Made by a program: the position numbers and the translations under genes | Part shown: positions 1-64,000 of the stretch, piece after piece | Position numbering within the stretch: the stretch's first letter is position 1 | Layout: every line of letters starts with the position of its first letter | Source: Candidatus Omnitrophota bacterium | Lineage (GTDB): Bacteria; Omnitrophota; Gorgyraeia; Gygaellales; Profunditerraquicolaceae | Assembly (NCBI GenBank): GCA_003598025.1 | Contig: QZKH01000003.1 | Location: forward strand, 42,048-106,047 | Direction of reading: 5' to 3' | Length of the DNA: 64,000 nucleotides | Notes under the pieces: generated by a model | What the model was told of the DNA's origin: nothing | The model's input: the letters and a program-made list of their open reading frames with translations, nothing else | The model's database searches: none

Positions 1-7
1 TACCTCT

Positions 8-1759
8 ATGACCGGAGGGGTGCCGCAGGAGATAACTTATAGCGAGTTTTATAGGATCTTAAAGGACAATCCTGATAAGATAAAAACCCTGGCTAAAACA
101 GATACTGAATTGCAAGGTGTATTTGCCGATGACAGCAAATTCAAATTAACCATACCTGATAATGACCAGGAATTGCTTAGCCTTATAAGGACTAATGTTA
201 AGCATTTTGAAGTAAAACCGCTAAGGACTTTTTGGGCGGCATTGATATTTAATTTAGGCCCAATATTAATATTGATTCTATTTTGGTGGCTTATGGCTTC
301 ACGAGGCGAGCAGCTTGGCAACAGGGTCATGTCTTTTGGTAAGGTGCGGCCGAGGATGCATAATGAAAATGATTCGGGCAAAGCCACATTTAATGATGTT
401 GCAGGTGTTGACGAAGCAAAAGAAGAATTGGCAGAAGTAATTGAATTCCTCAAGGACCCGAAGAAATTCCAGAGATTGGGAGGCAAGATCCCCAAAGGCG
501 TTCTATTGGTAGGGCCGCCTGGATGCGGGAAAACTCTCATTGCCAGGGCTGTCGCCGGAGAGGCAGGAGTACCTTTTTTCAGTATTTCAGGCTCGGATTT
601 TGTTGAGATGTTTGTCGGTGTTGGAGCAAGCCGGGTAAGGGATTTATTCGAGCAGGGGAGGCGCGCGGCCAAATCTTCTTCCAAGGGCGCAATTATATTT
701 ATAGATGAAATAGATGCGGTGGGCAGGCTGCGTTTTTCCGGAATTGGCGGCGGTCATGATGAGAGAGAACAGACACTTAACGCCCTGTTAGTAGAGATGG
801 ATGGATTTGATCCTACCCAGGGGTTGATACTTATTGCGGCAACGAACAGGCCGGATACGCTTGATCCGGCTTTACTCCGTCCGGGCAGATTTGACCGGCA
901 TGTGATTGTGCATCTGCCGGATATAAAAGGCAGGGAGGAAATCCTTAAGGTGCACACCCGTAAGATCAAGGTTTCTACGAACGTAAATTTTAAGGTATTG
1001 GCAGCATCTACTCCCGGGTTTTCGGGAGCTGACCTGGCAAACCTTTGTAATGAGGCAGCTTTGCTTGCTGCTAGATTTAACAGGGAGTCCGTGGAGATGG
1101 TTGATTTTGAAAAGTCAATTGAAAGGCTGCTTATGGGCCCGGAAAAGAAAAGCAGGATTATGTCTAAAAAAGAAAAAGAGATTACCGCAGTCCATGAATC
1201 AGGGCACGCGTTACTGTCATTGCTTATACCGGAAGTAAATCCGCTTAGGAAAGTTTCCATAATTCCACGGGGTATGGCTGGCGGATATACTTTCACTCCG
1301 CCGCTGGAAGATAAACATTATTGGCTAAGGAGTGAATTGATGGGTGAAATAGCCTTGATGCTCGGAGGCAGGGCTTCTGAAGAGTTGACGTTTAATGAAG
1401 TTACAACAGGCGCGCAGAATGACCTGGAGGTTGCAACGCAGATGGCCAGAAAAATGGTATGCCAGTATGGTATGTCAAAGAGATTGGGCAATGTTACTTT
1501 AGGCAAAAGGGAAGGAATGATTTTTCTTGGAAGGGATATTGTTGAAGAGAGGAATTATAGCGAGGAAACGGCAAGAGTAATAGATGAAGAAGTAAAAAAC
1601 ATTGTTGATGATGGTTATAAGAGGGCAAAAGAGTTATTGCAGCAGGAAGGCGATAAATTGAAGGTATTGGCTAGCGCACTTATTGAGAAGGAAGTGCTTG
1701 ACGCCGAAGAAGTAAAGAAGCTCTTGGGGATTGAGAAGAAAGATAAAGACGTAGCTTGA
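8..1759 (+). CDS. ftsH: ATP-dependent zinc metalloprotease FtsH. Probably missing its N-terminus because the window starts inside the gene.
   Basis: AAA+ Walker A GPPGCGKT, second region of homology, and zinc-binding HESGHAL (HExxH). 583 aa. Confidence 0.9.
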
Positions 1760-1765
1760 ATTGAT

Positions 1766-2974
1766 ATGCGCATCATCGATATAGCCAAGCCGGGAGATTT
1801 AAAGAATTTGATGGAGAGGCTGAAAGTTGATCCATACGGGATCAAGATAATGCTTCCAAAGGGATTGTCTTTTGCCGTAAAGATAGATTCTTTGGATTCG
1901 ATAGCAGCAAATATTTTGAAACAGCAGATGCTTTCTTTGGGGGGTGATGTAGCGCTTCCAAGAGGGATTTTGACCGGCAAGCTAAAGAACACCGACTGCC
2001 TGCTTTTAGGTAACCTTTATCAACTGAGCCAATTAATCAAGAAGCTTAAATTGCAGCCCTTCGGGTTAAAGGAATTATCTTTTAGGCTAGATTCTCTGCT
2101 TGATAGTTATCAAAAGGTAAACTTTGAGCTGGATCTACCTTCCGGCAGGATGCGTTTAGGCTCTAAGCCCCGCATCATGGGTATAATTAATATTACTCCT
2201 GATTCTTTCAGCGGTGACGGCGTACTTAAAACATCTCTGATTTCAAAGAGTATTTGTTTGGCTGATATAGTTGATAAAGCGCATAGAATGATAAAGGATG
2301 GCGCTGATATTATTGATGTCGGAGGAGAATCTTCCAGACCCGGGTCTTTACCGGTATCATATAAAGAAGAACTGAATAGGGTTATCCCTGTTATAAAGGT
2401 TCTTACAAAAAAGACAAAGGCGCCAATCTCAGTGGATACTTATAAGCCGGAAGTTGCCAGGCAAGCGTTGGATAACGGTGCCGCAATCGTAAACGATATC
2501 AGCGGATTGCGGAACAGAAATATGGCTAAGATTATCGCAAAATATAAGGGGGCAGTTGTGATAATGCATATGAAAGGCCGGCCCCGTTCGATGCAGAGAA
2601 ATCCCGTTTATGATTCAGTGGTTGATGATATTAGCGGATTTCTTAAAGGGCAGATAGATTATGCCGTTGCCAGCGGTATTCCTGCCAACAGGATTGTTAT
2701 TGATCCTGGCATTGGTTTTGGAAAGACCACTGAACATAATCTTGAAATTCTGCGCAGGCTAAGGGAATTCAGGTCTTTAGGAGAGCCTGTGCTTATTGGG
2801 CCGTCAAGGAAGGCATTTATAGGCAAAATATTAAAGGCTGATTGCTTTGACAGGGTTGCCGGTACAACCGCTGCTTGCGTATTGGCAGCAAAGAACGGAG
2901 CAAATATTGTGAGGGTGCATGATGTCAGGCAAATAGCCCAGGCTTTGAAGGTAAGCCATAGTATATTAAACTAA
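1766..2974 (+). CDS. folP: Dihydropteroate synthase with an N-terminal extension of about 130 aa of unknown function
   Basis: Pterin-binding domain motifs GIINITPDSFSGDG, IIDVGGESSRPG and VNDISG. At 402 aa it is longer than the canonical ~280 aa. Confidence 0.85.
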   Translation: MRIIDIAKPGDLKNLMERLKVDPYGIKIMLPKGLSFAVKIDSLDSIAANILKQQMLSLGGDVALPRGILTGKLKNTDCLLLGNLYQLSQLIKKLKLQPFGLKELSFRLDSLLDSYQKVNFELDLPSGRMRLGSKPRIMGIINITPDSFSGDGVLKTSLISKSICLADIVDKAHRMIKDGADIIDVGGESSRPGSLPVSYKEELNRVIPVIKVLTKKTKAPISVDTYKPEVARQALDNGAAIVNDISGLRNRNMAKIIAKYKGAVVIMHMKGRPRSMQRNPVYDSVVDDISGFLKGQIDYAVASGIPANRIVIDPGIGFGKTTEHNLEILRRLREFRSLGEPVLIGPSRKAFIGKILKADCFDRVAGTTAACVLAAKNGANIVRVHDVRQIAQALKVSHSILN

Positions 2975-2975
2975 A

Positions 2976-3782
2976 ATGTGGAGACCGATAATTGAAATAT
3001 TTGTACTTTGGTTTGTGATTTATCATATTATCCTGTTTTTTGAGGGTACGCGCGCTGTCCAGGTATTAAGAGGGATTATCACGCTTTTGATAGCCTTCTT
3101 TTTGTTCCAGATACTCGGTTTTGAGGTTTTGGATTGGCTGTTAACCAAGCTTTTTGGTATATCAATCATAGCAATATTAATAATATTCCATCCTGAGATA
3201 AGGCAGGGTTTGGCCAGGATTGGGCAAAGGCATTTATTTGCTACTACATTAAAGGAAGAAGAAATTGACTTTATGTTGAAGCAGATACTTGAGGCGGCTA
3301 TTAATCTTTCCAAGGGCAGAATAGGCGCGCTAATAGTGATTGAAAAGAATGACCCTTTAAACGCATATATGCAAAGCGGCGTCAGTATTGATGCAAAAGT
3401 TTCCCAGGAATTAATCCAGGCAATATTTACTCCCTATAATCCATTGCATGACGGAGGCATAATTATACAGCACGGAAGGATTTCGGCAGCGGGATGCATC
3501 TTTCCATTTACTCAGAATCAAGACTTAAGCAGGATATTCGGCACAAGACATAGGGCCGCGCTTGGCTTAAGCGAGGAAACGGATGCGCTTGTAGTTATTG
3601 TCTCTGAAGAGCGGCAGGATATTTCTTTGGTTTACAGAGGCAGGCTCCACCGCGGGCTTACCCAGGATGAGATGCTTTCTAAAATAAAAGAAACACTGAA
3701 ATTAAAGAAAGAAGACAACAAAGTTAAAGAGGCGCCAGATAATGGAAATGAAGGAACTCCCGAAAATAAAAATCAGCCGTAG
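2976..3782 (+). CDS. cdaA: Diadenylate cyclase CdaA (c-di-AMP synthase). N-terminal transmembrane helices followed by a DAC domain.
   Basis: Hydrophobic N-terminus. DAC motifs DGGIIIQ, TRHRAALGLSEETDALVVIVSEER. Confidence 0.85.
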   Translation: MWRPIIEIFVLWFVIYHIILFFEGTRAVQVLRGIITLLIAFFLFQILGFEVLDWLLTKLFGISIIAILIIFHPEIRQGLARIGQRHLFATTLKEEEIDFMLKQILEAAINLSKGRIGALIVIEKNDPLNAYMQSGVSIDAKVSQELIQAIFTPYNPLHDGGIIIQHGRISAAGCIFPFTQNQDLSRIFGTRHRAALGLSEETDALVVIVSEERQDISLVYRGRLHRGLTQDEMLSKIKETLKLKKEDNKVKEAPDNGNEGTPENKNQP

Positions 3783-3786
3783 AGTT

Positions 3787-3891
3787 ATGCATTGGCTTGT
3801 GAGCCATCCTTGGCTTAAGCTTATTGCCTTGATTTTGGCAATAATAGTGTGGTTCTATGTCAGAGGGGAAATAACCCGGTTCAATTATTAA
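3787..3891 (+). pseudogene. 34-aa remnant resembling the N-terminal membrane anchor of CdaR/YbbR. A truncated cdaR, or a residual micro-ORF.
   Basis: ATG sits 4 nt after the cdaA stop. Translation by hand gives MHWLVSHPWLKLIALILAIIVWFYVRGEITRFNY* then a stop. This is the canonical cdaA-cdaR position. No YbbR domains follow. Confidence 0.4.
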
Positions 3892-3893
3892 AT

Positions 3894-4610
3894 ATGCTTA
3901 AGCTGGGAGTTAATGTTGATCATGTAGCGACAATCAGGCAGGCAAGAGGCGGTTGTTATCCTGACCCGGTTAATGCAGGGCTCATATGCGAGTCATCCGG
4001 GGCAGATAGCATAGTCGCGCATTTAAGAGAAGACAGAAGACACATTCAGGAGAGAGACCTGTTCCTTTTAAGGAAGTTGTTACGCACCAGGCTTAATCTT
4101 GAGATGTCTTGCTCTGATGAAATTGTGCGGGTGGCTCTTAAGGTTTTGCCTGACCAGGCGACTTTAGTCCCGGAAAAGAGGCAGGAGTTAACCACTGAAG
4201 GCGGGCTTGATGTGCTGGCTAATATGCCGCAGGTCATAAAAGCCTGTAGAGCGCTTAAGAATAAGAATATTGATGTAAGCATCTTTCTTGACCCCGATAA
4301 AAAACAAATTGATGCTTCTAAAAAGATCGGGGTTAAGATGATTGAATTGCATACGGGCAGGTTTGCCAATAGCCGCAATAAACAGCAGTACAATAAAAAT
4401 TTTTTAGAATTGAAAAAGGCTGCGCGTTATGCCGCAAAATGCGGCTTGCGGGTTTTTGCAGGGCATGGTTTGAATTATGATAACGTCCCGGATATAGTTA
4501 AGATAAAAGAGATCGAAGAGTTAAACATAGGCCATGCTATTATTTCCCGGGCTCTGTTCGTCGGGCTTCGGTACGCGGTAACAGAGATGAAAAATTTGAT
4601 AAAGAGATGA
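3894..4610 (+). CDS. pdxJ: Pyridoxine 5'-phosphate synthase. Start chosen at MLKLGVNVDH. The track ORF begins at 3849.
   Basis: LGVNVDHVATIRQARG N-terminal signature of the PdxJ TIM barrel. Conserved pdxJ-acpS adjacency. Confidence 0.85.
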   Translation: MLKLGVNVDHVATIRQARGGCYPDPVNAGLICESSGADSIVAHLREDRRHIQERDLFLLRKLLRTRLNLEMSCSDEIVRVALKVLPDQATLVPEKRQELTTEGGLDVLANMPQVIKACRALKNKNIDVSIFLDPDKKQIDASKKIGVKMIELHTGRFANSRNKQQYNKNFLELKKAARYAAKCGLRVFAGHGLNYDNVPDIVKIKEIEELNIGHAIISRALFVGLRYAVTEMKNLIKR

Positions 4611-4963
4611 TGGTAGGCACCGGAGTAGATATTACGGAAGTAAGAAGGCTGCGTCAGGCAGTAGATAAATGGGGCGACAGTTTCTTAAGCAGGGTATTTA
4701 CGAAAGAAGAATTAAAAAATGCCCGGGGAAGGGTAAGCCTATATCAACATCTTGCCGGCAGATTTGCGGCCAAAGAAGCGGTATTTAAAGCTTTAGGCGA
4801 TCCGGACTTGACCTGGCAGGATGTAGAGATTATTAATGACAGGCAGGGTAAACCTCATTGTAAGCTGCTTAATTATAAGAAAAAGGATGTCGATATTTTG
4901 ATATCGATCTCTCATGTAAAAAGCTATGCGGTTGCCAGCGCGATTATTACAGAGAAGACCTGA
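4607..4963 (+). CDS. acpS: Holo-[acyl-carrier-protein] synthase
   Basis: MMVGTGVDITEVRRL start and 118 aa size are typical of AcpS. The ATG overlaps the pdxJ stop. Confidence 0.85.
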   Translation: MMVGTGVDITEVRRLRQAVDKWGDSFLSRVFTKEELKNARGRVSLYQHLAGRFAAKEAVFKALGDPDLTWQDVEIINDRQGKPHCKLLNYKKKDVDILISISHVKSYAVASAIITEKT

Positions 4964-5789
4964 TGCTCATAAAGGAGATTTCGGACATATATTCATTTTG
5001 GCCGGTTCGTTGCGATTTTCCGGAGCAGCAGTTCTATGCGCAGAGGCAGCGATGCGCTGCGGGGCAGGGCTGGTAACCCTGGGGGTGCCAGAAAATGTAG
5101 CCCGTCCGATAATAAAGTTTAAGCCCAGGGAAATAATGCTCCTTCCTTTGCATGAGACAAAAGAAGGCACGTTAAGTCCGTCTGGATATAAAAAGATAAA
5201 AAATTTCGCAATTACCGCTGATATATTGGCTTTAGGGCCTGGTCTTTCTCAAAATAAATCAACCCAAACTTTAATCCGTAAGATTGTGGCCACGGTAAAT
5301 AAACCTATGGTTATCGATGCTGACGGTCTAAATGCCTTAATAGGCAACTTAGGGATTTTATCCGCTAAACCATATACGCTAAACCCTAAAATATTGACCC
5401 CTCATCCTGGAGAAATGGCAAAGCTTTTGGGCACAAGCATTAAAAAGATTCAGAAACAAAGAAAAGATGCAGCAGTAAACTTTGCTAAGAAATACAAAGT
5501 AACCGTAGTCTTAAAAGGACATAATACGATAGTCGCTGATTATAAAAATAATTTATATGTAAATAAGACCGGTAACCCCGGTATGGCTACTGCTGGAAGC
5601 GGGGATGTTTTGACTGGTATCGTGTCAGCTTTCTTAGCGCAAGGTTTGGATAGTTTTAGCGCAGCTAAATTTGGGGTGTATATTCACGGATTAGCAGGTG
5701 ATCTGGCAGCAAAAGAGAAAACGGAAATTAGCTTGATTGCTTCGGATTTAATTGGTAAAATTCCCGATGCAATAAAGATCAGTTCTTAG
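4926..5789 (+). CDS. nnrD: ADP-dependent NAD(P)H-hydrate dehydratase (YjeF C-terminal domain only)
   Basis: GHIFILAGSLRFSGAAVLCAEAAMRCGAGLVTLGVP and GNPGMATAGSGDVLTG carbohydrate-kinase-like motifs. No epimerase domain. Confidence 0.8.
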   Translation: MRLPARLLQRRPDAHKGDFGHIFILAGSLRFSGAAVLCAEAAMRCGAGLVTLGVPENVARPIIKFKPREIMLLPLHETKEGTLSPSGYKKIKNFAITADILALGPGLSQNKSTQTLIRKIVATVNKPMVIDADGLNALIGNLGILSAKPYTLNPKILTPHPGEMAKLLGTSIKKIQKQRKDAAVNFAKKYKVTVVLKGHNTIVADYKNNLYVNKTGNPGMATAGSGDVLTGIVSAFLAQGLDSFSAAKFGVYIHGLAGDLAAKEKTEISLIASDLIGKIPDAIKISS

Positions 5790-5827
5790 ATATATTCTGA
5801 AAAAGTTTATCTTAGTACTAATGTATT

Positions 5828-5900
5828 GCCGGCGTAGCTCAGTCGGTAGAGCAGCTGTTTTGTAAACAGCGGGTCGGGGGTTCGATTCCTCTCGCCGGCT
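5828..5900 (+). tRNA. tRNA-Thr (anticodon UGU)
   Basis: Cloverleaf folded by hand. Acceptor GCCGGCG/CGCCGGC, anticodon stem GCTGT/ACAGC, loop TTTGTAA, T-loop TTCGATT. 73 nt. Confidence 0.85.
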
Positions 5901-6027
5901 TAAATGAGGCCACAACTTATGGAGCAAATGAAATGAGCGAACATAAGTTGTTTGGCCGAATTTATCCCGAGTGTACGAAGCAGATTTATTGAAATCTGCG
6001 AGTGCTTACACGAGGGATGTAAAATGA

Positions 6028-6110
6028 TAGTTCATAGTTGATAGTTCATTGTTCATGGATATTGGTATATTTCTATGAACCTTGAACCATGAACTAATAT
6101 GATATGAACA
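6028..6110. repeat. Family-A palindromic repeat element. Left arm of GTTCATAG-type units, right arm of CTATGAAC/CATGAAC units.
   Basis: tagttcatagttgatagttcattgttcatgg ... ctatgaaccttgaaccatgaactaatatgatatgaac. Same architecture as the copies at 36109, 51739, 53418, 57776, 57938 and 59371. Confidence 0.75.
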
Positions 6111-6231
6111 CCCGAACCGAAAGGGGTGTGGGGAATTTCCCCACGTTGTCGGGGTGACAGCGAACATAGTGAGCGCCATAGGGGCAGAGCCCCTATGGAG
6201 AGCGAGCGGTGATTGAAGACTTGGCGAGCGA

Positions 6232-6262
6232 GGGTCGGGGGTTCGATTCCTCTCGCCGGCTT
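6232..6262 (+). repeat. 31-nt direct repeat of the 3' end of tRNA-Thr (T-arm plus acceptor 3' strand). Partner copy at 5871-5901.
   Basis: GGGTCGGGGGTTCGATTCCTCTCGCCGGCTT is identical at both sites. 330 bp of non-coding, hairpin-rich DNA lies between them. No upstream 5' acceptor strand, so this is not a second tRNA. Confidence 0.8.
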
Positions 6263-6263
6263 T

Positions 6264-6334
6264 ACAAAGTCACCAAGTCACAAGGACACACGTCACAAGT
6301 TTATGTGACGTTGTGACTTTGTGTCATTGTGACA
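6264..6334. repeat. Family-B palindromic repeat element. Left arm of GTCACAAG/GACACA units, right arm of TGTGAC/CTTTGTG units.
   Basis: caaagtcaccaagtcacaaggacacacgtcacaag ttta tgtgacgttgtgactttgtgtcattgtgac. Confidence 0.75.
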
Positions 6335-6359
6335 AACACTATTTTTGTTATATTGTTTC

Positions 6360-6445
6360 GGGCAGGTACCCAAGTGGCCAAAGGGGGCAGACTGTAAATC
6401 TGCTGCACCTGTGCTTCGGGGGTTCGAATCCCTCCCTGCCCACCA
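6360..6445 (+). tRNA. tRNA-Tyr (anticodon GUA). Long variable arm. CCA encoded.
   Basis: Acceptor GGGCAGG/CCTGCCC, anticodon loop CTGTAAA, T-loop TTCGAAT, then ACCA. Confidence 0.85.
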
Positions 6446-6467
6446 GTTTGCCTTATTTTCACTCATT

Positions 6468-6538
6468 GCGGGTGTAGTTCAATGGCAGAACAATAGCCTT
6501 CCAAGCTATATATGTCGGTCCGATTCCGATCACCCGCT
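6468..6538 (+). tRNA. tRNA-Gly (anticodon UCC)
   Basis: Acceptor GCGGGTG/CACCCGC, anticodon stem ATAGC/GCTAT with loop CTTCCAA. 71 nt. Thr-Tyr-Gly order mirrors the thrU-tyrU-glyT cluster known from E. coli. Confidence 0.85.
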
Positions 6539-6620
6539 TTAATTTCAGCTGGGTGGCGGGATAAGCACGCTTGTATGTTGCCCGCTGTTAGAGTTTAAAT
6601 ATTTACAAATGAGGAAATAA

Positions 6621-8117
6621 ATGTTTCCATTCAGCCAAAGAAGAGAAATAAGGGGTATCGATAACCTTTTACCTAAGCTTATCGACCATGCCAATGTTTT
6701 AGTACTTTATTTGGATAATCATGGTTTTATAACCATGACGAATAAGAAAGTCGAAGAGATAACTGGTAAGCGCAGGGAAGATATTATCGGACGCGGCTGG
6801 ATGGATGTGCTGTTTTCAAAAAAGAACCCGACAATTAAAAAACAGATGTTTAAGGCTGTAGTTGATGATTCTATTCTCTATAAACGCTTAAACGGATTTG
6901 AAGGAATAATAGTTGACGCAAATGGCAACGAGCGCCTGATATCCTGGAGTATAAACCCCATACTATCCGAATCTAAGGATCTTGGAGGTGTTTCTTTGTT
7001 GGAAGGAGTTCTGTTTATCGGCAACGATATTACAGAGCTTAGAGAGAAGGGCGCTTCGCTTAAGAAAATCGATGATGCGCTTAAGGATTTGTTTGTCAAC
7101 ATAAAAGAATACGCTTTATATGTTACAAATTTAGACGGTAATATTACGTATTATGGGATAGGCGCCGAAAAGATGTTCGGGTGGCTTAAAAACGAAATCA
7201 TTTTTAAGCACGTTAGTGTTTTGCACCAGCCTGCGACAGCTAAAGAAGTACTTGATAATATTTTCGATAGGGTGAAAAATGCCGGCCAATATGAATCAGA
7301 AATTAATCTGGTAAAAAAGGATAATCAGGAATTTCCGGTTATTCTTACGGTCAGCCAGTTTCTTGATAACGAAGGGAAGTTGATAGGTTTTACCTTTATA
7401 GCTAAAGATATTACAGAAAGAAAGAAGATGGAGTTTCAGATACTTCAGTCTGAAAAACTGGCAGCTATAGGCCAGCTTGCTGCTGGTATGGCTCACGAAA
7501 TCAATAATCCGCTCTTTGTTATTTCCGGACGGCTGGAAATGCTCTTTGATCAGGGTGGATTGGATGAAAAAGTTGCTGAAGATTTGAAGATTATCAACTC
7601 ACAGGCAGACAGGATCAGAAAGCTAGTTGACCGGTTACTGAAGTTTGCTAGGCAAAGCCAATTGAAGCTCGAACCTTTGAATATAAACGATGTTATAGAG
7701 GGAGTTATCCCGTTTTTGTCGTATCAGAAATTGCCTGTTTCTCAGATTAAACTGGTCAAGGAGTTTGATAAAAGCCTGCCAATGGTTAAAGGCGAATTAA
7801 ATCAGCTGCAGGAAGTTTTTATTAACCTTCTCATCAATGGGTATCAGGCTATGTCTGTTAATGGCGGCCAATTGACAGTCAAGACCAGCCTGTACCTTGG
7901 AAGTTTTGTAGAAGTCAGTATTACTGATACCGGCGGAGGCATAAAACCCGAAAACCTTAAAAATATATTTATGCCGTTTTTTTCAACTAAAAAAGACGGT
8001 ACCGGCTTGGGGCTTTCAATCTGCCATAATATTATTCAAAATCACGGCGGGACAATCTCGGTTGAGAATGCACCCGGAAAGGGCACTACTTTTATAGTAA
8101 GGTTGCCAATTATTTAA
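6621..8117 (+). CDS. Cytoplasmic sensor histidine kinase (tandem PAS, HisKA, HATPase_c). No transmembrane segment.
   Basis: H-box LAAIGQLAAGMAHEINNPL. HATPase motifs GGGIKPENL and GTGLGLSICHNI. PAS-like N-terminal regions. Confidence 0.85.
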   Translation: MFPFSQRREIRGIDNLLPKLIDHANVLVLYLDNHGFITMTNKKVEEITGKRREDIIGRGWMDVLFSKKNPTIKKQMFKAVVDDSILYKRLNGFEGIIVDANGNERLISWSINPILSESKDLGGVSLLEGVLFIGNDITELREKGASLKKIDDALKDLFVNIKEYALYVTNLDGNITYYGIGAEKMFGWLKNEIIFKHVSVLHQPATAKEVLDNIFDRVKNAGQYESEINLVKKDNQEFPVILTVSQFLDNEGKLIGFTFIAKDITERKKMEFQILQSEKLAAIGQLAAGMAHEINNPLFVISGRLEMLFDQGGLDEKVAEDLKIINSQADRIRKLVDRLLKFARQSQLKLEPLNINDVIEGVIPFLSYQKLPVSQIKLVKEFDKSLPMVKGELNQLQEVFINLLINGYQAMSVNGGQLTVKTSLYLGSFVEVSITDTGGGIKPENLKNIFMPFFSTKKDGTGLGLSICHNIIQNHGGTISVENAPGKGTTFIVRLPII

Positions 8118-8131
8118 AACAGGAGGAAGTT

Positions 8132-8524
8132 ATGTCTTATAAAGTGCTGGTAGTTGATGACGAAGCTCCGGTAAGAGAATTGTTTCATGATTTGTTGGTA
8201 AAAGAAGGTTGCAATGTAAAAGTTTGTGCATCAGGCGAAGAGGCGTTGGAGCTGGTTAATGGCGAAGATTTTGACGTTATACTCCTGGATATCAAGTTAT
8301 CCGGCATGAATGGGCTTGAGGCTTTAAAAAAGATAAAGGATATAAAGCCAAAAGCCATAGTTATAATGATAACCGGATTTGGCTATGATGAGGAGCTTAT
8401 TAATAAATCAAAACAACTTGGCTGCTCAGGATACATAGGAAAAAATATGCCTATTTCGCAGATAATCAGCAATTTCAAGTTGTTTACAAAGTCTGCAACA
8501 GAGAAATTAAAAAAAGATAATTAA
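8132..8524 (+). CDS. Response regulator, receiver domain only (CheY-like)
   Basis: VLVVDDE, phospho-acceptor D in ILLDIKLSGMNG, conserved K. 130 aa with no output domain. Confidence 0.85.
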   Translation: MSYKVLVVDDEAPVRELFHDLLVKEGCNVKVCASGEEALELVNGEDFDVILLDIKLSGMNGLEALKKIKDIKPKAIVIMITGFGYDEELINKSKQLGCSGYIGKNMPISQIISNFKLFTKSATEKLKKDN

Positions 8525-8536
8525 CCGGAAGATAAA

Positions 8537-9286
8537 ATGACTGATCAATTATTGAGGCCAGTTTATATTGACGCATTTGATTTAGATGATGCCTGGTTCC
8601 AGTGCTTAAGCGCAATCCTGGAAAAAGGGCATGTTTATACGATAACCCGAGGCAGTTATGAAGGCCAGAAAAGGCTTGAATTTGATTTTGCCGTTGTAAG
8701 GGTAAAGAAACCCTCTCATCAGATTATACCGGTTATACCTGAAGGCATGAGTATACCGGCGCCTACAGATATGGATTACATCCAGGGTTATTTAAGCTAT
8801 CTGTTGACCGGGGCTAAAACAGAGACTGAGGATTACACTTATGGAGAACGGCTGGTTGACCCGAAGGTCAAGGTAAAAACCGCAGGAGCCGGCAACAATA
8901 TCTATAATGAAATACCATTGGATGTCAATCAGGTGGATGAAGTGATAAAAATTTATAAGGAAAAAGGACATGGTACTAATCAGGCAATCATGGAAATAGG
9001 GATGCCATCTGATATAAAATTGGTCGATCCGCCTTGTCTTAGGTTGATTGATACTCGTATCAGGTATGGTAAGCTGCATTTTATTTTATATTTCCGTTCC
9101 TGGGATTTATGGGGAGGGTTTCCTTCCAACCTTGGCGGCTTGCAGTTGGTCAAGCAATATATGGCTGATGAAATAGGTGTCGGCGATGGTGAGATTATTG
9201 CTGCGAGTAAAGGCCTGCATCTATATGATTACTCGTGGGATTTAGCTAAAATTAGGACTAATAAAAATAATTTACAGATAGCTTAA
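8537..9286 (+). CDS. thyA: Thymidylate synthase (ThyA) family enzyme, short archaeal-type. A dNMP hydroxymethylase cannot be excluded.
   Basis: ThyA motifs YTYGERL (YGxQWR-like), DPPC (nucleophile Cys), YFRSWD (RSxD), FPSN (Asn). 249 aa. Confidence 0.65.
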   Translation: MTDQLLRPVYIDAFDLDDAWFQCLSAILEKGHVYTITRGSYEGQKRLEFDFAVVRVKKPSHQIIPVIPEGMSIPAPTDMDYIQGYLSYLLTGAKTETEDYTYGERLVDPKVKVKTAGAGNNIYNEIPLDVNQVDEVIKIYKEKGHGTNQAIMEIGMPSDIKLVDPPCLRLIDTRIRYGKLHFILYFRSWDLWGGFPSNLGGLQLVKQYMADEIGVGDGEIIAASKGLHLYDYSWDLAKIRTNKNNLQIA

Positions 9287-9287
9287 T

Positions 9288-9707
9288 ATGGATAAACATC
9301 AGGGTCCGCACAACAAAACAGAGCGCAGGGAATTTTCCAGGCTTGATTATCTTAAGCCGCTTGCTTTCAAGGTATGTAAGCCGGAGATCATAGATAAATT
9401 ATTGGAGGGCTACACCAGCAATATAAGCCAGTCAGGCATATTATGCAACATAAGAGACAATGTGGTTTCGGGAGATATCGTCTGGCTTTCTTTCGACAGG
9501 TCGACTTTAAGTATCTGCGAAGATATAGAGAGGCGGTGTTTTATCTATCAGAACGGCATAATAGGAAAAGTGGTCAGGATCGAACATAAAGAGGACGGTT
9601 CATTTAACGTGGGTTTGAAGTTTGTAACGCGTGAAGAAAGAAATGATACAAACATACATCCAAAGATTTACTTTCTTCAAATGGGTTTGAATAAAAACAA
9701 TGAATAA
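9288..9707 (+). CDS. Stand-alone PilZ-domain protein (putative c-di-GMP receptor)
   Basis: RxxxR-like RREFSR and D/NxSxxG-like NISQSGILC motifs. 139 aa. Overlaps the gpsA start. Confidence 0.6.
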   Translation: MDKHQGPHNKTERREFSRLDYLKPLAFKVCKPEIIDKLLEGYTSNISQSGILCNIRDNVVSGDIVWLSFDRSTLSICEDIERRCFIYQNGIIGKVVRIEHKEDGSFNVGLKFVTREERNDTNIHPKIYFLQMGLNKNNE

Positions 9708-10695
9708 GAATATTGCTGTTATTGGTGACGGCGGCTGGGGTACGACTCTGGCTATTATTTTGGCAGGGAAAGGATACTCAGTTACTTTATGGGGGGCTTT
9801 CCCAAAGTATGTTAGCCAGGTCAAAGAAACCAGGATCAATGAGAAATTCCTTCCGGATATCAAGATACCCAGGCAAGTTGTCTTAACTCACGATCTAGAG
9901 GAGGCTTTATATCAAAAGGATATAGTGGTGTTGACCGTGCCTTCCCAATACATCCGTGGTGTGCTAGAAAAGATAAAGAAAAATGATTACCCAAGGAGAG
10001 CAATTTATTTAAGCGGTACGAAAGGTATTGAAATAGGAACTTTATGCAGGATTTCACAGATAATTGAAGAGGAGCTTGGTAAGGTTAAGATAGCTGTCCT
10101 TTCTGGGCCGACCATAGCACATGAAGTTGCCCTGGGTGTGCCAACAGCAGCTGTTATTGCTGCGAATAATAGAGAAATAAGCAAATCCTTGCAGGAAGTA
10201 TTCATGACAGACGCTTTCAGGATATATACGAACAGTGATGTTATCGGTGTTGAATTGGGCGGAAGCTTAAAAAATATAATTGCTATTGCTTGTGGTATAT
10301 CCGATGGTCTGGGGTTTGGAACTAATACTAAAGCCGCGCTGCTTGCAAGAGGGCTGGCGGAGATTTCGCGGTTAGGCAAAGCCATGGGTGCAAGGCAAAA
10401 TACGTTTAGTGGTATAAGCGGTTTGGGCGATTTAGTGACTACATGCATAAGCCAATACAGCAGGAATAGGTTTGTCGGTGAACAAATCGGCAAAGGGATA
10501 AGCCTGAAGGATATAAACTCAAAAATGCAAATGGTAGCAGAAGGTTTACCGACCACCAAGTCAGTTTATGAGTTGAGCATAAAATACCGCGTTGATATGC
10601 CGATAACCAGCCAGGTTTATTCGGTTATTTACAAAAACAAGCCAGCATACAAAGCGGTAAGAGATTTAATGACAAGACAGGGTAAATCTGAATAA
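9700..10695 (+). CDS. gpsA: NAD(P)H-dependent glycerol-3-phosphate dehydrogenase
   Basis: N-terminal Rossmann IAVIGDGGWGTTLAIILA. GpsA length of 331 aa. Confidence 0.9.
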   Translation: MNKNIAVIGDGGWGTTLAIILAGKGYSVTLWGAFPKYVSQVKETRINEKFLPDIKIPRQVVLTHDLEEALYQKDIVVLTVPSQYIRGVLEKIKKNDYPRRAIYLSGTKGIEIGTLCRISQIIEEELGKVKIAVLSGPTIAHEVALGVPTAAVIAANNREISKSLQEVFMTDAFRIYTNSDVIGVELGGSLKNIIAIACGISDGLGFGTNTKAALLARGLAEISRLGKAMGARQNTFSGISGLGDLVTTCISQYSRNRFVGEQIGKGISLKDINSKMQMVAEGLPTTKSVYELSIKYRVDMPITSQVYSVIYKNKPAYKAVRDLMTRQGKSE

Positions 10696-10723
10696 GCGCG
10701 GTAATTTACGGGGAGTAGCGCAG

Positions 10724-10875
10724 CTCCGACGCACTCATTTCATTCGCAGTCGGAGTCCCGACCGAGTGTAAACGAGCGTCGGGATTTGGCTTTATCGTCC
10801 GTCATTAATAAAGAAGTTACGGACGATGCCCATTTTGCGCTAACATTTGGCTGAACATATTTGTTAGTTGATATA
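10724..10875 (+). other. 152-bp hairpin-rich segment bounded by a 16-nt direct repeat of the tRNA-Pro 5' end (ACGGGGAGTAGCGCAG at 10708-10723 and 10876-10891). Possible terminators, a small RNA, or a miniature insertion.
   Basis: Three perfect stems: CTCCGAC/GTCGGAG, TCCCGAC/GTCGGGA, ATCGTCCGT/ACGGACGAT. Confidence 0.6.
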
Positions 10876-10876
10876 A

Positions 10877-10953
10877 CGGGGAGTAGCGCAGTTTGGCTAG
10901 CGCGTTTGAATGGGGTTCAAAAGGTCGTGGGTTCAAGTCCCACCTCCCCGACC
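10877..10953 (+). tRNA. tRNA-Pro (anticodon GGG). CCA encoded.
   Basis: Acceptor CGGGGAG/CTCCCCG, anticodon stem TTTGA/TCAAA with loop ATGGGGT, T-arm GTGGGTTCAAGTCCCAC, then ACCA. Confidence 0.85.
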
Positions 10954-11076
10954 AAAGTTCTCTTGTGATGTTTGAGATGTGAGCTTTGGCCATGAGTAGC
11001 CATATTTGTTGACGATTAGTACAAGAGATTTGAGAAAAAATTTTAATTCGAAATATTATCACGAAAGGAGAAATCT

Positions 11077-11430
11077 ATGGAATTCAAGGGGCCGGAAAAA
11101 AGAAAGACGCCTAGGATAGCCGGAAGATTTATTGTCTCTTACAGGATTTTAGAGGAAAATAATAATGTCGATATCTCGCAAACTAAGAATTTGAGTATGG
11201 GCGGCATGCTTCTGACTACTAACAGGCACTTCGATGTTGGCACTAATATCGCTCTGGAAATCCGTCTTCCATTTGATCCCAACCCGATTATGCTTATCGC
11301 CAAGGTCATGGAATCCAGGGAGATTACCAAAGATTTGATATATGATACCAGGCTTGCCTTTCTGGCCGTGGATGAAAGACACAGAAAAATAATAAATGAA
11401 ACAGTGGATTACTATATAAAGAAAGGTTAG
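11077..11430 (+). CDS. Stand-alone PilZ-domain protein
   Basis: RKTPRIAGR (RxxxR) and NLSMGGMLL (DxSxGG-like) motifs. 117 aa. Confidence 0.6.
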   Translation: MEFKGPEKRKTPRIAGRFIVSYRILEENNNVDISQTKNLSMGGMLLTTNRHFDVGTNIALEIRLPFDPNPIMLIAKVMESREITKDLIYDTRLAFLAVDERHRKIINETVDYYIKKG

Positions 11431-11432
11431 TT

Positions 11433-12728
11433 ATGAAGAAGATAAATGTTGGCCTGATAGGTTTCGGCAATGTCGGCTCGGGAGTAGTAAAGATCCTTAA
11501 AGACAGAAGAAGCCTGCTGAGCGAGAAAATCGGCATAGAGATTAACATTAAGAAAATATGCGATAAGGATATTTCTTCAAAGAGAAATATAAAAGTAGAT
11601 AAATCTCTTTTGACTTCTAATGTCAAGGAGGTCATCAGTGATCCCCAGGTTGATATTATCGTTGAGCTTGTTGGAGGAATCCATCCGGCTAAGGAATTTG
11701 TCATTGAGGCTTTAAAGAATGGCAAGAATATCGTTACTGCCAATAAAGCATTATTGGCTGAAAACGGGTTAGAGCTATTTACTCTCGCTAAAGATAAGGG
11801 AAAAAATATTTATTTTGAAGCTTCAGTCGGAGCAGGTATCCCGATTATTAAATCTTTGCGTGAAGGCCTGGTAGCAAACAGGTTCAGCAGGATATTTGGT
11901 ATAGTAAACGGTACATCCAACTTCATTCTTTCGCAGATGTCTGATAGCAGCTGTAGTTTTGGCGCTGCTTTAGCCGAGGCCAAGAAGAGAGGCTTTGCCG
12001 AGAGTGATCCTACTCTTGACATAGAGGGGATTGATTCTGCCCATAAGCTTGTATTGCTTACATATTTGTCTTTCGGCAAATTTGTTGATATGGGTAATGT
12101 TTTTATAGAAGGGATATCCAGGATATCTTCTTGGGATGTTAAATATGCTAAGGAACTTGGGTTTGAAATCAAATTACTTGCTATTGCAAAAAAAGAAGGC
12201 TCGCAGTTGGAGACCAGGGTGCATCCTACGTTTATACCCAGAGAACATCTTTTATCGTCAGTAAGAAGTGTTTTTAATGCTATATATGTCTCTTCTGACC
12301 TTGCCGGAGACCTTCTTTTCTACGGCCCCGGCGCAGGGCAGTTCTCGGCGGCGTCTGCGGTTGTTTCTGATTTAGTGGATTTAACCCAGGATATTAAAGC
12401 CGGAATGTTCAGGCCTATACTAAATACTGTAGTCGATAAGAGCATAAGTTCATTAAGGAGTATAGACGATATTGAGAGCCGTTATTACATACGTTTTATG
12501 GCTATGGATAAGCCCGGGGTGCTGGCAAAGATTTCCGGAATTCTGGCCAGGTTCGGCATAAGTATTGCATCTGTCAGCCAGAAGGCTGAAGCAAAAGCTC
12601 AAATTGTTCCGGTAGTAATAATTGTCCATAATGCAAAAGAGAAAAATCTTAAGGCCGCATTAAAGGCTATAGATAAACTTGATTCTGTAAAACCTGAGTC
12701 AGTAGCGATAAGGATTGAAGATTTATGA
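11433..12728 (+). CDS. hom: Homoserine dehydrogenase with a C-terminal ACT domain
   Basis: VGLIGFGNVGSGV NAD-binding site and the homoserine dehydrogenase catalytic region. 431 aa. Confidence 0.9.
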   Translation: MKKINVGLIGFGNVGSGVVKILKDRRSLLSEKIGIEINIKKICDKDISSKRNIKVDKSLLTSNVKEVISDPQVDIIVELVGGIHPAKEFVIEALKNGKNIVTANKALLAENGLELFTLAKDKGKNIYFEASVGAGIPIIKSLREGLVANRFSRIFGIVNGTSNFILSQMSDSSCSFGAALAEAKKRGFAESDPTLDIEGIDSAHKLVLLTYLSFGKFVDMGNVFIEGISRISSWDVKYAKELGFEIKLLAIAKKEGSQLETRVHPTFIPREHLLSSVRSVFNAIYVSSDLAGDLLFYGPGAGQFSAASAVVSDLVDLTQDIKAGMFRPILNTVVDKSISSLRSIDDIESRYYIRFMAMDKPGVLAKISGILARFGISIASVSQKAEAKAQIVPVVIIVHNAKEKNLKAALKAIDKLDSVKPESVAIRIEDL

Positions 12729-13819
12729 ATAGACCAACAAAATGTTGCCAGTACAAGGGGATAATTGAAAGGTATTCAGAATTTCTGCCGGTTACAAAAA
12801 ATACGCCGGTAGTGAGTTTATTGGAGGGCGATACACCGTTAATTTATGCGCATCATATAAGCGGTTTGTTTGGAAGCCGAGTCAGGGTGTTTTTAAAATA
12901 TGAAGGCTTAAATCCCACAGGTTCTTTTAAGGACAGGGGTATGACTCTAGCTATCTCTAAGGCTATTGAAAATAAGGCAAAAGCAGTAATTTGCGCTTCT
13001 ACCGGTAATACCTCGGCTTCTGCCGCAGCTTATTCAGCCAGGGCAAAGATTAAATGTATTGTCTTGATACCTAAGGGTTCAATAGCGTTAGGCAAATTAA
13101 GCCAGGCGCTGATCCATGGAGCCAGTGTATTGGCGGTAGATGGCAATTTCGACGATGCCTTGGATATAGTCAAGCAGGTCAGTAATAACTATCCTGTTAC
13201 GCTGGTTAATTCATTGAATCCATTTAGGATAGAAGGGCAGAAGACCGGTAGTTTTGAGATTTGTGATTTTCTGGGATTCGCGCCTGATTTTCAGGTTATG
13301 CCTGTGGGTAATGCCGGCAACATAACAGCTTACTGGAAAGGTTATAAGGAGTATCGAAATGAAGGTTTTATTAACTCTTTACCAAAAATGCTGGGTTTCC
13401 AGGCTGCAGGTTCTGCACCCATTGTAAAGAGGCACATTATAAAGCATCCGAAAACAATCGCTACTGCTATAAAAATAGGCAATCCTGCAAGCTGGAAGTC
13501 TGCTGAAGAGGCGCGTGATGAGTCTGGTGGTTTGATTGATTGTGTAAGCGATGTCCAAATAATCAAAGCTTATAAACTGCTTGCGGAAAAAGAAGGGGTA
13601 TTTGTTGAGCCTGCGTCAGCAGCTTCAATAGCCGGTTTGCTTAAATTACAGGAGAGAGGATATTTCAGGAAATTTAGCAAAAATAGAGGCAACATTAATA
13701 TAGTATGTATCCTCACCGGGCACGGCCTAAAGGACCCCGATAGAGCCATTAGTAGCGTGCCAAAACCCAAAATAGTCAAGGCTAATTTAAAGGCAGTGTT
13801 GAAAGAAATTGGCTACTAA
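12725..13819 (+). CDS. thrC: Threonine synthase
   Basis: PLP lysine motif NPTGSFKDRGMT. 364 aa. Confidence 0.9.
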   Translation: MNRPTKCCQYKGIIERYSEFLPVTKNTPVVSLLEGDTPLIYAHHISGLFGSRVRVFLKYEGLNPTGSFKDRGMTLAISKAIENKAKAVICASTGNTSASAAAYSARAKIKCIVLIPKGSIALGKLSQALIHGASVLAVDGNFDDALDIVKQVSNNYPVTLVNSLNPFRIEGQKTGSFEICDFLGFAPDFQVMPVGNAGNITAYWKGYKEYRNEGFINSLPKMLGFQAAGSAPIVKRHIIKHPKTIATAIKIGNPASWKSAEEARDESGGLIDCVSDVQIIKAYKLLAEKEGVFVEPASAASIAGLLKLQERGYFRKFSKNRGNINIVCILTGHGLKDPDRAISSVPKPKIVKANLKAVLKEIGY

Positions 13820-14492
13820 ATTAAAGCGGGATTATCATAGGAAAAGCAAACGCCGTAAAATCAGGGTTTTAATTACCGCTGGCCCTACTTGGATTCAGCT
13901 TGACCCTGTTAGAATTATAAGTAATATTTCTACCGGTAAGACCGGACAGATGCTGGCTGAGAAGATTGCGCGGGCAGGGAATCAGGTAAAATTATTGCTC
14001 GGCCCTTCACCCTTTGGCTATAAACATAACTTTAAAGGTGTGGAAGTCCTGCGCTATATCTTTTTTAACGAACTGCGGGATAAAATAAGGAAAATCCTGC
14101 GCAAATCAAGATTTGATGTCGTAATACACTCTGCAGCTGTTTGTGATTTCTGGCCATTACAGGTTGTCCGCCATAAATTCAAATCGAGCAATAAGAAATG
14201 GGATGTTAAATTGGTGAGGACGCCCAAGATAATAAATGAAATCAAGCGTATAAGCCCGGGCCTGATGTTAGTAGGTTTTAAATTTGAACCACAAGCTTCT
14301 AAAGGCTATTTAATCAAAGAGGCTGGCATGCTCATGCGGCAGTCTGGTTCTGATATTGTAGTTGCAAATACGGTGAAAAATAATTCTTATAAAGCCTATA
14401 TTCTTGATTCAGATTCTGTACGAGGACCTTTTATTAATAAATCTGCTATGTCAGATACATTAATCAAATTAATACAGGATAAAATAAAATGA
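13809..14492 (+). CDS. coaB: Phosphopantothenate--cysteine ligase (stand-alone CoaB domain)
   Basis: ITAGPTWIQLDPVRIISNISTGKTG matches the DFP/CoaB signature ITAGPT..LDPVR.ISN.SSGK. No CoaC half. Confidence 0.8.
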   Translation: MATKLKRDYHRKSKRRKIRVLITAGPTWIQLDPVRIISNISTGKTGQMLAEKIARAGNQVKLLLGPSPFGYKHNFKGVEVLRYIFFNELRDKIRKILRKSRFDVVIHSAAVCDFWPLQVVRHKFKSSNKKWDVKLVRTPKIINEIKRISPGLMLVGFKFEPQASKGYLIKEAGMLMRQSGSDIVVANTVKNNSYKAYILDSDSVRGPFINKSAMSDTLIKLIQDKIK

Positions 14493-15694
14493 AATATATT
14501 GTATTAGTCGGAGATGGCATGGCGGATTATCAGATTGAAGAGTTAGGTAACCGCACCCCTCTGGAAGCAGCCAAGACTCCAAATATGGATTATATCTGCA
14601 AGTATGGCAAGATCGGGCTGGCTAGGACTATCCCTGAAAATATGACCCCTGCTTCTGATGTAGCCAATATCTCTATATTAGGATATAACCCTAAAGAATA
14701 CTATTCAGGCAGGGGGCCTCTTGAAGCCGCTAACTTAGGTATAGAGCTTGAAAGCGATGATGTTGCTTTCCGTTGTAATTTAGTTACAGTCCTTGATGAT
14801 ACGATGGTTGATTATAGCGCCGGTCATATAAGCTCAAGGGAAGCCGCGTTAATAATAAAATTTATTGATGATAACCTCGGCAGCAATAAGATTAAATTTT
14901 ATCCGGGTGTTGGTTACAGGCATCTGATGGTTGTAAAACGCGGCGCAGAATCTCATTGGCATGAATTAGAATGTAGGGCTCCCCACGATATTACCGGGCA
15001 GAAGATTACGAAAAATTTTCCAAGAGGCGAGGGTTCAGACAAGCTTATAAAAATAATGCAGGACTCGCGTCCCCTCCTTGAAAACCATGAGATTAATATT
15101 GTCAGGGTTGACCTTAAAGAGAACCCGGCTAATATGATCTGGTTATGGGGGCAGGGCAGGAAGCCGGCTATGCCAAAGTTCTACGATAAATACGGGATAA
15201 ATGGAAGCGTTATTTCGGCAGTCGATTTAATAAAAGGATTGGGCAGGATATTGGGCCTGGAAGTTATCAATGTGAAAGGCGCAACAGGCTATTATGATAC
15301 AGATTATTTAGGAAAGGCAAAAGCCGCTCTGGCATCTCTTAAGGATAATGATTTTGTATTTGTGCATGTGGAGGCACCCGATGAAGCGGGGCACAATGGG
15401 GACTTAAGAGAGAAGCTTACAGCCATAGAGAGATTTGATCAGCTTATCGTTGGGACGATACTCGAAGCTTTTAAGAATAGAAAGGATTTTAGGATCATGG
15501 TATTGCCGGACCATCCTACTCCCATAGCTTTAAAGACACATTCAAGTGATATGGTCCCATTTGCTGTTTTTGGAAAAGACATTGTGCCTTCAGGCGCAGG
15601 ATCGTTCAGCGAGAAAGAAGCAGCTGCATCAGGTTTTTCTTTTGAAAGAGCGCATGAGCTTATGGATTATCTTATAAAAGGCCAGTATAAATGA
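14489..15694 (+). CDS. apgM: 2,3-bisphosphoglycerate-independent phosphoglycerate mutase, archaeal-type
   Basis: MKYIVLVGDGMADY N-terminus and metalloenzyme-superfamily motifs. 401 aa. Confidence 0.85.
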   Translation: MKYIVLVGDGMADYQIEELGNRTPLEAAKTPNMDYICKYGKIGLARTIPENMTPASDVANISILGYNPKEYYSGRGPLEAANLGIELESDDVAFRCNLVTVLDDTMVDYSAGHISSREAALIIKFIDDNLGSNKIKFYPGVGYRHLMVVKRGAESHWHELECRAPHDITGQKITKNFPRGEGSDKLIKIMQDSRPLLENHEINIVRVDLKENPANMIWLWGQGRKPAMPKFYDKYGINGSVISAVDLIKGLGRILGLEVINVKGATGYYDTDYLGKAKAALASLKDNDFVFVHVEAPDEAGHNGDLREKLTAIERFDQLIVGTILEAFKNRKDFRIMVLPDHPTPIALKTHSSDMVPFAVFGKDIVPSGAGSFSEKEAAASGFSFERAHELMDYLIKGQYK

Positions 15695-17280
15695 GTTCGT
15701 TTCTTATACTTCTTTTATCATTTGCTGTCTTTGCCTGGGCATATTTTTTTTATGCTAAACGCTTTGAGGCTATTTTAGGCGCAGATCCTAAGAAGCCTAC
15801 ACCGGCTTTTTCTAAATTCGATAGCGTTGATTATATCCCTGCAAAAAATGTTTTAGTGCTTTTTGGCCATCATTTTTCTTCTATCGCGGGAGCCGGGCCG
15901 ATAATCGGGCCTGTTATTGCGGTGATGCTCTGGGGTTGGTTGCCGGCGTTGTTATGGGTCATAATCGGTACAGTTTTTATAGGCGGGATACACGATTTTG
16001 GCTCTTTAGTAGTCTCTATTAAGCAGGGGGGTTCTTCTGTCGCAGATGTTTCACAGCATGTAATAAGCAAGAGGGTCAAAATTATTTTTTCGCTTTTTGT
16101 CTGGCTTGCCCTTATTTTAGTTATCGCTGTTTTTGCCTGGTTTTGCGCCGATACGTTTGTTAAAGAGCCAAAAATAGTCCTTCCTTCGCTTGGGCTTATA
16201 CCGGTAGCAATCCTTTGCGGTTACCTTTTATATGTAAGGCAGCGCAATCTGGCTTCGGTTACCGCATTAGGGTTACTGCTTTTAGTTGGGTTAATTTTTG
16301 TTGGTAATATATTGCCGATTAAAGCAGGCCTGAATATCTGGCTTTTTATACTTCTTTTTTATTGTTACTTGGCATCAATTCTTCCGGTTAATATTCTTCT
16401 TCAGCCCCGGGATTACCTGAGCAGCTACCTATTGTTCTTTGGGCTCGGTATGGGGTACATTTGTTTGTTATTTACCAGACCGCCGATTGAGATGCCTTTT
16501 TATCATAATTGGGTATCCAGTGAAGGTTATTTATGGCCCGCGTTATTTGTGACTGTTGCCTGCGGAGCGGTTTCCGGATTTCATTCTTTGATTGCCAGCG
16601 GTACGACTTCAAAACAGATATCCAATGAAGCTCAGGCAAGAAAAATAGGCTATGGGGCAATGGTCGTGGAGGCCATGCTTGCAATATTAGCGGTTTTATC
16701 AGTAGCAGTACTTTTTAATTCTAGAATGAATTTTGCCGCTATTCTTAAATCAAGAGGCCCCTCTGCGCTGTTTGGTGACGGATATGGTTATATCACTAAG
16801 CCTATGCTTGGCAGTTATGGGTTGTTTGTAGCCATTACTATCTTGAATGCTTTTATCCTTACGACGTTGGATACCGCAACTAGGATTACCAGGTATATAA
16901 GCGAAGAGCTTTTTAAAATAAAAAACAAACACATATCTACTGCTTTTGTTATTTTTTTGGCAGGCATGCTTGCTTTCAGCGGCAAATGGAGTAGGATTTG
17001 GCCGGTTTTTGGAGCATCAAATCAACTGGTAGCAGCTTTATCTTTATTTGTTTTGGCATCATGGTTGATAGCAAAACATAAGACAATACGTTTTGTTTTG
17101 GCCCCAGCCATATTTATGCTCATTACCACTTTAGTTTCACTTTTAGCGCAGGCCAGGAGATATTTTATTTCTAGGGACATAATGCTTTTAATTATTGTGA
17201 TTCTTTTAATGGGTTTAGCTTTTTTTATGATACTGGAGGTCGTTCCTTTAATTTCTAAGAGGAGAAGAGTTAATGTCTAA
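15691..17280 (+). CDS. cstA: CstA family transporter (carbon starvation protein A)
   Basis: GHHFSSIAGAGPIIGPVIAV signature of CstA. Many transmembrane segments. 529 aa. Confidence 0.8.
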   Translation: MSSFLILLLSFAVFAWAYFFYAKRFEAILGADPKKPTPAFSKFDSVDYIPAKNVLVLFGHHFSSIAGAGPIIGPVIAVMLWGWLPALLWVIIGTVFIGGIHDFGSLVVSIKQGGSSVADVSQHVISKRVKIIFSLFVWLALILVIAVFAWFCADTFVKEPKIVLPSLGLIPVAILCGYLLYVRQRNLASVTALGLLLLVGLIFVGNILPIKAGLNIWLFILLFYCYLASILPVNILLQPRDYLSSYLLFFGLGMGYICLLFTRPPIEMPFYHNWVSSEGYLWPALFVTVACGAVSGFHSLIASGTTSKQISNEAQARKIGYGAMVVEAMLAILAVLSVAVLFNSRMNFAAILKSRGPSALFGDGYGYITKPMLGSYGLFVAITILNAFILTTLDTATRITRYISEELFKIKNKHISTAFVIFLAGMLAFSGKWSRIWPVFGASNQLVAALSLFVLASWLIAKHKTIRFVLAPAIFMLITTLVSLLAQARRYFISRDIMLLIIVILLMGLAFFMILEVVPLISKRRRVNV

Positions 17281-18493
17281 AGGTCTGATAGTCCAGAAAT
17301 TCGGAGGTTCTTCTGTAGCCAATGTTGAATGTATACAGAACGTAGCAAGAAAAGTAACTGCTTATAAAAAACAGGGATATGATTTGGTAGTCGTGGTTTC
17401 TGCTTTAGGGGATACAACCGATGAATTGATTGAGCTGGCGAATAAAATTAATGTAGAGCCTTCTGAGCGGGAAATGGATATGTTGCTTTCTACCGGAGAG
17501 CAGATATCGGTCGCGTTACTGGCAATGGCTATCCATAAATTGGGATTTGAAGCCATATCTTTTACCGGAGCCCAGGTTGGTATTATCACTGATACCAGCC
17601 ATACAAAGGCACGAATAGTAAAAATTGAAGCAAAGAGGATAATAGAGAAAGTGAATGAAGGAAAGATCGTTATTGTTGCCGGGTTCCAGGGAATAACTCC
17701 GGATTATGATATAACTACTTTGGGCAGGGGAGGGTCTGATCTTACTGCTGTAGCTTTAGCTAAAGAGCTTAAGGCTGATCATTGCGAAATATATACCGAC
17801 GTTAAGGGTATATACACAACCGATCCTAGGATCGACTCGAGAGCCAGGAAGATAGAGAGTATAACATATGATGAGATGCTGGAAATGGCATCATTAGGCG
17901 CTCAGGTAATGCAGGCGCGTTCAATCGAAGTAGCAAAAAAATACGACGTACCTATACATGTACGTTCTTCTTTTTCTGATGAACCGGGTACTATGATTAT
18001 TAAGGAGGTTAAAAACATGGAAGAAGTTTTGGTAAGCGGTGTTACCTTGAATAAGAATGAAACGAAAATAACTGTTTGTAATGTTCCCGATAAACCGGGA
18101 GTCGCGGCTAAAATATTCAAGGAGATGTCGGGTGCCGGCATAAGTGTCGATATGATCGTCCAGAACGTCAGCCATTTAAGGCAGACCGATATTTCGTTTA
18201 CTGTAGATAAAGCATCTTCTCCTAAAGCGATGAAGATTGCAAAAAGCGTAGCAAGGAAGATAAAAGCCGGCGATGTCCTGGAAGGGCCAGATATAGCAAG
18301 AGTTTCTATAGTAGGCGTAGGCATGAAGTCGCATCCGGGCGTTGCTGCAACCATGTTTGACATACTTGCAAAAATCAAGGCTAATATTGAAATGATCTCA
18401 ACTTCAGAAATAAGCATATCGTGTATTATTGAAAAGAAGTTTGCAGAGAAGGCAGTTCGTGCCTTGCACGAGAAATTTAATCTCGGAAAGTAG
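17273..18493 (+). CDS. lysC: Aspartate kinase with C-terminal ACT domains
   Basis: IVQKFGGSSV and the amino-acid kinase fold. 406 aa. Confidence 0.9.
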   Translation: MSKGLIVQKFGGSSVANVECIQNVARKVTAYKKQGYDLVVVVSALGDTTDELIELANKINVEPSEREMDMLLSTGEQISVALLAMAIHKLGFEAISFTGAQVGIITDTSHTKARIVKIEAKRIIEKVNEGKIVIVAGFQGITPDYDITTLGRGGSDLTAVALAKELKADHCEIYTDVKGIYTTDPRIDSRARKIESITYDEMLEMASLGAQVMQARSIEVAKKYDVPIHVRSSFSDEPGTMIIKEVKNMEEVLVSGVTLNKNETKITVCNVPDKPGVAAKIFKEMSGAGISVDMIVQNVSHLRQTDISFTVDKASSPKAMKIAKSVARKIKAGDVLEGPDIARVSIVGVGMKSHPGVAATMFDILAKIKANIEMISTSEISISCIIEKKFAEKAVRALHEKFNLGK

Positions 18494-18500
18494 GTTTAAT

Positions 18501-20075
18501 ATGCCTAAGGTAAAATTATACGATACTACATTAAGGGACGGTTCTCAGGGAGAGGGCATCTCTTATTCTGTACTGGATAAATCCCGCATAGCAAGAGAGC
18601 TCGATTCTCTCGGTATTCATTACATTGAAGGAGGTTGGCCAGGGTCAAACCCTAAAGATATGGAGTTCTTCGTTCAGATGGCCAAGAAGCCTCTTAAAAA
18701 CTCAACACTTGTTGCTTTTAGTATGACTCGCAGGCCAAATATAAAAGCCAGCGATGACCAGAATATCAAGGCAATACTGAAATCCAAAGCAAAATCAGTT
18801 GCTATTGTAGGTAAGACCTGGGATTTGCATGTCAGTGATGTCTTAAAAGTAGAGCTTGATGAAAATATCAGAATGATCGAAGATACAGTCTCTTTCCTTG
18901 TTTCCAAGGGCCTTGAGGTATTTTATGATGCCGAACATTTTTTTGATGCATATAAACATAACAAGGAATACACTTTCAAATGCCTTGCAGCTGCAGAGTT
19001 GGCAGGTGCTAAAGCGATTTGTCTCTGTGACACAAACGGAGGTATGCTGACTTCAGAGTTGGCTCGAATAGTCAGGGAAATCAGGCCTCTTGTTAAAGTT
19101 GGACTTGGCATACATTGTCATAATGATTGCGGTGTTGCCGTAGCTAATTCGTTAACTGCTGTTGAGGCGGGCTGCGATATAGTACAGGGGACCATAAACG
19201 GCTACGGAGAACGGTGCGGTAATGCTGATTTGATACCCATTATTGCTAATCTGATGCTTAAGATGAAGATCAGTTGTTTAGGTGAAGATAAACTTAAGGA
19301 GCTCACAAAGGTATCGCATTTTGTAAGTGAAATGGCAAATATGAAGCAAAGGTCGGATCAGCCTTTTGTCGGTGATTCGTCTTTTGCCCACAAAGGCGGT
19401 ATGCATATAAATGCAGTAGTAAAGAATCCAAAGTCCTATGAGCATATTGATCCATCCTTAGTCGGCAACCACCGCAGGATACTTGTTTCTGAGCTTGGCG
19501 GTAAAACAGGGATAATGCTGCGTGCCAAGAACCTGGAGTTTGACCTGGCCAAAGAAGATGCCAAGACAAAGAAGATATTAAAGCTTATTCAAGACCTTGA
19601 ACATAAGGGTTATCATTTTGAGGCGGCAGAAGCTTCGTTTGAATTGTTGATGAAAAAGGCTTTGAAGAAATATAATAAATTCTTTGAGCTGGAAGGTTTC
19701 CGTGTTGTGATAGAGAAGGTATCTAATAAAAAGATCACTTCCGAGGCTATAATTAGAGTTAAGGTAAAAGGGGTGAAGGAGCATACTGCTGCTGATGGTG
19801 ATGGCCCGGTGAATGCCCTTGATAATGCGCTTAGAAAAGCCTTGAAGGATTTTTATCCTTCGCTTTCTAAAATGCATTTGTCTGATTTTAAGGTAAGGGT
19901 ATTAGATGAAAAAGACGGCACTGCCGCAAAAGTAAGAGTGCTTATACAATCACAGGATGAAACTGATTCCTGGAGTACGGTAGGGGTGTCTGAGAATATT
20001 ATTGAAGCCAGCTGGCAAGCTCTTGTAGATAGTGTAGAGTATAAACTATTAAAAGATACAAAAAAGCAGCCCTGA
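18501..20075 (+). CDS. cimA: (R)-citramalate synthase / 2-isopropylmalate synthase family. Start chosen at MPKVKLYDTT. The track ORF starts at 18429, inside lysC.
   Basis: LYDTTLRDGSQGEG, HCHNDCG, plus the C-terminal LeuA-dimer regulatory domain. Confidence 0.8.
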   Translation: MPKVKLYDTTLRDGSQGEGISYSVLDKSRIARELDSLGIHYIEGGWPGSNPKDMEFFVQMAKKPLKNSTLVAFSMTRRPNIKASDDQNIKAILKSKAKSVAIVGKTWDLHVSDVLKVELDENIRMIEDTVSFLVSKGLEVFYDAEHFFDAYKHNKEYTFKCLAAAELAGAKAICLCDTNGGMLTSELARIVREIRPLVKVGLGIHCHNDCGVAVANSLTAVEAGCDIVQGTINGYGERCGNADLIPIIANLMLKMKISCLGEDKLKELTKVSHFVSEMANMKQRSDQPFVGDSSFAHKGGMHINAVVKNPKSYEHIDPSLVGNHRRILVSELGGKTGIMLRAKNLEFDLAKEDAKTKKILKLIQDLEHKGYHFEAAEASFELLMKKALKKYNKFFELEGFRVVIEKVSNKKITSEAIIRVKVKGVKEHTAADGDGPVNALDNALRKALKDFYPSLSKMHLSDFKVRVLDEKDGTAAKVRVLIQSQDETDSWSTVGVSENIIEASWQALVDSVEYKLLKDTKKQP

Positions 20076-20143
20076 GCAAGGTCGAAGGACAGGCGCTGGT
20101 GTGGGCAACGTAGAGTAAAATTACTTAAGGATACAAAGCAATA

Positions 20144-22945
20144 ATGGCTATAGAGCTTTCAAAGCAGTATAATCCTCACGAAGTTGAGGACAAATGGTAT
20201 TTTGACTGGGAAAAAAACGGGTATTTTAAAACCTCCCCGTCTAAGAACAGAATCCCTTTTTGTATAGTTATCCCTCCGCCTAATGTGACGGGTATTTTGC
20301 ACATGGGGCATGCTTTAAATAATACGATACAAGATATTCTTATCCGGTACCACCGCATGAATGGCGAGGCTGCTCTATGGATGCCGGGCACAGATCATGC
20401 CGGCATTGCTACTCAGAACGTCGTTGAAAAAAGTTTGGCAAGGGAGAATATTAAACGCCAGGATTTAGGCAGGGAAAAGTTTATTGAAAAAGTGTTATTA
20501 TGGAAAGACAAATACGGCTCTACGATAATTCATCAGCTTAAGAAACTGGGTGCTTCCTGTGATTGGTCAAGGGAGCGTTTTACTATGGATGAAGCGTATT
20601 CCAGGGCGGTAAAACATGTATTTGTGCGTTTGTGGGACAAGGGGCTTATTTATCAAGGGGATAAGATAATTAACTGGTGTCCTCGCTGCCAGACAGCTTT
20701 ATCTGATGAAGAAGCACCGCATCATGAACTTGATGGTCATCTTTATTATTTGAAATATCCTTTGAAGGCCGATCCTGATACTTTCATTATTGTGGCTACT
20801 ACCAGGCCGGAAACAATGCTTGGAGATACAGCCGTCGCAGTTAACCCCAGGGATAAAAGATATAAAAAATTCTTGAATAAAATCCTGTTATTGCCTTTGG
20901 TTGGCAGGGAGATAAAAGTAATCGGCGATAGTTCAGTGGATATGAAATTCGGAACCGGTGCTGTAAAAGTTACACCTGCCCATGATCCGAATGACTATAT
21001 AATGGGCAATAGGCATAAACTGAAATTTGTAAATGTTATGTATCCGGATGGCCGGATGAATGAGAATGCCGGAGAGTATAAGGGTATGGATAGGTTTGAG
21101 GCACGGGAAGTGATTATAGAAGACCTCAGAGAAAAAGGATTACTGGATAAAATAGAGCCACATGCGCTTTCTGCCGGGCATTGTTATCGTTGCCACACTA
21201 TAATTGAACCGTATCTTTCAAGGCAATGGTTCGTTAAGATGTCCCCTTTGGCAAAACCGGCAATAGAAGCTGTGAAAAAAGGTAAAATCAAATTCCATCC
21301 TAAAAGATGGACTAAGGTATATCTTAACTGGATGGAAAATATACAGGATTGGTGTATTTCACGGCAGATATGGTGGGGGCATCGCCTGCCGGTATATTAT
21401 TGTAAGGAATGTATAAAGAATGCCGGCGAGTTCACGGTTCATAGTTCACAGTTCACAGGTAAGAATAAAGCCGGTATTATAGTTTCTGAAACTAAGCTGG
21501 ATAAATGTCCTAAGTGCGGTTCATCGGATATACATCAGGAAGAAGATGTTTTAGATACATGGTTTTCTTCCTGGCTATGGCCTTTTGCTACTTTTTATTG
21601 GCCGGATTTTCAAAAGCAATCAGCCATCAGCCATCAGCCATCAGCTTTCAGCTCTCAGCTGGATAGTCTACAGTCTACCGTGCACAGTCCACCGTCCACA
21701 GACAAAGATATTTCTGCCAGGCTCAAGGCGGATTTGGATTATTTTTATCCTACATCCACTCTTGTAACTGCACCTGAGATTATCTTCTTTTGGGTAGCCA
21801 GAATGATTATGGCGGGCATGGAGTTTATGCATAATGTCCCCTTTAAGGATGTTTACATCCATGGCACAGTGCGCGATATAGAAGGCAAGAAAATGTCTAA
21901 ATCCCTGGGTAATATTATAGACCCGCTTGAGATTATAAGCCAGTACGGTGCTGATGCCCTTCGCTTTAGCCTCATATCGATTACTTCTCAGGGGCAGGAT
22001 GTATATCTTTCTAAGGACAGGTTCGAGCAGGGCAGGAATTTCGCGAATAAGCTTTGGAATGCATCGCGTTTTATACTGATGAATATGGAAGAGGCAGACT
22101 CAGGCAAAGTTAACCAAATACGTCAAAACAGCACTAATATCGTAAATAAATGGATATTAAGCAGGTACAATTCCACAATAAAACAGGTTTCATCTTATCT
22201 TAATGCATATAAATTTAATGAAGCGGCAAATGCTATTTACGGTTTCTTCTGGCACGAGTTTTGTGATTGGTATCTTGAGATTATAAAGCCGAATATAAAA
22301 GATGATGAAAGCCGGGTAATTACGCGTATTATCCTTGAGGGTACCCTTAAAATGCTGCATCCTTTCATGCCTTTTATAAGCGAAGAAATATGGCGGATGA
22401 TCCCCGGTAATACTTCTACTATAATGTTTAGCAGCTGGCCGGTTCATTCTGAGAAAGCAATAGACAAAAAGATAGAGGCCCGGGTTAATATGGTCTTTGA
22501 TGTGATTAGCAGCATAAGGAATATGCGTTCCGAGCTTGAAATAGCAGTAACTGATAAAATAAATGTTAAACTTTTTACCGGCAGCAAGCCGAATTTGGAA
22601 ACGCTTAATTTTATGAGCGGAGACATCAAATTAATGTCAAAGCTGGATAATCTCGAGATCTCTAAAGATTATAAGCCTCAGATTAACCAATATGCAAGCG
22701 TCCTAAAGGATATCCATATAATAATCCCATTGTCCGGAGTTATTGATGTAGAGAAATACCTGCTTAAACTGGGTAAGCGTATCCAGGAAGTTTCATCCCA
22801 GATTGAAGCAAAGGGCAGGACATTGGAAAATAAGGATTTTATCGCACGGGCACCAGCAGAAGTCATAAAGAAAGAACAGGATAAATTAGAAGAACTTAAA
22901 GAAACCCTGAACAAACTAAAGGTGGTGAAAGATGGTATTAAATGA
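20144..22945 (+). CDS. valS: Valine--tRNA ligase. Intact ORF that contains two in-frame short-repeat insertions.
   Basis: HMGH, KMSKS, DVLDTWFSS, FFWVARM. C-terminal coiled coil. 933 aa. Confidence 0.9.
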   Translation: MAIELSKQYNPHEVEDKWYFDWEKNGYFKTSPSKNRIPFCIVIPPPNVTGILHMGHALNNTIQDILIRYHRMNGEAALWMPGTDHAGIATQNVVEKSLARENIKRQDLGREKFIEKVLLWKDKYGSTIIHQLKKLGASCDWSRERFTMDEAYSRAVKHVFVRLWDKGLIYQGDKIINWCPRCQTALSDEEAPHHELDGHLYYLKYPLKADPDTFIIVATTRPETMLGDTAVAVNPRDKRYKKFLNKILLLPLVGREIKVIGDSSVDMKFGTGAVKVTPAHDPNDYIMGNRHKLKFVNVMYPDGRMNENAGEYKGMDRFEAREVIIEDLREKGLLDKIEPHALSAGHCYRCHTIIEPYLSRQWFVKMSPLAKPAIEAVKKGKIKFHPKRWTKVYLNWMENIQDWCISRQIWWGHRLPVYYCKECIKNAGEFTVHSSQFTGKNKAGIIVSETKLDKCPKCGSSDIHQEEDVLDTWFSSWLWPFATFYWPDFQKQSAISHQPSAFSSQLDSLQSTVHSPPSTDKDISARLKADLDYFYPTSTLVTAPEIIFFWVARMIMAGMEFMHNVPFKDVYIHGTVRDIEGKKMSKSLGNIIDPLEIISQYGADALRFSLISITSQGQDVYLSKDRFEQGRNFANKLWNASRFILMNMEEADSGKVNQIRQNSTNIVNKWILSRYNSTIKQVSSYLNAYKFNEAANAIYGFFWHEFCDWYLEIIKPNIKDDESRVITRIILEGTLKMLHPFMPFISEEIWRMIPGNTSTIMFSSWPVHSEKAIDKKIEARVNMVFDVISSIRNMRSELEIAVTDKINVKLFTGSKPNLETLNFMSGDIKLMSKLDNLEISKDYKPQINQYASVLKDIHIIIPLSGVIDVEKYLLKLGKRIQEVSSQIEAKGRTLENKDFIARAPAEVIKKEQDKLEELKETLNKLKVVKDGIK
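21428..21459 (+). repeat. Family-A octamer tandem (GTTCACGG GTTCATAG TTCACAG TTCACAGG) lying inside the valS coding sequence
   Basis: gagttcacggttcatagttcacagttcacagg is translated in frame as EFTVHSSQFTG. Confidence 0.8.
21618..21662 (+). repeat. CAGCCAT x3 / CAGCTTTCAGCTCTCAGCTG tandem repeat inside valS. Related in reverse complement to 47042-47074.
   Basis: atcagccatcagccatcagccatcagctttcagctctcagctgg encodes SAISHQPSAFSSQLD. This stretch is absent from canonical ValRS between WP(E/D) and FYPTS. Confidence 0.8.
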
Positions 22946-23813
22946 AAGTTTTCCTTCGGAGAAAAAGGCAGAGTTGGATTGGCAGAAGATTGACAGTATT
23001 TTAAGGCATGCTTTGATAGAAGATATCGGTAAGGGTGATATCACCACTCAATTGACTATCCCAAAAGATAAAGAAACCGAAGCAGTTTTATTAGCAAAAG
23101 AGGATTGTGTTGTTTGCGGCCTGGATATCGCAGGGAGAGTATTTAAAATAGTGGATTCGCAGCTAGATTTCAAAACTACTGTCAAAGAAGGCAGGTTTGT
23201 AAAGAACGGAAAGGTTTTGGCTAAAATAACCGGGAAAGCCAGCAGTATCTTGTCTGCAGAAAGGGTAGCCTTAAATCTATTATCTATGCTTTCCGGCATT
23301 GCTACAAAAACCCGAGAGTATGCAAAGGAAGTGGAGCCTTATAAGGTAAAAATCACCGATACCCGTAAGACAATACCCGGTTTAAGGGACTTACAGAAAT
23401 ATGCGGTAAGGATAGGCGGCGGTTTTAACCATAGAGCCGGCCTGGATGAAATGATACTTATAAAAGATAATCATATTAAGGTAACCGAAGGCTATAGCAA
23501 ATTGCCAAGTGTGCCAAAAGGGTTTAAAATCGAGATTGAAGTCCAGGATTTGGAGGAGTTCAAGCATGCTTTGAGGTTTAAGCCTGATGTGATAATGCTG
23601 GATAATATGGAGTTGGAAGATATGAAGAGCGCTGTCCAGATCAGGAATAATACGCTTTTTAACAGCCATCATCCTAGGACAAAGCTTGAAGCATCGGGTA
23701 ATATAAATCTGAAAAACGTAAAGAAAGTCGCCTCTTGCGGAGTGGATATAATTTCTATCGGCGAGTTGACGCATTCTATAGAGGCAGCAGACATCTCGCT
23801 GGAGATTAAGTGA
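22932..23813 (+). CDS. nadC: Nicotinate-nucleotide pyrophosphorylase (quinolinate phosphoribosyltransferase)
   Basis: QRPT family motifs. 293 aa. Confidence 0.85.
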   Translation: MVLNESFPSEKKAELDWQKIDSILRHALIEDIGKGDITTQLTIPKDKETEAVLLAKEDCVVCGLDIAGRVFKIVDSQLDFKTTVKEGRFVKNGKVLAKITGKASSILSAERVALNLLSMLSGIATKTREYAKEVEPYKVKITDTRKTIPGLRDLQKYAVRIGGGFNHRAGLDEMILIKDNHIKVTEGYSKLPSVPKGFKIEIEVQDLEEFKHALRFKPDVIMLDNMELEDMKSAVQIRNNTLFNSHHPRTKLEASGNINLKNVKKVASCGVDIISIGELTHSIEAADISLEIK

Positions 23814-24631
23814 TAGCAAGGTTTGCTAAGTTTATTTTGCTGCCATGTTTACTGGTTGTTTTGTTTTGCCCCAGGATTTACCCGCAGAATTTTGCCAATA
23901 ATAATAAGCAGATCAAGATCGATAAGCCGGAAAAAGAACTTAAGGTCGGAGAGAAGCTTAAATTTAGCCTCCAGTGGCTGGGTGTACCCATAGGCTGGAT
24001 TGAGCTTGAAACAAAGGGAATTGTTTCAATTGAAGGCAATAACTGCTATCAAATAGTTGCCAGGGCTTTTCCGAACAGTTTTTTCAGAAAGATATACAAT
24101 GTAGAATACGCGGTCAATTCATTTATAGACAAGAAAGGGCTTTTTACAAGGCGTTTTACCAAGCGTAAGCTCTACAATGGTAAAGTAACTGATGTTATTA
24201 TTGATTTTGATTTACAGAATAAACAGGCTAAATACAGGAATCTTACTACTAATCAGGATTTTACTGTTAAAGCATTATCTTTTGCCCAGGATCTATTATC
24301 CAGCCTTTATTATCTTCGTCTCCAAGATCTGAAGTTAGGCTCAAAATATAAGGTAGACATAGTTTATGGGGATAAGTTTTGGAATATTAATGCTGAGGTT
24401 GACGATGTCAAGGCTTTGGATTTGCGTAAATTAGGGACTTTTAATGTGGTAAAGGTAGACCTGAATGCCGAATTAAGCCAGATGGTACTTGGTAAAAAAG
24501 ATATGCGGCTTTTCCTGACTTCTGATTCAAGAAGGATACCTGTGCTGTTTACCTTGCATACTTCTATGGGGCCGGTTAGGGGCATAATCCAGGAAATTAA
24601 ACCCGGTTCACAATGGAAAAATTCATCCTAA
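23810..24631 (+). CDS. Secreted hypothetical protein, DUF3108-like. GTG start.
   Basis: N-terminal signal peptide LLPCLLVVLF. No catalytic motifs recognised. Confidence 0.5.
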   Translation: MIARFAKFILLPCLLVVLFCPRIYPQNFANNNKQIKIDKPEKELKVGEKLKFSLQWLGVPIGWIELETKGIVSIEGNNCYQIVARAFPNSFFRKIYNVEYAVNSFIDKKGLFTRRFTKRKLYNGKVTDVIIDFDLQNKQAKYRNLTTNQDFTVKALSFAQDLLSSLYYLRLQDLKLGSKYKVDIVYGDKFWNINAEVDDVKALDLRKLGTFNVVKVDLNAELSQMVLGKKDMRLFLTSDSRRIPVLFTLHTSMGPVRGIIQEIKPGSQWKNSS

Positions 24632-26580
24632 AATCAAAATTTAAACCCTGCGGAGACCAGCCGCAAGCTATAAAAGAACTTGTCAACGGGTTTAATAACG
24701 GAGAAAAAAAACAGACGCTTCTTGGCGTCACCGGCTCCGGCAAGACATTTACCCTTGCCAATGTCATTGCCCAGCTAAATTTACCCACCTTAGTAATTTC
24801 TCATAATAAGACTTTAGCCGCCCAGCTTTATTCTGAATTCAAGGATTTCTTTCCTGAGAATGCTGTAGAGTATTTTGTAAGTTATTATGATTACTATCAG
24901 CCTGAAGCATATATTCCGTCTACAGATACTTACATTGAGAAGGACGCTTCAATAAATGACAGGCTTGATCGTTTAAGGCTTTCCACAACAACATCACTTA
25001 TGAGCAGGAAAGATGTTTTAGTTATAGCTTCGGTATCGTGCATATATAACCTTGGCGACCCTTTGGATTATAAAGACTTGCTTGTTTTTGTGGAAAAAGG
25101 GATGCAGTTATCAAGAGAAGACTTGATATTAAGGTTTATTCATATGCAGTACGAAAGGAATGATTATGAGTTTATCAGGGGTAAGCTGCGTGTGCGCGGT
25201 GATTGCCTTGAGATATTCCCTTCATATCAAGAAAAAGCAATAAGGATAGAGTTCTTCCAGGATAAGATAGAAAATATTTCGTTAATAAATCCGGTCAGCG
25301 GACAGGTAATCAGTAACCTGAAGAAAACCGCTATTTATCCGGCAAAGCATTTTATTGTTTCTCAGGACCGGATAGATTCTGCCATTAAGTCAATAGAAGA
25401 TGAATTAACCGTAAGACTTGAGTTTTTGCGCAAGAATAATAAGCTGCTGGAGGCAGAGCGCCTTGAATCCAGGACTAAGTATGATATGGATATGTTAAAA
25501 GAAGTGGGGTATTGCCATGGGATAGAAAATTATTCGAGGCATTTATCACAGAGGCCTGAAGGCTCACGGCCTTATTCATTGATTGATTATTTCCAGGGTG
25601 ACTTTTTGGTAGTTATTGATGAGTCTCACGCTACTATCCCGCAAATCAGAGGGATGTATGAGGGCGACCGCGCGAGGAAAGAGATATTAGTGGATTACGG
25701 GTTCAGGCTTCCGTCTTGCCTTGATAACCGTCCGTTGAAATTTGACGAGTTCCAGGGTTTGATAGATAATTTTATTTTTGTTTCTGCTACCCCGGGAGAT
25801 TTTGAGATAAAACAGTGTAATAACAAGGTTGTCCAGCAGTTAATCAGGCCTACCGGCTTGGTTGACCCTGAGATCGAAATAAGGCCGCAGGACGGCCAAA
25901 TCGAGGACCTCATAAAAGAAGTTAAATCGCGCGCTGCAAAGAATGAAAGGTCTCTTGTTACTACTCTCACCAAGAGAATGGCCGAAGACCTAGCGACCCA
26001 TTTGCAGGAAAACGGGATAAAGGTAAAATATCTGCATTCAGAAATACACACAATCGAACGTTCCAGGCTATTGAGAAGTTTAAGGCTTAAGGAATTTGAT
26101 TGTTTGGTAGGCATTAACCTTTTGCGGGAAGGTCTTGATTTGCCTGAGGTATCTCTTGTGGCCATACTTGATGCTGATAAGGAAGGGTTTCTGCGTTCTG
26201 AAACTTCGCTTATACAGGTAAGCGGCAGGGCTGCAAGGAATGTAAACGGCAGGGTCATTATGTACGCAGATAATCTTACCGGTTCGATGAGAAGGGCGAT
26301 ATCCGAGAGTAACCGTAGAAGGGTAATCCAATTGGAATATAATGTAAGGAGAGGCATAAAACCACGCTCAATACAAAAAGCGATAAGGGATGGGATTGAA
26401 GATCTCCAGGAAGCAGAACAGCTGGTTGAGGAGCTTACCGGGCTTGAAAAAGATAAGTATGAATTGAATAAATATATTTCAGAGTTAGAATATGAGATGG
26501 AGCTGGCAGCAAGGAACCTTCATTTTGAAGAAGCAGCTAAAATCAGGGATGAAATCAAGGAACTGAAGAAACTTAGGTAA
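24613..26580 (+). CDS. uvrB: Excinuclease ABC subunit B
   Basis: Walker A GVTGSGKT, helicase motifs, C-terminal UVR domain. 655 aa. Confidence 0.9.
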   Translation: MEKFILKSKFKPCGDQPQAIKELVNGFNNGEKKQTLLGVTGSGKTFTLANVIAQLNLPTLVISHNKTLAAQLYSEFKDFFPENAVEYFVSYYDYYQPEAYIPSTDTYIEKDASINDRLDRLRLSTTTSLMSRKDVLVIASVSCIYNLGDPLDYKDLLVFVEKGMQLSREDLILRFIHMQYERNDYEFIRGKLRVRGDCLEIFPSYQEKAIRIEFFQDKIENISLINPVSGQVISNLKKTAIYPAKHFIVSQDRIDSAIKSIEDELTVRLEFLRKNNKLLEAERLESRTKYDMDMLKEVGYCHGIENYSRHLSQRPEGSRPYSLIDYFQGDFLVVIDESHATIPQIRGMYEGDRARKEILVDYGFRLPSCLDNRPLKFDEFQGLIDNFIFVSATPGDFEIKQCNNKVVQQLIRPTGLVDPEIEIRPQDGQIEDLIKEVKSRAAKNERSLVTTLTKRMAEDLATHLQENGIKVKYLHSEIHTIERSRLLRSLRLKEFDCLVGINLLREGLDLPEVSLVAILDADKEGFLRSETSLIQVSGRAARNVNGRVIMYADNLTGSMRRAISESNRRRVIQLEYNVRRGIKPRSIQKAIRDGIEDLQEAEQLVEELTGLEKDKYELNKYISELEYEMELAARNLHFEEAAKIRDEIKELKKLR

Positions 26581-26585
26581 AGTGA

Positions 26586-27380
26586 ATGGAAAGAAATAGA
26601 TTAAGATATTCTAATAATAAAACTCGGATTTTCATTGCCGTTGATGTTGGAAATACCAATATCAATTTTGGTATTTTTAAGAGGAATGCTCTTGTCAGGG
26701 AGTTTATCATACCGACTTGCGCGTATTCTTTGGCTAAGCTTAGAAAGCATTTTGGACAGGGATCATATCCTGGTAGCGCTTTTGTTTGTAGCGTTGTCCC
26801 AGATATTAATAAGCGTTTAAAAAGAGATTTAACAGTTTTAGGATTTAAGGCATATATTATAGGTAAGGATATCAAAGTACCTATAAGGAATAATTATCGT
26901 TATCCTTCCCAGGTTGGGCAGGATAGGCTTGTTAATGCCTACGCCTCGCTAAAAATATACGGCAAGCCGTTAATAATCATAGATTTTGGAACGGCAATTA
27001 CGTTTGATATTGTTTCTGGTAAAGGCGTTTATTTGGGCGGGATGATCTTGCCTGGTTTTTCGATCTCGCTGGATGCCTTATGTGAAAAGACAGCTCTTCT
27101 TCCGAAGGTAAAATTAGGCCTGCCTCCGGAATTTATTGGCCGTGATACCAGAAACAGTATTCTAAGCGGCCTGGTTTATGGATTTGCAGGTCTTACTGAT
27201 GGGTTTTGCAGAAAAATAAGATTTAAACTGGGTAAGCGTACAAAAGTGATCGCAACCGGAGGCAGCCTGCCTTTAATCAGGAAATTTGTTAAGCAGATAA
27301 ATTTCTTTGATAAAAATCTTATCTTGAAGGGCCTTTATATGCTTTATGAGAGCAAGGCTCAAAAGAAGGATTCATGTTGA
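26586..27380 (+). CDS. coaX: Type III pantothenate kinase
   Basis: IAVDVGNTNINFGIF ASKHA N-terminus and the Bvg accessory factor fold. 264 aa. Confidence 0.85.
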   Translation: MERNRLRYSNNKTRIFIAVDVGNTNINFGIFKRNALVREFIIPTCAYSLAKLRKHFGQGSYPGSAFVCSVVPDINKRLKRDLTVLGFKAYIIGKDIKVPIRNNYRYPSQVGQDRLVNAYASLKIYGKPLIIIDFGTAITFDIVSGKGVYLGGMILPGFSISLDALCEKTALLPKVKLGLPPEFIGRDTRNSILSGLVYGFAGLTDGFCRKIRFKLGKRTKVIATGGSLPLIRKFVKQINFFDKNLILKGLYMLYESKAQKKDSC

Positions 27381-27385
27381 CCGCA

Positions 27386-27467
27386 GGTCCGTTTCTATCA
27401 CTCCTCATAGAAGTGCCCCCATTGGGGGCACTTCTATGGTCAGTCAGAGAAACGGACCTAGAATTTT
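27386..27467 (+). terminator. Nested perfect palindrome (family-C element, full copy) followed by a T7 run. Putative intrinsic terminator after coaX.
   Basis: AGGTCCGTTTCT...AGAAGTGCCCCC ATT GGGGGCACTTCT...AGAAACGGACCT then TTTTTTT. Confidence 0.7.
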
Positions 27468-27480
27468 TTTAAAAAAACTC

Positions 27481-27508
27481 TTGACAATAAAATTTTTTTT
27501 CTTATAAT
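27481..27508 (+). promoter_or_regulatory. Sigma-70-type promoter of groESL (-35 TTGACA, 16 nt, -10 TATAAT)
   Basis: ttgaca at 27481-27486, tataat at 27503-27508, directly overlapping the CIRCE operator. Confidence 0.7.
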
Positions 27509-27534
27509 TAGCACTCTAAGAAATAGAGTGCTAA
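27508..27534 (+). promoter_or_regulatory. CIRCE operator (HrcA binding site) upstream of groES
   Basis: TTAGCACTC-TAAGAAATA-GAGTGCTAA is a perfect match to the CIRCE consensus TTAGCACTC-N9-GAGTGCTAA. Confidence 0.9.
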
Positions 27535-27579
27535 GTAAATAACAATATTAAACTACTTAACAATTAAGGAGGTGTTTTT

Positions 27580-27870
27580 ATGAACATCCAGCCATTAGGT
27601 GACCGCGTAGTTGTTAAGCCGCTTGAGGCCGAATCGAAAACTAAAGGTGGGATACTTCTTCCGGACACAGCTAAAGAAAAACCGCAAGAAGGCAAAATCG
27701 TTGCTGTTGGCAAGGGCAAAGTCTTAGATAGCGGCAGTATACAGCCGTTGGAAGTAAAAGTAGGGGATAAAATATTATACGGGAAATATTCTGGTAATGA
27801 AATCACTACCAGCGAAGGCGATGAGCTTTTGATAATGAGGGAAGAGGATATTTTAGCTATTATAAAGTAA
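27580..27870 (+). CDS. groES: Co-chaperonin GroES
   Basis: 96 aa cpn10. Strong AAGGAGG Shine-Dalgarno upstream. Confidence 0.95.
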
Positions 27871-27887
27871 GATAAAGGAGGAGTTAC

Positions 27888-29525
27888 ATGGCAAAACAAT
27901 TGTTGTTCAAGGATGAGGGCCGCAGAAAGATACTCAGCGGTGTTGAGCAGCTAGCCGCAGCGGTAAAGGTTACCCTCGGGCCTAAGGGCCGTAATGTGGT
28001 AATCGATAAGAAGTTCGGTTCACCTACAATAACTAAAGACGGTGTAACCGTTGCTAAAGAAATAGAACTCGAAGATCCGTATGAAAATATGGGTGCTCAA
28101 ATGGTCAAGGAAGTTGCCGAAAAAACTTCTGATGTTGCAGGCGATGGCACTACTACTGCAACTGTCCTGACCGAGGCCATTTTTAGAGAAGGCTTAAAGA
28201 ATGTTACGGCCGGAGCTAATCCCATGGCTTTAAAAAGGGGCATTGAAAAAACGGTAGTAAAAATAGTAGAAGAATTAAGAAAACTTTCAACTCCTGTAAA
28301 AGACAAGAAAGAAATAGCCCAGGTTGCCTACATCGCCGCAAACTGTGACAAGACTATAGGCGACCAGATCGCCGAAGCGATGGATAAAGTCGGCAAAGAC
28401 GGTGTAATTACAGTTGAAGAGGCAAAATCAACGGCAACTACGCTTGAAGTAGTTGAAGGTATGCAGTTTGACCAGGGATATCTTTCTCCCTATTTTGTCA
28501 CAGATACAGAAAGAATGGAGTGCCTTTTAGAAGACCCATATATACTGATTCATGAAAAGAAAATAGCTTCTCTAAAAGACCTATTGCCTTTGTTGGAGAA
28601 GATAGCACGCAGCGGTAAACCTCTGTTAATAGTTGCTGAAGAGGTTGAAGGCGAGGCTTTAGCTACCTTAGTCGTCAACAAGATCAGAGGTACTTTTACG
28701 GCTTGTGCTGTTAAAGCTCCAGGCTATGGTGATAGAAGAAAAGCGATGCTTGAAGATATCGCTATATTGACCAATGGTAAGGCTATTACCGAAGACCTTG
28801 GTATCAAACTTGAGAATGTTGATATAAACGACCTCGGGCGCGCCAAGAGGGTAAAGATAGACAAAGAGAATACTACCATTGTTGAAGGCGCTGGTAAGAC
28901 AACAGGAATAAACGCAAGGATTAACCAGATACGTAAGCAGATCGAAGATACTGATTCTGATTACGATAAGGAAAAACTGCAGGAGCGCCTTGCTAAATTG
29001 GCAGGTGGCGTTGCAGTCATCAATGTCGGTGCTGCCACAGAAACAGAAATGAAAGAGAAAAAAGCCAGGGTTGAGGATGCGCTTCATGCAACTCGCGCAG
29101 CAGTTGAGGAAGGTATTATCCCCGGCGGCGGCGTTGCGCTTATCAGGACAATCCCGGCTTTAGAAAAATTGAAGCTTGAAAACGATGAGAAGATAGGTGC
29201 CGATATAGTAAGGCGCGCGCTTGAAGAGCCTTTAAGACAGCTTTCTCATAATGCAGGCCTTGAAGGTTCTGTTGTAGTGCAGGAAGTGAAAAAGAGAAAG
29301 ACAAATGAAGGCTTGGATGTGTCAGAAGGCAATTATGTAGACATGATTGAAGCAGGGATAATTGATCCTACAAAGGTTACCCGTTCTGCTTTAGAGAATG
29401 CCGCAAGCATTGCCGCTTTGATGCTGACAACCGAGGCTTTAATAGTAGATAAGCCTGAAAAGGAAGATAAGATGCCTCCTATGCCACCTGGTGGTATGGG
29501 TGGAGGTATGGGTGGTATGTATTGA
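27888..29525 (+). CDS. groEL: Chaperonin GroEL
   Basis: cpn60 with [15 protein letters not shown] and a C-terminal GGM repeat tail. 545 aa. Confidence 0.95.
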
Positions 29526-29547
29526 TAAGCCAGAATATGGCTTGAAT

Positions 29548-29584
29548 AAAAAGGGGCAAGGAGAAATCCTTGCCCCTTTTTATT
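29548..29584 (+). terminator. Rho-independent terminator of groEL
   Basis: AAAAGGGGCAAGGA GAAA TCCTTGCCCCTTTTTATT. Confidence 0.8.
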
Positions 29585-29597
29585 AGAGAAATTAATA

Positions 29598-29660
29598 AGC
29601 GGGGGCACTTCTCTGGTTAGCAGGAGAAACGGTCTATGGAGAGCAGGAGAAACGGTCCTA
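29598..29660. repeat. Family-C element, right-half copy, with an internal duplication of GGAGAAACGGTC
   Basis: GGGGGCACTTCTCTGGTTAGCAGGAGAAACGGTCTATGGAGAGCAGGAGAAACGGTCCTA compared with GGGGGCACTTCTATGGTCAGTCAGAGAAACGGACCTA at 27421. Confidence 0.7.
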
Positions 29661-29785
29661 AAATAATATGTTGACAAAACTTGAATAATATTATAAAATT
29701 TTACATTCCAGCCTAAAAAAAATAGCGCAAAGGAAGGTCTTTAACTCATTGTTAATAAATAATTTATATAAAGCGAGGTAATGAT

Positions 29786-30946
29786 ATGGCAGAATGGATA
29801 GGTATAGGCAGGCGGGCAAGAAGATGTTATGGTTTTGATGAGGTAGCACTCGTACCAGGTGACAGGACTATAAACCCTACTGATGTGGATACTACTTTTG
29901 AGATCGGAGGGAAAAAATTCAAAATACCTATACTTGCAGCAGCCATGGATGGGGTAGTTGATGCTAAGTTTGCCGTAGAAATGTCTAAACTAGGCGGTAT
30001 TGCAGTATTAAATTTGGATGGTGTTCAGAGCAGGTATGATAATGCCGATGAAGTCTTAAAAAAGATAGCCGCTGCTTCTTCGGAAGAAGCAACACAGTTA
30101 ATACAGTCTATTTATAATACGCCGATTAAAGAAAAGCTGATCTCTAGGATTATCAAGCAGATAAAGAATAAAAATGGCACTGCTGCCGTAAGCTGCATAC
30201 CCGCCCATGCAGAGAAATTCGGTAAAATTGCGGTCTCATCCGGAGCTGACCTTTTATTCATACAGTCTACCGTAACCAGCACGAAACATTTGTCTAAAGA
30301 ATATAAAAGCCTTAATCTGGCTAAGTTCTGTAAAACATTTAAGATACCAGTAATAATCGGTAATTGCGTGACTTACGAAATGACTTTGGCCCTTATGGAA
30401 ACCGGCGCATCTGGCTTGTTGATAGGAGTTGGCCCGGGTGCGGCATGTACTACAAGGGGAGTATTGGGTATAGGCGTACCTCAGGTTACAGCTACTGTTG
30501 ATGCAGCTGCTGCAAGAGATTTTTACTTGAAGAGTACAGGCAGGTATGTCCCGATTATAACCGATGGAGGCATGAATAGAGGCGGGGATGTTTGTAAAGC
30601 CTTTGCTGCCGGAGCTGATGCCGTTATGATCGGCTCGAGCTTTGCCAGGGCGATTGAAGCACCCGGCAGGGGATATCATTGGGGAATGGCGACTTCAAAT
30701 GTCAATCTTCCCAGAGGCACGCGTATTTATGTAGGCACAACCGGTAAATTAAAAGAAATTTTATTTGGCCCGGCAAAAGTTGATGATGGTTCACAGAATT
30801 TAATCGGGGCATTAAAGACCTCCATGGGGTCTTTGGGCGCGTCAAATATTAAAGAGATGCATAATGTTGAAATTATAATAGCGCCTTCGATACAGACGGA
30901 AGGCAAGATATTTCAAGCCAGCCAAAGAGTGGGGATGGGCAAATGA
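29786..30946 (+). CDS. guaB: IMP dehydrogenase family protein lacking the CBS subdomain (GuaB-like)
   Basis: Catalytic loop [20 protein letters not shown] and IMPDH TIM-barrel motifs. 386 aa. Immediately upstream of guaA. Confidence 0.7.
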
Positions 30947-32484
30947 CAAGACAGACGATACTTATACTTGATTTTGGGTCGCAGTATACACAGTTGATTG
31001 CAAGGCGGGTAAGGGAGAATAAGGTTTATTCCAAAATAGTCCCGTACAATATTTCAGCTAAAGAGATAATAAGCATGGCTCCCAGAGGGATAATTTTATC
31101 CGGAGGCCCGGCCTCTGTCACCAGTAAAAAGAGCCCGTATCCTGATAAAAAAATATTCAAGCTGAAGATCCCTATTCTGGGTATTTGTTACGGTATGCAG
31201 GTTATAACCGAAATGAACGCAGGCAAGGTTAAGCAATGCCGGCATCGTGAATTTGGCAGGGCCGAGCTTTTTATTGATGATAACCGTGACCTCTTCAGCC
31301 AGATGCCAGGCAATATTACATGTTGGGCAAGCCACGGAGACCTTGTTAAAAAATTACCTTCCGGGTTTCATGCGATTGCGCATACTCTAAATGCCCCGAT
31401 AGCTGCAATCTCAAATAAAAAAACAAAGATCTATGGCGTCCAGTTCCATCCGGAGGTTACTCATACCGAAAAGGGAAGCCAGATTATAAGCAATTTCTTA
31501 TTCAGGGTCTGCGGATGTTCCGGGCGCTGGACTATGCAGTCGTTTATAAAAGAAAGCATAGAAAATATTAAAAAAACAGTGGGCAAGGATAAAGTTGTTT
31601 TAGGCCTAAGCGGGGGCGTTGATTCATCCGTGGCAGCATTATTGATACATAGGGCTATAGGTAAAAATTTAAGGTGTATTTTTATTGATAACGGTGTATT
31701 AAGAAAAGATGAGCCGCAGCAGATTAAAAGCGTATTTAAGGAGATGTTCCATTTGAACCTTGATTACGTTGACAGGAGCAAGCGTTTCTTAGAGCGGCTT
31801 AAAGGGATAACTGACCCTGAAGAAAAAAGAAAGATAATCGGCAATGAATTTGTTAAAGTTTTTGAAGAGGAGGCTCTGAAAGTAAAAGGAGTAAAATATT
31901 TAGCGCAGGGAACACTTTACCCTGATGTTATTGAATCAGTTTCAGCTTTTGGCGGCCCTTCAAGCAGGATAAAAACACATCATAATGTCGGCGGCTTGCC
32001 TGCACATATGAAGCTTAAATTACTGGAGCCTTTGCGTGAATTATTCAAGGACGAGGTCCGCCAGATCGGCAGGAACATGAATTTACCCGATGTCATAATT
32101 AACCGTCAGCCTTTTCCCGGGCCCGGGCTTGCAATTAGGATAATTGGAGAGGTTACTATTGAAAGGCTTAATTTGCTCAGGGAAGTTGACCGCAGGGTGC
32201 TGGATGAAGTAAGGAAAGCTGGGCTCTATGAACAAATCTGGCAGTCTTTTGCGGTTTTATTGCCTATTAAAAGCGTGGGGGTAATGGGTGACGAGCGTAC
32301 TTATGAGAACGTTGTGGCTCTTCGTTGTGTAACCAGCTCAGATGGAATGACCGCAGATTGGGCCAAGTTGCCGTACGAATTACTCGGCAAAATATCCAAT
32401 CGTATAATAAATGAAGTAAAAGGTGTTAACCGCGTAGTCTACGATATAAGCTCAAAGCCTCCTGCGACGATAGAGTGGGAGTAA
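30943..32484 (+). CDS. guaA: GMP synthase (glutamine-hydrolysing)
   Basis: GATase CYGMQ, N-type ATP-PPase SGGVDSSV, and the C-terminal dimerisation domain. 513 aa. Confidence 0.9.
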
Positions 32485-32494
32485 GATTAGCTCA

Positions 32495-32632
32495 AGATTC
32501 ATAGTTGATTATTCATAGCTGAAGTCACAAAGACACCAGTCACAAAGACACAAAATTATTGATTTTTATTTTAGTTTTGTACGTTTATTTGTGACCTTGT
32601 GACATTGTGGCGTGTGTCCCATATAAACGTAT
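32495..32632. repeat. Composite repeat locus. Short family-A units followed by a family-B palindrome with an AT-rich centre.
   Basis: attcatagttgattattcatag then gtcacaaagacaccagtcacaaagacacaa ... gtgaccttgtgacattgtggcgtgtgtcc. Confidence 0.7.
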
Positions 32633-32651
32633 TTTAGCTACTATTAAATAT

Positions 32652-35600
32652 ATGCCACGAAGCGAATTTATCCACCTACATCTGCATACCCAATACAGCC
32701 TTCTTGACGGCGCATGCCGTATATCAGATCTACTGGGTTTGGCTAAGCAGTATAAAATGGATTCCCTTACAATAACCGACCACGGAAATATGTTCGGTGC
32801 AGTTGATTTCTACATGGAGGCCCAGAGGGCCGGCATCAAGCCGATAATCGGATGCGAAACTTATGTTGCCCCCGGCAGCCGCAAAGACAAGGGTTCCAGT
32901 GGTATCGATGAGGCTTCTTATCATTTAATCATGCTTGCCAAAGATGAAATCGGCTATCATAATCTTATGAAGCTGGTTTCAGTCGGTTACCTGGAAGGCT
33001 TTTATTACCGCCCCAGAATCGATAAAGAAATTTTATCACAACACTCCAAAGGCCTGATTTGTTTAACCGCTTGCCTTAAAGGCGAAATCCCCCAGTTGAT
33101 CCAGCAAAGGCGCTTTAATGATGCGCTTAAAGCCGCAGATGAATATTCTCATATTTTAGGCAAAGATAATTTCTACCTTGAATTACAGGCCAATTCTATA
33201 CCTGAGCAAAAGACCGTAAACGAGGGGCTGATTAAAATAGCAAAAGAGCTTAACCTTCCTTTAGTTGCGACAAATGACGTGCATTACCTTACGAAAAATC
33301 ACGCCAGGAGCCATGAGGCATTGCTTTGTATTCAGACGCAATCCACCCTTGATGACCCTAACAGGATGAAGTTCCAGACAAACGAATTCTATTTCAGGTC
33401 CCCCCAGGAGATGATAGAGGTATTTAAGGATGTTCCGGAGGCGATCCAAAATACGCTGGAGATAGCTTCGCGTTGCAACCTTGAACTTGACTTTTCTAAG
33501 ATACATCTGCCCAGGTATGAAACCCCCGGTAATGAGGATAAAGAAGAATTCTTGCGTAATCTTTGCGCTGATGGGTTAAAGAGAAGGTTCAACCGGCTAA
33601 CCCCGGAAATCAATGAGCGCCTTGAGCATGAACTCAAAATAATAAAAGATGCAGGATTTATAAGTTATTTTCTTATAGTATGGGATTTCATTAACTATGC
33701 CAAAAAGAACAATATTCCCACTGGCCCTGGAAGGGGCAGCGCAGCAGGCAGCCTTATAAGCTATCTTCTCGGGATCACTGATATCAATCCGTTAAAATAC
33801 GGGCTGCTATTTGAGAGGTTTCTTAATCCTGAGCGCAAAGGTCTACCCGATATTGATATTGATTTCTGCTATGAGAGAAGGCAGGAAGTCATAGAGTACG
33901 TGACTAAGAAGTATGGCCAGGAAAATGTCGCCCAGATCATAACATTTGGGACGATGCAGGCAAGGGCTGTGGTAAGGGATGTGGGAAGGGTAATGGGGAT
34001 CAGTTATGCCGACGTAGACCGTATTGCAAAAATGATACCTCCGGACCCGGGGATCAGTTTAAAGCAGGCATTAGATTCGGAAGCAGAACTTAAGAATATG
34101 TATGACAACGACCCGCAGATAAAAGAATTGATGACTATAGCCCTGCAGCTTGAGGGCCTGAACCGCCATGCATCTGTCCATGCCGCCGGTGTTGTTATTG
34201 CCGATAAGCCTTTAGATAATTATATGCCTCTTTTTAAAACCCAGGAAGACCAGATAACCAGCGGTTATAGCATGAGTATTCTGGAAAAAGTTGGCCTGCT
34301 TAAGGTAGATTTCTTAGGGCTTCGTACCCTTACCGTAATTCAGCATACAGTTGATTTGATTAAGAGAGTAAAACATATAGATGTCCACATTGATGACATA
34401 CCATTAGATGACAAAAAGACATTTCATTTATTATCCAGTGCCCAGACTGAAGGAGTCTTCCAGGTTGAAAGCTCGGGCATGAGGGATTTGCTTAGAAAGC
34501 TGCAACCTGAAAGGTTTGAAGATTTAATCGCCCTGCTGGCATTATACAGGCCTGGCCCGATAGGCTCTGGTATGCTCGATGATTTCATTCAGCGTAAACA
34601 TAACAGGGTGGAAATAAAATATCCCCACAAGAAGTTAGAGCCTATATTAAAAGAAACATACGGGATTATGGTTTATCAGGAACAGATAATGCAGACCGCT
34701 TCTGTATTGGCCGGTTTTACTCTCACCCAGGCAGATTTATTACGCAGGGCAATGAGTAAGAAAATCCCCGAAATTATGGAACAGCAGCGTAAAATATTCA
34801 TATCCGGATGCCTAAATAACGGAATAAGCGAGAGTATCGCAAGCAAGATATTTGACCTTATCGAATATTTCTCAGGTTATGGTTTTAATAAATCGCATAG
34901 CGCAGCATATGCTATGATCTCATACCGGACAGCCTATCTAAAAGCAAATTATCCCGTTGAATTTATGACTGCGCTATTGACATCTGAGCGTGACAATACG
35001 GATAAAATCGTAGAATATATTAATGAGTGCGCAAGGATGAACCTTAAGGTCCTTCCTCCGGATATTAATGAGAGCGATGCCCTATTTAGCGTAGTAGATG
35101 ATAAAACGATACGCTTCGGGCTTTTAGCAGTTAAGAATGTCGGCCTGGGCGCGATAGAATCCATAATCAATGCCAGGGCTGATTCACGCTTTAAGAGCCT
35201 GCATGACCTTTGCCAGAGAATTGATCTAAGGCTGTCTAACAGGAAGGTTTTAGAAAGCCTCATAAAATGCGGTGCCATGGATGAATTTGAAACTCCGAGG
35301 GCGCAGATGGTCGCGAATTTAGATAGATTGATTGAGTTTTCTTCAAAGATGCAAAAAGAGAAACTTACCGGGCAGCTTTCTTTCTTTGATGTAAAACTGA
35401 CCAAGGACATTTTTGATAACAACATGATAAACCTTCCGCAGGTGCATGAATGGCCTGAGCCGCAGTTATTGTCTTTTGAAAAAGAGATGCTTGGTTTTTA
35501 TGTAAGCGGCCATCCTTTAGCCCGTTATGCCGGCCAACTCAAGCATTTTGTTTCTTCGTCTACGTCCACATTAGCTACCCATGAGGATGGCCAGGACGTT

Positions 35601-36086
35601 AAGATAGTCGGCCTTATCGCAAAGGTAAAGCAGACTCTTACCCGCGCAAAACAGGAGAAGATGGCAATAGTAAAACTCGAGGACTTAGAAGGGGTTGTGG
35701 AATTGCTGATATTCCCTCAGGCATACCAGAAAATATCCCGTTTTATCCTGCCTAATACCGTCGTTTTGGTGAAAGGAAGGCTTAATCTTAAAGAGGATAT
35801 GCCAAAGATAGTTGTTAATGATATGCTGTCTTTTGAGCAAATATATAAATCAATTACAGCGGTAAATATTAACCTTACCGGCATGAAAGACACTCTTTTT
35901 GAAAGCTTGAAGGAGCTATTAACAAACTCAAGAGGCAATATTCCGATATATCTTCATATTGATACTCCGTCAAAATCAAAAGTCAAATTGGTCGTTGGCG
36001 AGGGCTTTTTTGTAGAGCCTAAGGAAGAGCTGATCAGGGGCATTGAAGATCTTATTGGCCAGGACCGCCTGACACTTACCATATAA
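32652..36086 (+). CDS. dnaE: DNA polymerase III alpha subunit. Start chosen at MPRSEFIHLHLHTQYS. The track ORF begins at 32607.
   Basis: PHP N-terminus HLHxHxxYSxLDG, polymerase core, OB fold. Confidence 0.9.
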   Translation: MPRSEFIHLHLHTQYSLLDGACRISDLLGLAKQYKMDSLTITDHGNMFGAVDFYMEAQRAGIKPIIGCETYVAPGSRKDKGSSGIDEASYHLIMLAKDEIGYHNLMKLVSVGYLEGFYYRPRIDKEILSQHSKGLICLTACLKGEIPQLIQQRRFNDALKAADEYSHILGKDNFYLELQANSIPEQKTVNEGLIKIAKELNLPLVATNDVHYLTKNHARSHEALLCIQTQSTLDDPNRMKFQTNEFYFRSPQEMIEVFKDVPEAIQNTLEIASRCNLELDFSKIHLPRYETPGNEDKEEFLRNLCADGLKRRFNRLTPEINERLEHELKIIKDAGFISYFLIVWDFINYAKKNNIPTGPGRGSAAGSLISYLLGITDINPLKYGLLFERFLNPERKGLPDIDIDFCYERRQEVIEYVTKKYGQENVAQIITFGTMQARAVVRDVGRVMGISYADVDRIAKMIPPDPGISLKQALDSEAELKNMYDNDPQIKELMTIALQLEGLNRHASVHAAGVVIADKPLDNYMPLFKTQEDQITSGYSMSILEKVGLLKVDFLGLRTLTVIQHTVDLIKRVKHIDVHIDDIPLDDKKTFHLLSSAQTEGVFQVESSGMRDLLRKLQPERFEDLIALLALYRPGPIGSGMLDDFIQRKHNRVEIKYPHKKLEPILKETYGIMVYQEQIMQTASVLAGFTLTQADLLRRAMSKKIPEIMEQQRKIFISGCLNNGISESIASKIFDLIEYFSGYGFNKSHSAAYAMISYRTAYLKANYPVEFMTALLTSERDNTDKIVEYINECARMNLKVLPPDINESDALFSVVDDKTIRFGLLAVKNVGLGAIESIINARADSRFKSLHDLCQRIDLRLSNRKVLESLIKCGAMDEFETPRAQMVANLDRLIEFSSKMQKEKLTGQLSFFDVKLTKDIFDNNMINLPQVHEWPEPQLLSFEKEMLGFYVSGHPLARYAGQLKHFVSSSTSTLATHEDGQDVKIVGLIAKVKQTLTRAKQEKMAIVKLEDLEGVVELLIFPQAYQKISRFILPNTVVLVKGRLNLKEDMPKIVVNDMLSFEQIYKSITAVNINLTGMKDTLFESLKELLTNSRGNIPIYLHIDTPSKSKVKLVVGEGFFVEPKEELIRGIEDLIGQDRLTLTI

Positions 36087-36108
36087 ACATTAATGGCATA
36101 AGTAGATT

Positions 36109-36388
36109 AGTTCATGGTTCATAGTTCACGGTTCACAGAATAGCGTTTACCAGTTGAATAGTTGGTTCGTTGAACCGAAGAAGCCTGGATTAACGAATAA
36201 ACTATTAAACGAATCAACGATTTAACTATGCTTTTCTTGTGATTTTGCGACCTTAGGCCTTCGACACTGCTCAGGCCGAGGGAGTCCTGAGCGTTTTATG
36301 GTGAGTGAAGTCGAACCAAGCCGAAGGATGTCTTTGTGACTAGATACTCTTCATGTCTATGAACTATGCTCTATGAACTGTGAACCAG
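36109..36388. repeat. Large palindromic family-A element. GTTCA-unit arm at 36109-36138 and TGAAC-unit arm at 36356-36388, enclosing about 215 bp of structured sequence.
   Basis: agttcatggttcatagttcacggttcacag ... ctatgaactatgctctatgaactgtgaaccag. The interior contains a family-B unit gtctttgtgac. Confidence 0.65.
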
Positions 36389-36421
36389 CCTACTTTACCT
36401 ACTAACTAATCCATTTTTTTG

Positions 36422-36450
36422 TTGACATCGTAACTTTCTGTTGGTATTAT
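36422..36450 (+). promoter_or_regulatory. Sigma-70-type promoter for hup (TTGACA, 17 nt, TATTAT)
   Basis: ttgaca at 36422-36427, tattat at 36445-36450. Confidence 0.65.
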
Positions 36451-36508
36451 ACTTATAAACATAACGGGCTAATTTAAAGGCTGCGTTCTTGTTTAAAAGG
36501 GGGAACAG

Positions 36509-36781
36509 ATGACAAAAAAAGATATTATTTTAAGAATATCCGATGAGACCAACATCAAACAGATTGCGGTAAAAAAGGTCGTCCAAAAGACCTTTGACTA
36601 TATTATTGAAGCTCTGATAAGAGGAGAAAAGATAGAGCTGCGTAACTTCGGTGTTTTTAAGATAAAACAAAGAAAAAGCCGTACCGGAAGGAACCCTCGT
36701 ACAGGCCAGGTAGTCCCCGTCCCTCCAAGAAAAGTGGTCATTTTTAAACCAGGCCTTGAAATGAAAAAGAAGGTTATTTAA
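36509..36781 (+). CDS. hup: HU/IHF family nucleoid-associated DNA-binding protein
   Basis: RNFGVFKIKQRKSRTGRNPRTGQVVPVPPRKVVIFKPG beta-arm. 90 aa. Confidence 0.9.
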   Translation: MTKKDIILRISDETNIKQIAVKKVVQKTFDYIIEALIRGEKIELRNFGVFKIKQRKSRTGRNPRTGQVVPVPPRKVVIFKPGLEMKKKVI

Positions 36782-36802
36782 ATTTTCCCCCTCTCCTAAG
36801 AT

Positions 36803-38050
36803 ATGCTAAAAAGAGTCCCCGGAACAAAAGATATATTACCTCAGGAAGCAGGTTTGTGGCTTCACATAGAAGAACAAAGCAGAAATATATTCAATTTGTA
36901 TAATTATCATGAGATCCGCCTGCCTTTATTAGAAGACGCAGCCCTTTTTAACAGGACCTTAGGTGCCTCTGCTGATATTGTGCAGAAGCAGATGTTTGTG
37001 ATTAAAAAGGAAGATGCCTCTTACGCTATGCGTCCTGAAGGCACAGCCTCCGTAGTAAGGGCCTATATCGAGAATAACCTTGATAAAACAAACGGGTTTA
37101 TTAAGTTATTTTATATCGGCCCGATGTTCAGGTATGAAAGGCCGCAGCGCGGAAGGTTAAGGCAATTCCATCATATAGGCTGTGAGACAATAGGCTCTTA
37201 TGACCCCTTTCTTGATGCCGAAGTCATCTCCCTCGGAGATAAATTGTTAAAATCTGCCGGTGTAACCGGTTATAAGATACATATAAACAGTTTAGGATGT
37301 GCCAATGACCGTAAGAAATTAGCTGATTATTTACGCAAAGAAATCAAGGGTAAGCTTGATAAATTATGCGCAGACTGCAGGAAAAGATTTGATGTAAATA
37401 TATTAAGGATACTGGATTGCAAGAATGAAGAATGTAAAAGCGTCCTGAAGGGTCTGTCTTTAGGCGGCAGTCATATTTGCCCTGATTGCGATACACATTT
37501 TAAGAAACTGAAAGGTTCCCTTAGCGTCCTTGGTATTAAATTTGAAGTAAACCCTTTCTTGGTGCGCGGGCTTGATTATTATACACGTACAGTTTTTGAA
37601 TTCAGGCACGATGCTTTAGGCGCGCAGGATGCCTTGGGCGCAGGCGGAAGATATGACGACCTTGTAAAGAACTTAGGCGGGCCGGACGTTGGTTCTGTTG
37701 GATTAGCCTTGGGCGTGGAAAGGATGATACTGGCCCTTGGCCGGCAAGAGGAGCAGATTACTAATAAACTTGTTTATATCATCGCTTTAGGGGAAAAGGC
37801 GCGAGATAAAGCGGTTGAAATACTGGGTTTTTTACGTGCTAATAATATTGCCTGCGATACAGATTACGAAAACAAGACTTTAAAGGCGGCTATGCGCGTT
37901 GCCAATAATCTTAATGCAAAATTTGCCTTGATAATCGGCGAAGACGAGCTAAAAGCAGGAGTTTTAACCTTGAAAGATATGGCTAATAGCCAGCAGATAA
38001 GTATAAAAGAAAGCCAGTTATTGAACGAGTTTAAAGCCAGGATGAATTGA
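36803..38050 (+). CDS. hisS: Histidine--tRNA ligase
   Basis: Class II motifs MFRYERPQRGRLRQFHHIG and GGRYD. Anticodon-binding C-terminus. Confidence 0.9.
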   Translation: MLKRVPGTKDILPQEAGLWLHIEEQSRNIFNLYNYHEIRLPLLEDAALFNRTLGASADIVQKQMFVIKKEDASYAMRPEGTASVVRAYIENNLDKTNGFIKLFYIGPMFRYERPQRGRLRQFHHIGCETIGSYDPFLDAEVISLGDKLLKSAGVTGYKIHINSLGCANDRKKLADYLRKEIKGKLDKLCADCRKRFDVNILRILDCKNEECKSVLKGLSLGGSHICPDCDTHFKKLKGSLSVLGIKFEVNPFLVRGLDYYTRTVFEFRHDALGAQDALGAGGRYDDLVKNLGGPDVGSVGLALGVERMILALGRQEEQITNKLVYIIALGEKARDKAVEILGFLRANNIACDTDYENKTLKAAMRVANNLNAKFALIIGEDELKAGVLTLKDMANSQQISIKESQLLNEFKARMN

Positions 38051-39453
38051 GTATGTTAAGGACGAATACTTGCGGTGAGCTGAACCTGAATGATTCCGGT
38101 AAGACAGTAGCCCTTTGCGGCTGGGTAGCGAACAGGCGCGACCACGGTAAACTTATATTTATTGACATAAGAGACAGGTATGGCATAACCCAGATTGTAT
38201 TTATACCCAAAGAATCCGGCCAGGCTTATGAAAAAGCAAAAGGTCTCGGTAATGAATTTGTAATAAGGGTAACCGGCATAGTTAACAACCGGCCTAAGAA
38301 CAACCTGAATCCTAAAATCAGTACCGGAGAAATCGAAATTTTAGTAAAAGATATGGAAGTGCTGAATCCCAGCTTGAATCCGCCATTTGAAATAAGCGAT
38401 AATTCGGAGATCACTGAAGAGCTCCGCTTTAAATACCGCTATCTTGATCTAAGGAGAGAAACGGTTTTAAATAATTTTGTAATGAGGCATAATTTATTTA
38501 AAATTATACATTCTTTCCTGGATGCCAAGGGTTTTCTGGAATTCGAGACACCCGTATTAACAAAATCCACACCGGAAGGGGCCAGGGATTACCTGGTACC
38601 TTCGCGTGTAAATCCGGGAAATTTCTTTGCCCTTCCGCAGTCACCGCAGTTATTTAAACAGATATTAATGGTTTCCCAGGCAGACAAATATTACCAGATT
38701 GCTAAGTGTTTCAGGGATGAAGACCTGCGTGCTGACCGCCAGCCGGAATTCACCCAGCTGGATATTGAGATGTCGTTTGTCGAAGAAGATGATATATATT
38801 TGCTCATAGAAGAATTGATGAAGGTTATTTTTAAAGAATTAAAGGGGGTAGATATAAAGACGCCTTTTACCCGTTTAAGTTATAAAGAAGCACAGGAAAA
38901 GTATGCAACTGATAAACCAGACTTAAGAAAGGTATTGAACTCTGAGTTTGCTTTTGCATGGGTTAATGAATTCCCTTTGTTCAAGTTTAATGAGGAGGAG
39001 AAGAGATGGGAGAGCGAGCATCATCCGTTTACCGCCCCAAGCAAAGATTCTTTGGATCTGCTTAAAACTGACCCAGCGGCAGTTAAATCAAGGTCGTATG
39101 ATCTCGTTTTAAACGGGATGGAGCTCGGTTCCGGATCGATAAGGATACATAACCAGGCGCTGCAGGAGAAAATTTTTGATATAATCGGTATTGATAAAGA
39201 ACAGGCTTACAGAAGGTTTGGTTTTCTTCTGGAGGCATTCCAGTATGGAGCCCCTCCTCATGCGGGTGTGGCTTTTGGTTTAGATAGGCTGGCTGCAATT
39301 CTTGCCGGGCAGGAGAGTATTAAAGAGGTTATCGCTTTTCCTAAGACTTCTCAGGCAATATGCCCGTTAACAGGCGCGCCTTCTGAAGTCGATGAAAAAC
39401 AATTAAAGGAGCTGGCCATTGAGGTCAGAAAAAAAGGAGGAAAAAATGGATAA
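38047..39453 (+). CDS. aspS: Aspartate--tRNA ligase, bacterial-type core without the GAD insertion domain
   Basis: FRDEDLRADRQPEFTQLDIEMSF. DKPDLR is followed directly by FAWVNEFPLF. 468 aa, against about 590 aa for typical bacterial AspRS. Confidence 0.8.
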   Translation: MSMLRTNTCGELNLNDSGKTVALCGWVANRRDHGKLIFIDIRDRYGITQIVFIPKESGQAYEKAKGLGNEFVIRVTGIVNNRPKNNLNPKISTGEIEILVKDMEVLNPSLNPPFEISDNSEITEELRFKYRYLDLRRETVLNNFVMRHNLFKIIHSFLDAKGFLEFETPVLTKSTPEGARDYLVPSRVNPGNFFALPQSPQLFKQILMVSQADKYYQIAKCFRDEDLRADRQPEFTQLDIEMSFVEEDDIYLLIEELMKVIFKELKGVDIKTPFTRLSYKEAQEKYATDKPDLRKVLNSEFAFAWVNEFPLFKFNEEEKRWESEHHPFTAPSKDSLDLLKTDPAAVKSRSYDLVLNGMELGSGSIRIHNQALQEKIFDIIGIDKEQAYRRFGFLLEAFQYGAPPHAGVAFGLDRLAAILAGQESIKEVIAFPKTSQAICPLTGAPSEVDEKQLKELAIEVRKKGGKNG

Positions 39454-39973
39454 GAAGCTGAGCGGAACAATATTGCTTGCATCTGTTTTTATTATTTCGG
39501 GATGTGTGGTCAGGACTTACCCTCTTACAAAAGACAGAGTGGATCAAGACCTGTCAGCAGGAAACAGGGGATATCTTAAGGGCGAGGCTCCTTATGAGGA
39601 GACAAAAGTGCGTAAGACAGAAAGGACGACCAGGGTAGTCGAGATTGAACTGGGTTTTCCGGCAAAAGCCAAGAAAGGTGGTAAGGCCGCACAAACGCCA
39701 GTAACTATGGAAGAGGCGGCTGTTGATTATACTGAAGGGGAAAGTATGCCTGTTCAGGAAACCGCTGAAGCCTTAAATTATGAAGAGTATGTAGTGCAGA
39801 AGAATGATACTTTACAAAAGATATCCCAGAAATTCTATGGGACGACTAAGAAATGGAATAAGATATTTGAAGCAAATAAAGAAGCTTTAAAAAGCCCGGA
39901 TCGGATATATCCCGGCCAGACAATAATGGTCCCTGTTGAAAATATGAAGGAGCCGGCGGTTAAGATCAAATAA
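39446..39973 (+). CDS. LysM-domain lipoprotein. Start chosen at MDKKL. The track ORF starts at 39419.
   Basis: Lipobox LLASVFIISGC. C-terminal LysM YVVQKNDTLQKISQKFYG...YPGQTIMVP. Confidence 0.7.
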   Translation: MDKKLSGTILLASVFIISGCVVRTYPLTKDRVDQDLSAGNRGYLKGEAPYEETKVRKTERTTRVVEIELGFPAKAKKGGKAAQTPVTMEEAAVDYTEGESMPVQETAEALNYEEYVVQKNDTLQKISQKFYGTTKKWNKIFEANKEALKSPDRIYPGQTIMVPVENMKEPAVKIK

Positions 39974-39975
39974 AA

Positions 39976-40932
39976 ATGGAAAAAAATATAAGGCTTTGTA
40001 CTCATGATGAAGCTAAGCTATTATTCGGGCCCAATGATCAGAATACGAAGTCTATAGAGAAGCAATTTAAAGTAAAGATAACTGTTCGTAATGAGCATCT
40101 TAAAATAAAAGGTGCTGCAAATAATATAAAAAAGTCTGCTAGCCTGATAGAAAGCATACTTGGCGGCTTACGAAATGGAAATATTTTAGGGCCGGAAGAG
40201 GTAAAAGATCTGATATCCGGGTATAAGAACGGATCAAAAGGCTATGTATCGGATCTGTTGAGCATGCCATCACTTACTTGTTCTTCCGCGGGTAAGCGTA
40301 TCGGGCCAAGGACAAAAGGCCAGCAGGAGTATGTTCAGGCCATCAGAGCATATGATATTGTTTTTGGCATCGGGCCGGCGGGGACAGGCAAGACGTATCT
40401 TGCCATGGCTGCCGCGGTTGAGGCGCTCAAGAAGCATGAGGTGCGCAGGATAATACTCACGCGCCCTGCTATTGAAGCCGGGGAGTCCCTGGGTTTTCTG
40501 CCCGGGGATATGGTAGAGAAGATATCCCCTTATCTGCGCCCTTTGTATGATGCGATGTATGATATGATGGATGCCGAGGTCATTGAAAAATACCTTGAAA
40601 CGGGGATTGTCGAAGTTGCGCCTTTGGCTTATATGCGCGGGAGGACTTTAAATGAAGCATTTATCATCCTGGATGAAGCGCAGAATTGCACAGCCGAACA
40701 GATGAAGATGTTTCTGACCCGCCTGGGTTTTGATTCAAAGGCCGTGATTACCGGGGATATAACGCAAAGCGATCTTCCTGAAGGTAGGCCCGTAGGTTTA
40801 TTGCAGGCCCAGGATATACTTTCCGGAATAGAAGGGATAAAGTTCATCAGATTCAGCGGCCTGGATGTTGTAAGGCATGCTTTAGTGCAAAGGATAATCG
40901 AAGCTTATGATAAAACAAGCCGTAATAAATAA
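39976..40932 (+). CDS. phoH: PhoH-like ATPase (PhoH/YbeZ)
   Basis: Walker A GPAGTGKTYLA. N-terminal KH-like region. 318 aa. Confidence 0.85.
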   Translation: MEKNIRLCTHDEAKLLFGPNDQNTKSIEKQFKVKITVRNEHLKIKGAANNIKKSASLIESILGGLRNGNILGPEEVKDLISGYKNGSKGYVSDLLSMPSLTCSSAGKRIGPRTKGQQEYVQAIRAYDIVFGIGPAGTGKTYLAMAAAVEALKKHEVRRIILTRPAIEAGESLGFLPGDMVEKISPYLRPLYDAMYDMMDAEVIEKYLETGIVEVAPLAYMRGRTLNEAFIILDEAQNCTAEQMKMFLTRLGFDSKAVITGDITQSDLPEGRPVGLLQAQDILSGIEGIKFIRFSGLDVVRHALVQRIIEAYDKTSRNK

Positions 40933-42301
40933 AGCTAAGTTTTTCTTTATCTCTATTTTGATTTTGATAGTCGGCTATATCGTCGGCATAAATCTTATAG
41001 TGCCGGTTTTTATACTTACCCTGGCCACGTATTTTAAATACCGTAAGACAATATACCAAAAAGAAAGCTTGCTGGAGTTAAGCCTGCTCTATCTGATAGG
41101 TTTTGCCACCAGCTATTTTATTTTGAATAACAGGCTTTCTGTTTTCCTGATCCCTTTCTGCGTGATACCCATGCTGGCAGCCATATTATATAATAATCTT
41201 GAAGTATCTTTTCTTTTAAGCTTGTCTTATGCTTTCTCCGTGGCTTCTCTTTATGGCAATAACCTTAACCTCGGGCTGCTATTCTTGATCAGCGGTGTAG
41301 CTTCAGGTATCTTTGTTTTCGGTTTGCGCAGGCGTATGGTGATAATCAGGACCGGCATAATAATAGGGGTACTACAGGTTGCGCTCTTGCTGATCATTGA
41401 CAGGTTTAGTATTGGTGACCCGAGTAGGTATACGGTGCTGTTTATCAATGGTATTATCTCAAGCGTGGTTGTATTGGGAGTCTTGCCGATATTTGAATAT
41501 CTTTTTGGCACAATTACAAATATCAGCCTACTTGAATTAGCCGATTTCAATCACCCTCTTATGCAGAGGATGATAATGGAAGCACCAGGCACTTACCATC
41601 ATAGCTTGATCGTGGGCAATCTTGCTGAGGCCGCGTGTTCTGCCGTAGGGGCAAACGCTTTATTATCCCGGGTCGGGGCATATTATCATGATATCGGCAA
41701 GCTCGATAAGCCTGAATATTTCAGCGAGAACCAGCAGTTGGATAGGAGTAAACACGAAGATTTGTCCCCATCCATGAGTAAGCTGGTTATAATGAACCAT
41801 GTAAAAGAAGGCGTAGACCTGGCAAAAAAATATAAGATTAATAGGAGGCTTATAGATTTTATACAGCAGCATCATGGTGACAGCCTTGTATATTATTTTT
41901 ACCGCAGGGCGCTTGAGAATGTTGACGGAGGCGAAGAAGTCAACGAAGAAGGTTTTCGTTATCCCGGGCCCAAGCCCGCTACCAAGGAGACAGCCATAGT
42001 ATTATTGGCTGATTCTGTCGAGGCAGCTACGCGCTCATTAAAGGATTTTTCACCCAATAAGATTGAAGAGGAAGTGCATAAAATTATCAATAATAAGTTT
42101 ATAGACGGCCAGCTTGATGAATGCGAACTCACCCTAAAAGACCTTGAGAATATTTCCAAGGTGTTTATTAGAATACTCAGCGGCATATATCACGTTCGGG
42201 TGTCCTATCCGGAGAAAAATTCAAATAGTGAAGATAGCTATAAAAAACCTTCAGAAGAAAGTCTGCGTCAGTCCAGCAAAGGTAAGAAAAGTAGTGCTTA
42301 A
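40907..42301 (+). CDS. pgpH: Membrane HD-domain phosphohydrolase of the 7TMR-HD (PgpH/YqfF) family. Putative c-di-AMP phosphodiesterase.
   Basis: About 7 transmembrane helices, then an HD domain (HHSLIVGNLAE...YYHDIGK). phoH-pgpH-ybeY order as in Firmicutes. Confidence 0.7.
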   Translation: MIKQAVINKAKFFFISILILIVGYIVGINLIVPVFILTLATYFKYRKTIYQKESLLELSLLYLIGFATSYFILNNRLSVFLIPFCVIPMLAAILYNNLEVSFLLSLSYAFSVASLYGNNLNLGLLFLISGVASGIFVFGLRRRMVIIRTGIIIGVLQVALLLIIDRFSIGDPSRYTVLFINGIISSVVVLGVLPIFEYLFGTITNISLLELADFNHPLMQRMIMEAPGTYHHSLIVGNLAEAACSAVGANALLSRVGAYYHDIGKLDKPEYFSENQQLDRSKHEDLSPSMSKLVIMNHVKEGVDLAKKYKINRRLIDFIQQHHGDSLVYYFYRRALENVDGGEEVNEEGFRYPGPKPATKETAIVLLADSVEAATRSLKDFSPNKIEEEVHKIINNKFIDGQLDECELTLKDLENISKVFIRILSGIYHVRVSYPEKNSNSEDSYKKPSEESLRQSSKGKKSSA

Positions 42302-42656
42302 GACTCTTTCTCTGGAAAGGGCGCGCTACCCGTTGGAACTGTCGGTTACTTTTGTCAGCGACAATAAAATCAAAAGGCTTAATAAACTATATTTGGGGAA
42401 AAATGAGGCGACTGATGTCTTGGCGTTTGATTTATCAGGTTCAGGCGCTCGTTCTGCCGTTGCCGATATTATAATATCTACAGATACAGCCAGCCGCCAG
42501 GCAAGGCAATATGCTACGAGCGCACTCTTTGAAGTTTACTTATATCTTGTACACGGGCTTTTGCATATTCTCGGATATAGCGATGATACAGAAAGCGGAT
42601 ATTTAAAGATGCAGAAGCGCTGCGAATATATACTTAACAAACTTAATCTGAGTTGA
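42294..42656 (+). CDS. ybeY: Endoribonuclease YbeY. Likely GTG start. The track ORF runs from 42144, overlapping pgpH.
   Basis: C-terminal HGLLHILGYSD metal-binding H3 motif. Confidence 0.65.
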   Translation: MLKTLSLERARYPLELSVTFVSDNKIKRLNKLYLGKNEATDVLAFDLSGSGARSAVADIIISTDTASRQARQYATSALFEVYLYLVHGLLHILGYSDDTESGYLKMQKRCEYILNKLNLS

Positions 42657-43441
42657 TAGAAAGGCCCAAGATGCCGATTTTAAAAGCGGAAGCAATAGTG
42701 CTGAACAAATGGGATTTCAGGGAGACCTCGCTTATAGTGAATTTTCTGACTAAAGAGTTTGGTAAGGTATCAGGCCTGCTTAAGGGCATCAGAAAAGAGC
42801 CGAAGAAATTCGCAAGCACATTAGAGATATTTTCACACAATGATATATTGTTTTATCAGAAAAGGGAAAGCACCCTGCACTTGGTAAGCCAGTGCGATAT
42901 AAGAGACAACTTCAATAATACAAGGAGTCAGATCCCCGGGATAGCAGCTTCCAGCCTGATGATGGAGTTATTGGATGCTATAATGCCCATAGAGGACCCC
43001 AATGAAGATGTTTTTAACCTTGCCCTGGATTGTCTGAAGGAAATAAACAACGGGAGCAGCCCGGAAAAGATAACAACGATATTTAAAATAAAGACTCTTT
43101 CCCTTTCGGGTTTTAGGCCGAATTTCGACTCTTGTGTTTCCTGCCAGGGAAAGATACTGGGTGATTCAAAATTCAGTCTGGTATTAGGCGGCTTATTATG
43201 CAGCAGGTGTTTTACCAAAGATACGAGTTCCCGTTCGGTGTTCAGAGGCACGGTAGCCTCTATCTTGCACATAGAGCGCAACGATTTAAAGAGCAACCTT
43301 AACCTCGGGATGAACCCGCAGATTAAGCGTGAATTAGAACTTATTCTAAACACATTCCTTAATTTCCATTTAGGGCGAAGTTTAAAATCGCAGAAGGTAG
43401 CCAATAAGCTTAACGATTCAAGAGTTCCTTTGGCAGTTTAA
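42653..43441 (+). CDS. recO: DNA repair protein RecO
   Basis: MPILKAEAIVLNKWDFRETSLIV OB-fold N-terminus. Cys-rich C-terminal region CVSCQG..CSRC. Confidence 0.8.
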   Translation: MIERPKMPILKAEAIVLNKWDFRETSLIVNFLTKEFGKVSGLLKGIRKEPKKFASTLEIFSHNDILFYQKRESTLHLVSQCDIRDNFNNTRSQIPGIAASSLMMELLDAIMPIEDPNEDVFNLALDCLKEINNGSSPEKITTIFKIKTLSLSGFRPNFDSCVSCQGKILGDSKFSLVLGGLLCSRCFTKDTSSRSVFRGTVASILHIERNDLKSNLNLGMNPQIKRELELILNTFLNFHLGRSLKSQKVANKLNDSRVPLAV

Positions 43442-43466
43442 GAAGAATTATGTTTGGAGGCAATAT

Positions 43467-44408
43467 ATGAAAATAGTTATAGTTGGCGCAGGGGCCATAG
43501 GCAGTCTTTTGGCAGCTATGTTATCTAAAACCAAAGAAGAGGTATGGGTCCTGGAAAAAGATAAAGAACGATCTGCTATTATCAATAAGCACGGTATCAG
43601 TATTGAAGGTGTTTCGGGCAGCTGGAACGCAAAAGTAAAAGCAACAGTGGATGTTTCCGAAGTAGATAAGGCTGACCTGGTGCTTATCTGTGTAAAATCT
43701 TATGATACCAAGAAAGCCGTGCTCTCAGCCAAGCCTTTACTCCATAAAAATACTGTCGTCCTGACATTGCAAAATGGCATCGGTAATATTGAAGTCATCA
43801 GCGAAATTATCGGTGAGAATATGGTTATGGGAGGCGCTACCAGCCAGGGAGCTACGCTTATTAAACCTGCCCATGTCCGCCATGCAGGTAAGGGTGAAAC
43901 AGTAATCGGGTTCATCGACGGCAGGACCACGGTAGAAATACGCTCCATAAGGGAGTTATTTAATAAGGCGGGCCTGGAGATTAAAATATCAAGAGATATA
44001 AAATCAGTTTTATGGTCTAAGCTGATAGTAAATGTCGGCATAAATGCAATATCTGCCCTTACCAGGATGAAGAATGGAAAATTGATCGAGTTTGAAGGGA
44101 CCCGTAAGATATTAAGGGCAGCTGTTTCGGAGGCTGTGCGCATTGCAAAAAGGAAAAGAGTCAAACTTATTTATGATGACCCGCTTGCAAAAGTAGAAGC
44201 TGTCTGCGAGTCTACTGCACAGAACATCTCTTCGATGCTGCAGGACGTGCTGAATAAAAAGAAGACAGAAATAGATTATATAAATGGGGTAGTTGTGAGA
44301 TTAGGGCAGGAACTCTCAATTCCAACGCCTGTTAATTCTCTTTTAGTTGATTTAGTTAAAACGATCGAATCCGGTTACGAATCAGTAGTAGAAAACAGCC
44401 GTAGCTGA
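43467..44408 (+). CDS. panE: 2-dehydropantoate 2-reductase
   Basis: MKIVIVGAGAIGSLLAAML Rossmann fold and the ApbA C-terminal domain. 313 aa. Confidence 0.8.
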   Translation: MKIVIVGAGAIGSLLAAMLSKTKEEVWVLEKDKERSAIINKHGISIEGVSGSWNAKVKATVDVSEVDKADLVLICVKSYDTKKAVLSAKPLLHKNTVVLTLQNGIGNIEVISEIIGENMVMGGATSQGATLIKPAHVRHAGKGETVIGFIDGRTTVEIRSIRELFNKAGLEIKISRDIKSVLWSKLIVNVGINAISALTRMKNGKLIEFEGTRKILRAAVSEAVRIAKRKRVKLIYDDPLAKVEAVCESTAQNISSMLQDVLNKKKTEIDYINGVVVRLGQELSIPTPVNSLLVDLVKTIESGYESVVENSRS

Positions 44409-44432
44409 TAAAGCCCCGGCAGGTGTTTTGTT

Positions 44433-45233
44433 ATGATAAAAAAAAGCATTATTTTTTTTATGATTCTTGCTGGGTTCGGTTTGCTGCTGCGCTTTTTTTT
44501 AATTAATCCTACCGTAGGTTTCCTTAGCAAAAGCCGCGATTTTGAATCAGCAGAGAAACAGATATTAACCGACCTCAAAAACAGGGAAGATAAGACCGCC
44601 TTTAACAGGGCGCAGAGAATATTGAGAACTGACCCTGAGAATAATTTTGCCATCTGGGCAAAGGCGGAAGTTTTACGCAGAAGGTATGATTTTAAAGAAT
44701 CGCAAGAATTGCTTGAACAGGTATTAGCAAAGGACCCTGATCATACCTTAAGCCAGATTTCTTTAGCTTATATATATTATAATGATTCTAAATTAGATGA
44801 AGCAACACGCTTATTAAAACAATGTTTGGGGCAAAAGGATCTAAGCAGCCAGAACCGTGCAATGGTGTATATTTTGATCGGTTCTATAAATGCAAAAAGG
44901 ATCAACAGTTCGGCAATGATTGATAAATTATTTTTTGCAGTGAATATAAAAAAATATTTTATCCAAGCGCTCGAAATCTCTCCTGAATTGCCTGAGGTCC
45001 ATCTTGGGTTAGGCACGTATTTTTTATTGGCTCCTCAGATCATGGGCGGCAACGTTGATAAGTCAATTGAGCATCTTGAGATCGCCATTAAACTCTCGCC
45101 TCAATTTTCAACCCCCTATATGAGGCTGTCGCAGGCTTATAAGAAGAAAGGCGATATGGAAAAGGCGGAGTTTTACAGGCAGAAGGCCGTCAAGATAGAG
45201 CCGGGTATAGATAAATTAAAAAACCTTCAATAA
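44433..45233 (+). CDS. TPR-repeat protein with an N-terminal membrane anchor. Function unknown.
   Basis: Hydrophobic N-terminus. Repeated TPR-like helices. Confidence 0.5.
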   Translation: MIKKSIIFFMILAGFGLLLRFFLINPTVGFLSKSRDFESAEKQILTDLKNREDKTAFNRAQRILRTDPENNFAIWAKAEVLRRRYDFKESQELLEQVLAKDPDHTLSQISLAYIYYNDSKLDEATRLLKQCLGQKDLSSQNRAMVYILIGSINAKRINSSAMIDKLFFAVNIKKYFIQALEISPELPEVHLGLGTYFLLAPQIMGGNVDKSIEHLEIAIKLSPQFSTPYMRLSQAYKKKGDMEKAEFYRQKAVKIEPGIDKLKNLQ

Positions 45234-45265
45234 TAAAACCATAAAAACACCCAACCCTTTGTAAT

Positions 45266-46975
45266 ATGGAAAGCACCTTAATTGCAAATATATTCAGGGA
45301 TATCGCTAATATTCTTGAGATAAAGGGAGAAAATATCTTTCGTATACGGGCATATACACGGGCCGCAGAGGTGATAGAGGGTTTTAGCGGAAACCTTGAA
45401 GAATATGTTAATGAGGATAAGCTTCAAGAGATACCCGGTATCGGCAAGGACCTTTCTGCAAAGATAATAGAAATATTTTCTACGGGTAAACTTAAGTTTT
45501 ATGAAGATTTAAAACGAAGTATACCCGAAGGGTTGCTGGAAATTCTTAATATCCCTTCAATCGGGCCCAAGACTGCCAGGCTTTTGTACGACAAACTGGG
45601 CATAAAAGGTATAGCCGACCTGGAAAATGCCATATCTGAAGGCAGGCTCCTGAAATTGCCCGGCATAAAAGGCAAAACCGTAGAGAATATTAAAAAAGGA
45701 ATAGCTCTTTTTAAGGAAGGCCGTCAAAGAATGCTTTTGCCGGAAGCCTATAACGTGTCTGATGGCTTTATAAAATATCTTAGTGCCATACCGGCAGTAG
45801 ATAAAATCTCAGTCGCCGGCAGCCTAAGGAGAAAAAAAGAGACCATAAGGGATATAGATATTTTAGTTACTTCGAAAAACCCGGGGAAGGTTATGCAGGC
45901 ATTTTTGAAAGCTCCTTCGGTTAACCGGGTTTTAGCCAAAGGAGAAACGAAAAGCTCGGTAATAACAAAAGGCGGTGTGCAGGTTGACTGTAGGGTAGTA
46001 AAAAATGAATCCTATGGCGCTGCGCTTATATATTTTACAGGATCAAAAGATTTCAATATAAAACTCCGGCAGCTAGCGATAAAAAAGAAGCTGAAGATTA
46101 ATGAATACGGAATATACAGGGGCAATAAATTAATTTACGGTAAAGATGAAAAAGGTGTTTTTAAGGTATTAGGCCTCGATTATGTAGAACCTGAGTTGCG
46201 CGAAAACACAGGGGAAGTAGAACTGGCAATTAAATCTGGATTGCCAATTTTGATCCAGGATAAGGATATAAAAGGCGACCTGCATGTTCATTCTAAATGG
46301 TCTGATGGCATTAACAGCATAGAAGAGATGGCTTATGCGGCAAAAGGAGCGGGGTATTCATATATAGCTGTAACCGATCATTCCCAGAGTTTAAAAGTTG
46401 CCGGAGGATTATCAATAGGTGATTTGCGTAAAAAGAAAAAAGAGATCGATAAGATAAATTCTAAATTGAATAATTTCAGAGTGCTTTACGGCACGGAGGT
46501 TGATATTGATTCTGAAGGCAATATTGATTATGATGATGATATATTGAAAGAGTTTGATATTGTAGTAGCTGCTATCCATACCGGGTTCAAACAGGCACGG
46601 ATTCAAATAACCAGCAGATTAGTAAGGGCATGCAATAATAAATATGTGAATATCATCGCGCATCCTACTGGGAGATTATGGGGTGTGCGACCTTCTTACG
46701 ATGTAGATTGGGAGAAAGTGTTAAGCGTGGCCAGAGATACTAACACCACACTTGAAATCAATAGCTTTGCCCAAAGGCTTGACCTGGATTCCCATGATGC
46801 AAGGCGTGCGGCTGAATCCGGAGTAAAGCTGGCCATAAATACTGATTCGCATGATATAGGGCATTTGAAATCAATAAAGTTCGGAGTCGGCGTTGCCAGA
46901 AGGGCGTGGCTTAAAAAGGAAGATGTCATAAATACGCTCACTTTAGATGAGTTACTTAAGAAGATAAGGAAATGA
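45266..46975 (+). CDS. polX: Family X DNA polymerase with a C-terminal PHP domain (PolX)
   Basis: Pol-beta-like HhH/nucleotidyltransferase N-terminal half. PHP histidines HVHSKWSDG. 569 aa. Confidence 0.8.
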   Translation: MESTLIANIFRDIANILEIKGENIFRIRAYTRAAEVIEGFSGNLEEYVNEDKLQEIPGIGKDLSAKIIEIFSTGKLKFYEDLKRSIPEGLLEILNIPSIGPKTARLLYDKLGIKGIADLENAISEGRLLKLPGIKGKTVENIKKGIALFKEGRQRMLLPEAYNVSDGFIKYLSAIPAVDKISVAGSLRRKKETIRDIDILVTSKNPGKVMQAFLKAPSVNRVLAKGETKSSVITKGGVQVDCRVVKNESYGAALIYFTGSKDFNIKLRQLAIKKKLKINEYGIYRGNKLIYGKDEKGVFKVLGLDYVEPELRENTGEVELAIKSGLPILIQDKDIKGDLHVHSKWSDGINSIEEMAYAAKGAGYSYIAVTDHSQSLKVAGGLSIGDLRKKKKEIDKINSKLNNFRVLYGTEVDIDSEGNIDYDDDILKEFDIVVAAIHTGFKQARIQITSRLVRACNNKYVNIIAHPTGRLWGVRPSYDVDWEKVLSVARDTNTTLEINSFAQRLDLDSHDARRAAESGVKLAINTDSHDIGHLKSIKFGVGVARRAWLKKEDVINTLTLDELLKKIRK

Positions 46976-47041
46976 AAGCAGCTCATAACTAATATCGAGC
47001 ATCGAGAATCTCTTAGTCTACAGTTAACGGGCCACACAGTA

Positions 47042-47185
47042 TGGCTGATAGCTGAGAGCGGATAGCTGAAAGCTGCATTTGTTCACAGTTCATGGTTCAT
47101 AGAAATGACTAGAGTAGTTAGTCACAAAGACACACGACACAAGGACACAAAAATCTTGAGTTCACTATTCACATTTCACGGATTG
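47042..47185. repeat. Composite repeat locus: GGCTGATAGCTGAGAGCGGATAGCTGAAAGCTG (reverse complement of the valS 21618 repeat), then family-A octamers, then the family-B left arm, then TTCAC units
   Basis: ggctgatagctgagagcggatagctgaaagctg catttgttcacagttcatggttcatag ... gtcacaaagacacacgacacaaggacacaa ... gagttcactattcacatttcacgg. Confidence 0.75.
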
Positions 47186-48157
47186 AGACTTATTTTGCGT
47201 TATTTTCTTGTTTCTGCGCTCCGTCCACTTTGCTCCGCGCACAAGGCTACTTTACCAATTATTGTTTTATTGTCTGCTCTATTTCTCTCCGGATGCCAGG
47301 AGAGTGAATTATACAGAGAAAAGATGGTTTTGATGGGGACTTTTGTTGAAGTTATTTCTCCTGACACTCGGGCGCCGGCAATTGTTTTTAATGAAATAAA
47401 GAGGGTAGAATCCATTTTTAGCAAATATAAAGCGGATAGCCAGGTGGCATTGCTAAATCATAATGGCAGGATTGCTCCTTCAAAAGAGCTGTTTTTTGTT
47501 GCAGAAAAGGCAAGAAAATTCTGGGAGGATTCCGGGGGTGCTTTTGATGTAACTATCGGCCCGTTAATGGATGCCTGGGGTTTTACAGAAAAAGAATACA
47601 TCAGGCCCCCTGATGCCAAAATCAGCGAGGCCCTTCTTAAGGTAGGCCTTGACAAAGTTGATATTAAGAGTAATCTAATATATTTTAAGGTTGCAGGCAT
47701 GAAGGTGGATTTCGGGGCGATTGCAAAAGGATATGCTGTTGATCGCGCGGTCAAAGAATTAAAGAATGCAGGCATAAATAGCTGTTTGATTAATGCAGGG
47801 GGCGATATTTATTGCCTGGGGAAAAAGTTCGGCCGTCCCTGGAGGGTAGCTGTAAATAACCCCCGCAGAAGCGGGTATATTGAATACCTTAACATAGAAG
47901 ATAAAGCTGTTGTTACCAGCGGAGATTACGAGAATTTCTTTATAAACAACGGAAAGCGTTTTTCTCATATATTCAATCCTAAGACAGGATATCCGGCTGA
48001 TTCAGGGGTTGTTTCGGTGACTGTAGTAGCTGATGATTGCCTTACAGCGGATGCGCTGGCAACAAGTATTTTTGTTTTAGGCAGAAAAGAAGGCTTGGAG
48101 CTTGCTAAGAAATATAATTCAGGCCGGGTGATAATAATATCCAAAGACGATGTTTAA
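47105..48157 (+). CDS. apbE: FAD:protein FMN transferase (ApbE family) lipoprotein. The true start is probably downstream of 47105, because the first 25 codons are repeat sequence.
   Basis: Lipobox LLSALFLSGC. ApbE motifs in the C-terminal 300 aa. Confidence 0.75.
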   Translation: MTRVVSHKDTRHKDTKILSSLFTFHGLRLILRYFLVSALRPLCSAHKATLPIIVLLSALFLSGCQESELYREKMVLMGTFVEVISPDTRAPAIVFNEIKRVESIFSKYKADSQVALLNHNGRIAPSKELFFVAEKARKFWEDSGGAFDVTIGPLMDAWGFTEKEYIRPPDAKISEALLKVGLDKVDIKSNLIYFKVAGMKVDFGAIAKGYAVDRAVKELKNAGINSCLINAGGDIYCLGKKFGRPWRVAVNNPRRSGYIEYLNIEDKAVVTSGDYENFFINNGKRFSHIFNPKTGYPADSGVVSVTVVADDCLTADALATSIFVLGRKEGLELAKKYNSGRVIIISKDDV

Positions 48158-48974
48158 GATCATAGATAAAGAAAACTTAAATAAAGAAATTGTGCGAATC
48201 GAAATCGAGGCGCCTCAAATTGCGGCTAAAGCCAACGCCGGGCAATTTGTAGCTGTTGTCATTGACGAAAAAGGAGAGCGCGTGCCTTTAACAATCGCTG
48301 ACTGGGATGCAGAAAAAGGCACAATAACTTTGATTTTTCAAAAAGTCGGCTTCACAACAAGAAAATTTGGAGAAATGGGTGTAGGCCAGATCCTGTTTAA
48401 TGTCTTAGGCCCTTTAGGCCATGCTACCAGGCCAATTCAGTCAAAAACAATCATTTGTGTAGCCGGAGGGGTAGGAATAGCCGAGATTTATCCGGTTATC
48501 AGGCTTTTTAAATCTGAAGGGAATAATGTAACAACTGTAATCGGCGCCAGGAATAAAGGCCTGTTAATCTTAGAGGAGAGAATAAGTAAAATTTCAGATA
48601 AGCTTTTTATAACCACAGACGACGGTTCATATGGCGATAAAGGCTTCGTCACAGACGTCTTAGAAAAGATTATCAACGGCCAAGAAAATGCTGGACGTAA
48701 TATTAAACCTGATTTAGTATATTGTGTCGGTCCTGTCATGATGATGAAGGCAGTGTCAGAATTGACCAGAAAATCCGGCATAAAGACAATTGTAAGCCTC
48801 AATCCGATCATGGTCGATGCTACAGGTATGTGCGGCTCCTGCCGTTGTAAAGTAGAAGGCAGGACGGTATTCGGATGTGTTGACGGCCCTGATTTTGACG
48901 GCCATCAGGTTGATTTTGATGATTTAAGTAACAGGTTGGGGCAATTTAAAGAAGAAGAAAAAAATGCAGACTAA
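48150..48974 (+). CDS. nfnA: PyrK-like FAD/[2Fe-2S] oxidoreductase subunit (NfnA / sulfide dehydrogenase beta type)
   Basis: FAD-binding beta-barrel plus a C-terminal CGSCRC cluster motif. 274 aa. Confidence 0.7.
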   Translation: MFKIIDKENLNKEIVRIEIEAPQIAAKANAGQFVAVVIDEKGERVPLTIADWDAEKGTITLIFQKVGFTTRKFGEMGVGQILFNVLGPLGHATRPIQSKTIICVAGGVGIAEIYPVIRLFKSEGNNVTTVIGARNKGLLILEERISKISDKLFITTDDGSYGDKGFVTDVLEKIINGQENAGRNIKPDLVYCVGPVMMMKAVSELTRKSGIKTIVSLNPIMVDATGMCGSCRCKVEGRTVFGCVDGPDFDGHQVDFDDLSNRLGQFKEEEKNAD

Positions 48975-50370
48975 AGTTACCCAAAACAGAAATATCAAGG
49001 TTTATGCGTTATTCCTGCCTGAAATAAAAGAATTACTTCAGGCCAAGGATTTTAACAGCCTGAAAGAGTTTTTAAAGACAGTACATTCATTGGACCTGCC
49101 CGAGATTTTAAAGTCTCTTGAGCCCGCGGAAAAAATACTGGTTTTCAGGCTGTTGGGAACAAAAAAAGCCGTTGAGGTTTTTGAGAACCTAAGGTTTGAC
49201 GACCAGAATTATATATTAAATAATCTGGAGAGCCAGGAAGTTTCCCAGATCATAAATGAAATGGCCCCAGATGAACGGGCTGACCTTTTTAAAGAATTGC
49301 CAAGCAAGGTATTCAGAAAGTTTTTTGCATTGATAAATAAGGAAGAGGCCCAGGATTTGAAGAACCTTATGGTTTATGAAGAGGGCACAGCAGGCAGCCT
49401 TATGACTACAGATTTTGTTTCTTTAAAAAAGGATATGACTGCAAAGAATGCAATAATCTCAATACAGCAGAACCTGCGTGCTGATTACCGGGAGAATATT
49501 TATTCTGTTTTTGTTACTGATGATAACCGCAAGCTTCTTGGCCATATTTCTCTCCAGGATCTTTTGAAGGCGCCTCCGGATATACTTGTTAAAGATATAA
49601 TGGGCACAAACGGTTTTATTAAGATCTATCCAAATACCACCAAAGAAGATGTAGCAGCATGGTTTAAGCAGTATGATTTATTGGATGCGGCAGTGATTGA
49701 TGATAACGGAATACTGGTAGGGATAATAACTGTTGATGATATTGTCGCAGAAATGGAGAAACAGACCACTAAAGATATATATGAAATAGGTAAGATGGAT
49801 GCCAGGGGCGGTGAAATAATCAGCTATGCTTCTGCAACTACCTTTGAATTAGTCAGAAGAAGGGCAGGCTGGCTGGTCCTTCTGTTGATTTTTGATTTTT
49901 TGACAGGCACAGTATTGAAGAATTTTGAGCATACTTTAAGCGCGGTTGTAGCGCTGACATTCTTCATACCAATGCTGCTTGATACAGGAGGAAATGCCGG
50001 AGCGCAGACATCCATTACCATTATAAGAGGCTTGGCAACAGGGGATGTAAATTTTAAGAATGTTTTTAAAGTAATAAGGCTGGAATTCTCTTCTGCTTTC
50101 CTTATGGGTATTATTATAGGCTCGGTTGCTTTTGCAAGAGCCCTGCTTCTACAGAAAGATTTTCATATAGCCCTTGTAGTAGGCTTAAGCATGGTGGCAA
50201 TAGCGATACTTGCTATCTGCACAGGGGTATTTCTGCCGCTTTTCTCCAAGAAGATCGGCCTTGATCCTGCATCTTTGGCAGGCCCGATAACTACCAGCGT
50301 TGTTGATGTTGTTGGATTGATTATTTATTTTAAAATTGCTCAAGCGTTTATTCCGGCGCTGAATTTCTAA
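48964..50370 (+). CDS. mgtE: Magnesium transporter MgtE
   Basis: N-terminal domain, tandem CBS, 5-TM C-terminal domain with PMLLDTGGNAG. 468 aa. Confidence 0.85.
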   Translation: MQTKVTQNRNIKVYALFLPEIKELLQAKDFNSLKEFLKTVHSLDLPEILKSLEPAEKILVFRLLGTKKAVEVFENLRFDDQNYILNNLESQEVSQIINEMAPDERADLFKELPSKVFRKFFALINKEEAQDLKNLMVYEEGTAGSLMTTDFVSLKKDMTAKNAIISIQQNLRADYRENIYSVFVTDDNRKLLGHISLQDLLKAPPDILVKDIMGTNGFIKIYPNTTKEDVAAWFKQYDLLDAAVIDDNGILVGIITVDDIVAEMEKQTTKDIYEIGKMDARGGEIISYASATTFELVRRRAGWLVLLLIFDFLTGTVLKNFEHTLSAVVALTFFIPMLLDTGGNAGAQTSITIIRGLATGDVNFKNVFKVIRLEFSSAFLMGIIIGSVAFARALLLQKDFHIALVVGLSMVAIAILAICTGVFLPLFSKKIGLDPASLAGPITTSVVDVVGLIIYFKIAQAFIPALNF

Positions 50371-51738
50371 ATGCGTAATAAAGTCCCACAGCAGCCACCA
50401 AAAAAGCGTATCAGTAACTTTTTTGAAGTGGCCTTAGGTTATTCTAAAGAGCAGGCTGAAGCTGAAGCTAAGCGATGCCTTCAGTGTAAACAGCCCGCAT
50501 GTGTAAAAGGCTGTCCCGTCCAGATTAATATCCCTGCTTTTATTAAGTTGATTAAAGAAGGAAAACGTAAGGAGGCGCTTAGTAAGATTAAGGAGAGAAA
50601 TAATCTTCCTGCTGTCTGCGGCCGGGTTTGTCCGCAGGAGGACCAATGTGAAGCCGCCTGTATATTGAACAAAAAGAAAATCCCGATTAATATCGGTGCG
50701 CTTGAAAGATATGCTTCGGATTACGAGTTAGAAAATAAGCAACATCTTGAAGGCTCGGCAACCGGCGCAGGCACAAAGGTTGCTGTTGTCGGAAGCGGGC
50801 CCGCAGGATTGACTTGCGCTGCGGATTTGGCAAAACTTGGATTCAAGGTAACAGTCTTTGAGTCACTGCATTTTGCCGGCGGGGTTTTGACTTACGGGAT
50901 ACCTGAATTCAGGCTGCCAAAACAAATAGTTGCCAATGAACTTGATTATATCCGTAGTTTGGGTGTGGAAATAAAGCCCGGTATTTTAATAGGCAACACT
51001 TTCAGTATTAAAGACCTTTTTCAAGAGGGTTACAAAGCTGTATTTATAGCCACTGGAGCAGGCCTGCCACAGTTCCTTGATATTCCCGGAGAAAGCGCAA
51101 AGAGAGTTTACTCTGCGAATGAATTTCTTACCAGGGTAAATTTAATGAAGGCTTATAAATTTCCGGAATACGCAACACCGATAGCTATCGGAAAGAAGGT
51201 AGCGGTAATCGGCGCAGGCAATGTTGCAATGGATTCAGCCAGGGTTGCACTTCGCTTAGGGGCAAGTGTTTCTCTGGTTTACCGCAGGACCGAAGTTGAG
51301 ATGCCGGCCAGGGTCGAAGAGGTCCAGAATGCAAAAGAAGAGGGCGTCAAATTTTTCTTGCTATCGCAGCCTAAGGAAATCCTGATGGACAAAAACGGTT
51401 TCGCAATCGGATTAAAATGCATAAAGATGAAACTAGGTGAGCCCGATGCTTCGGGAAGGAAGCGGCCTTTACCTGTAGAAGATTCGGATTTTATTATTGA
51501 GGCAGATACTGTAATAGTCGCCATAGGCCAGAGCCCAAATCCTCTGTTGCCTAAAACGGTTCCCGGGATTAAAATGAATGCTGACGGCACCATACAGGTT
51601 AATGATAATATGATGACTTCTATCCCAGGTGTTTTTGCCGGAGGTGATATTGTTACCGGCGCCGATACTGTAATTTCAGCGATGGGGGCAGGTAAGAAAG
51701 CGGCTGTAGAGATAGAGAAGTATATTAATAAAATATAA
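50371..51738 (+). CDS. nfnB: Glutamate synthase small-subunit-like NADPH oxidoreductase (NfnB / SudA type)
   Basis: Two Cys clusters C..C..C...CP. Two Rossmann motifs GSGPAG and GAGNVAMD. 455 aa. Confidence 0.75.
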   Translation: MRNKVPQQPPKKRISNFFEVALGYSKEQAEAEAKRCLQCKQPACVKGCPVQINIPAFIKLIKEGKRKEALSKIKERNNLPAVCGRVCPQEDQCEAACILNKKKIPINIGALERYASDYELENKQHLEGSATGAGTKVAVVGSGPAGLTCAADLAKLGFKVTVFESLHFAGGVLTYGIPEFRLPKQIVANELDYIRSLGVEIKPGILIGNTFSIKDLFQEGYKAVFIATGAGLPQFLDIPGESAKRVYSANEFLTRVNLMKAYKFPEYATPIAIGKKVAVIGAGNVAMDSARVALRLGASVSLVYRRTEVEMPARVEEVQNAKEEGVKFFLLSQPKEILMDKNGFAIGLKCIKMKLGEPDASGRKRPLPVEDSDFIIEADTVIVAIGQSPNPLLPKTVPGIKMNADGTIQVNDNMMTSIPGVFAGGDIVTGADTVISAMGAGKKAAVEIEKYINKI

Positions 51739-51848
51739 GTTCACTGTATTGGTTCATAGTTCATTGTTCATAGTTCATAGAGCTGTCCTTACGTCCATGA
51801 ACTCTGAACTAATCTATGAACTTTGAACCATCAACCATGAACTAATAA
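51739..51848. repeat. Family-A palindromic element filling the whole nfnB-panB spacer
   Basis: GTTCATAGTTCATTGTTCATAGTTCATAGAGCTGTCCTTACGTCCATGAAC. This ~50-nt core is identical to 59374-59423. Confidence 0.8.
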
Positions 51849-51861
51849 TGAGGCAATAGTT

Positions 51862-52689
51862 ATGGAAAAAATAACAGTAAAGAATATCTTGGCGCTTAAA
51901 AGTCAGCGCAAAATCACTATGCTTACCGCGTATGATTATCCTTTCGGCCAATTTGTAGATAAAGCAGGCATAGATATGATTTTAGTCGGGGATTCTTTGG
52001 CCAATGTTGTCTTAGGGCTGGATTCTACTACCAAAGTCGGTATGCCTGAAATGCTTCATCATGCTAAAGCAGTTGCCAGGGCAGTAAAGCGGGCGTTAAT
52101 AATCGGTGATATGCCTTTCGAATCATATCAGATTAATACAGAAGAGTCGGTTGTAAATGCGCGAAGATTTATAGAAGAAGCAAACTGCGATGCCGTTAAG
52201 CTTGAATGGTTTGACAAGTGTCTTGAAGTCACCGAGAGCATAGTTAAATCAGGTATAGACGTAATGGGCCATATCGGGCTCACTCCTCAGACAGCCGAAA
52301 AGCAGGGCGGATTCAAAGTCCAGGGTAAGGATGCCGAGGCGGCTCAGAAGATAATCCAGCAGGCGCTTGCTTTAGAAAAATGCGGGTGTTTTGCTTTAGT
52401 GCTTGAATGTGTACCTGACAGAATAGCGGAGATGATAACCCAAAAATTAAAGATACCGACTATCGGTATCGGCGCAGGCCCTTATTGTGACGGGCAGGTA
52501 TTGGTTATTCATGACATGCTTGGTTTGTTTGAAAGATACACGCCAAAGTTCGTAAAGAAATATGTTGATCTCTCCGGATTAATAACCGAGGCGATCACAA
52601 ATTATAAAAATGACGTACTTGAAGGTAAGTTTCCTTCCAAGGAGCACACTTTTACTATAAAAGAAGATGAAGTCAAGAAAATCCGGTAA
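51862..52689 (+). CDS. panB: 3-methyl-2-oxobutanoate hydroxymethyltransferase
   Basis: MLTAYDYPFGQFVDKAGIDMILVGDSLANVVLG. 275 aa. Confidence 0.9.
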   Translation: MEKITVKNILALKSQRKITMLTAYDYPFGQFVDKAGIDMILVGDSLANVVLGLDSTTKVGMPEMLHHAKAVARAVKRALIIGDMPFESYQINTEESVVNARRFIEEANCDAVKLEWFDKCLEVTESIVKSGIDVMGHIGLTPQTAEKQGGFKVQGKDAEAAQKIIQQALALEKCGCFALVLECVPDRIAEMITQKLKIPTIGIGAGPYCDGQVLVIHDMLGLFERYTPKFVKKYVDLSGLITEAITNYKNDVLEGKFPSKEHTFTIKEDEVKKIR

Positions 52690-53419
52690 TTTCGTTAATT
52701 TTCTTAAATTAGTATGGATAATTATTGCTTGGCTCTTGATAATAGCTTCGCTGGGAGTCTTTATAGTAAAATACGCAGGGCCGCCGATATTAAAGTCATA
52801 TGTGAGAATGGGTGTAGGGGATTGCCGAAGGCTGCCTGTACTATGCGTAAGTTTTGATAAAGGCGTATATCACTCAAATATTGATGAAGAATTTATCTCT
52901 TTGCTTGCAGTCTATAGTTTCCCGGGCATGGAGATCAGACTGCCTAAGAATTTCCTCGCCGTGAAAGAGAAGATAAATAAAGTCTATTATAAACGCAGGA
53001 AAGTAGAATTAAATTCCAAGCCGACTGCTTACCTGCTTAGCCAGCCGCCGGGTTTCTTCGTCAATCTCTTCCCTGAGGTCAAGCGTTTTGGTGTTGAGAG
53101 TGATTATCAGTTTTATGAGAACCTCCTTGCTTCAAGATACGATAATTTAACGAGTATCAAAGATGCTTTTTTTATAATCATGAAATCAATATTTACTCCT
53201 GACCTTGGGCCCCAGGAAGATGTTAAGATGATAAAAGCAGAATGGCAGGCAATGACCGGTTTTATATCTTATAATCTGTCTGGAGAGACAAATTACTTTG
53301 ATTGTAATTTATTTGACAAGGCAGGAAATTATTCCAAAGTGTATATAAAGGATAAAAATAAAGAACTGACCCTGCAAAAGGTATATAGCATAATAAGTAC
53401 GCTGAAAACAGGGAATTAG
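52667..53419 (+). CDS. Hypothetical membrane-anchored protein
   Basis: Single N-terminal transmembrane segment. No recognisable motifs. 250 aa. Confidence 0.4.
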   Translation: MKSRKSGNFVNFLKLVWIIIAWLLIIASLGVFIVKYAGPPILKSYVRMGVGDCRRLPVLCVSFDKGVYHSNIDEEFISLLAVYSFPGMEIRLPKNFLAVKEKINKVYYKRRKVELNSKPTAYLLSQPPGFFVNLFPEVKRFGVESDYQFYENLLASRYDNLTSIKDAFFIIMKSIFTPDLGPQEDVKMIKAEWQAMTGFISYNLSGETNYFDCNLFDKAGNYSKVYIKDKNKELTLQKVYSIISTLKTGN

Positions 53420-53546
53420 TTCATACATTAGTTCATTGTTCATAGTTAATAGTTTATAGAAATATGCCATCTATCCATGAACTTTGAACTATGATCTATG
53501 AACCAATAAATCCATGAACTTTGAACCTTCAACCGTGAACTAATAT
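53418..53546. repeat. Family-A palindromic element, divergent copy
   Basis: gttcatacattagttcattgttcatagttaatag ... ccatgaactttgaactatgatctatgaacc ... catgaactttgaaccttcaaccgtgaactaat. Confidence 0.75.
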
Positions 53547-53588
53547 CTCCTTGACTTTTAACTTAAATTGAGATAAAAATAAAAAGCT

Positions 53589-54896
53589 ATGGCCGATAAT
53601 TTAATGGAAAATATAGTATCTTTATGCAAACGGCGCGGCTTTATCTTCCAATCCTCAGATATCTACGGCGGTTTGGCTAATACCTGGGATTACGGCCCTT
53701 ATGGGGTAGAGTTGAAGAATAACCTTAAACGTGCCTGGTGGAAGTCGGTAGTCTATGATAGGGATGATATCCTTGGGCTGGATGCCTCGATTTTAATGCA
53801 CCCAAGGGTCTGGGAGGCTTCTGGCCATGTGCAGAACTTTTTTGATTTAAAAAGTGATTGCAAGAAGTGCAAAAAGCGCTTTAAATCCGAAGACCTGAAA
53901 GGAAATAAAACTTGCCCGGAATGCGGCGGAGAATTGACAGAAGGCAGGCCGTTTAACCTGATGTTTAAGACTTACCAGGGCCCGGTTGAAGATGCGACTA
54001 ATCTTATTTATCTCAGGCCTGAGACCGCGCAAGGCATGTTCGTAAATTTCTCAAATATAATTGATTCAAAGCACCCTAAGCTTCCTTTTGGTTTGGCTCA
54101 AGTAGGCAAGTCATTCCGTAACGAGATAACCCCCGGTAATTTTACTTTCAGGACAAGAGAATTCGAGCAGATGGAGATCGAGTATTTTGTGAACCCTAAA
54201 GATGCGGATAAGAAATTGGAAGAGTGGATTGAGTACCGCTTTGAATGGTATTTGAACCTGGGTTTAAAAAAAGACAGTTTAAGGAAACGCAAACATGCCG
54301 AAAACGAATTGGCGCATTATGCTAAGGCATGTACCGATATCGAATATAATTTCCCATTTGGCTGGTCAGAACTCGAAGGCGTTGCAAACCGGACGGATTT
54401 TGATCTCAGGCAGCACTCAGAGGCAAGCGGCAAGGATTTAAGGTTCTTTGACGATTCAAGCAAGGAAAGGTTTTTCCCGTATATAATTGAGCCTTCCGGC
54501 GGAGTTGACAGGAGCGTATTGGCATTCTTGGTAGATGCATTTGCGCAGGAAAAGGTCAAGGATGATACAAGGGTTGTCTTAAAGCTGCATAAGGATCTGG
54601 CGCCGGTAAAGGTAGCTGTGCTGCCTTTGCTTAGGAATAAACCGGAGATTGTGGAGTTAGCAAAGAGAATCTCCCGGGAACTTAAGAAAGCATTTGTTAC
54701 TGTTTATGACGACACAGGCGCAATCGGCAAGCTCTACAGAAGGCAGGATGAAGTCGGCACGCTCTATTGTGTCACAATAGACGTCCAGTCCCTTGATGAT
54801 AAACAAGCTACAGTCAGGGACAGAGATACCATGAAGCAGGATAGGGTAGAAATTAATAATTTAAAAAAATATATTTTAGACAAAATATGTTCATGA
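53589..54896 (+). CDS. glyQS: Glycine--tRNA ligase, alpha2 dimeric (class II, eukaryote/archaeal-like) type
   Basis: RRGFIFQSSDIYGGLANTWDYGPYG. Anticodon-binding C-terminus. 435 aa. Confidence 0.85.
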   Translation: MADNLMENIVSLCKRRGFIFQSSDIYGGLANTWDYGPYGVELKNNLKRAWWKSVVYDRDDILGLDASILMHPRVWEASGHVQNFFDLKSDCKKCKKRFKSEDLKGNKTCPECGGELTEGRPFNLMFKTYQGPVEDATNLIYLRPETAQGMFVNFSNIIDSKHPKLPFGLAQVGKSFRNEITPGNFTFRTREFEQMEIEYFVNPKDADKKLEEWIEYRFEWYLNLGLKKDSLRKRKHAENELAHYAKACTDIEYNFPFGWSELEGVANRTDFDLRQHSEASGKDLRFFDDSSKERFFPYIIEPSGGVDRSVLAFLVDAFAQEKVKDDTRVVLKLHKDLAPVKVAVLPLLRNKPEIVELAKRISRELKKAFVTVYDDTGAIGKLYRRQDEVGTLYCVTIDVQSLDDKQATVRDRDTMKQDRVEINNLKKYILDKICS

Positions 54897-54906
54897 TTAT
54901 TAGATG

Positions 54907-54972
54907 GGTCACAAGGACACAAGACACAAGGACACAAAAAACTGTGACTTTGTGACGTGTGACTTTGTGACT
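54907..54972. repeat. Family-B palindromic element
   Basis: gtcacaaggacacaagacacaaggacacaa aaaac tgtgactttgtgacgtgtgactttgtgac. Confidence 0.8.
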
Positions 54973-55016
54973 GCTGATGATTTTGAGCTAAACAAAAAGG
55001 GAGGGTTTTAAAAGCA

Positions 55017-57773
55017 ATGGCAAAGTATGTTTACTTCTTTGGAGGGGGTAAGGCTGACGGCAATGAATCTATGAAGAATCTTTTGGGCGGCAAGGGCGCT
55101 AACCTTGCTGAAATGGCTGGAAGCAAAGATTTGAAGCTCCCTGTTCCCCCGGGATTTACTATTACTACAGATGTTTGCACATATTACTACGAACATAAAA
55201 GGGCTTATCCAAAAGGCTTAAACGAACAGGTAAAAGAAGCCCTTAAGAAAGTGGAGAAATTGATGGGCAGGGAATTCGGCGACTCCGAAAACCCGCTTTT
55301 GGTTTCCGTGCGTTCAGGCGCAAGGAGATCTATGCCAGGGATGATGGAAACAGTCCTTAATGTCGGCTTAACTGAAAAAACAATACCCGGACTCATAAAG
55401 CAGAGCGGCGGTAACAGCCGGTTTGTATATGATGCATACCGTCGTTTGATAATGATGTATTCTGATGTTGTCATGGAGAAGGCAGGCGGCATTGAGCCGA
55501 AAGATTCAGAATCCGGAATACGCAAACAGCTGGAAAAGATAATGTCGGAGTTAAAGAATGTCTTGGGGTATAAAACCGATACAGAGCTTACTTGTGATGA
55601 CTTAAAGAAGCTTTGCAGGTTATTTAAGGAGAAGGTCAAAGAAGTGCTCAAAAAAGAGTTTCCTGATGATCCATATGATCAGTTATGGGGAGGCATAGGA
55701 GCTGTGTTTGCATCGTGGAACGGTAAAAGAGCTATCAGCTATAGAAGGATAGAAAATATTCCTGATGAATGGGGTACAGCAGTAAATGTCCAGACAATGG
55801 TTTTTGGAAATATGGGCAATGATTCAGCAACAGGCGTAGCTTTTACAAGAAATCCCGGTAATGGAGAGGGGCAATTTTACGGTGAGTACCTTATTAATGC
55901 GCAGGGTGAAGATGTCGTCGCCGGTATAAGGACACCAGCGCCGATTAATAGCTATTCTACTTCAGAGCATAATAAAGAGATGCTTACTTTGGAAAAAGCC
56001 ATGCCAAAAATATACAGGCAGCTATTTGATATCCAGCTAAAGCTTGAGAAACATTACCATGATATGCAGGATATTGAGTTTACGATTGAAAAAGGCAGGC
56101 TATTTATGTTGCAGTGCAGGGTCGGCAAACGCAACGGCCCGGCAGCTGTGCGTATGGCTGTTGATATGGTCAAAGAAAAACTTATCAATAAAGAAACAGC
56201 CGCTTTAAGAGTGACTCCTGCCCAACTTGATGAGCTCTTGCATCCTGTAATAGACCCGAAGGCCGAAATAAAAAGCAAGCCGATAGCCAAGGGGTTGCCT
56301 GCAGGTCCGGGCGGTGCTACAGGGCAGATAGTTTTCTCTGCAAATGATGCGGTTGAATGGGCAAAAAAAGGCAAAAAAGTAATATTGGTAAGAGAAGAGA
56401 CTAATCCTGAGGATGTTGAAGGTATGCGTGCTGCTCAGGCTATACTTACTGCAAGAGGCGGCATGACATCGCATGCTGCGTTGGTTGCGCGCGGCTGGGG
56501 CAAATGCTGCATTGTAGGCTGCGGAGGTATCCATATTGAATATAACGAGAAGGAATTACATGCCGATGGCAAAGTATTAAAGGAAGGCGATTGGATTACT
56601 CTTAACGGCACAAAAGGCAATGTTTATGAAGGCCAGCTTCCTATGATGGATGCCGGGGAAGAGAACAAACTGTTAAGCAGTTTCTTGAGACTGTGCAGTT
56701 CTATCAAGAAATTAGGAGTGCGCACTAACGCAGATACCCCTGAAGATGCAAAGAGGGCAAGGCAATTCGGGGCAGAGGGTATTGGATTGTTCAGGACAGA
56801 GCATATGTTTTACGGAAAAGGCTCTGACCAACCGCTATTTCTTTTGCGTAAAATGATTGTTTCTAAGACTGAGGCTGAGAGGAAGAAGGCGCTTGGCGAA
56901 TTGTTCCCTTATGTAAAAAAAGATATTAAAGGGACCCTTGAAGCTATGGACGGTTTTCCTGTGGTCTTCAGGCTGCTTGATCCTCCGTTGCATGAATTTG
57001 TCCCGCGCGAAGAGTCAAAGTTGAATGAGTTAGCAAAAGAATTGAATATCAGCCTTGATGAACTGCGTTCCCGCGCCGAGGCTTTACATGAGTCTAATCC
57101 GATGATGGGGCACCGCGGAGTCCGTTTAGGCGTTACTTATCCTGAAATAAGCTCTATGCAGATAGAAGCTATATTTGAAGCTGCAGCTGAACTTATCCAG
57201 GAAGGCAAAAAACCCTATCCGGAGATAATGATACCGGTTGTCTGCGATGTAAAAGAATTGCAGGACCAGCTTGTAATTGCAAAGACAGTTTACCAGAGTG
57301 TGCTTAAGAAATATAATTTAAAAAATATAAAACATATGTTTGGGACAATGATAGAAGTCCCCCGCGCAACATTGGTTGCTGATAAGCTTGCAAGCGTTGC
57401 CCAATTCTTCTCTTTCGGGACCAACGACCTTACACAGATGGGTTTTGGTTTCTCAAGAGACGATATCGGCGGATTCTTGCCGCATTACCTTAATAAGGGC
57501 ATACTCCCTGAAGACCCGTTTCAGAGTATTGACCAGGAAGGTATTGGCGAGTTGATTAAGATAGGAATTAATAAAGGCCGCTCTGCCTCACCGAAGCTTG
57601 AAGTCGGTATCTGCGGAGAGCATGGAGGAGAGCCTAAATCAGTTGAGTTCTGCCATAAAGTAGGCATGGATTATGTAAGCTGTTCTCCTTTTAGGGTGCC
57701 TATCGCCATACTTGCCGCATCCCAGGCAGAGTTGAAGGATAAGGCTAAGGAGAAGGGGAAGAAGAAAAAGTAA
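55017..57773 (+). CDS. ppdK: Pyruvate, phosphate dikinase
   Basis: PEP-utilising-enzyme phosphohistidine region GGMTSHAALVARGWG and C-terminal TIM barrel. 918 aa. Confidence 0.9.
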   Translation: MAKYVYFFGGGKADGNESMKNLLGGKGANLAEMAGSKDLKLPVPPGFTITTDVCTYYYEHKRAYPKGLNEQVKEALKKVEKLMGREFGDSENPLLVSVRSGARRSMPGMMETVLNVGLTEKTIPGLIKQSGGNSRFVYDAYRRLIMMYSDVVMEKAGGIEPKDSESGIRKQLEKIMSELKNVLGYKTDTELTCDDLKKLCRLFKEKVKEVLKKEFPDDPYDQLWGGIGAVFASWNGKRAISYRRIENIPDEWGTAVNVQTMVFGNMGNDSATGVAFTRNPGNGEGQFYGEYLINAQGEDVVAGIRTPAPINSYSTSEHNKEMLTLEKAMPKIYRQLFDIQLKLEKHYHDMQDIEFTIEKGRLFMLQCRVGKRNGPAAVRMAVDMVKEKLINKETAALRVTPAQLDELLHPVIDPKAEIKSKPIAKGLPAGPGGATGQIVFSANDAVEWAKKGKKVILVREETNPEDVEGMRAAQAILTARGGMTSHAALVARGWGKCCIVGCGGIHIEYNEKELHADGKVLKEGDWITLNGTKGNVYEGQLPMMDAGEENKLLSSFLRLCSSIKKLGVRTNADTPEDAKRARQFGAEGIGLFRTEHMFYGKGSDQPLFLLRKMIVSKTEAERKKALGELFPYVKKDIKGTLEAMDGFPVVFRLLDPPLHEFVPREESKLNELAKELNISLDELRSRAEALHESNPMMGHRGVRLGVTYPEISSMQIEAIFEAAAELIQEGKKPYPEIMIPVVCDVKELQDQLVIAKTVYQSVLKKYNLKNIKHMFGTMIEVPRATLVADKLASVAQFFSFGTNDLTQMGFGFSRDDIGGFLPHYLNKGILPEDPFQSIDQEGIGELIKIGINKGRSASPKLEVGICGEHGGEPKSVEFCHKVGMDYVSCSPFRVPIAILAASQAELKDKAKEKGKKKK

Positions 57774-57775
57774 CC

Positions 57776-57850
57776 TAGTTCATTGTTCGTAGTTCATAGG
57801 GTCGTCCTTAGTCCATGAACCATGAACTAATCTATGGATTATGAACCGAT
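57776..57850. repeat. Family-A palindromic element, upstream flank of tRNA-Arg
   Basis: tagttcattgttcgtagttcatag ggtcgtccttagtc catgaaccatgaactaatctatggattatgaac. Confidence 0.75.
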
Positions 57851-57857
57851 TGATTGC

Positions 57858-57931
57858 GCCCCTGTAGCTCATAAGGATAGAGCAACGGTTTCCTAAACCG
57901 TGTGCGGCAGGTTCGATTCCTGCCAGGGGCA
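57858..57931 (+). tRNA. tRNA-Arg (anticodon CCU)
   Basis: Acceptor GCCCCTG/CAGGGGC, anticodon stem ACGGT/ACCGT with loop TTCCTAA, T-arm GCAGGTTCGATTCCTGC. 74 nt. Confidence 0.8.
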
Positions 57932-57937
57932 GTTTAC

Positions 57938-58030
57938 TTAGTTCATAGAGCTGTCCATACGTCCATGAACTATCAACCATGAACCTTGAACTAATCTATA
58001 AACCTTGAACCATCAACCATGAACTAATCT
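57938..58030. repeat. Family-A palindromic element, downstream flank of tRNA-Arg. Ends at the sigma-factor ATG.
   Basis: ttagttcatagagctgtccatacgtccatgaactatcaaccatgaaccttgaactaatctataaaccttgaaccatcaaccatgaactaatct then ATG. Confidence 0.75.
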
Positions 58031-58849
58031 ATGGAAGCCTTAAAATCATACCTCAAAGATATAAGAAGCATACGGCTTTTGACTGCCGAAGATGAAGTCC
58101 GCCTTAGCAAAAGGGTTAAAAAAGGCGATGAGATGGCGCGTAAAGAGATGATCAGGGCCAACCTGCGCCTTGTAATAAACATAGCTAAGAGATATATGTA
58201 TTTAGGTATACCTTTGCTCGACCTGATAGAAGAAGGCAATCTTGGCTTAATGAAGGCCGTGGATAAATTTGACCATAAAAAAGGTTTCAGGTTTTCTACT
58301 TATGCTGCCTGGTGGATAAAACAGGCTATAACCCGCTCAATATCTGAGCAGGGTAAGACTATCAGGGTCCCTGTGTATATGAGTGAAATAATAAGCAAGT
58401 GGAAGAAGGCAAAGGAGCATCTTTCGCAGAAACTTAAGCGTATACCGAACGACGAAGAGATCGCAAAGAATATAAAACTGCCTAAGGATAAGATTGAACA
58501 GGTTAATTTCTGGCTCACCAGTTCTACTTCCTCCCTTGAGGCTCCGGTGGGTGATGATAATGATAATCAGGTAATGGACCTGGTTGAAGATAAGACAGCC
58601 ATATCCCCAGATTCTACTATAGAGCGTTTACTGGATAAGGAGAGGGTGGATAATTTGCTGGAGATTATGACTGACAGGGAGAGGAACATACTGGACATGC
58701 GTTTCGGGCTTGCGCAAGGCAAACCGCATACGCTTGCAGAAGTGGCTGGCAAACTAAAGATTTCAAGGGAAAGGGTCCGTCAGATAGAAGAAGCAGCGCT
58801 TAGAAAATTAAGAAGGTTTGTTGAACAGCAGGAAAAGGAGTTAAAATGA
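58031..58849 (+). CDS. RNA polymerase sigma factor, sigma-70 family (regions 2-4, no region 1.1; RpoD/RpoS-like)
   Basis: DLIEEGNLGLMKAVDKFD, FSTYAAWWIKQAITRSI, region 4 HTH LAEVAGKLKISRERVRQIE. 272 aa. Confidence 0.8.
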   Translation: MEALKSYLKDIRSIRLLTAEDEVRLSKRVKKGDEMARKEMIRANLRLVINIAKRYMYLGIPLLDLIEEGNLGLMKAVDKFDHKKGFRFSTYAAWWIKQAITRSISEQGKTIRVPVYMSEIISKWKKAKEHLSQKLKRIPNDEEIAKNIKLPKDKIEQVNFWLTSSTSSLEAPVGDDNDNQVMDLVEDKTAISPDSTIERLLDKERVDNLLEIMTDRERNILDMRFGLAQGKPHTLAEVAGKLKISRERVRQIEEAALRKLRRFVEQQEKELK

Positions 58850-59370
58850 GCGGGGAATTTGATTTTAAGAAATATATCCGAGACATTCCCGATTTTCCCA
58901 AAAAAGGGATAATCTTTAAAGATATAACCACGCTTTTAAAAGATAAGAAAGCCTTTAAGGCGGCCGTAGAAATTATCGCCGATAAATTTAAGGGTAAAAA
59001 AATAGATATTGTTATGGCTGTTGAATCAAGAGGTTTTATCTTAGGGGCAGCTGTTGCCAACCGGCTTAATGCCGGCTTTGTCCCTGTCCGCAAAAAAGGC
59101 AAGCTTCCGTGGCAGACGATATCTGCAAGTTATGAGCTTGAATACGGCACGGATACGCTTGAGGTGCACAAAGATGCCTTAAAGAAGGGCGACAGAGTCT
59201 TATTAGTCGATGATTTAATAGCTACAGGCGGGACTGCCGGAGCGGTTATAGATTTAATTAAGCAGCTTGAAGGCAAGATCTGCGGTATTGCTTTTTTGAT
59301 TGAGTTGGCTTTTCTTAACGGAAAAGAAAAACTTAAAGGGTATCCGGTTTATTCTTTGATTAAATATTGA
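58846..59370 (+). CDS. apt: Adenine phosphoribosyltransferase
   Basis: DFPKKGIIFKDIT and the PRPP site VLLVDDLIATGGT. 174 aa. Confidence 0.9.
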   Translation: MSGEFDFKKYIRDIPDFPKKGIIFKDITTLLKDKKAFKAAVEIIADKFKGKKIDIVMAVESRGFILGAAVANRLNAGFVPVRKKGKLPWQTISASYELEYGTDTLEVHKDALKKGDRVLLVDDLIATGGTAGAVIDLIKQLEGKICGIAFLIELAFLNGKEKLKGYPVYSLIKY

Positions 59371-59483
59371 GTGTTCATAGTTCATTGTTCATAGTTCATA
59401 GAGCTGTCCTTACGTCCATGAACCTTGAACCATCAATTATGAACTAATCTATGAACCTTGAACTACCAACCATGAACTAATCC
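59371..59483. repeat. Family-A palindromic element. Its last unit supplies the ATG of the next gene.
   Basis: gtgttcatagttcattgttcatagttcatagagctgtccttacgtccatgaaccttgaacc...catgaactaatccATG. Confidence 0.8.
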
Positions 59484-60140
59484 ATGTACAACCTCCATTC
59501 CCACACACTACTAAGCGACGGGGTGCTTCTTCCGTCAGAACTGGCAATGAGGCATTTTTCTCTCGGATATAAAGCCTTAGCCATAACAGACCATGTTGAT
59601 TACAGCAATATTGAGCATGTAACGGATTCCATTATCAGGTTTGTTAAGGCCTGGCCCAAAAACCTGGGTATAAAAGTATTATCGGGCATAGAATTGACAC
59701 ATCTGCCTTTAGAACAGGTAGGTTTATTAACTAAATACGCCAGAAAGAAAGGCATCCAGGTTATAGTGGCGCACGGCCAAACCCCGGCGGAGCCGGTTTT
59801 AAAAGGATTCAACCGCGCGGCAATAGAGGCTGGTATAGACATTCTGGCTCATCCCGGCCAAATCACGGAAGAAGAAGTTCTGCTTGCCAAAAAATTTGGT
59901 GTTTTCCTGGAAATAACCACCAGAAAAGGGCACAAGATAACAAACAGCCACGTGTTAAAAACGGCATTAAATGTCGGCGCAAAAATAATCGTTAATACTG
60001 ATTGCCATGCCCCCGAGGATATATTAGGCCGTGATGCGATGAATGTATTCTATGCTGAAACCGGTATTTCTGAAAATGAAATTAATAAAATAAACTCTGA
60101 TGTAGAAGAACATTTTTTCAATCAAAGGAGGAGGTGCTGA
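59484..60140 (+). CDS. PHP-family metal-dependent phosphoesterase (histidinol-phosphatase-like)
   Basis: MYNLHSHTLLSDG PHP N-terminal HxH motif and internal His/Asp ligands. 218 aa. Confidence 0.65.
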   Translation: MYNLHSHTLLSDGVLLPSELAMRHFSLGYKALAITDHVDYSNIEHVTDSIIRFVKAWPKNLGIKVLSGIELTHLPLEQVGLLTKYARKKGIQVIVAHGQTPAEPVLKGFNRAAIEAGIDILAHPGQITEEEVLLAKKFGVFLEITTRKGHKITNSHVLKTALNVGAKIIVNTDCHAPEDILGRDAMNVFYAETGISENEINKINSDVEEHFFNQRRRC

Positions 60141-60598
60141 TGTTTCTCAGGCTGGGCTTAGCTGTTTTGATTTTGTTTTTATCCTTTACATTACCCGCTT
60201 GTTCAACAATGTCTAAAAGCAGCAATTTAAACGCCGATGGTATGCTGGAATCAGCAGCAACTTTTAAATTTGCCGATATTCCCGTGCCGGCAGGTTTCAA
60301 AATAGTACCGCAAGATTCCTATTCATTTGAATCTGGCGGTATCAGGGTGGGTGTTCTTAGGTATCAGGGTAAGGCTGACCCGGATGTAGTGATGGGTTTT
60401 TATAAAACTCAGATGCCTGCTTTAAACTGGAACCTGTTAAACGTGGTAGAGTTTGGGGATAGGATACTGAACTTTGACCGTCAAAATGAGACTTGTATAG
60501 TTGAGGTCAGGGCAAGGGGAAATAGCATAAAAATTACTGTTTCGCTGGGGCCAAAATCACAGCCTTTGGCGAAGAAATCAAAGCCTCCCTTAAAATAG
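60134..60598 (+). CDS. Hypothetical lipoprotein
   Basis: Signal peptide with lipobox LPACS. 154 aa. Confidence 0.45.
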   Translation: MLMFLRLGLAVLILFLSFTLPACSTMSKSSNLNADGMLESAATFKFADIPVPAGFKIVPQDSYSFESGGIRVGVLRYQGKADPDVVMGFYKTQMPALNWNLLNVVEFGDRILNFDRQNETCIVEVRARGNSIKITVSLGPKSQPLAKKSKPPLK

Positions 60599-60817
60599 GC
60601 AGAAAATTCAAAAAACACTTGACAAATAAGGGGTTGTGTGTTAAAAAAAATGAAATGGTTATACCACTGGAGATGACTTTAATCCAGGGCGAAACGGAGG
60701 TGAGAAAAAATAGCCTGAAGTCAGATCAAATTCCGGTGATATACTATAGAAGAAATTATCTAGGAACAACCTAATACCCTAGTTGATATATTTATTTTTT
60801 ATTAAAGGAGGAACAAA

Positions 60818-62263
60818 ATGAGTAAACGCTTAGTACTGGTTCTTGCGCTTGCATTTGTTTTCGGCGTTACTTTTTGTGCATACGCAGAAGTTCAGAATGT
60901 CAAAGTCAGCGGTGACCTTACCGTAATGGGTATATCCCGTAATGACCTGGACTTAACGAAAACAACTGGTGGCGGCGCAACAAGCAATGATGAACAGAAC
61001 AATTTTTCATCGATTGCAAGAGTAAGAATTGATGCCGACCTCACAGACAATGTAATGGCGACAATAAGGTTGATCAATGAGAGAGATTGGGACGGTGAAG
61101 ATACTACAACAACCGAAGCCAATAATATTGAAATTGATTTAGCCTATGCTACGATGAAGGAATTCTTGTATTCACCTTTATCGCTTACAATAGGCCGCCA
61201 GGAATTAAGGTATGGTAACGCATTAGTAGTTGGCGATCCTGATACCAACAACCTTGCCGCTGCATCAACATTGACCGCAGGCGATTTAAGTTTAAGAAAA
61301 TCGTTCGATGCAATTAAGGCAGTGTTGAATTATGATCCATTAACCGTTGATTTAGTTTATGCAAAGATTGACGAGAACACGATTAGAGGCGCAAATTCAA
61401 ACGATGATATTGACCTCTATGGTATTAATGCAAATTACGCATTAAACAAAGATACCACATTGGAAGGTTATATATTCTCCAAGCAAACCGGAAGCAATGC
61501 CACAAAATTCACTGCAGCTCAGAGAACTACAGGCGTCGCACTTGCTGATCCCGGCACAAAAGAAAATGATATCCATACCGTTGGTGTCAGGGTTGCTAAT
61601 ACATCTGTGAAGAATTTGATGGCACAATTAGAAGCAGCATTCCAGTTTGGTAAATACAACCCAGGTTATGACATCAATTCACAGAATGCAGCAGTTGAAG
61701 GCGACAGAAGAGCATATGCATTACAGGCTATAGCACACTATAACCTTATGGATATTGTCCCTTCAAGCTTAAGCAAGTATAAGCCGCAAGTAATGGGAAC
61801 CTATACATATTTGTCCGGTGAAAAGAACACAAGGACATCCGGAACTTATCATGGATGGGATCCAATGTTCGAAGACCAGACACCAGGCAGCCTTATTAAT
61901 GCCATATTTGGTTATTCTAACAGCCATACATTGGCTTTGACCGGTAAGGTAAATCCAATGGAAGATGTCGGCTTTAGAGTTGATTATGCAGCAGTCTGGT
62001 TAGATAAAAAATTCCCTGATACAGGCACTGCTACAGCCGGTTTCAACACCGTAAATATGAGAGGTGTTGCAGGCGCAAGCACATATACAATGACAGGAAA
62101 GAGATTTTTAGGCCAGGAATTAGATGCAACCTTGACCTATGATTATACCGAAGATGTCCAGTTTGGGCTTCGCAGCGGTATTTTCTTCCCTGGCGATGCA
62201 CTTCAGGGCAACAATGACAGGAACGCAACAGAGTTAATCGGTACAATGAAAGTTACTTTCTAA
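60818..62263 (+). CDS. Outer-membrane beta-barrel protein (putative porin / alginate-export-like)
   Basis: Signal peptide ending AYA. Alternating amphipathic beta strands. C-terminal ...KVTF with terminal Phe. Confidence 0.6.
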   Translation: MSKRLVLVLALAFVFGVTFCAYAEVQNVKVSGDLTVMGISRNDLDLTKTTGGGATSNDEQNNFSSIARVRIDADLTDNVMATIRLINERDWDGEDTTTTEANNIEIDLAYATMKEFLYSPLSLTIGRQELRYGNALVVGDPDTNNLAAASTLTAGDLSLRKSFDAIKAVLNYDPLTVDLVYAKIDENTIRGANSNDDIDLYGINANYALNKDTTLEGYIFSKQTGSNATKFTAAQRTTGVALADPGTKENDIHTVGVRVANTSVKNLMAQLEAAFQFGKYNPGYDINSQNAAVEGDRRAYALQAIAHYNLMDIVPSSLSKYKPQVMGTYTYLSGEKNTRTSGTYHGWDPMFEDQTPGSLINAIFGYSNSHTLALTGKVNPMEDVGFRVDYAAVWLDKKFPDTGTATAGFNTVNMRGVAGASTYTMTGKRFLGQELDATLTYDYTEDVQFGLRSGIFFPGDALQGNNDRNATELIGTMKVTF

Positions 62264-62284
62264 GTATCGTTATGTAGTCATAAA

Positions 62285-62317
62285 CCCTCGGGAGAGCATA
62301 TCTCCCGGGGGTTTTTT
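62285..62317 (+). terminator. Rho-independent terminator after the outer-membrane protein gene
   Basis: CCCTCGGGAGAGCATATCTCCCGGGGG then TTTTTT. Confidence 0.85.
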
Positions 62318-62324
62318 ATTACCA

Positions 62325-62355
62325 CGTCACAAAGTCACACGTCACAAAGTCACAA
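62325..62355. repeat. Family-B left arm, immediately upstream of the four-helix-bundle gene
   Basis: cgtcacaaagtcacacgtcacaaagtcacaa. Confidence 0.8.
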
Positions 62356-62357
62356 TT

Positions 62358-62711
62358 ATGGATAAAGGATACAAAAAACTTTTAGTTTGGCAGAAGGCAG
62401 ATGAATTAGCTTTACAAATTTATCTTGAGACAAAGCGATTCCCTAAAGATGAAATATATGGTGTTACTTCCCAATTAAGAAGAGCGGCTATCTCTGTCCC
62501 CACCAATATCGCTGAAGGCTCAGGTAGGCAAAACAAATCAGAATCTAAACAATTCATAAATATTTCTTTAGGCTCTTTAGCCGAAACCGAGTATTTATTA
62601 GAATTCTGTTTCCGTCTTAAATACTTAGATGAAGAAAATTTTAATAGGTTAGAAGAATTACGGAATGATGTTGGCGCCTTACTTTGGAATCTTTATAAAA
62701 GCTTTACGTAA
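62358..62711 (+). CDS. Four-helix-bundle protein of the 23S rRNA intervening-sequence protein family
   Basis: 117 aa. Typical LLVWQKA...L...Y..T..FPK.E.YGLTSQLRRAA.S...NIAEG N-terminal pattern of that family. Confidence 0.7.
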   Translation: MDKGYKKLLVWQKADELALQIYLETKRFPKDEIYGVTSQLRRAAISVPTNIAEGSGRQNKSESKQFINISLGSLAETEYLLEFCFRLKYLDEENFNRLEELRNDVGALLWNLYKSFT

Positions 62712-62781
62712 AAGTAAAATAAGTTGTTTCTTTTTGCTTTTGTGACCAGCTGCTTTTGAATAGTCAATCGTTTTCTTAACT

Positions 62782-62813
62782 TTTGTGTCCTTGTGACCTT
62801 GTGTCCTTGTGAC
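62782..62813. repeat. Family-B right arm (inverted partner of 62325-62355), downstream of the four-helix-bundle gene
   Basis: tttgtgtccttgtgaccttgtgtccttgtgac. Confidence 0.8.
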
Positions 62814-62855
62814 CCATTACTTTATAGTATGCTATATCTCTCTTTTATCTTCCAC

Positions 62856-64000
62856 ATGCACCAGCCTTATTACAAGGACATCCTGACACAGGAAAGCCCG
62901 GTTCCCTGGGTGCGGCTGCATGGCACCAAGGATTACCTGGATATGGTGGCAATATTAAAGAATTACCCTAAAATCCACCAAACATTTAATGTAGTTCCGT
63001 CGCTGCTTGAGCAAATAGATGATTATCTTAACCGCAATGTAAAAGACAAATACCTGCACTTATCATATAAAGAAGCAGCTGCGCTAACAAGCGAAGAGAA
63101 AAAATTCATCATTAATAATTTCTTCAGTATAAACAAAGAGAAGGTGATTTTATTTCATCCCCGATATTATGACCTATACCTTAAAAGGCAGAAGAACCAG
63201 GCTTTTAATACACAGGATTACCTTGATCTTCAGGTATGGTTTAATTTAGCATGGATAGACCCCACAACCCGTAATAGCTTTGAAGACTTAAAAAGAATAC
63301 TTGTCAAAGAAAGGTTCTTCACTGAAGAAGAAAAGCATCTTGTCCTGGATAAGCATCTTGAGATACTTGAAGAGATAATCCCGACTTACAAGAAATTTCT
63401 CGAATCCGGGCAGATTGAACTTACTACAAATCCGTATTATCATCCGATATTGCCTCTGCTTTGCAACACCAGGACAGCCAGGCAGGCCAACAGGAGGACA
63501 TTGCTGCCGGAATTAAACTTTCAATATCCCCAGGATGCAAAGTCCCAGGTTGATGAAGCAGTGAAATTCCATAAAGAGAAATTTGGAGTATTGCCTTTAG
63601 GTATGTGGCCTTCGGAAGAATCGGTTAGCGAGCGGATTGTCCCGGGCCTCATTGAATCCGGGATTAAATGGATAGTTACTGACGAAGCGATACTTTTTAA
63701 ATCATTAAAGCTTAAGAATAGGGATACAACGTTATTATACCAGCCGCATTTACTTAAAAGGAAATGCGGTAATCTCACAGTAATCTTTAGAGACAGGAAT
63801 CTTTCTGACCTGATAGGATTTAACTACAGTAATATGGATTCATCGGAGGCTGCCGAAGATTTCATGGCACACCTTAAGAACATTTCAACTGCTTTTAAGG
63901 ATAAAGATATACTTGTGACCATCGCCATGGATGGAGAGAATGCCTGGGAATATTTTAGGTATGACGGCCATGAATTTTTAAACGAGCTTTATTCCAGGTT
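62856..64000 (+). CDS. Glycoside hydrolase family 57 protein (alpha-glucan branching enzyme / amylase family). 3'-truncated by the window end. Not in the ORF track because the window ends before any stop codon.
   Basis: Open frame translated by hand with no stop: MHQPYYKD..., TNPYYHPILPL, GMWPSEESVSE (nucleophile-Glu region), AMDGENAWEY (acid/base region). Confidence 0.7.
   Translation, partial: MHQPYYKDILTQESPVPWVRLHGTKDYLDMVAILKNYPKIHQTFNVVPSLLEQIDDYLNRNVKDKYLHLSYKEAAALTSEEKKFIINNFFSINKEKVILFHPRYYDLYLKRQKNQAFNTQDYLDLQVWFNLAWIDPTTRNSFEDLKRILVKERFFTEEEKHLVLDKHLEILEEIIPTYKKFLESGQIELTTNPYYHPILPLLCNTRTARQANRRTLLPELNFQYPQDAKSQVDEAVKFHKEKFGVLPLGMWPSEESVSERIVPGLIESGIKWIVTDEAILFKSLKLKNRDTTLLYQPHLLKRKCGNLTVIFRDRNLSDLIGFNYSNMDSSEAAEDFMAHLKNISTAFKDKDILVTIAMDGENAWEYFRYDGHEFLNELYSR

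Follow-up and report, generated by a model that had tools for sequence, protein, structure and literature searches.

The spacers between genes in the analysed DNA (a stretch of 64,000 nucleotides, hereafter the window) harbor a repeat family, termed Family A here, which we read as a set of lineage-specific, dispersed, imperfect palindromes of the hepta-/octanucleotide tandem-array class, giving this explanation as a whole a probability of about 0.5. The class is known from Cyanobacteria, Bacteroidota and Beggiatoaceae (PMC4679880) and from Geobacter (PMC2700814). An earlier, sequence-only reading could match the elements to no described repeat family; in fact, the class has been described, as STRR/LSSR heptanucleotide tandem arrays, as TAACTGA repeats immediately 5' of start codons (PMC4679880) and as the paired inverted hepta-/octanucleotide arrays of Geobacter metallireducens (PMC2700814). 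The observation made in that reading was confirmed, while its interpretation was partly supported.

Family A is abundant and its copies are homologous

GTTCATWG occurs 26 times in the window, against 3.25 expected (standard deviation, 1.8), and none of 100 shuffles reached 26. The repeat family is real, dispersed, palindromic and intergenic, as had been claimed, and its behavior is that of REP or MITE elements. The end motif ATGAACTAAT was found nine times (0.18 expected). Six of these, on the plus strand, mark right ends or the ends of modules; the other three, on the minus strand, mark left ends. The motif therefore forms a terminal inverted repeat, and Family A is delimited by ATTAGTTCAT/ATGAACTAAT. 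The elements measure ~75 to 130 nt. Their left arm, (GTTCATW)2-4, is followed by a short centre and then by the right arm, which is longer, rich in C and A and made up of (YWTSAAC)n-TAAT modules. A profile built from aligned copies and used in an nhmmer search of the window returned six full copies (64 to 106 bits on the plus strand versus 22 to 44 on the minus strand), all six in gene orientation; a further copy is split, and three arrays are partial. At least four families of heptamer/octamer arrays are present in the window, namely, Family A and the GTCACAA, GCTGATA and CAGTCCA types:

6024-6118, plus strand: Family A copy 1, flanked by tRNA-Thr and a duplicated tRNA 3' end (65.1 bits; RNA hairpin of -26.4 kcal/mol, z -4.19)
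51739-51847, plus strand: copy 2 (profile hit 51745-51847), beginning directly 3' of the stop of the oxidoreductase gene upstream (103.1 bits; fold z -4.71); left arm 51752-51780, centre 51781-51796, then two right-arm modules
53415-53545, plus strand: copy 3 (profile hit 53424-53545; 85.4 bits; fold z -3.40)
57776-57849, plus strand: copy 4 (profile hit 57774-57849), short, with one right-arm module, separating the PPDK stop codon from tRNA-Arg(CCT) (64.2 bits; fold -22.9 kcal/mol, z -3.48)
57938-58030, plus strand: copy 5 (profile hit 57933-58029), with one left unit and a long two-module right arm (81.1 bits)
59371-59483, plus strand: copy 6 (profile hit 59370-59482; 106.2 bits; fold z -4.84)
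36106-36385, plus strand: split Family A copy, left arm 36106-36138, right arm 36357-36385
47044-47075 and 47081-47102, plus strand: GCTGATA-type array, then a Family A array with a left arm only
32498-32612, plus strand: degenerate Family A left arm (32498-32519), then a GTCACAA/TTGTGAC palindrome (Family B), upstream of dnaE (fold z -2.54)
21429-21701, plus strand: three in-frame heptamer arrays, read through within the ValRS gene: 21429-21458 (GTTCAC/T; a partial array inside the ORF), 21615-21660 (CAGCCAT) and 21665-21701 (CAGTCCA)
54910-54972, plus strand: Family B palindrome, CACAAGGA x3.6 / TGTGACTT x3.9, between a class II aaRS gene and PPDK (hairpin -32.6 kcal/mol, z -5.90)
6270-6336, plus strand: Family B palindrome upstream of tRNA-Tyr (fold -29.1 kcal/mol)
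62323-62814, plus strand: cargo-bearing cassette, left GTCACAA array 62323-62355, inverted TTGTGAC array 62783-62814 downstream
62358-62711, plus strand: PF05635/TIGR02436 four-helix-bundle gene (Pfam 1.3e-37, TIGR02436 2.8e-34)

The statement that at least eight loci share one architecture thus holds for the six full copies, but 36106-36385 is split by ~220 nt, and 47081-47102 and 32498-32519 are left arms only. As judged from their alignment, the copies are evidently homologous as whole elements, beyond their repeat units, as demonstrated by a non-repeat centre and by a core of 51 nt (previously given as ~50 nt) that is identical in copies 2 and 6, at 51752 and 59373, 7.6 kb apart. Conservation of the centre was overstated: only three copies contain AGCTGTCCTTACGTC (at 51781, at 59402 and, with one mismatch, at 57949), a diverged form is found at 57800, and the copies at 6024, 53424 and 36106 lack it. 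Four copies share the same ordered right-arm modules in the alignment, and the number of units varies between copies.

The copies were gained in one lineage

The host of the window is a Candidatus Omnitrophota MAG. In two relatives (L121 and L122) with the same gene order and a PPDK that is 84% identical, the spacers measure 16 to 150 nt and lack arrays. Period-7/8 arrays number 21 in the window, 0 in both of these loci and 3 in a third relative, L203, where all three flank PF05635 genes; the L203 spacer between the phosphoribosyltransferase (PRT) and PHP genes, occupied by copy 6 in the window, contains a PF05635 cassette with GTTAATC arms. Because the spacers of syntenic relatives are short and element-free, the Family A copies are, by this comparison, to be regarded as lineage-specific gains.

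Elements abut start codons and do not supply them

Copy 5 is flush with the sigma-70 ATG at 58031 (ACTAATCT-ATG), and copy 6 makes up the entire spacer from the phosphoribosyltransferase TGA stop to the PHP ATG (ACTAATCC-ATG at 59484), both exactly as first described. The further suggestion that the repeat donates the initiation codon was discarded: as ATGGAA/ATGGAT and ATGTAT open these genes in relatives, the start codons at 58031 and 59484 are ancestral, and the repeat merely adjoins them. The description of panB also needed correction, in that the 14 nt from the right end of copy 2 to the panB ATG (51862) retain a Shine-Dalgarno-like GAGG motif. Four arrays stop 0 to 2 nt before Shine-Dalgarno-less starts (47105, 58031, 59484 and 62358), among them the array at 47081-47102, 2 nt short of the ApbE ATG, and that at 62323-62355, 2 nt short of the PF05635 gene; such starts are common in the window, where about half of the genes have one.

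Several copies lie flush from stop to start in apparent operons, leaving no room for a promoter, and a promoter scan found no promoter-like site within the elements. The left terminal repeat ATTAGTTCAT of copy 3 holds the TAG stop (53417-53419) of ORF 52667-53419, and the scan placed a promoter-like TTGACT-18-AAAAAT at 53551-53580, 3' of that copy. Similarly, the split copy is located upstream of the HU promoter (TTGACA-17-TATTAT at about 36421). Since sigma-70-like promoters follow 53424-53545 and 36106-36385, these copies lie on the 3' flank of the unit that precedes them; the idea that the elements lie in 5'-UTRs thus does not hold for all copies.

Folding does not favor simple selection on the sense RNA

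All six full copies fold into imperfect hairpins (z -2.6 to -4.8), with 0 to 3 of 200 shuffles folding as well, and the arms can, in the predicted structures, pair into a long, mismatched stem. Covariation across the six copies provided no support (a compensatory change in 1 of 14 consensus pairs). In the minimum-free-energy (MFE) fold of the split copy, the arms, ~220 nt apart with further nested 8-nt arrays in between, close a long-range stem (z -4.67); a PF05635 remnant was looked for within this copy and none was found. For the arrays at 47044-47102, hairpin formation was not significant (z -0.36). In four of six Family A copies, the better fold is that of the antisense strand; these include copy 5, the sense fold of which is weak (z -2.62; -12.8 versus -26.4 kcal/mol for antisense), and the same holds for the flanks of PF05635 genes (see below; 36 versus 25, P = 0.02). 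On the basis of these better antisense folds, simple selection for a sense-RNA stem is not favored.

Paired arrays enclose PF05635 genes

In the MFE fold of the cassette at 62323-62814, which is conserved in L203, the arms pair and enclose the ORF, a member of PF05635, the Avd-like family of 23S rRNA intervening-sequence proteins. Among 71 nonredundant metagenome loci picked by PF05635 homology alone, arrays with a 7/8-nt period were found upstream of the gene in 51 of 61 and downstream in 48 of 66 cases. Upstream and downstream units were reverse complementary in 23 of 45 loci, 22 times the frequency of the null (2.3%, from mismatched locus pairs). Arrays covered 17.3% of the sequence close to the gene, compared with 1.9% of the remainder of these loci (all 80 loci), the flanks paired better than a shuffled control in 55 of 61 loci (P = 8e-10), and the upstream arrays ended a median of 17 nt from the ATG. 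A two-arm design with the PF05635 gene in the loop is thus found in the window and is the rule for metagenome PF05635 genes, an association that goes beyond what the searched literature reports. The cassettes of the window and of L203 have GTCACAA and GTTAATC as their heptamers instead of GTTCATW, so this lineage provides no evidence that Family A descended from a loaded cassette; such descent was seen only at a Pirellulales locus, L030.

The heptamer itself is not special. Three permuted, composition-matched control heptamers occurred in 59, 22 and 21 viral contigs, compared to 26 for GTTCATW, i.e., about as frequently or more so. GTTCATW arrays elsewhere are mostly unpaired direct arrays; of 97, 10 have an inverted partner within 300 nt downstream and 7 have one within 300 nt upstream (background, 4.8%). 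Period 7 dominates every set examined (340 arrays versus 27 with period 6 and 47 with period 8; in a second set, 128 versus 12 and 51), and the fetched metagenome loci contain 136 distinct units.

Comparison with known repeats

Heptanucleotide repeats of the STRR type were reportedly described in cyanobacteria by Mazel et al. in 1990. These and the long simple sequence repeats of Mrazek et al. (2007; summarised in PMC4679880) share with Family A tandem units of 7 nt, the coexistence of several unit families in one genome and a mostly intergenic location, but they are described as simple direct arrays and not as two-arm composites with a shared centre and whole-element homology. TAACTGA direct repeats of marine Beggiatoaceae, Cyanobacteria and Bacteroidetes (MacGregor 2015, PMC4679880) likewise comprise 2 to 6 tandem heptamers, mostly intergenic and in gene orientation, a few nucleotides from Shine-Dalgarno-less start codons, with a few inside ORFs; they are patchily distributed across phyla, and their mechanism is not established. 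They differ in their unit and in being direct arrays (one inverted set among 170) with no conserved non-repeat centre, and TAACTGA tandems are absent from the window. Closer in layout are the paired inverted octa-, nona- and heptanucleotide arrays of Geobacter metallireducens, the "predicted global regulator binding sites" of classes 1 to 3 (Aklujkar et al. 2009, PMC2700814): three to five tandem 7- to 9-nt units and a reverse-complement array at variable distance, intergenic but also within operons (proB-proA, moaA-mosC), in tens of copies per genome and missing from the sister species. Their units, however, are GTTGCTYN, TCTCCGTS[Y] and MTYCTGA, and neither an asymmetric modular right arm nor flush start-codon contact nor a PF05635 link was reported (PMC2700814).

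The paired PF05635 arrays match the architecture of the 23S rRNA intervening sequences of Coxiella and Leptospira, in which an S23p/PF05635 ORF is surrounded by a long stem made of terminal inverted repeats (PMC4990558). In Coxiella, the stretch from the stem to the S23p ATG contains tandem GACAGAT heptamers, strain-variable in copy number, set within the RNase III-cleaved stem (PMC4990558). The window cassette 62323-62814 and 23 of 45 metagenome cassettes share this design. However, intervening sequences reside in helix 25 or 45 of 23S rDNA and are excised by RNase III (PMC4990558), whereas the elements of the window are flanked by genes for proteins or tRNAs, Family A lacks an ORF, and processing is here a prediction.

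Alternative explanations

Mobilization in trans of a MITE- or REP/REPIN-type element, by a transposase or RAYT whose gene lies in another part of the genome, would agree with the terminal inverted repeats, the several dispersed, near-identical and homologous copies, their absence from orthologous spacers of relatives and their uniform orientation, as in single-strand transposition systems. REP, BIME and REPIN elements of Proteobacteria are abundant intergenic palindromes, cotranscribed at operon junctions and 3' ends, and they too lack target-site duplications and show strand or orientation bias. Yet REPs are short, single palindromes of 20 to 40 nt, rich in G+C and associated with a RAYT transposase, whereas Family A elements are longer (about 75 to 130 nt) and built of 7-nt tandem units. 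A Pfam scan of 50 window ORFs (four further ORFs lay outside it) detected no transposase, RAYT or reverse transcriptase, no copy has a target-site duplication, the exact right-end module had no match anywhere in the metagenome collection, and the "terminal repeats" are merely the outermost array units. We consider such mobilization unlikely. We judge it similarly unlikely that the arrays are platforms for a single-strand nucleic-acid-binding protein (ribosomal protein S1, a Csp or CsrA-type protein or the PF05635 protein itself), one 7-nt unit per protein unit, which sets translation of the abutted gene, palindromic pairing being secondary. The four arrays next to Shine-Dalgarno-less starts and the median of 17 nt upstream of PF05635 genes would fit, TAACTGA repeats are placed likewise and have had the same mechanism proposed for them (PMC4679880), and deletion of heptamer repeats altered reporter expression in Nostoc (bioRxiv 10.1101/2022.06.06.494920). 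A single sequence-specific binder, however, would hardly account for at least four unrelated units in one genome and 136 across loci; moreover, two Family A copies precede promoters rather than start codons, and arrays also lie within the ValRS ORF.

More doubtful is a neutral by-product, in which heptamer arrays arise and grow by replication slippage, 7 nt being the favored unit, and become palindromic by occasional inverted duplication, with neither dispersal nor function. The dominance of period 7, the variable unit numbers and the control heptamers speak for it, as does the summary in PMC4679880 of Mrazek et al. (2007), by which heptamers are the most abundant long simple-repeat class; but slippage cannot yield the same non-repeat centre, an identical 51-nt core 7.6 kb apart or right arms with modules in one and the same order in four copies, and the single orientation of six of six copies and the 22-fold excess of reverse-complement arrays around PF05635 genes also oppose it. 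Quite improbable, finally, is the proposed repeated operator, i.e., double-stranded-DNA or nucleoid-protein sites read by a regulator of TGAAC repeats, despite half-site-like TGAAC units in direct and inverted order, an HU gene (36509-36781) adjoining one copy and the interpretation of the Geobacter arrays as IHF/HU sites (PMC2700814). Several copies leave no room for a promoter and none contains a promoter-like site. In B-DNA, a spacing of 7 bp rotates successive sites by ~240 degrees. This phasing, which puts successive units on different helix faces, the many different units with one design, several of them unrelated in sequence, and the in-frame arrays in the essential ValRS gene (T. thermophilus ValRS 1GAX lacks an equivalent of residues 489 to 529 of the product) make an operator unlikely.

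Proposed mode of action

Under the preferred reading, that of lineage-specific, dispersed palindromes of the tandem-array class, whole elements would have been copied into spacers by a process free of target duplication, after which arm length would drift by 7-nt slippage. With no intervening promoter, they would be cotranscribed with their neighbors, as in the PPDK/tRNA-Arg/sigma-70/PRT/PHP run and at panB. The RNA hairpin may be tolerated, probably being processed by RNase III in analogy to rRNA intervening-sequence stems, and the unpaired, C/A-rich distal right-arm module, ending in ...CCATGAACTAATCY, may act as a leader that lacks a Shine-Dalgarno motif and directly adjoins the following start codon; we thus infer a function as processed RNA hairpins and leaders. 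Family A would then be a new family within a known but unexplained repeat class, one that fills the short gene spacers of a candidate-phylum bacterium.

Family A is an oriented family of whole-element copies

There are 26 occurrences of the octamer GTTCATWG in the window, where dinucleotide-preserving shuffles predict 3.25 and never yielded as many as 26. A ten-base motif of the element ends, ATGAACTAAT, is present nine times (0.18 expected). Six of the nine, on the + strand, lie at the right end of an element or at the end of a module, and three, on the - strand, lie at left ends; the motif thus constitutes a terminal inverted repeat (ATTAGTTCAT ... ATGAACTAAT). Searching the window with a profile of six aligned copies gave six full-length matches, all oriented in the same direction as the genes; scores of 64 to 106 bits on the + strand, versus 22 to 44 bits on the - strand, indicate that the elements themselves have an orientation. 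On this evidence of enrichment and alignability, the repeat proposed in the sequence-only reading is real, and so is its identical core of about 50 nucleotides: the longest stretch shared by copies 2 and 6 measures 51 nucleotides, at 51752 and 59373. The same architecture had been assigned to at least eight loci; six are full copies, and the weaker relatives are split, restricted to a left arm, degenerate or, in an additional case, located within the ValRS gene. TRF reported period-7 repeats of 3.4 to 4.4 copies at 6027, 36110, 51752, 53429, 57776 and 59373.

Family A elements and other arrays in the window
6024-6118, + strand: Family A, full copy 1 (profile search)
51745-51847, + strand: Family A, full copy 2 (profile search)
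53424-53545, + strand: Family A, full copy 3 (profile search)
57774-57849, + strand: Family A, full copy 4 (profile search)
57933-58029, + strand: Family A, full copy 5 (profile search)
59370-59482, + strand: Family A, full copy 6 (profile search)
36106-36138 and 36357-36385: weaker relative, split copy with arms about 220 nucleotides apart
47081-47102: weaker relative, left-arm-only array ending 2 nucleotides before the ApbE ATG
32498: weaker relative, degenerate left arm
21429-21458: weaker relative within the ValRS ORF, and one of three in-frame heptamer arrays in that gene (20144-22945)
21615-21660 and 21665-21701: the other two in-frame ValRS arrays
6270-6336, 32523-32609 and 54910-54972: GTCACAA/TTGTGAC palindromes (Family B)
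62323-62814: cargo-bearing form, consisting of a GTCACAA array, a PF05635/TIGR02436 gene and an inverted array
47044: GCTGATA array

The elements are about 75 to 130 nucleotides long, A+T-rich and built from 7-nucleotide units. The left end reads ATTAG, followed by one to four GTTCATW units, and the centre spans 15 to 20 nucleotides (in the copies that look youngest, GAGCTGTCCTTACGTC). The right arm, which is C/A-rich and approximately twice as long as the left, contains one or two modules, each of two to four YWTSAAC units (catgaac, cttgaac, tatgaac, catcaac and others) closed by TAAT(C/A); a metagenome scan produced no match to the right-end module. The centre initially described as conserved, AGCTGTCCTTACGTC, is found in three copies, plus one diverged form, and not beyond these. 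The two arms are complementary, with regular mismatches, and RNA folding, which had been suggested as a check, indeed yielded long imperfect hairpins for the Family A copies, with z-scores of -2.6 to -4.8. The slightly better folding of the antisense strand, a reversal of the trend that sense-strand selection via G.U pairs would produce, speaks against the view that the element acts solely as RNA; so does the lack of covariation, although six copies, with a compensatory change in one of 14 hairpin pairs, carry little information on this point.

Family A elements occupy their host spacers almost wholly. Copy 6 makes up the entire spacer from a TGA stop to the next ATG, the right end of copy 5 is flush with the sigma-70 ATG, and the ORF upstream of copy 3 ends at a TAG that belongs to the element. 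The observation that elements end exactly at an ATG therefore stands for copies 5 and 6 but does not extend to copy 2, which leaves 14 nucleotides, including a GAGG motif, before panB. Sigma-70-like promoters lie just after the copies at 53424 and 36106, and these two copies would accordingly belong to 3' ends, not to leaders. The right-end consensus CC-ATG-AAC-TAA-TCY-ATG (58019-58033 and 59472-59486) contains an in-frame two-codon mini-ORF, one codon before the start codons of the sigma-70 and PHP genes, and could allow termination-reinitiation coupling there.

Genomic setting of the arrays

The genes in the window are tightly packed, with many overlaps, and the 50 scanned ORFs are housekeeping genes. 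Every called gene in the window (1-64000) is on the + strand and GC skew is positive throughout (+0.06 to +0.25, except in the last 2 kb), so that the whole window lies on one replichore with an extreme gene-strand bias. Arrays are present in 11 of the 17 spacers longer than 60 nucleotides. Rfam and ARAGORN found only five tRNAs and no rRNA in the window, and tRNAs were likewise the only matches to Rfam 15 at the gathering threshold. ValRS residues 489 to 529 form an insertion that has no counterpart in T. thermophilus ValRS (1GAX).

The insert of about 220 nucleotides in the split copy (36136-36356) holds G+C-rich hairpins and nested arrays (at 36192-36220, 3.6 copies of AACGAATA). Folding of the whole region gives z = -4.67, and no degraded PF05635 gene was found within 36106-36385. 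Copy 1, together with G+C-rich hairpins (about 6110-6230), is located between tRNA-Thr(TGT) (5828-5900) and a 32-nucleotide duplicate of the 3' end of this tRNA (6231-6262), about 330 nucleotides further on; the region from 5828 to 6262 resembles what an integration into the tRNA-Thr gene would leave behind.

Family A was gained in this lineage

The window's PPDK matches a protein from a Candidatus Omnitrophota MAG at 100% identity, and the relatives that come next reach 84% at most. Two loci with the gene order of the window (L121, GCA_028717645.1, and L122, GCA_964467905.1) have spacers of 16 to 150 nucleotides and not a single array. A third comparable locus, L203, contains three arrays, each flanking PF05635 genes, in cassettes at 14187-14599 and 17830-18275. 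One of these cassettes, with GTTAATC arms, is situated in the PRT-PHP spacer, where the window has Family A copy 6. The second cassette, located after the gene for the alginate-export porin, is orthologous to the window cassette, with 80% protein identity and GTCACAA arms in both. Since the spacers of syntenic relatives are either array-free or carry PF05635 cassettes only, Family A was gained in this lineage, with copies settling in spacers that PF05635 cassettes occupy as well. The evolutionary rate of the PF05635 gene is about as low as that of PPDK.

The same comparison brought up two further features. In the window, tRNA-Arg(CCT) (57858-57931) lies between PPDK and sigma-70, with a Family A copy on either side, while in two relatives it follows the phosphoribosyltransferase gene (L121, about 10930-11005; L203, about 14600-14675); this shift is consistent with rearrangement by recombination between repeat copies. 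Furthermore, a TTGACT promoter-like box is conserved before the class II aaRS gene (window, 53546-53588; L121, 5197-5250; L122, 8413-8561), and a -10-like box only about 8 to 10 nucleotides from the ATG suggests that the corresponding mRNA may be leaderless or nearly so in these Omnitrophota.

Assignment to the heptanucleotide array class

Tandem arrays of heptanucleotides have been on record for Cyanobacteria since 1990 and were later described in Bacteroidota, Beggiatoaceae and Geobacter as well. We know of no established mechanism or function for them. MacGregor described TAACTGA arrays directly upstream of starts lacking a Shine-Dalgarno sequence in Beggiatoaceae, Cyanobacteria and Bacteroidetes, and Mrazek, as summarised there, found heptamers to be the commonest long simple repeat (PMC4679880). 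Geobacter metallireducens has 24 + 21 + 8 pairs of inverted tandem octa-, nona- and heptanucleotide arrays in spacers (PMC2700814, supplement), including moaA-mosC and proB-proA, which were interpreted as regulator sites (PMC2700814). The Coxiella intervening sequence (IVS) has tandem GACAGAT heptamers, which vary between strains, ahead of its S23p ORF; they lie within a stem that undergoes RNase III cleavage (PMC4990558). A preprint on Nostoc reports altered expression upon deletion of heptamer repeats (10.1101/2022.06.06.494920).

Contrary to the initial impression that no described repeat family matches, Family A fits this hepta/octanucleotide array class (STRR/LSSR; Geobacter-type pairs). 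At the six sites reported by TRF its arrays contain more than three head-to-tail 7-nucleotide units, and the window's arrays are mostly intergenic (the three ValRS arrays being the exception) and of several unit families (GTTCATW, GTCACAA, GCTGATA and CAGTCCA). As in Geobacter, an array and its reverse complement share one spacer at a variable distance, with centres of 15 to 20 nucleotides in six Family A copies, one gap of about 220 nucleotides and pairing at all four Family B sites. Tandem TAACTGA or TCAGTTA, which would define the TAACTGA repeat network, is absent from the window.

The terminal inverted repeats do agree with the earlier comparison to MITE- or REP-like elements, but the remainder of that comparison is not borne out within the window: no direct repeat is shared at the boundaries, themselves somewhat ambiguous, of any of seven copies, so the proposed check for target-site duplications came back negative, and neither a transposase (including Y1-transposase-like ORFs) nor a RAYT or reverse transcriptase was found among the 50 scanned window ORFs (four were left out). 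REP and REPIN sequences, moreover, are G+C-rich palindromes of 20 to 40 nucleotides accompanied by a RAYT, in conflict with the length and A+T-rich composition of Family A. An inverted-repeat stem around a PF05635 ORF, the hallmark of an IVS, is present at 62323-62814; the Family A copies contain neither an ORF nor a PF05635 remnant, and insertion into helix 25 or 45 of 23S rDNA does not apply to a window without rRNA. Nor are the elements integron attC sites, as their units do not fit the GTTRRRY/RYYYAAC consensus, or intrinsic terminators, as the hairpins lack a T-tract. An internal sigma-70 promoter is rejected on the basis of the distance of only 14 nucleotides from TTGAAC to TAATCY and of a promoter scan that detected none inside the elements.

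Horizontal spread of Family A was considered as well. Threefold GTTCATW arrays were found at more than 120 genome loci from over ten phyla, some with the two-arm layout of Family A, and on 26 viral contigs (IMG/VR, L204-L229), some from giant-virus bins (GVMAG). However, three heptamers permuted as controls turn up about equally often or more often (59, 22 and 21 viral contigs, versus 26), the array-selected loci use 136 different units, and inverted partners accompany only 10 + 7 of 97 GTTCATW arrays elsewhere, most being unpaired. We therefore regard the shared heptamer as one outcome of a general process of array formation more readily than as a sign of horizontal transfer of Family A. In summary, Family A is a real feature, a new and well-defined family within a known, mechanistically unexplained class.

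PF05635 genes are bracketed by arrays in most loci

The PF05635/TIGR02436 family comprises the 23S rRNA intervening-sequence protein (S23p, an Avd-like four-helix bundle). In the window cassette, the GTCACAA array ends 2 nucleotides before the ATG of the PF05635 gene (62358-62711), and the minimum free energy (MFE) fold pairs the two arms around the ORF. A Pirellulales locus (L030) is similarly arranged, with three GTTCATA units, a PF05635 gene and inverted heptamers. Generality was assessed in 80 metagenome loci (L123-L202) selected by PF05635 homology only, 71 of which are non-redundant. The 80 loci contain 128 tandem arrays of period 7, 51 of period 8 and 12 of period 6; array coverage is 17.3% beside the PF05635 gene versus 1.9% elsewhere in the same loci. 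Within the non-redundant set, a period-7 or -8 array lies within 150 nucleotides upstream in 51 of 61 loci and downstream in 48 of 66. In 23 of 45 loci the units on the two sides of the gene are each other's reverse complement, allowing one mismatch, versus 2.3% for mismatched locus pairs, and base pairing between the flanks is stronger than in a shuffled control in 55 of 61 (p = 8e-10; energies from hairpin-construct folds). The median distance from the end of the upstream array to the ATG is 17 nucleotides. The unit itself varies from one cassette to another. Conversely, a PF05635 gene is present in only three of 120 loci selected by GTTCATW arrays, and the association thus holds when one starts from the gene but not when one starts from the arrays.

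PF05635 genes have been seen wedged between cas genes (PMC3936711); a general link with heptamer arrays was not found in the literature searched, and this association is the most interesting by-product of the analysis.

Proposed mechanism and meaning

Family A combines whole-element homology, uniform orientation, hairpin potential and lineage-specific gain with a design that it has in common with the PF05635 cassettes. Whole elements may have been copied into spacers, after which arm length would have been altered by 7-nucleotide slippage. They would be co-transcribed wherever no promoter intervenes, with the stem either tolerated or processed like IVS stems, and the unpaired C/A-rich distal module, ending in ...CCATGAACTAATCY directly before the ATG, might act as a leader without a Shine-Dalgarno sequence.

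We speculate, while considering it rather unlikely, that inverted hepta/octanucleotide arrays and the PF05635 gene together form one widespread, unrecognised genetic unit, a "free-living" form of the IVS, of which Family A would be a cargo-less miniature derivative and on whose arrays the PF05635 protein would act. Such a unit would enter intergenic sites as well as rDNA, kept harmless by removal of its stem at the RNA level. The protein might, for example, bind the 7-nucleotide units or, alternatively, partner a nuclease or reverse transcriptase, like Avd, which has such a role in diversity-generating retroelements. If true, this proposal would explain the heptamer repeats, a long-standing puzzle, as well as what the IVS protein does.

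A compact Omnitrophota genome is hereby added to the array class, with arrays making up most of the larger intergenic spacers in the window. The arrays are whole-element copies with a defined anatomy, for which syntenic relatives offer clean "empty" sites. Finally, the link between PF05635 and arrays joins heptamer repeats, rRNA intervening sequences and the Avd-like four-helix-bundle family, giving a concrete handle on the problem.

Follow-up and report, generated by a model that had tools for sequence, protein, structure and literature searches.

We describe a gene for a four-helix-bundle protein that stands outside rRNA and is flanked on both sides by inverted short-tandem-repeat arrays, and propose that gene and arrays very probably form an extra-ribosomal cassette of the intervening sequence (IVS) type, with an intact gene enclosed by arms of four octamer units each. 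The gene lies in a window, the whole stretch of 64,000 nucleotides that was analysed, from a Candidatus Omnitrophota MAG. At related sites arms and gene occur together or are both missing, the arms pair with each other, homologues of the gene are framed in the same way throughout the protein family, and hairpins of the same repeat family occur without the gene. These observations, taken together, support the assignment to an extra-ribosomal cassette of the IVS type.

The gene, its two arms and their stem

The gene encodes a protein of 117 aa that lies above the curated cut-offs of both family models over its full length. In profile searches it matches PF05635 ('23S rRNA-intervening sequence protein') with an E-value of 1.3e-37 and 128.7 bits against a cut-off of 33.8 (residues 6-109), and TIGR02436 ('four helix bundle protein') with 117.6 bits against a cut-off of 24. 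The motif RxxxSxxxNxxE, which PMC3936711 (citing Lin et al. 2006) gives as conserved in this family, is present as R42-S46-N50-E53 within QLRRAAISVPTNIAEG. Across 50 homologues S46, N50 and E53 do not vary, R42 is at least 90% conserved, and the alignment of the 50 sequences contains 30 invariant columns. The closest solved structure is that of pentameric Xcc0516 (2GSC, E 5.4e-18), with 2RLD also matched, and by homology to these two the protein is predicted to form a homopentamer of four-helix bundles. One record from a Candidatus Omnitrophota MAG is 100% identical to the protein, and more than 2,000 clusters match it as a query at E <= 1e-10. Solved structures thus exist for PF05635/TIGR02436; we know of no function for the family outside DGRs and of no catalytic activity. 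A role in anti-phage defence was considered and rejected, since the PADLOC models gave no match to the protein (0 families at E <= 0.01).

The gene is located directly 3' of the terminator of a porin gene and is followed by a GH57 gene (Table 1). The terminator stem at 62282-62314 and the T-run that follows it are kept in relatives, and the inserted sequence starts directly after them. A promoter scan detected no sigma-70-like promoter upstream of the four-helix-bundle gene, and no Shine-Dalgarno-like motif is seen upstream of its ATG at 62358. No rRNA is detected by Rfam anywhere in the window; the element lies between the porin and GH57 genes and not in a 23S helix.

The left arm consists of two copies of CACGTCACAAAGTCA (62323-62354/5), with only the two nucleotides TT between it and the ATG. 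The right arm consists of two copies of TTGTGTCCTTGTGACC (62783-62814); it starts 71 nt past the stop codon of the four-helix-bundle gene, and the ATG of the GH57 gene (62829) lies 15 nt beyond it. Tandem Repeats Finder reports 2.0-2.1 copies per arm with a 100% match in both arms. Each arm can be read at a finer scale as a series of cores, with GWCAC at 62326, 62334, 62341 and 62349 in the left arm (spacing 8-7-8 nt) and GTGWC at 62785, 62793, 62801 and 62809 in the right (spacing 8-8-8 nt), the right arm carrying the left-arm family in reverse complement. The sense strand of the left arm is A-rich and T-poor.

The inverted relationship of the arms is imperfect, with 25/31 positions complementary, and it is well separated from what shuffled sequences give: aligned with each other the arms reach a Smith-Waterman score of 30, while 100 shuffles average 16.5 and never exceed 22. 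The RNA duplex between them has an energy of −30.6 kcal/mol (shuffled arms −9.6 ± 2.7, best shuffle −19.8), and of 43-mers drawn at random from the genome just 0.15% pair equally well with the left arm. When 62300-62840 is folded, the MFE and centroid structures alike pair the arms around the ORF. Taken as a whole, the 541-nt cassette folds unremarkably (z = −0.81), which indicates that the signal resides in the terminal stem and not in the interior of the ORF. The stem of the antisense RNA is more stable than that of the sense RNA (−37.3 vs −30.6 kcal/mol). A strand preference through G-U pairing was rejected, as the other family-B hairpins have no consistent bias; since no RNA strand consistently folds better, the fold energies give no indication of selection on the sense transcript specifically. 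Among the 52 window genes scored alike, the four-helix-bundle gene is the only one with an inverted-repeat score of at least 27.

These results agree with most of what a sequence-only reading had claimed for the locus, namely that a gene of the four-helix-bundle family (here by its PF05635 and TIGR02436 matches) sits outside rRNA, that an inverted pair of family-B repeats brackets it with the left arm ending 2 nt before the ATG, that it lies downstream of an OMP terminator, which is that of the porin gene, and that the arms would fold into a stem enclosing the ORF. Its arm coordinates hold overall, with a correction on the right, where the quoted 29-mer corresponds to 62785-62813 and not to 62782-62813. 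Neither outcome named as counting against that reading was observed: the arms do pair into a stable duplex, and other members of the family are framed at homologous loci in other genomes.

Table 1. Features of the cassette, its neighbours and other family-B repeats in the window (window positions)
Feature	Position	Strand	Basis or measure
Family-B hairpin, no gene, 4+4 cores, ~10-nt loop	6261..6333	+	−32.2 kcal/mol, z −4.0
Family-B hairpin, no gene, 37-nt AT-rich loop	32522..32611	+	z −2.6
Solo family-B arm with four cores and no detected partner	47121..47151	+	core scan
Family-B hairpin, no gene, 6-nt loop	54908..54972	+	−32.6 kcal/mol, z −6.7
Alginate-export-family porin gene, upstream neighbour, outside the cassette	60818..62263	+	ORF; homologues carry PF13372; orthologues L066-L069
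Intrinsic terminator of the porin gene, 14-bp GC-rich stem and T-run	62282..62320	+	terminator scan; alignment with L066-L069
ATTAC, possible 5-bp target duplication (weak), second copy at 62816-62820	62318..62322	+	direct reading against empty sites
Left arm, 2 perfect 15-nt copies	62323..62355	+	cores, Tandem Repeats Finder
Four-helix-bundle protein gene (PF05635 / TIGR02436), 117 aa	62358..62711	+	ORF list and profile matches
3' spacer within the cassette, degenerate arm unit at 62732-62747	62712..62782	+	direct reading
Right arm, 2 perfect 16-nt copies	62783..62814	+	cores, Tandem Repeats Finder, RNA duplex
GH57 glycoside hydrolase gene, downstream neighbour, runs past the window end	62829..64000	+	synteny in relatives

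Filled and empty sites and framing across the family

The porin-GH57 junction was compared with its counterparts in three relatives (L066, L067 and L068), whose porins are 62-65% identical to that of the window. Just 2-3 nt separate the conserved terminator (...GGGGGTTTTTTATTGC) from the GH57 start codon in L066 and L068, and in L067 about 60 nt of unrelated AT-rich sequence lie between terminator and start. Neither the four-helix-bundle gene nor the arms are found at this junction in any of the three relatives, and Tandem Repeats Finder detects no 7-8-nt arrays in ~16 kb of L066 and L068. The window and these relatives differ by one block, ~62323-62820, that comprises both arms and the gene. 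A second filled site is found between lepA and lepB in L023 and L024, where arms and gene occupy ~520 nt from the lepA stop to the lepB start, the left arm lying 6 nt past the lepA stop and the right arm starting at the stop codon of the four-helix-bundle gene. The corresponding site is empty in L081-L083, with gaps of 9, 26 and 35 nt (LepA 72-74% identical).

The absence of both gene and arms from these relatives suggests that arms and gene constitute a single unit of insertion or deletion, and the two comparisons of filled and empty sites favour the reading as a mobile cassette that had been offered for the locus. The empty-site genomes are only 62-74% identical to the filled ones in the flanking proteins, so a history in two steps, with a hairpin placed before the gene, is possible. 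No consistent target-site duplication was found across 38 cassettes. A shared flanking 5-mer occurs in 18% of them against 9% under the null, an unconvincing excess, and target-site duplication was rejected as a general feature.

We further scored framing across the protein family by comparing the 150 nt that precede each gene with the reverse complement of the 200 nt that follow it, with a threshold of at least 27. The homologue scan, limited to one genome per species, gave 65 loci whose encoded proteins are 45-78% identical, 51 of them scorable. The threshold is reached in 37/51 homologous loci (73%) compared with 20/364 neighbouring genes (5.5%; Mann-Whitney p = 3e-19), the 51 loci not being phylogenetically independent; that other copies of the family carry flanking arrays, as the sequence-only reading had expected, is thus seen in other genomes. 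Three of the 20 high-scoring control genes are themselves further four-helix-bundle paralogues. Another is a RAYT-like gene (L036) flanked by ordinary REP palindromes and not by tandem-unit arrays, and because this RAYT/REP layout is already known, the gene can be taken as a positive control of the scoring. In about a quarter of the homologous loci the inverted repeat is weak or undetectable. The host MAGs are labelled, with labels that may be unreliable, as Omnitrophota, Planctomycetota, Elusimicrobiota, Nitrospirota, Nitrospinota, WOR-3, Gemmatimonadota, CPR and others. Of the 20 relatives' loci scanned, not one is inside rRNA, contrary to the earlier statement that the family is 'normally' encoded inside 23S rRNA. 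The mechanistic link that had been suggested between family-B repeats and this gene family is supported in its hedged form by the family-wide framing, with the correction that family-B hairpins also occur without the gene.

With few exceptions, the arms at homologous loci consist of tandem 7-8-nt units. These vary by locus (GTCACAAG, GCACCAGA, GTCTCAAG, AGAGCATA, GTAACAAG, GCGGCAGA, GTGTCAGA and others), and within each locus both arms remain complementary despite these differences between loci. Paralogues in one MAG have a common unit (L023/L035, L006 and L010). The left arm ends within 10 nt of the start codon in 8/41 cassettes, and the right arm lies within 10 nt of the stop in 16/41. The A-rich, T-poor strand is placed upstream in 37/41 cassettes (p = 1e-7), and such a fixed polarity of gene to arms is not expected if a symmetric hairpin had captured genes at random. 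Extra copies of a locus's own arm are present within ~5 kb in 17/37 loci, often as close inverted pairs.

Matches in a plasmid collection extend this pattern to cyanobacteria, which account for 24/26 records, mostly from heterocyst-forming genera. In all ten cyanobacterial loci examined a tandem array of 6-8-nt units flanks the gene on one side or both, and clear inverted pairs are found in 5/10. GGGTGTA arrays are inverted around the gene in Calothrix (score 56) and GGTGACA arrays in Anabaena sp. 90 (score 52), and the inverted arrays of Geminocystis, Stanieria and Picosynechococcus score 46, 30 and 29. The Pseudanabaena locus (L077) has direct arrays, with ~15 copies of AAAGCTA on one side and ~10 copies of AAAGCCA on the other. 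We take the heptamer arrays at these cyanobacterial genes to resemble STRR, the short tandemly repeated repetitive heptamers that Mazel et al. reportedly described in cyanobacteria in 1990; to our knowledge, 7-8-nt tandem repeat arrays such as STRR are still unexplained. Several of the cyanobacterial four-helix-bundle genes lie between cas genes (cas10-cmr3, cas6-cas4). These positions agree with the previous finding of 23S_rRNA_IVP genes at cas loci (PMC3936711).

Gene-less hairpins, mechanism and rival explanations

Allowing up to three mismatches, the window has 27 matches to the 14-mer GTCACAAAGTCACA where 3.15 would be expected, and 7-8-nt arrays are found in 10/16 of the window's intergenic gaps longer than 60 nt. 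AGTTCAT, AGCCATC and AGTCCAC represent other 7-nt repeat families in the window. Most family-B arms have the four-core layout, the right arm at 32589-32611 being degenerate. The gene-less family-B hairpins have the same arms as the cassette: the right arm of the hairpin at 54908-54972 and the cassette's left arm are exact reverse complements, and a metagenome search with the exact 29-nt arm, which matched a single contig, found an exact copy of the left arm in that unrelated 4.5-kb contig (L070), where it is part of a hairpin with neither loop nor gene. Each flank of the cassette corresponds to one half of such a hairpin only, the two halves being in opposite orientation and equal in core number. 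The hairpin at 32522-32611 was considered as a deletion derivative that retains the ends of the ORF in its loop. This was rejected, as the alignment of loop with cassette is not significant, its score being reached by 25% of shuffles and by 12% of the controls taken from the genome.

The fullest explanation we offer, in which the IVS-type cassette also moves, is processed and has its stem bound, is one we consider somewhat favoured as a whole. Arms and gene would move, or be lost, as a block. The cassette, a selfish element transcribed by read-through from its neighbour, would fold into a long stem-loop, and RNase III would cut the base of the stem, freeing the ORF-bearing loop while the parts of the host RNA stay functional. 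By analogy with rRNA IVSs such processing may take place here, although we put it at rather less than an even chance. Excision through the stem is also our proposal for why these elements are tolerated in rRNA, in operons (lepA-lepB, cas10-cmr3) and beside terminators. The pentameric protein would bind the periodically mismatched stem. This proposal comes from Avd, a homologue that grips an RNA stem-loop with five protomers, and binding of the cassette stem by the protein is accordingly put forward as a putative and rather doubtful step. The gene-less hairpins would be ORF-less derivatives or non-autonomous copies.

A bolder extension, which we regard as speculative and not likely, is that the four-helix-bundle protein acts in trans as the partner of tandem-repeat hairpins, its pentamer recognizing the periodic mismatches of their stems and aiding their spread, maintenance or processing in the manner of RAYT and REPIN. 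If this were true, ORF-bearing cassettes would be the autonomous elements and the dispersed hairpins their non-autonomous offspring, and the offspring would include STRR heptamers, ORF-less rRNA IVSs and arrays in structural RNAs and coding genes.

The same hairpins can be read in the opposite order, with family-B as an independent, REP- or STRR-like repeat of the host and a selfish gene homing into the hairpin loop, so that the arms are a split target. Gene-less family-B hairpins with 4+4 cores, three elsewhere in the window and one in L070, speak for this order, together with the arrays in 10/16 intergenic gaps and the position of rRNA IVSs at the tips of rRNA hairpins (PMC4990558). It is difficult to reconcile, however, with the orthologous sites in relatives, which have neither hairpin nor gene, with the stem arms of rRNA IVSs, which are absent from uninterrupted rRNA (PMC4990558), with the fixed polarity in 37/41 cassettes, where random entry into a symmetric hairpin would give none, and with arm units that drift along with protein divergence between loci. 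We regard the entry of a gene into a pre-existing hairpin as an unlikely origin of the cassette. An accidental position of the gene between two repeat-rich spacers would draw on the same abundance of arrays in gaps longer than 60 nt, but the flanks here are opposite hairpin halves with equal core number around the sole such gene of 52, homologues are framed far more often than controls (73% vs 5.5%), and relatives lack arms and gene together, so that chance juxtaposition is effectively excluded.

The arms could alternatively work as DNA, either as folded or cruciform sites for a recombinase or transposase acting in trans, or as operator or iteron sites of the encoded protein, and this we hold to be improbable. 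Parallels at the DNA level are REPIN/RAYT, the ends of IS200/IS605 and integron attC. Dispersed hairpins with imperfect stems are consistent with such a role, and our framing method also recovered a classical RAYT gene with REP hairpins (L036), an analogous architecture. The tetranucleotide TTAC, which is the target of IS608, lies directly 5' of the cassette's left arm and of the hairpin at 6261, but it is absent at the other family-B sites, and neither a target duplication nor an end motif is consistent across loci. No RAYT- or IS200-like gene is present within the 64-kb window, and the RAYT gene L036 is framed by ordinary REPs and not by tandem-unit arrays; on these two grounds a link to a RAYT transposase was rejected as far as the window shows.

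The preferred reading, an IVS-type cassette outside rRNA, adds to what has been described an element of this type whose arms are octamer arrays. The wider pattern is that of a huge family of little known function whose genes, in many phyla, are systematically set between inverted short-tandem-repeat arrays. With framing of fixed polarity and insertion or deletion as a block, the idea of a 'selfish IVS' becomes a testable model, in which a stem-looped cassette would fit into rRNA, operons and terminator sites because its stem permits excision from the host transcript. The candidate nucleic-acid ligand of the protein would be its own flanking stem, consistent with the hold of Avd on RNA, and both the ligand of the protein and the origin of STRR-like repeats become experimentally approachable.

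Comparison with known systems

Like the ORF-containing 23S IVSs (Coxiella S23p; Leptospira), the cassette has a PF05635 ORF enclosed by inverted repeats with a stem of ~28-31 bp, and the terminal inverted repeats that form a long ORF-enclosing stem and by which an IVS is recognized are found in it. S23p of Coxiella burnetii, a homologue, is encoded in a 23S IVS whose ends pair into a 28-bp stem cut by RNase III, and two to three tandem GACAGAT heptamers, their number variable between strains, lie just 5' of the S23p ATG, with the 5' cut of RNase III at the first heptamer repeat (PMC4990558). This layout lends substance to the earlier suggestion that the locus mimics an IVS cassette, as tandem repeats lie directly 5' of the ATG in both. 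A weak or absent Shine-Dalgarno sequence is a further shared feature. In contrast to the Coxiella IVS, the cassette lies outside rRNA, its units are octamers, and its ORF is intact and highly conserved where that of Coxiella is decaying. The Coxiella stem is cut by RNase III, whereas the cassette stem is substrate-like in its predicted pairing (25/31 positions complementary, −30.6 kcal/mol). An older hypothesis relayed in the Coxiella work holds that ORF-bearing IVSs are mobile and that the ORF serves their mobility (PMC4990558), and rRNA insertions with the same domain have been reported at scattered sites in CPR (bioRxiv 10.1101/2024.02.27.582315). As far as we found, framing by tandem repeats was previously described only for the Coxiella IVS, a statement of absence of evidence only: a full-text search of incomplete coverage returned no paper on inverted tandem-repeat framing of extra-ribosomal members or on a link to STRR.

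The DGR protein Avd, a homologue, is a positively charged pentamer; an 11-bp RNA stem-loop is contacted by 5/5 of its protomers, with flipped-out bases in the crevices between protomers (bioRxiv 10.1101/2023.10.23.563531). The cassette protein is like Avd in its homologous, predicted pentameric four-helix-bundle fold and matches phrog_3206 ('Avd protein of DGR') at E 1.6e-9. It differs from Avd in falling below the cut-offs of the models NF033474 (32.4 bits vs 80) and PF22296 (21.7 vs 40), and the locus differs from a DGR in having no adjacent reverse transcriptase and no TR/VR pair, its neighbours being the porin and GH57 genes in conserved synteny. A DGR remnant was rejected on the Avd model scores and these neighbours.

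The dispersed intergenic hairpins, and a gene framed by inverted copies of one repeat, are features shared with REP/REPIN-RAYT systems and MITEs, and as in REPIN/RAYT the gene-less copies are commoner than the gene-bearing ones. Unlike REPIN/RAYT, the arms are tandem arrays of 7-8-nt units and not a single palindromic REP, and the gene between them does not encode a HUH/Y1 transposase. Unlike MITEs, a clear target duplication is not seen, with ATTAC at both junctions here and the 38 cassettes inconsistent. Descriptions of STRR are said to make no mention of PF05635 genes or of an architecture of inverted pairs, and the present repeats differ from STRR in their host, a Candidatus Omnitrophota MAG, and in the 7-8-nt units of the cassette arms. 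Like cyanobacterial STRR, they form intergenic tandem arrays of 7-nt units, with several sequence families in one genome.

Tandem arrays across the window and its relatives

We further note that, of the window's sixteen intergenic gaps of more than 60 nt, ten hold arrays of 7-8-nt tandem units, which fall into at least four sequence families. In two relatives with a porin orthologue (L066 and L068), ~16 kb of syntenic sequence contains no such arrays, and the expansion of the repeats is thus lineage-specific. The arrays are also not limited to intergenic DNA, since an ORF of 933 aa contains heptamer arrays in frame within its coding sequence, encoding peptide stretches such as QSAISHQPSAFSSQLDSLQSTVHSPPST; this ORF carries what we take, by eye, to be valyl-tRNA-synthetase motifs. 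Across the 64 kb of the window (1-64000), every gene-like ORF lies on the + strand.

Coordinates of features in the window and in compared loci
Feature	Locus	Position	Sequence or unit
tRNA-Thr(TGT)	window	5828-5900	
Family-A heptamer hairpin	window	6025-6095	
GC-rich stretch	window	6100-6230	
Second copy of tRNA-Thr tail	window	6233-6262	GGGTCGGGGGTTCGATTCCTCTCGCCGGCT
Family-B hairpin	window	6261-6333	
ORF with in-frame arrays	window	20144-22945	
Heptamer arrays in this ORF	window	21429-21458; 21615-21701	GTTCACA x4; AGCCATC x4; AGTCCAC x5
Arrays and direct module around tRNA-Arg	window	57776-58036	CATGAACTAATCTATGGA
tRNA-Arg(CCT)	window	57858-57931	
GH57 start	window	62829	
GH57 start codon	L066	5503	
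GH57 start codon	L068	2897	
Region 3' of porin terminator	L069	5500-9470	
Solo family-B-like arm	L069	~5631-5653	TGTGACTTTGTGTCCTTGTGGCC
98-aa gene	L025	789-1085	
152-aa gene	L026	6314-6772	
RAYT-like gene with REP palindromes	L036	6560-7360	AACCCTTCTCACTTACGAGGTGAGAAGGGT

Junctions at tRNA genes and at the porin terminator

Family-A heptamer arrays lie on either side of tRNA-Arg(CCT), and a near-identical module flanks this gene left and right in direct orientation. The corresponding PPDK-sigma70 junction is only 7 nt long in L066 and 62 nt in L069, another relative with a porin orthologue, and neither contains a tRNA; the tRNA with its arrays was thus either inserted in the window or lost elsewhere. 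At tRNA-Thr(TGT), the terminal ~30 nt of the gene are present again after ~330 nt that include a family-A hairpin and a GC-rich, seemingly structured stretch, for which no Rfam match was found. The repeated tail looks like an att-type duplication, such as a small element leaves when it integrates at the 3' end of a tRNA gene. A family-B hairpin begins directly after the duplicated end.

In L069, two AbiEii-type toxin-antitoxin pairs and a Fic/RhuM gene take the place of GH57 after the porin terminator, so that this junction appears to be an insertion hotspot. A solo family-B-like arm stands ahead of these genes. The GH57 start codon in L066 and L068 falls 2-3 nt past the T-run and ATTGC of the porin terminator, so close that neither a Shine-Dalgarno motif nor a promoter of its own can fit in between, and a Shine-Dalgarno-like motif is likewise absent from the window GH57 gene. 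GH57 may rely for its expression on read-through of the terminator or on leaderless initiation.

Framing of other genes

The Pseudanabaena galeata plasmid (L077) departs from the usual inverted arms: its four-helix-bundle gene, located between cas6 and cas4, has long heptamer arrays that are direct, not inverted (~15 copies of AAAGCTA upstream and ~10 of AAAGCCA downstream). Two other small genes in loci from the homologue scan, presumably GIY-YIG-like (L025) and GxxExxY/PD-(D/E)XK-like (L026) as read by eye from their sequences, both score as framed by inverted repeats, and the same kind of framing may be in use by further small selfish genes. The same comparison of upstream and reverse-complemented downstream flanks also recovered, in L036, an IS200/RAYT-like gene (HxH motif NHFHLIV) between classical REP palindromes, matching the known REP-RAYT arrangement.
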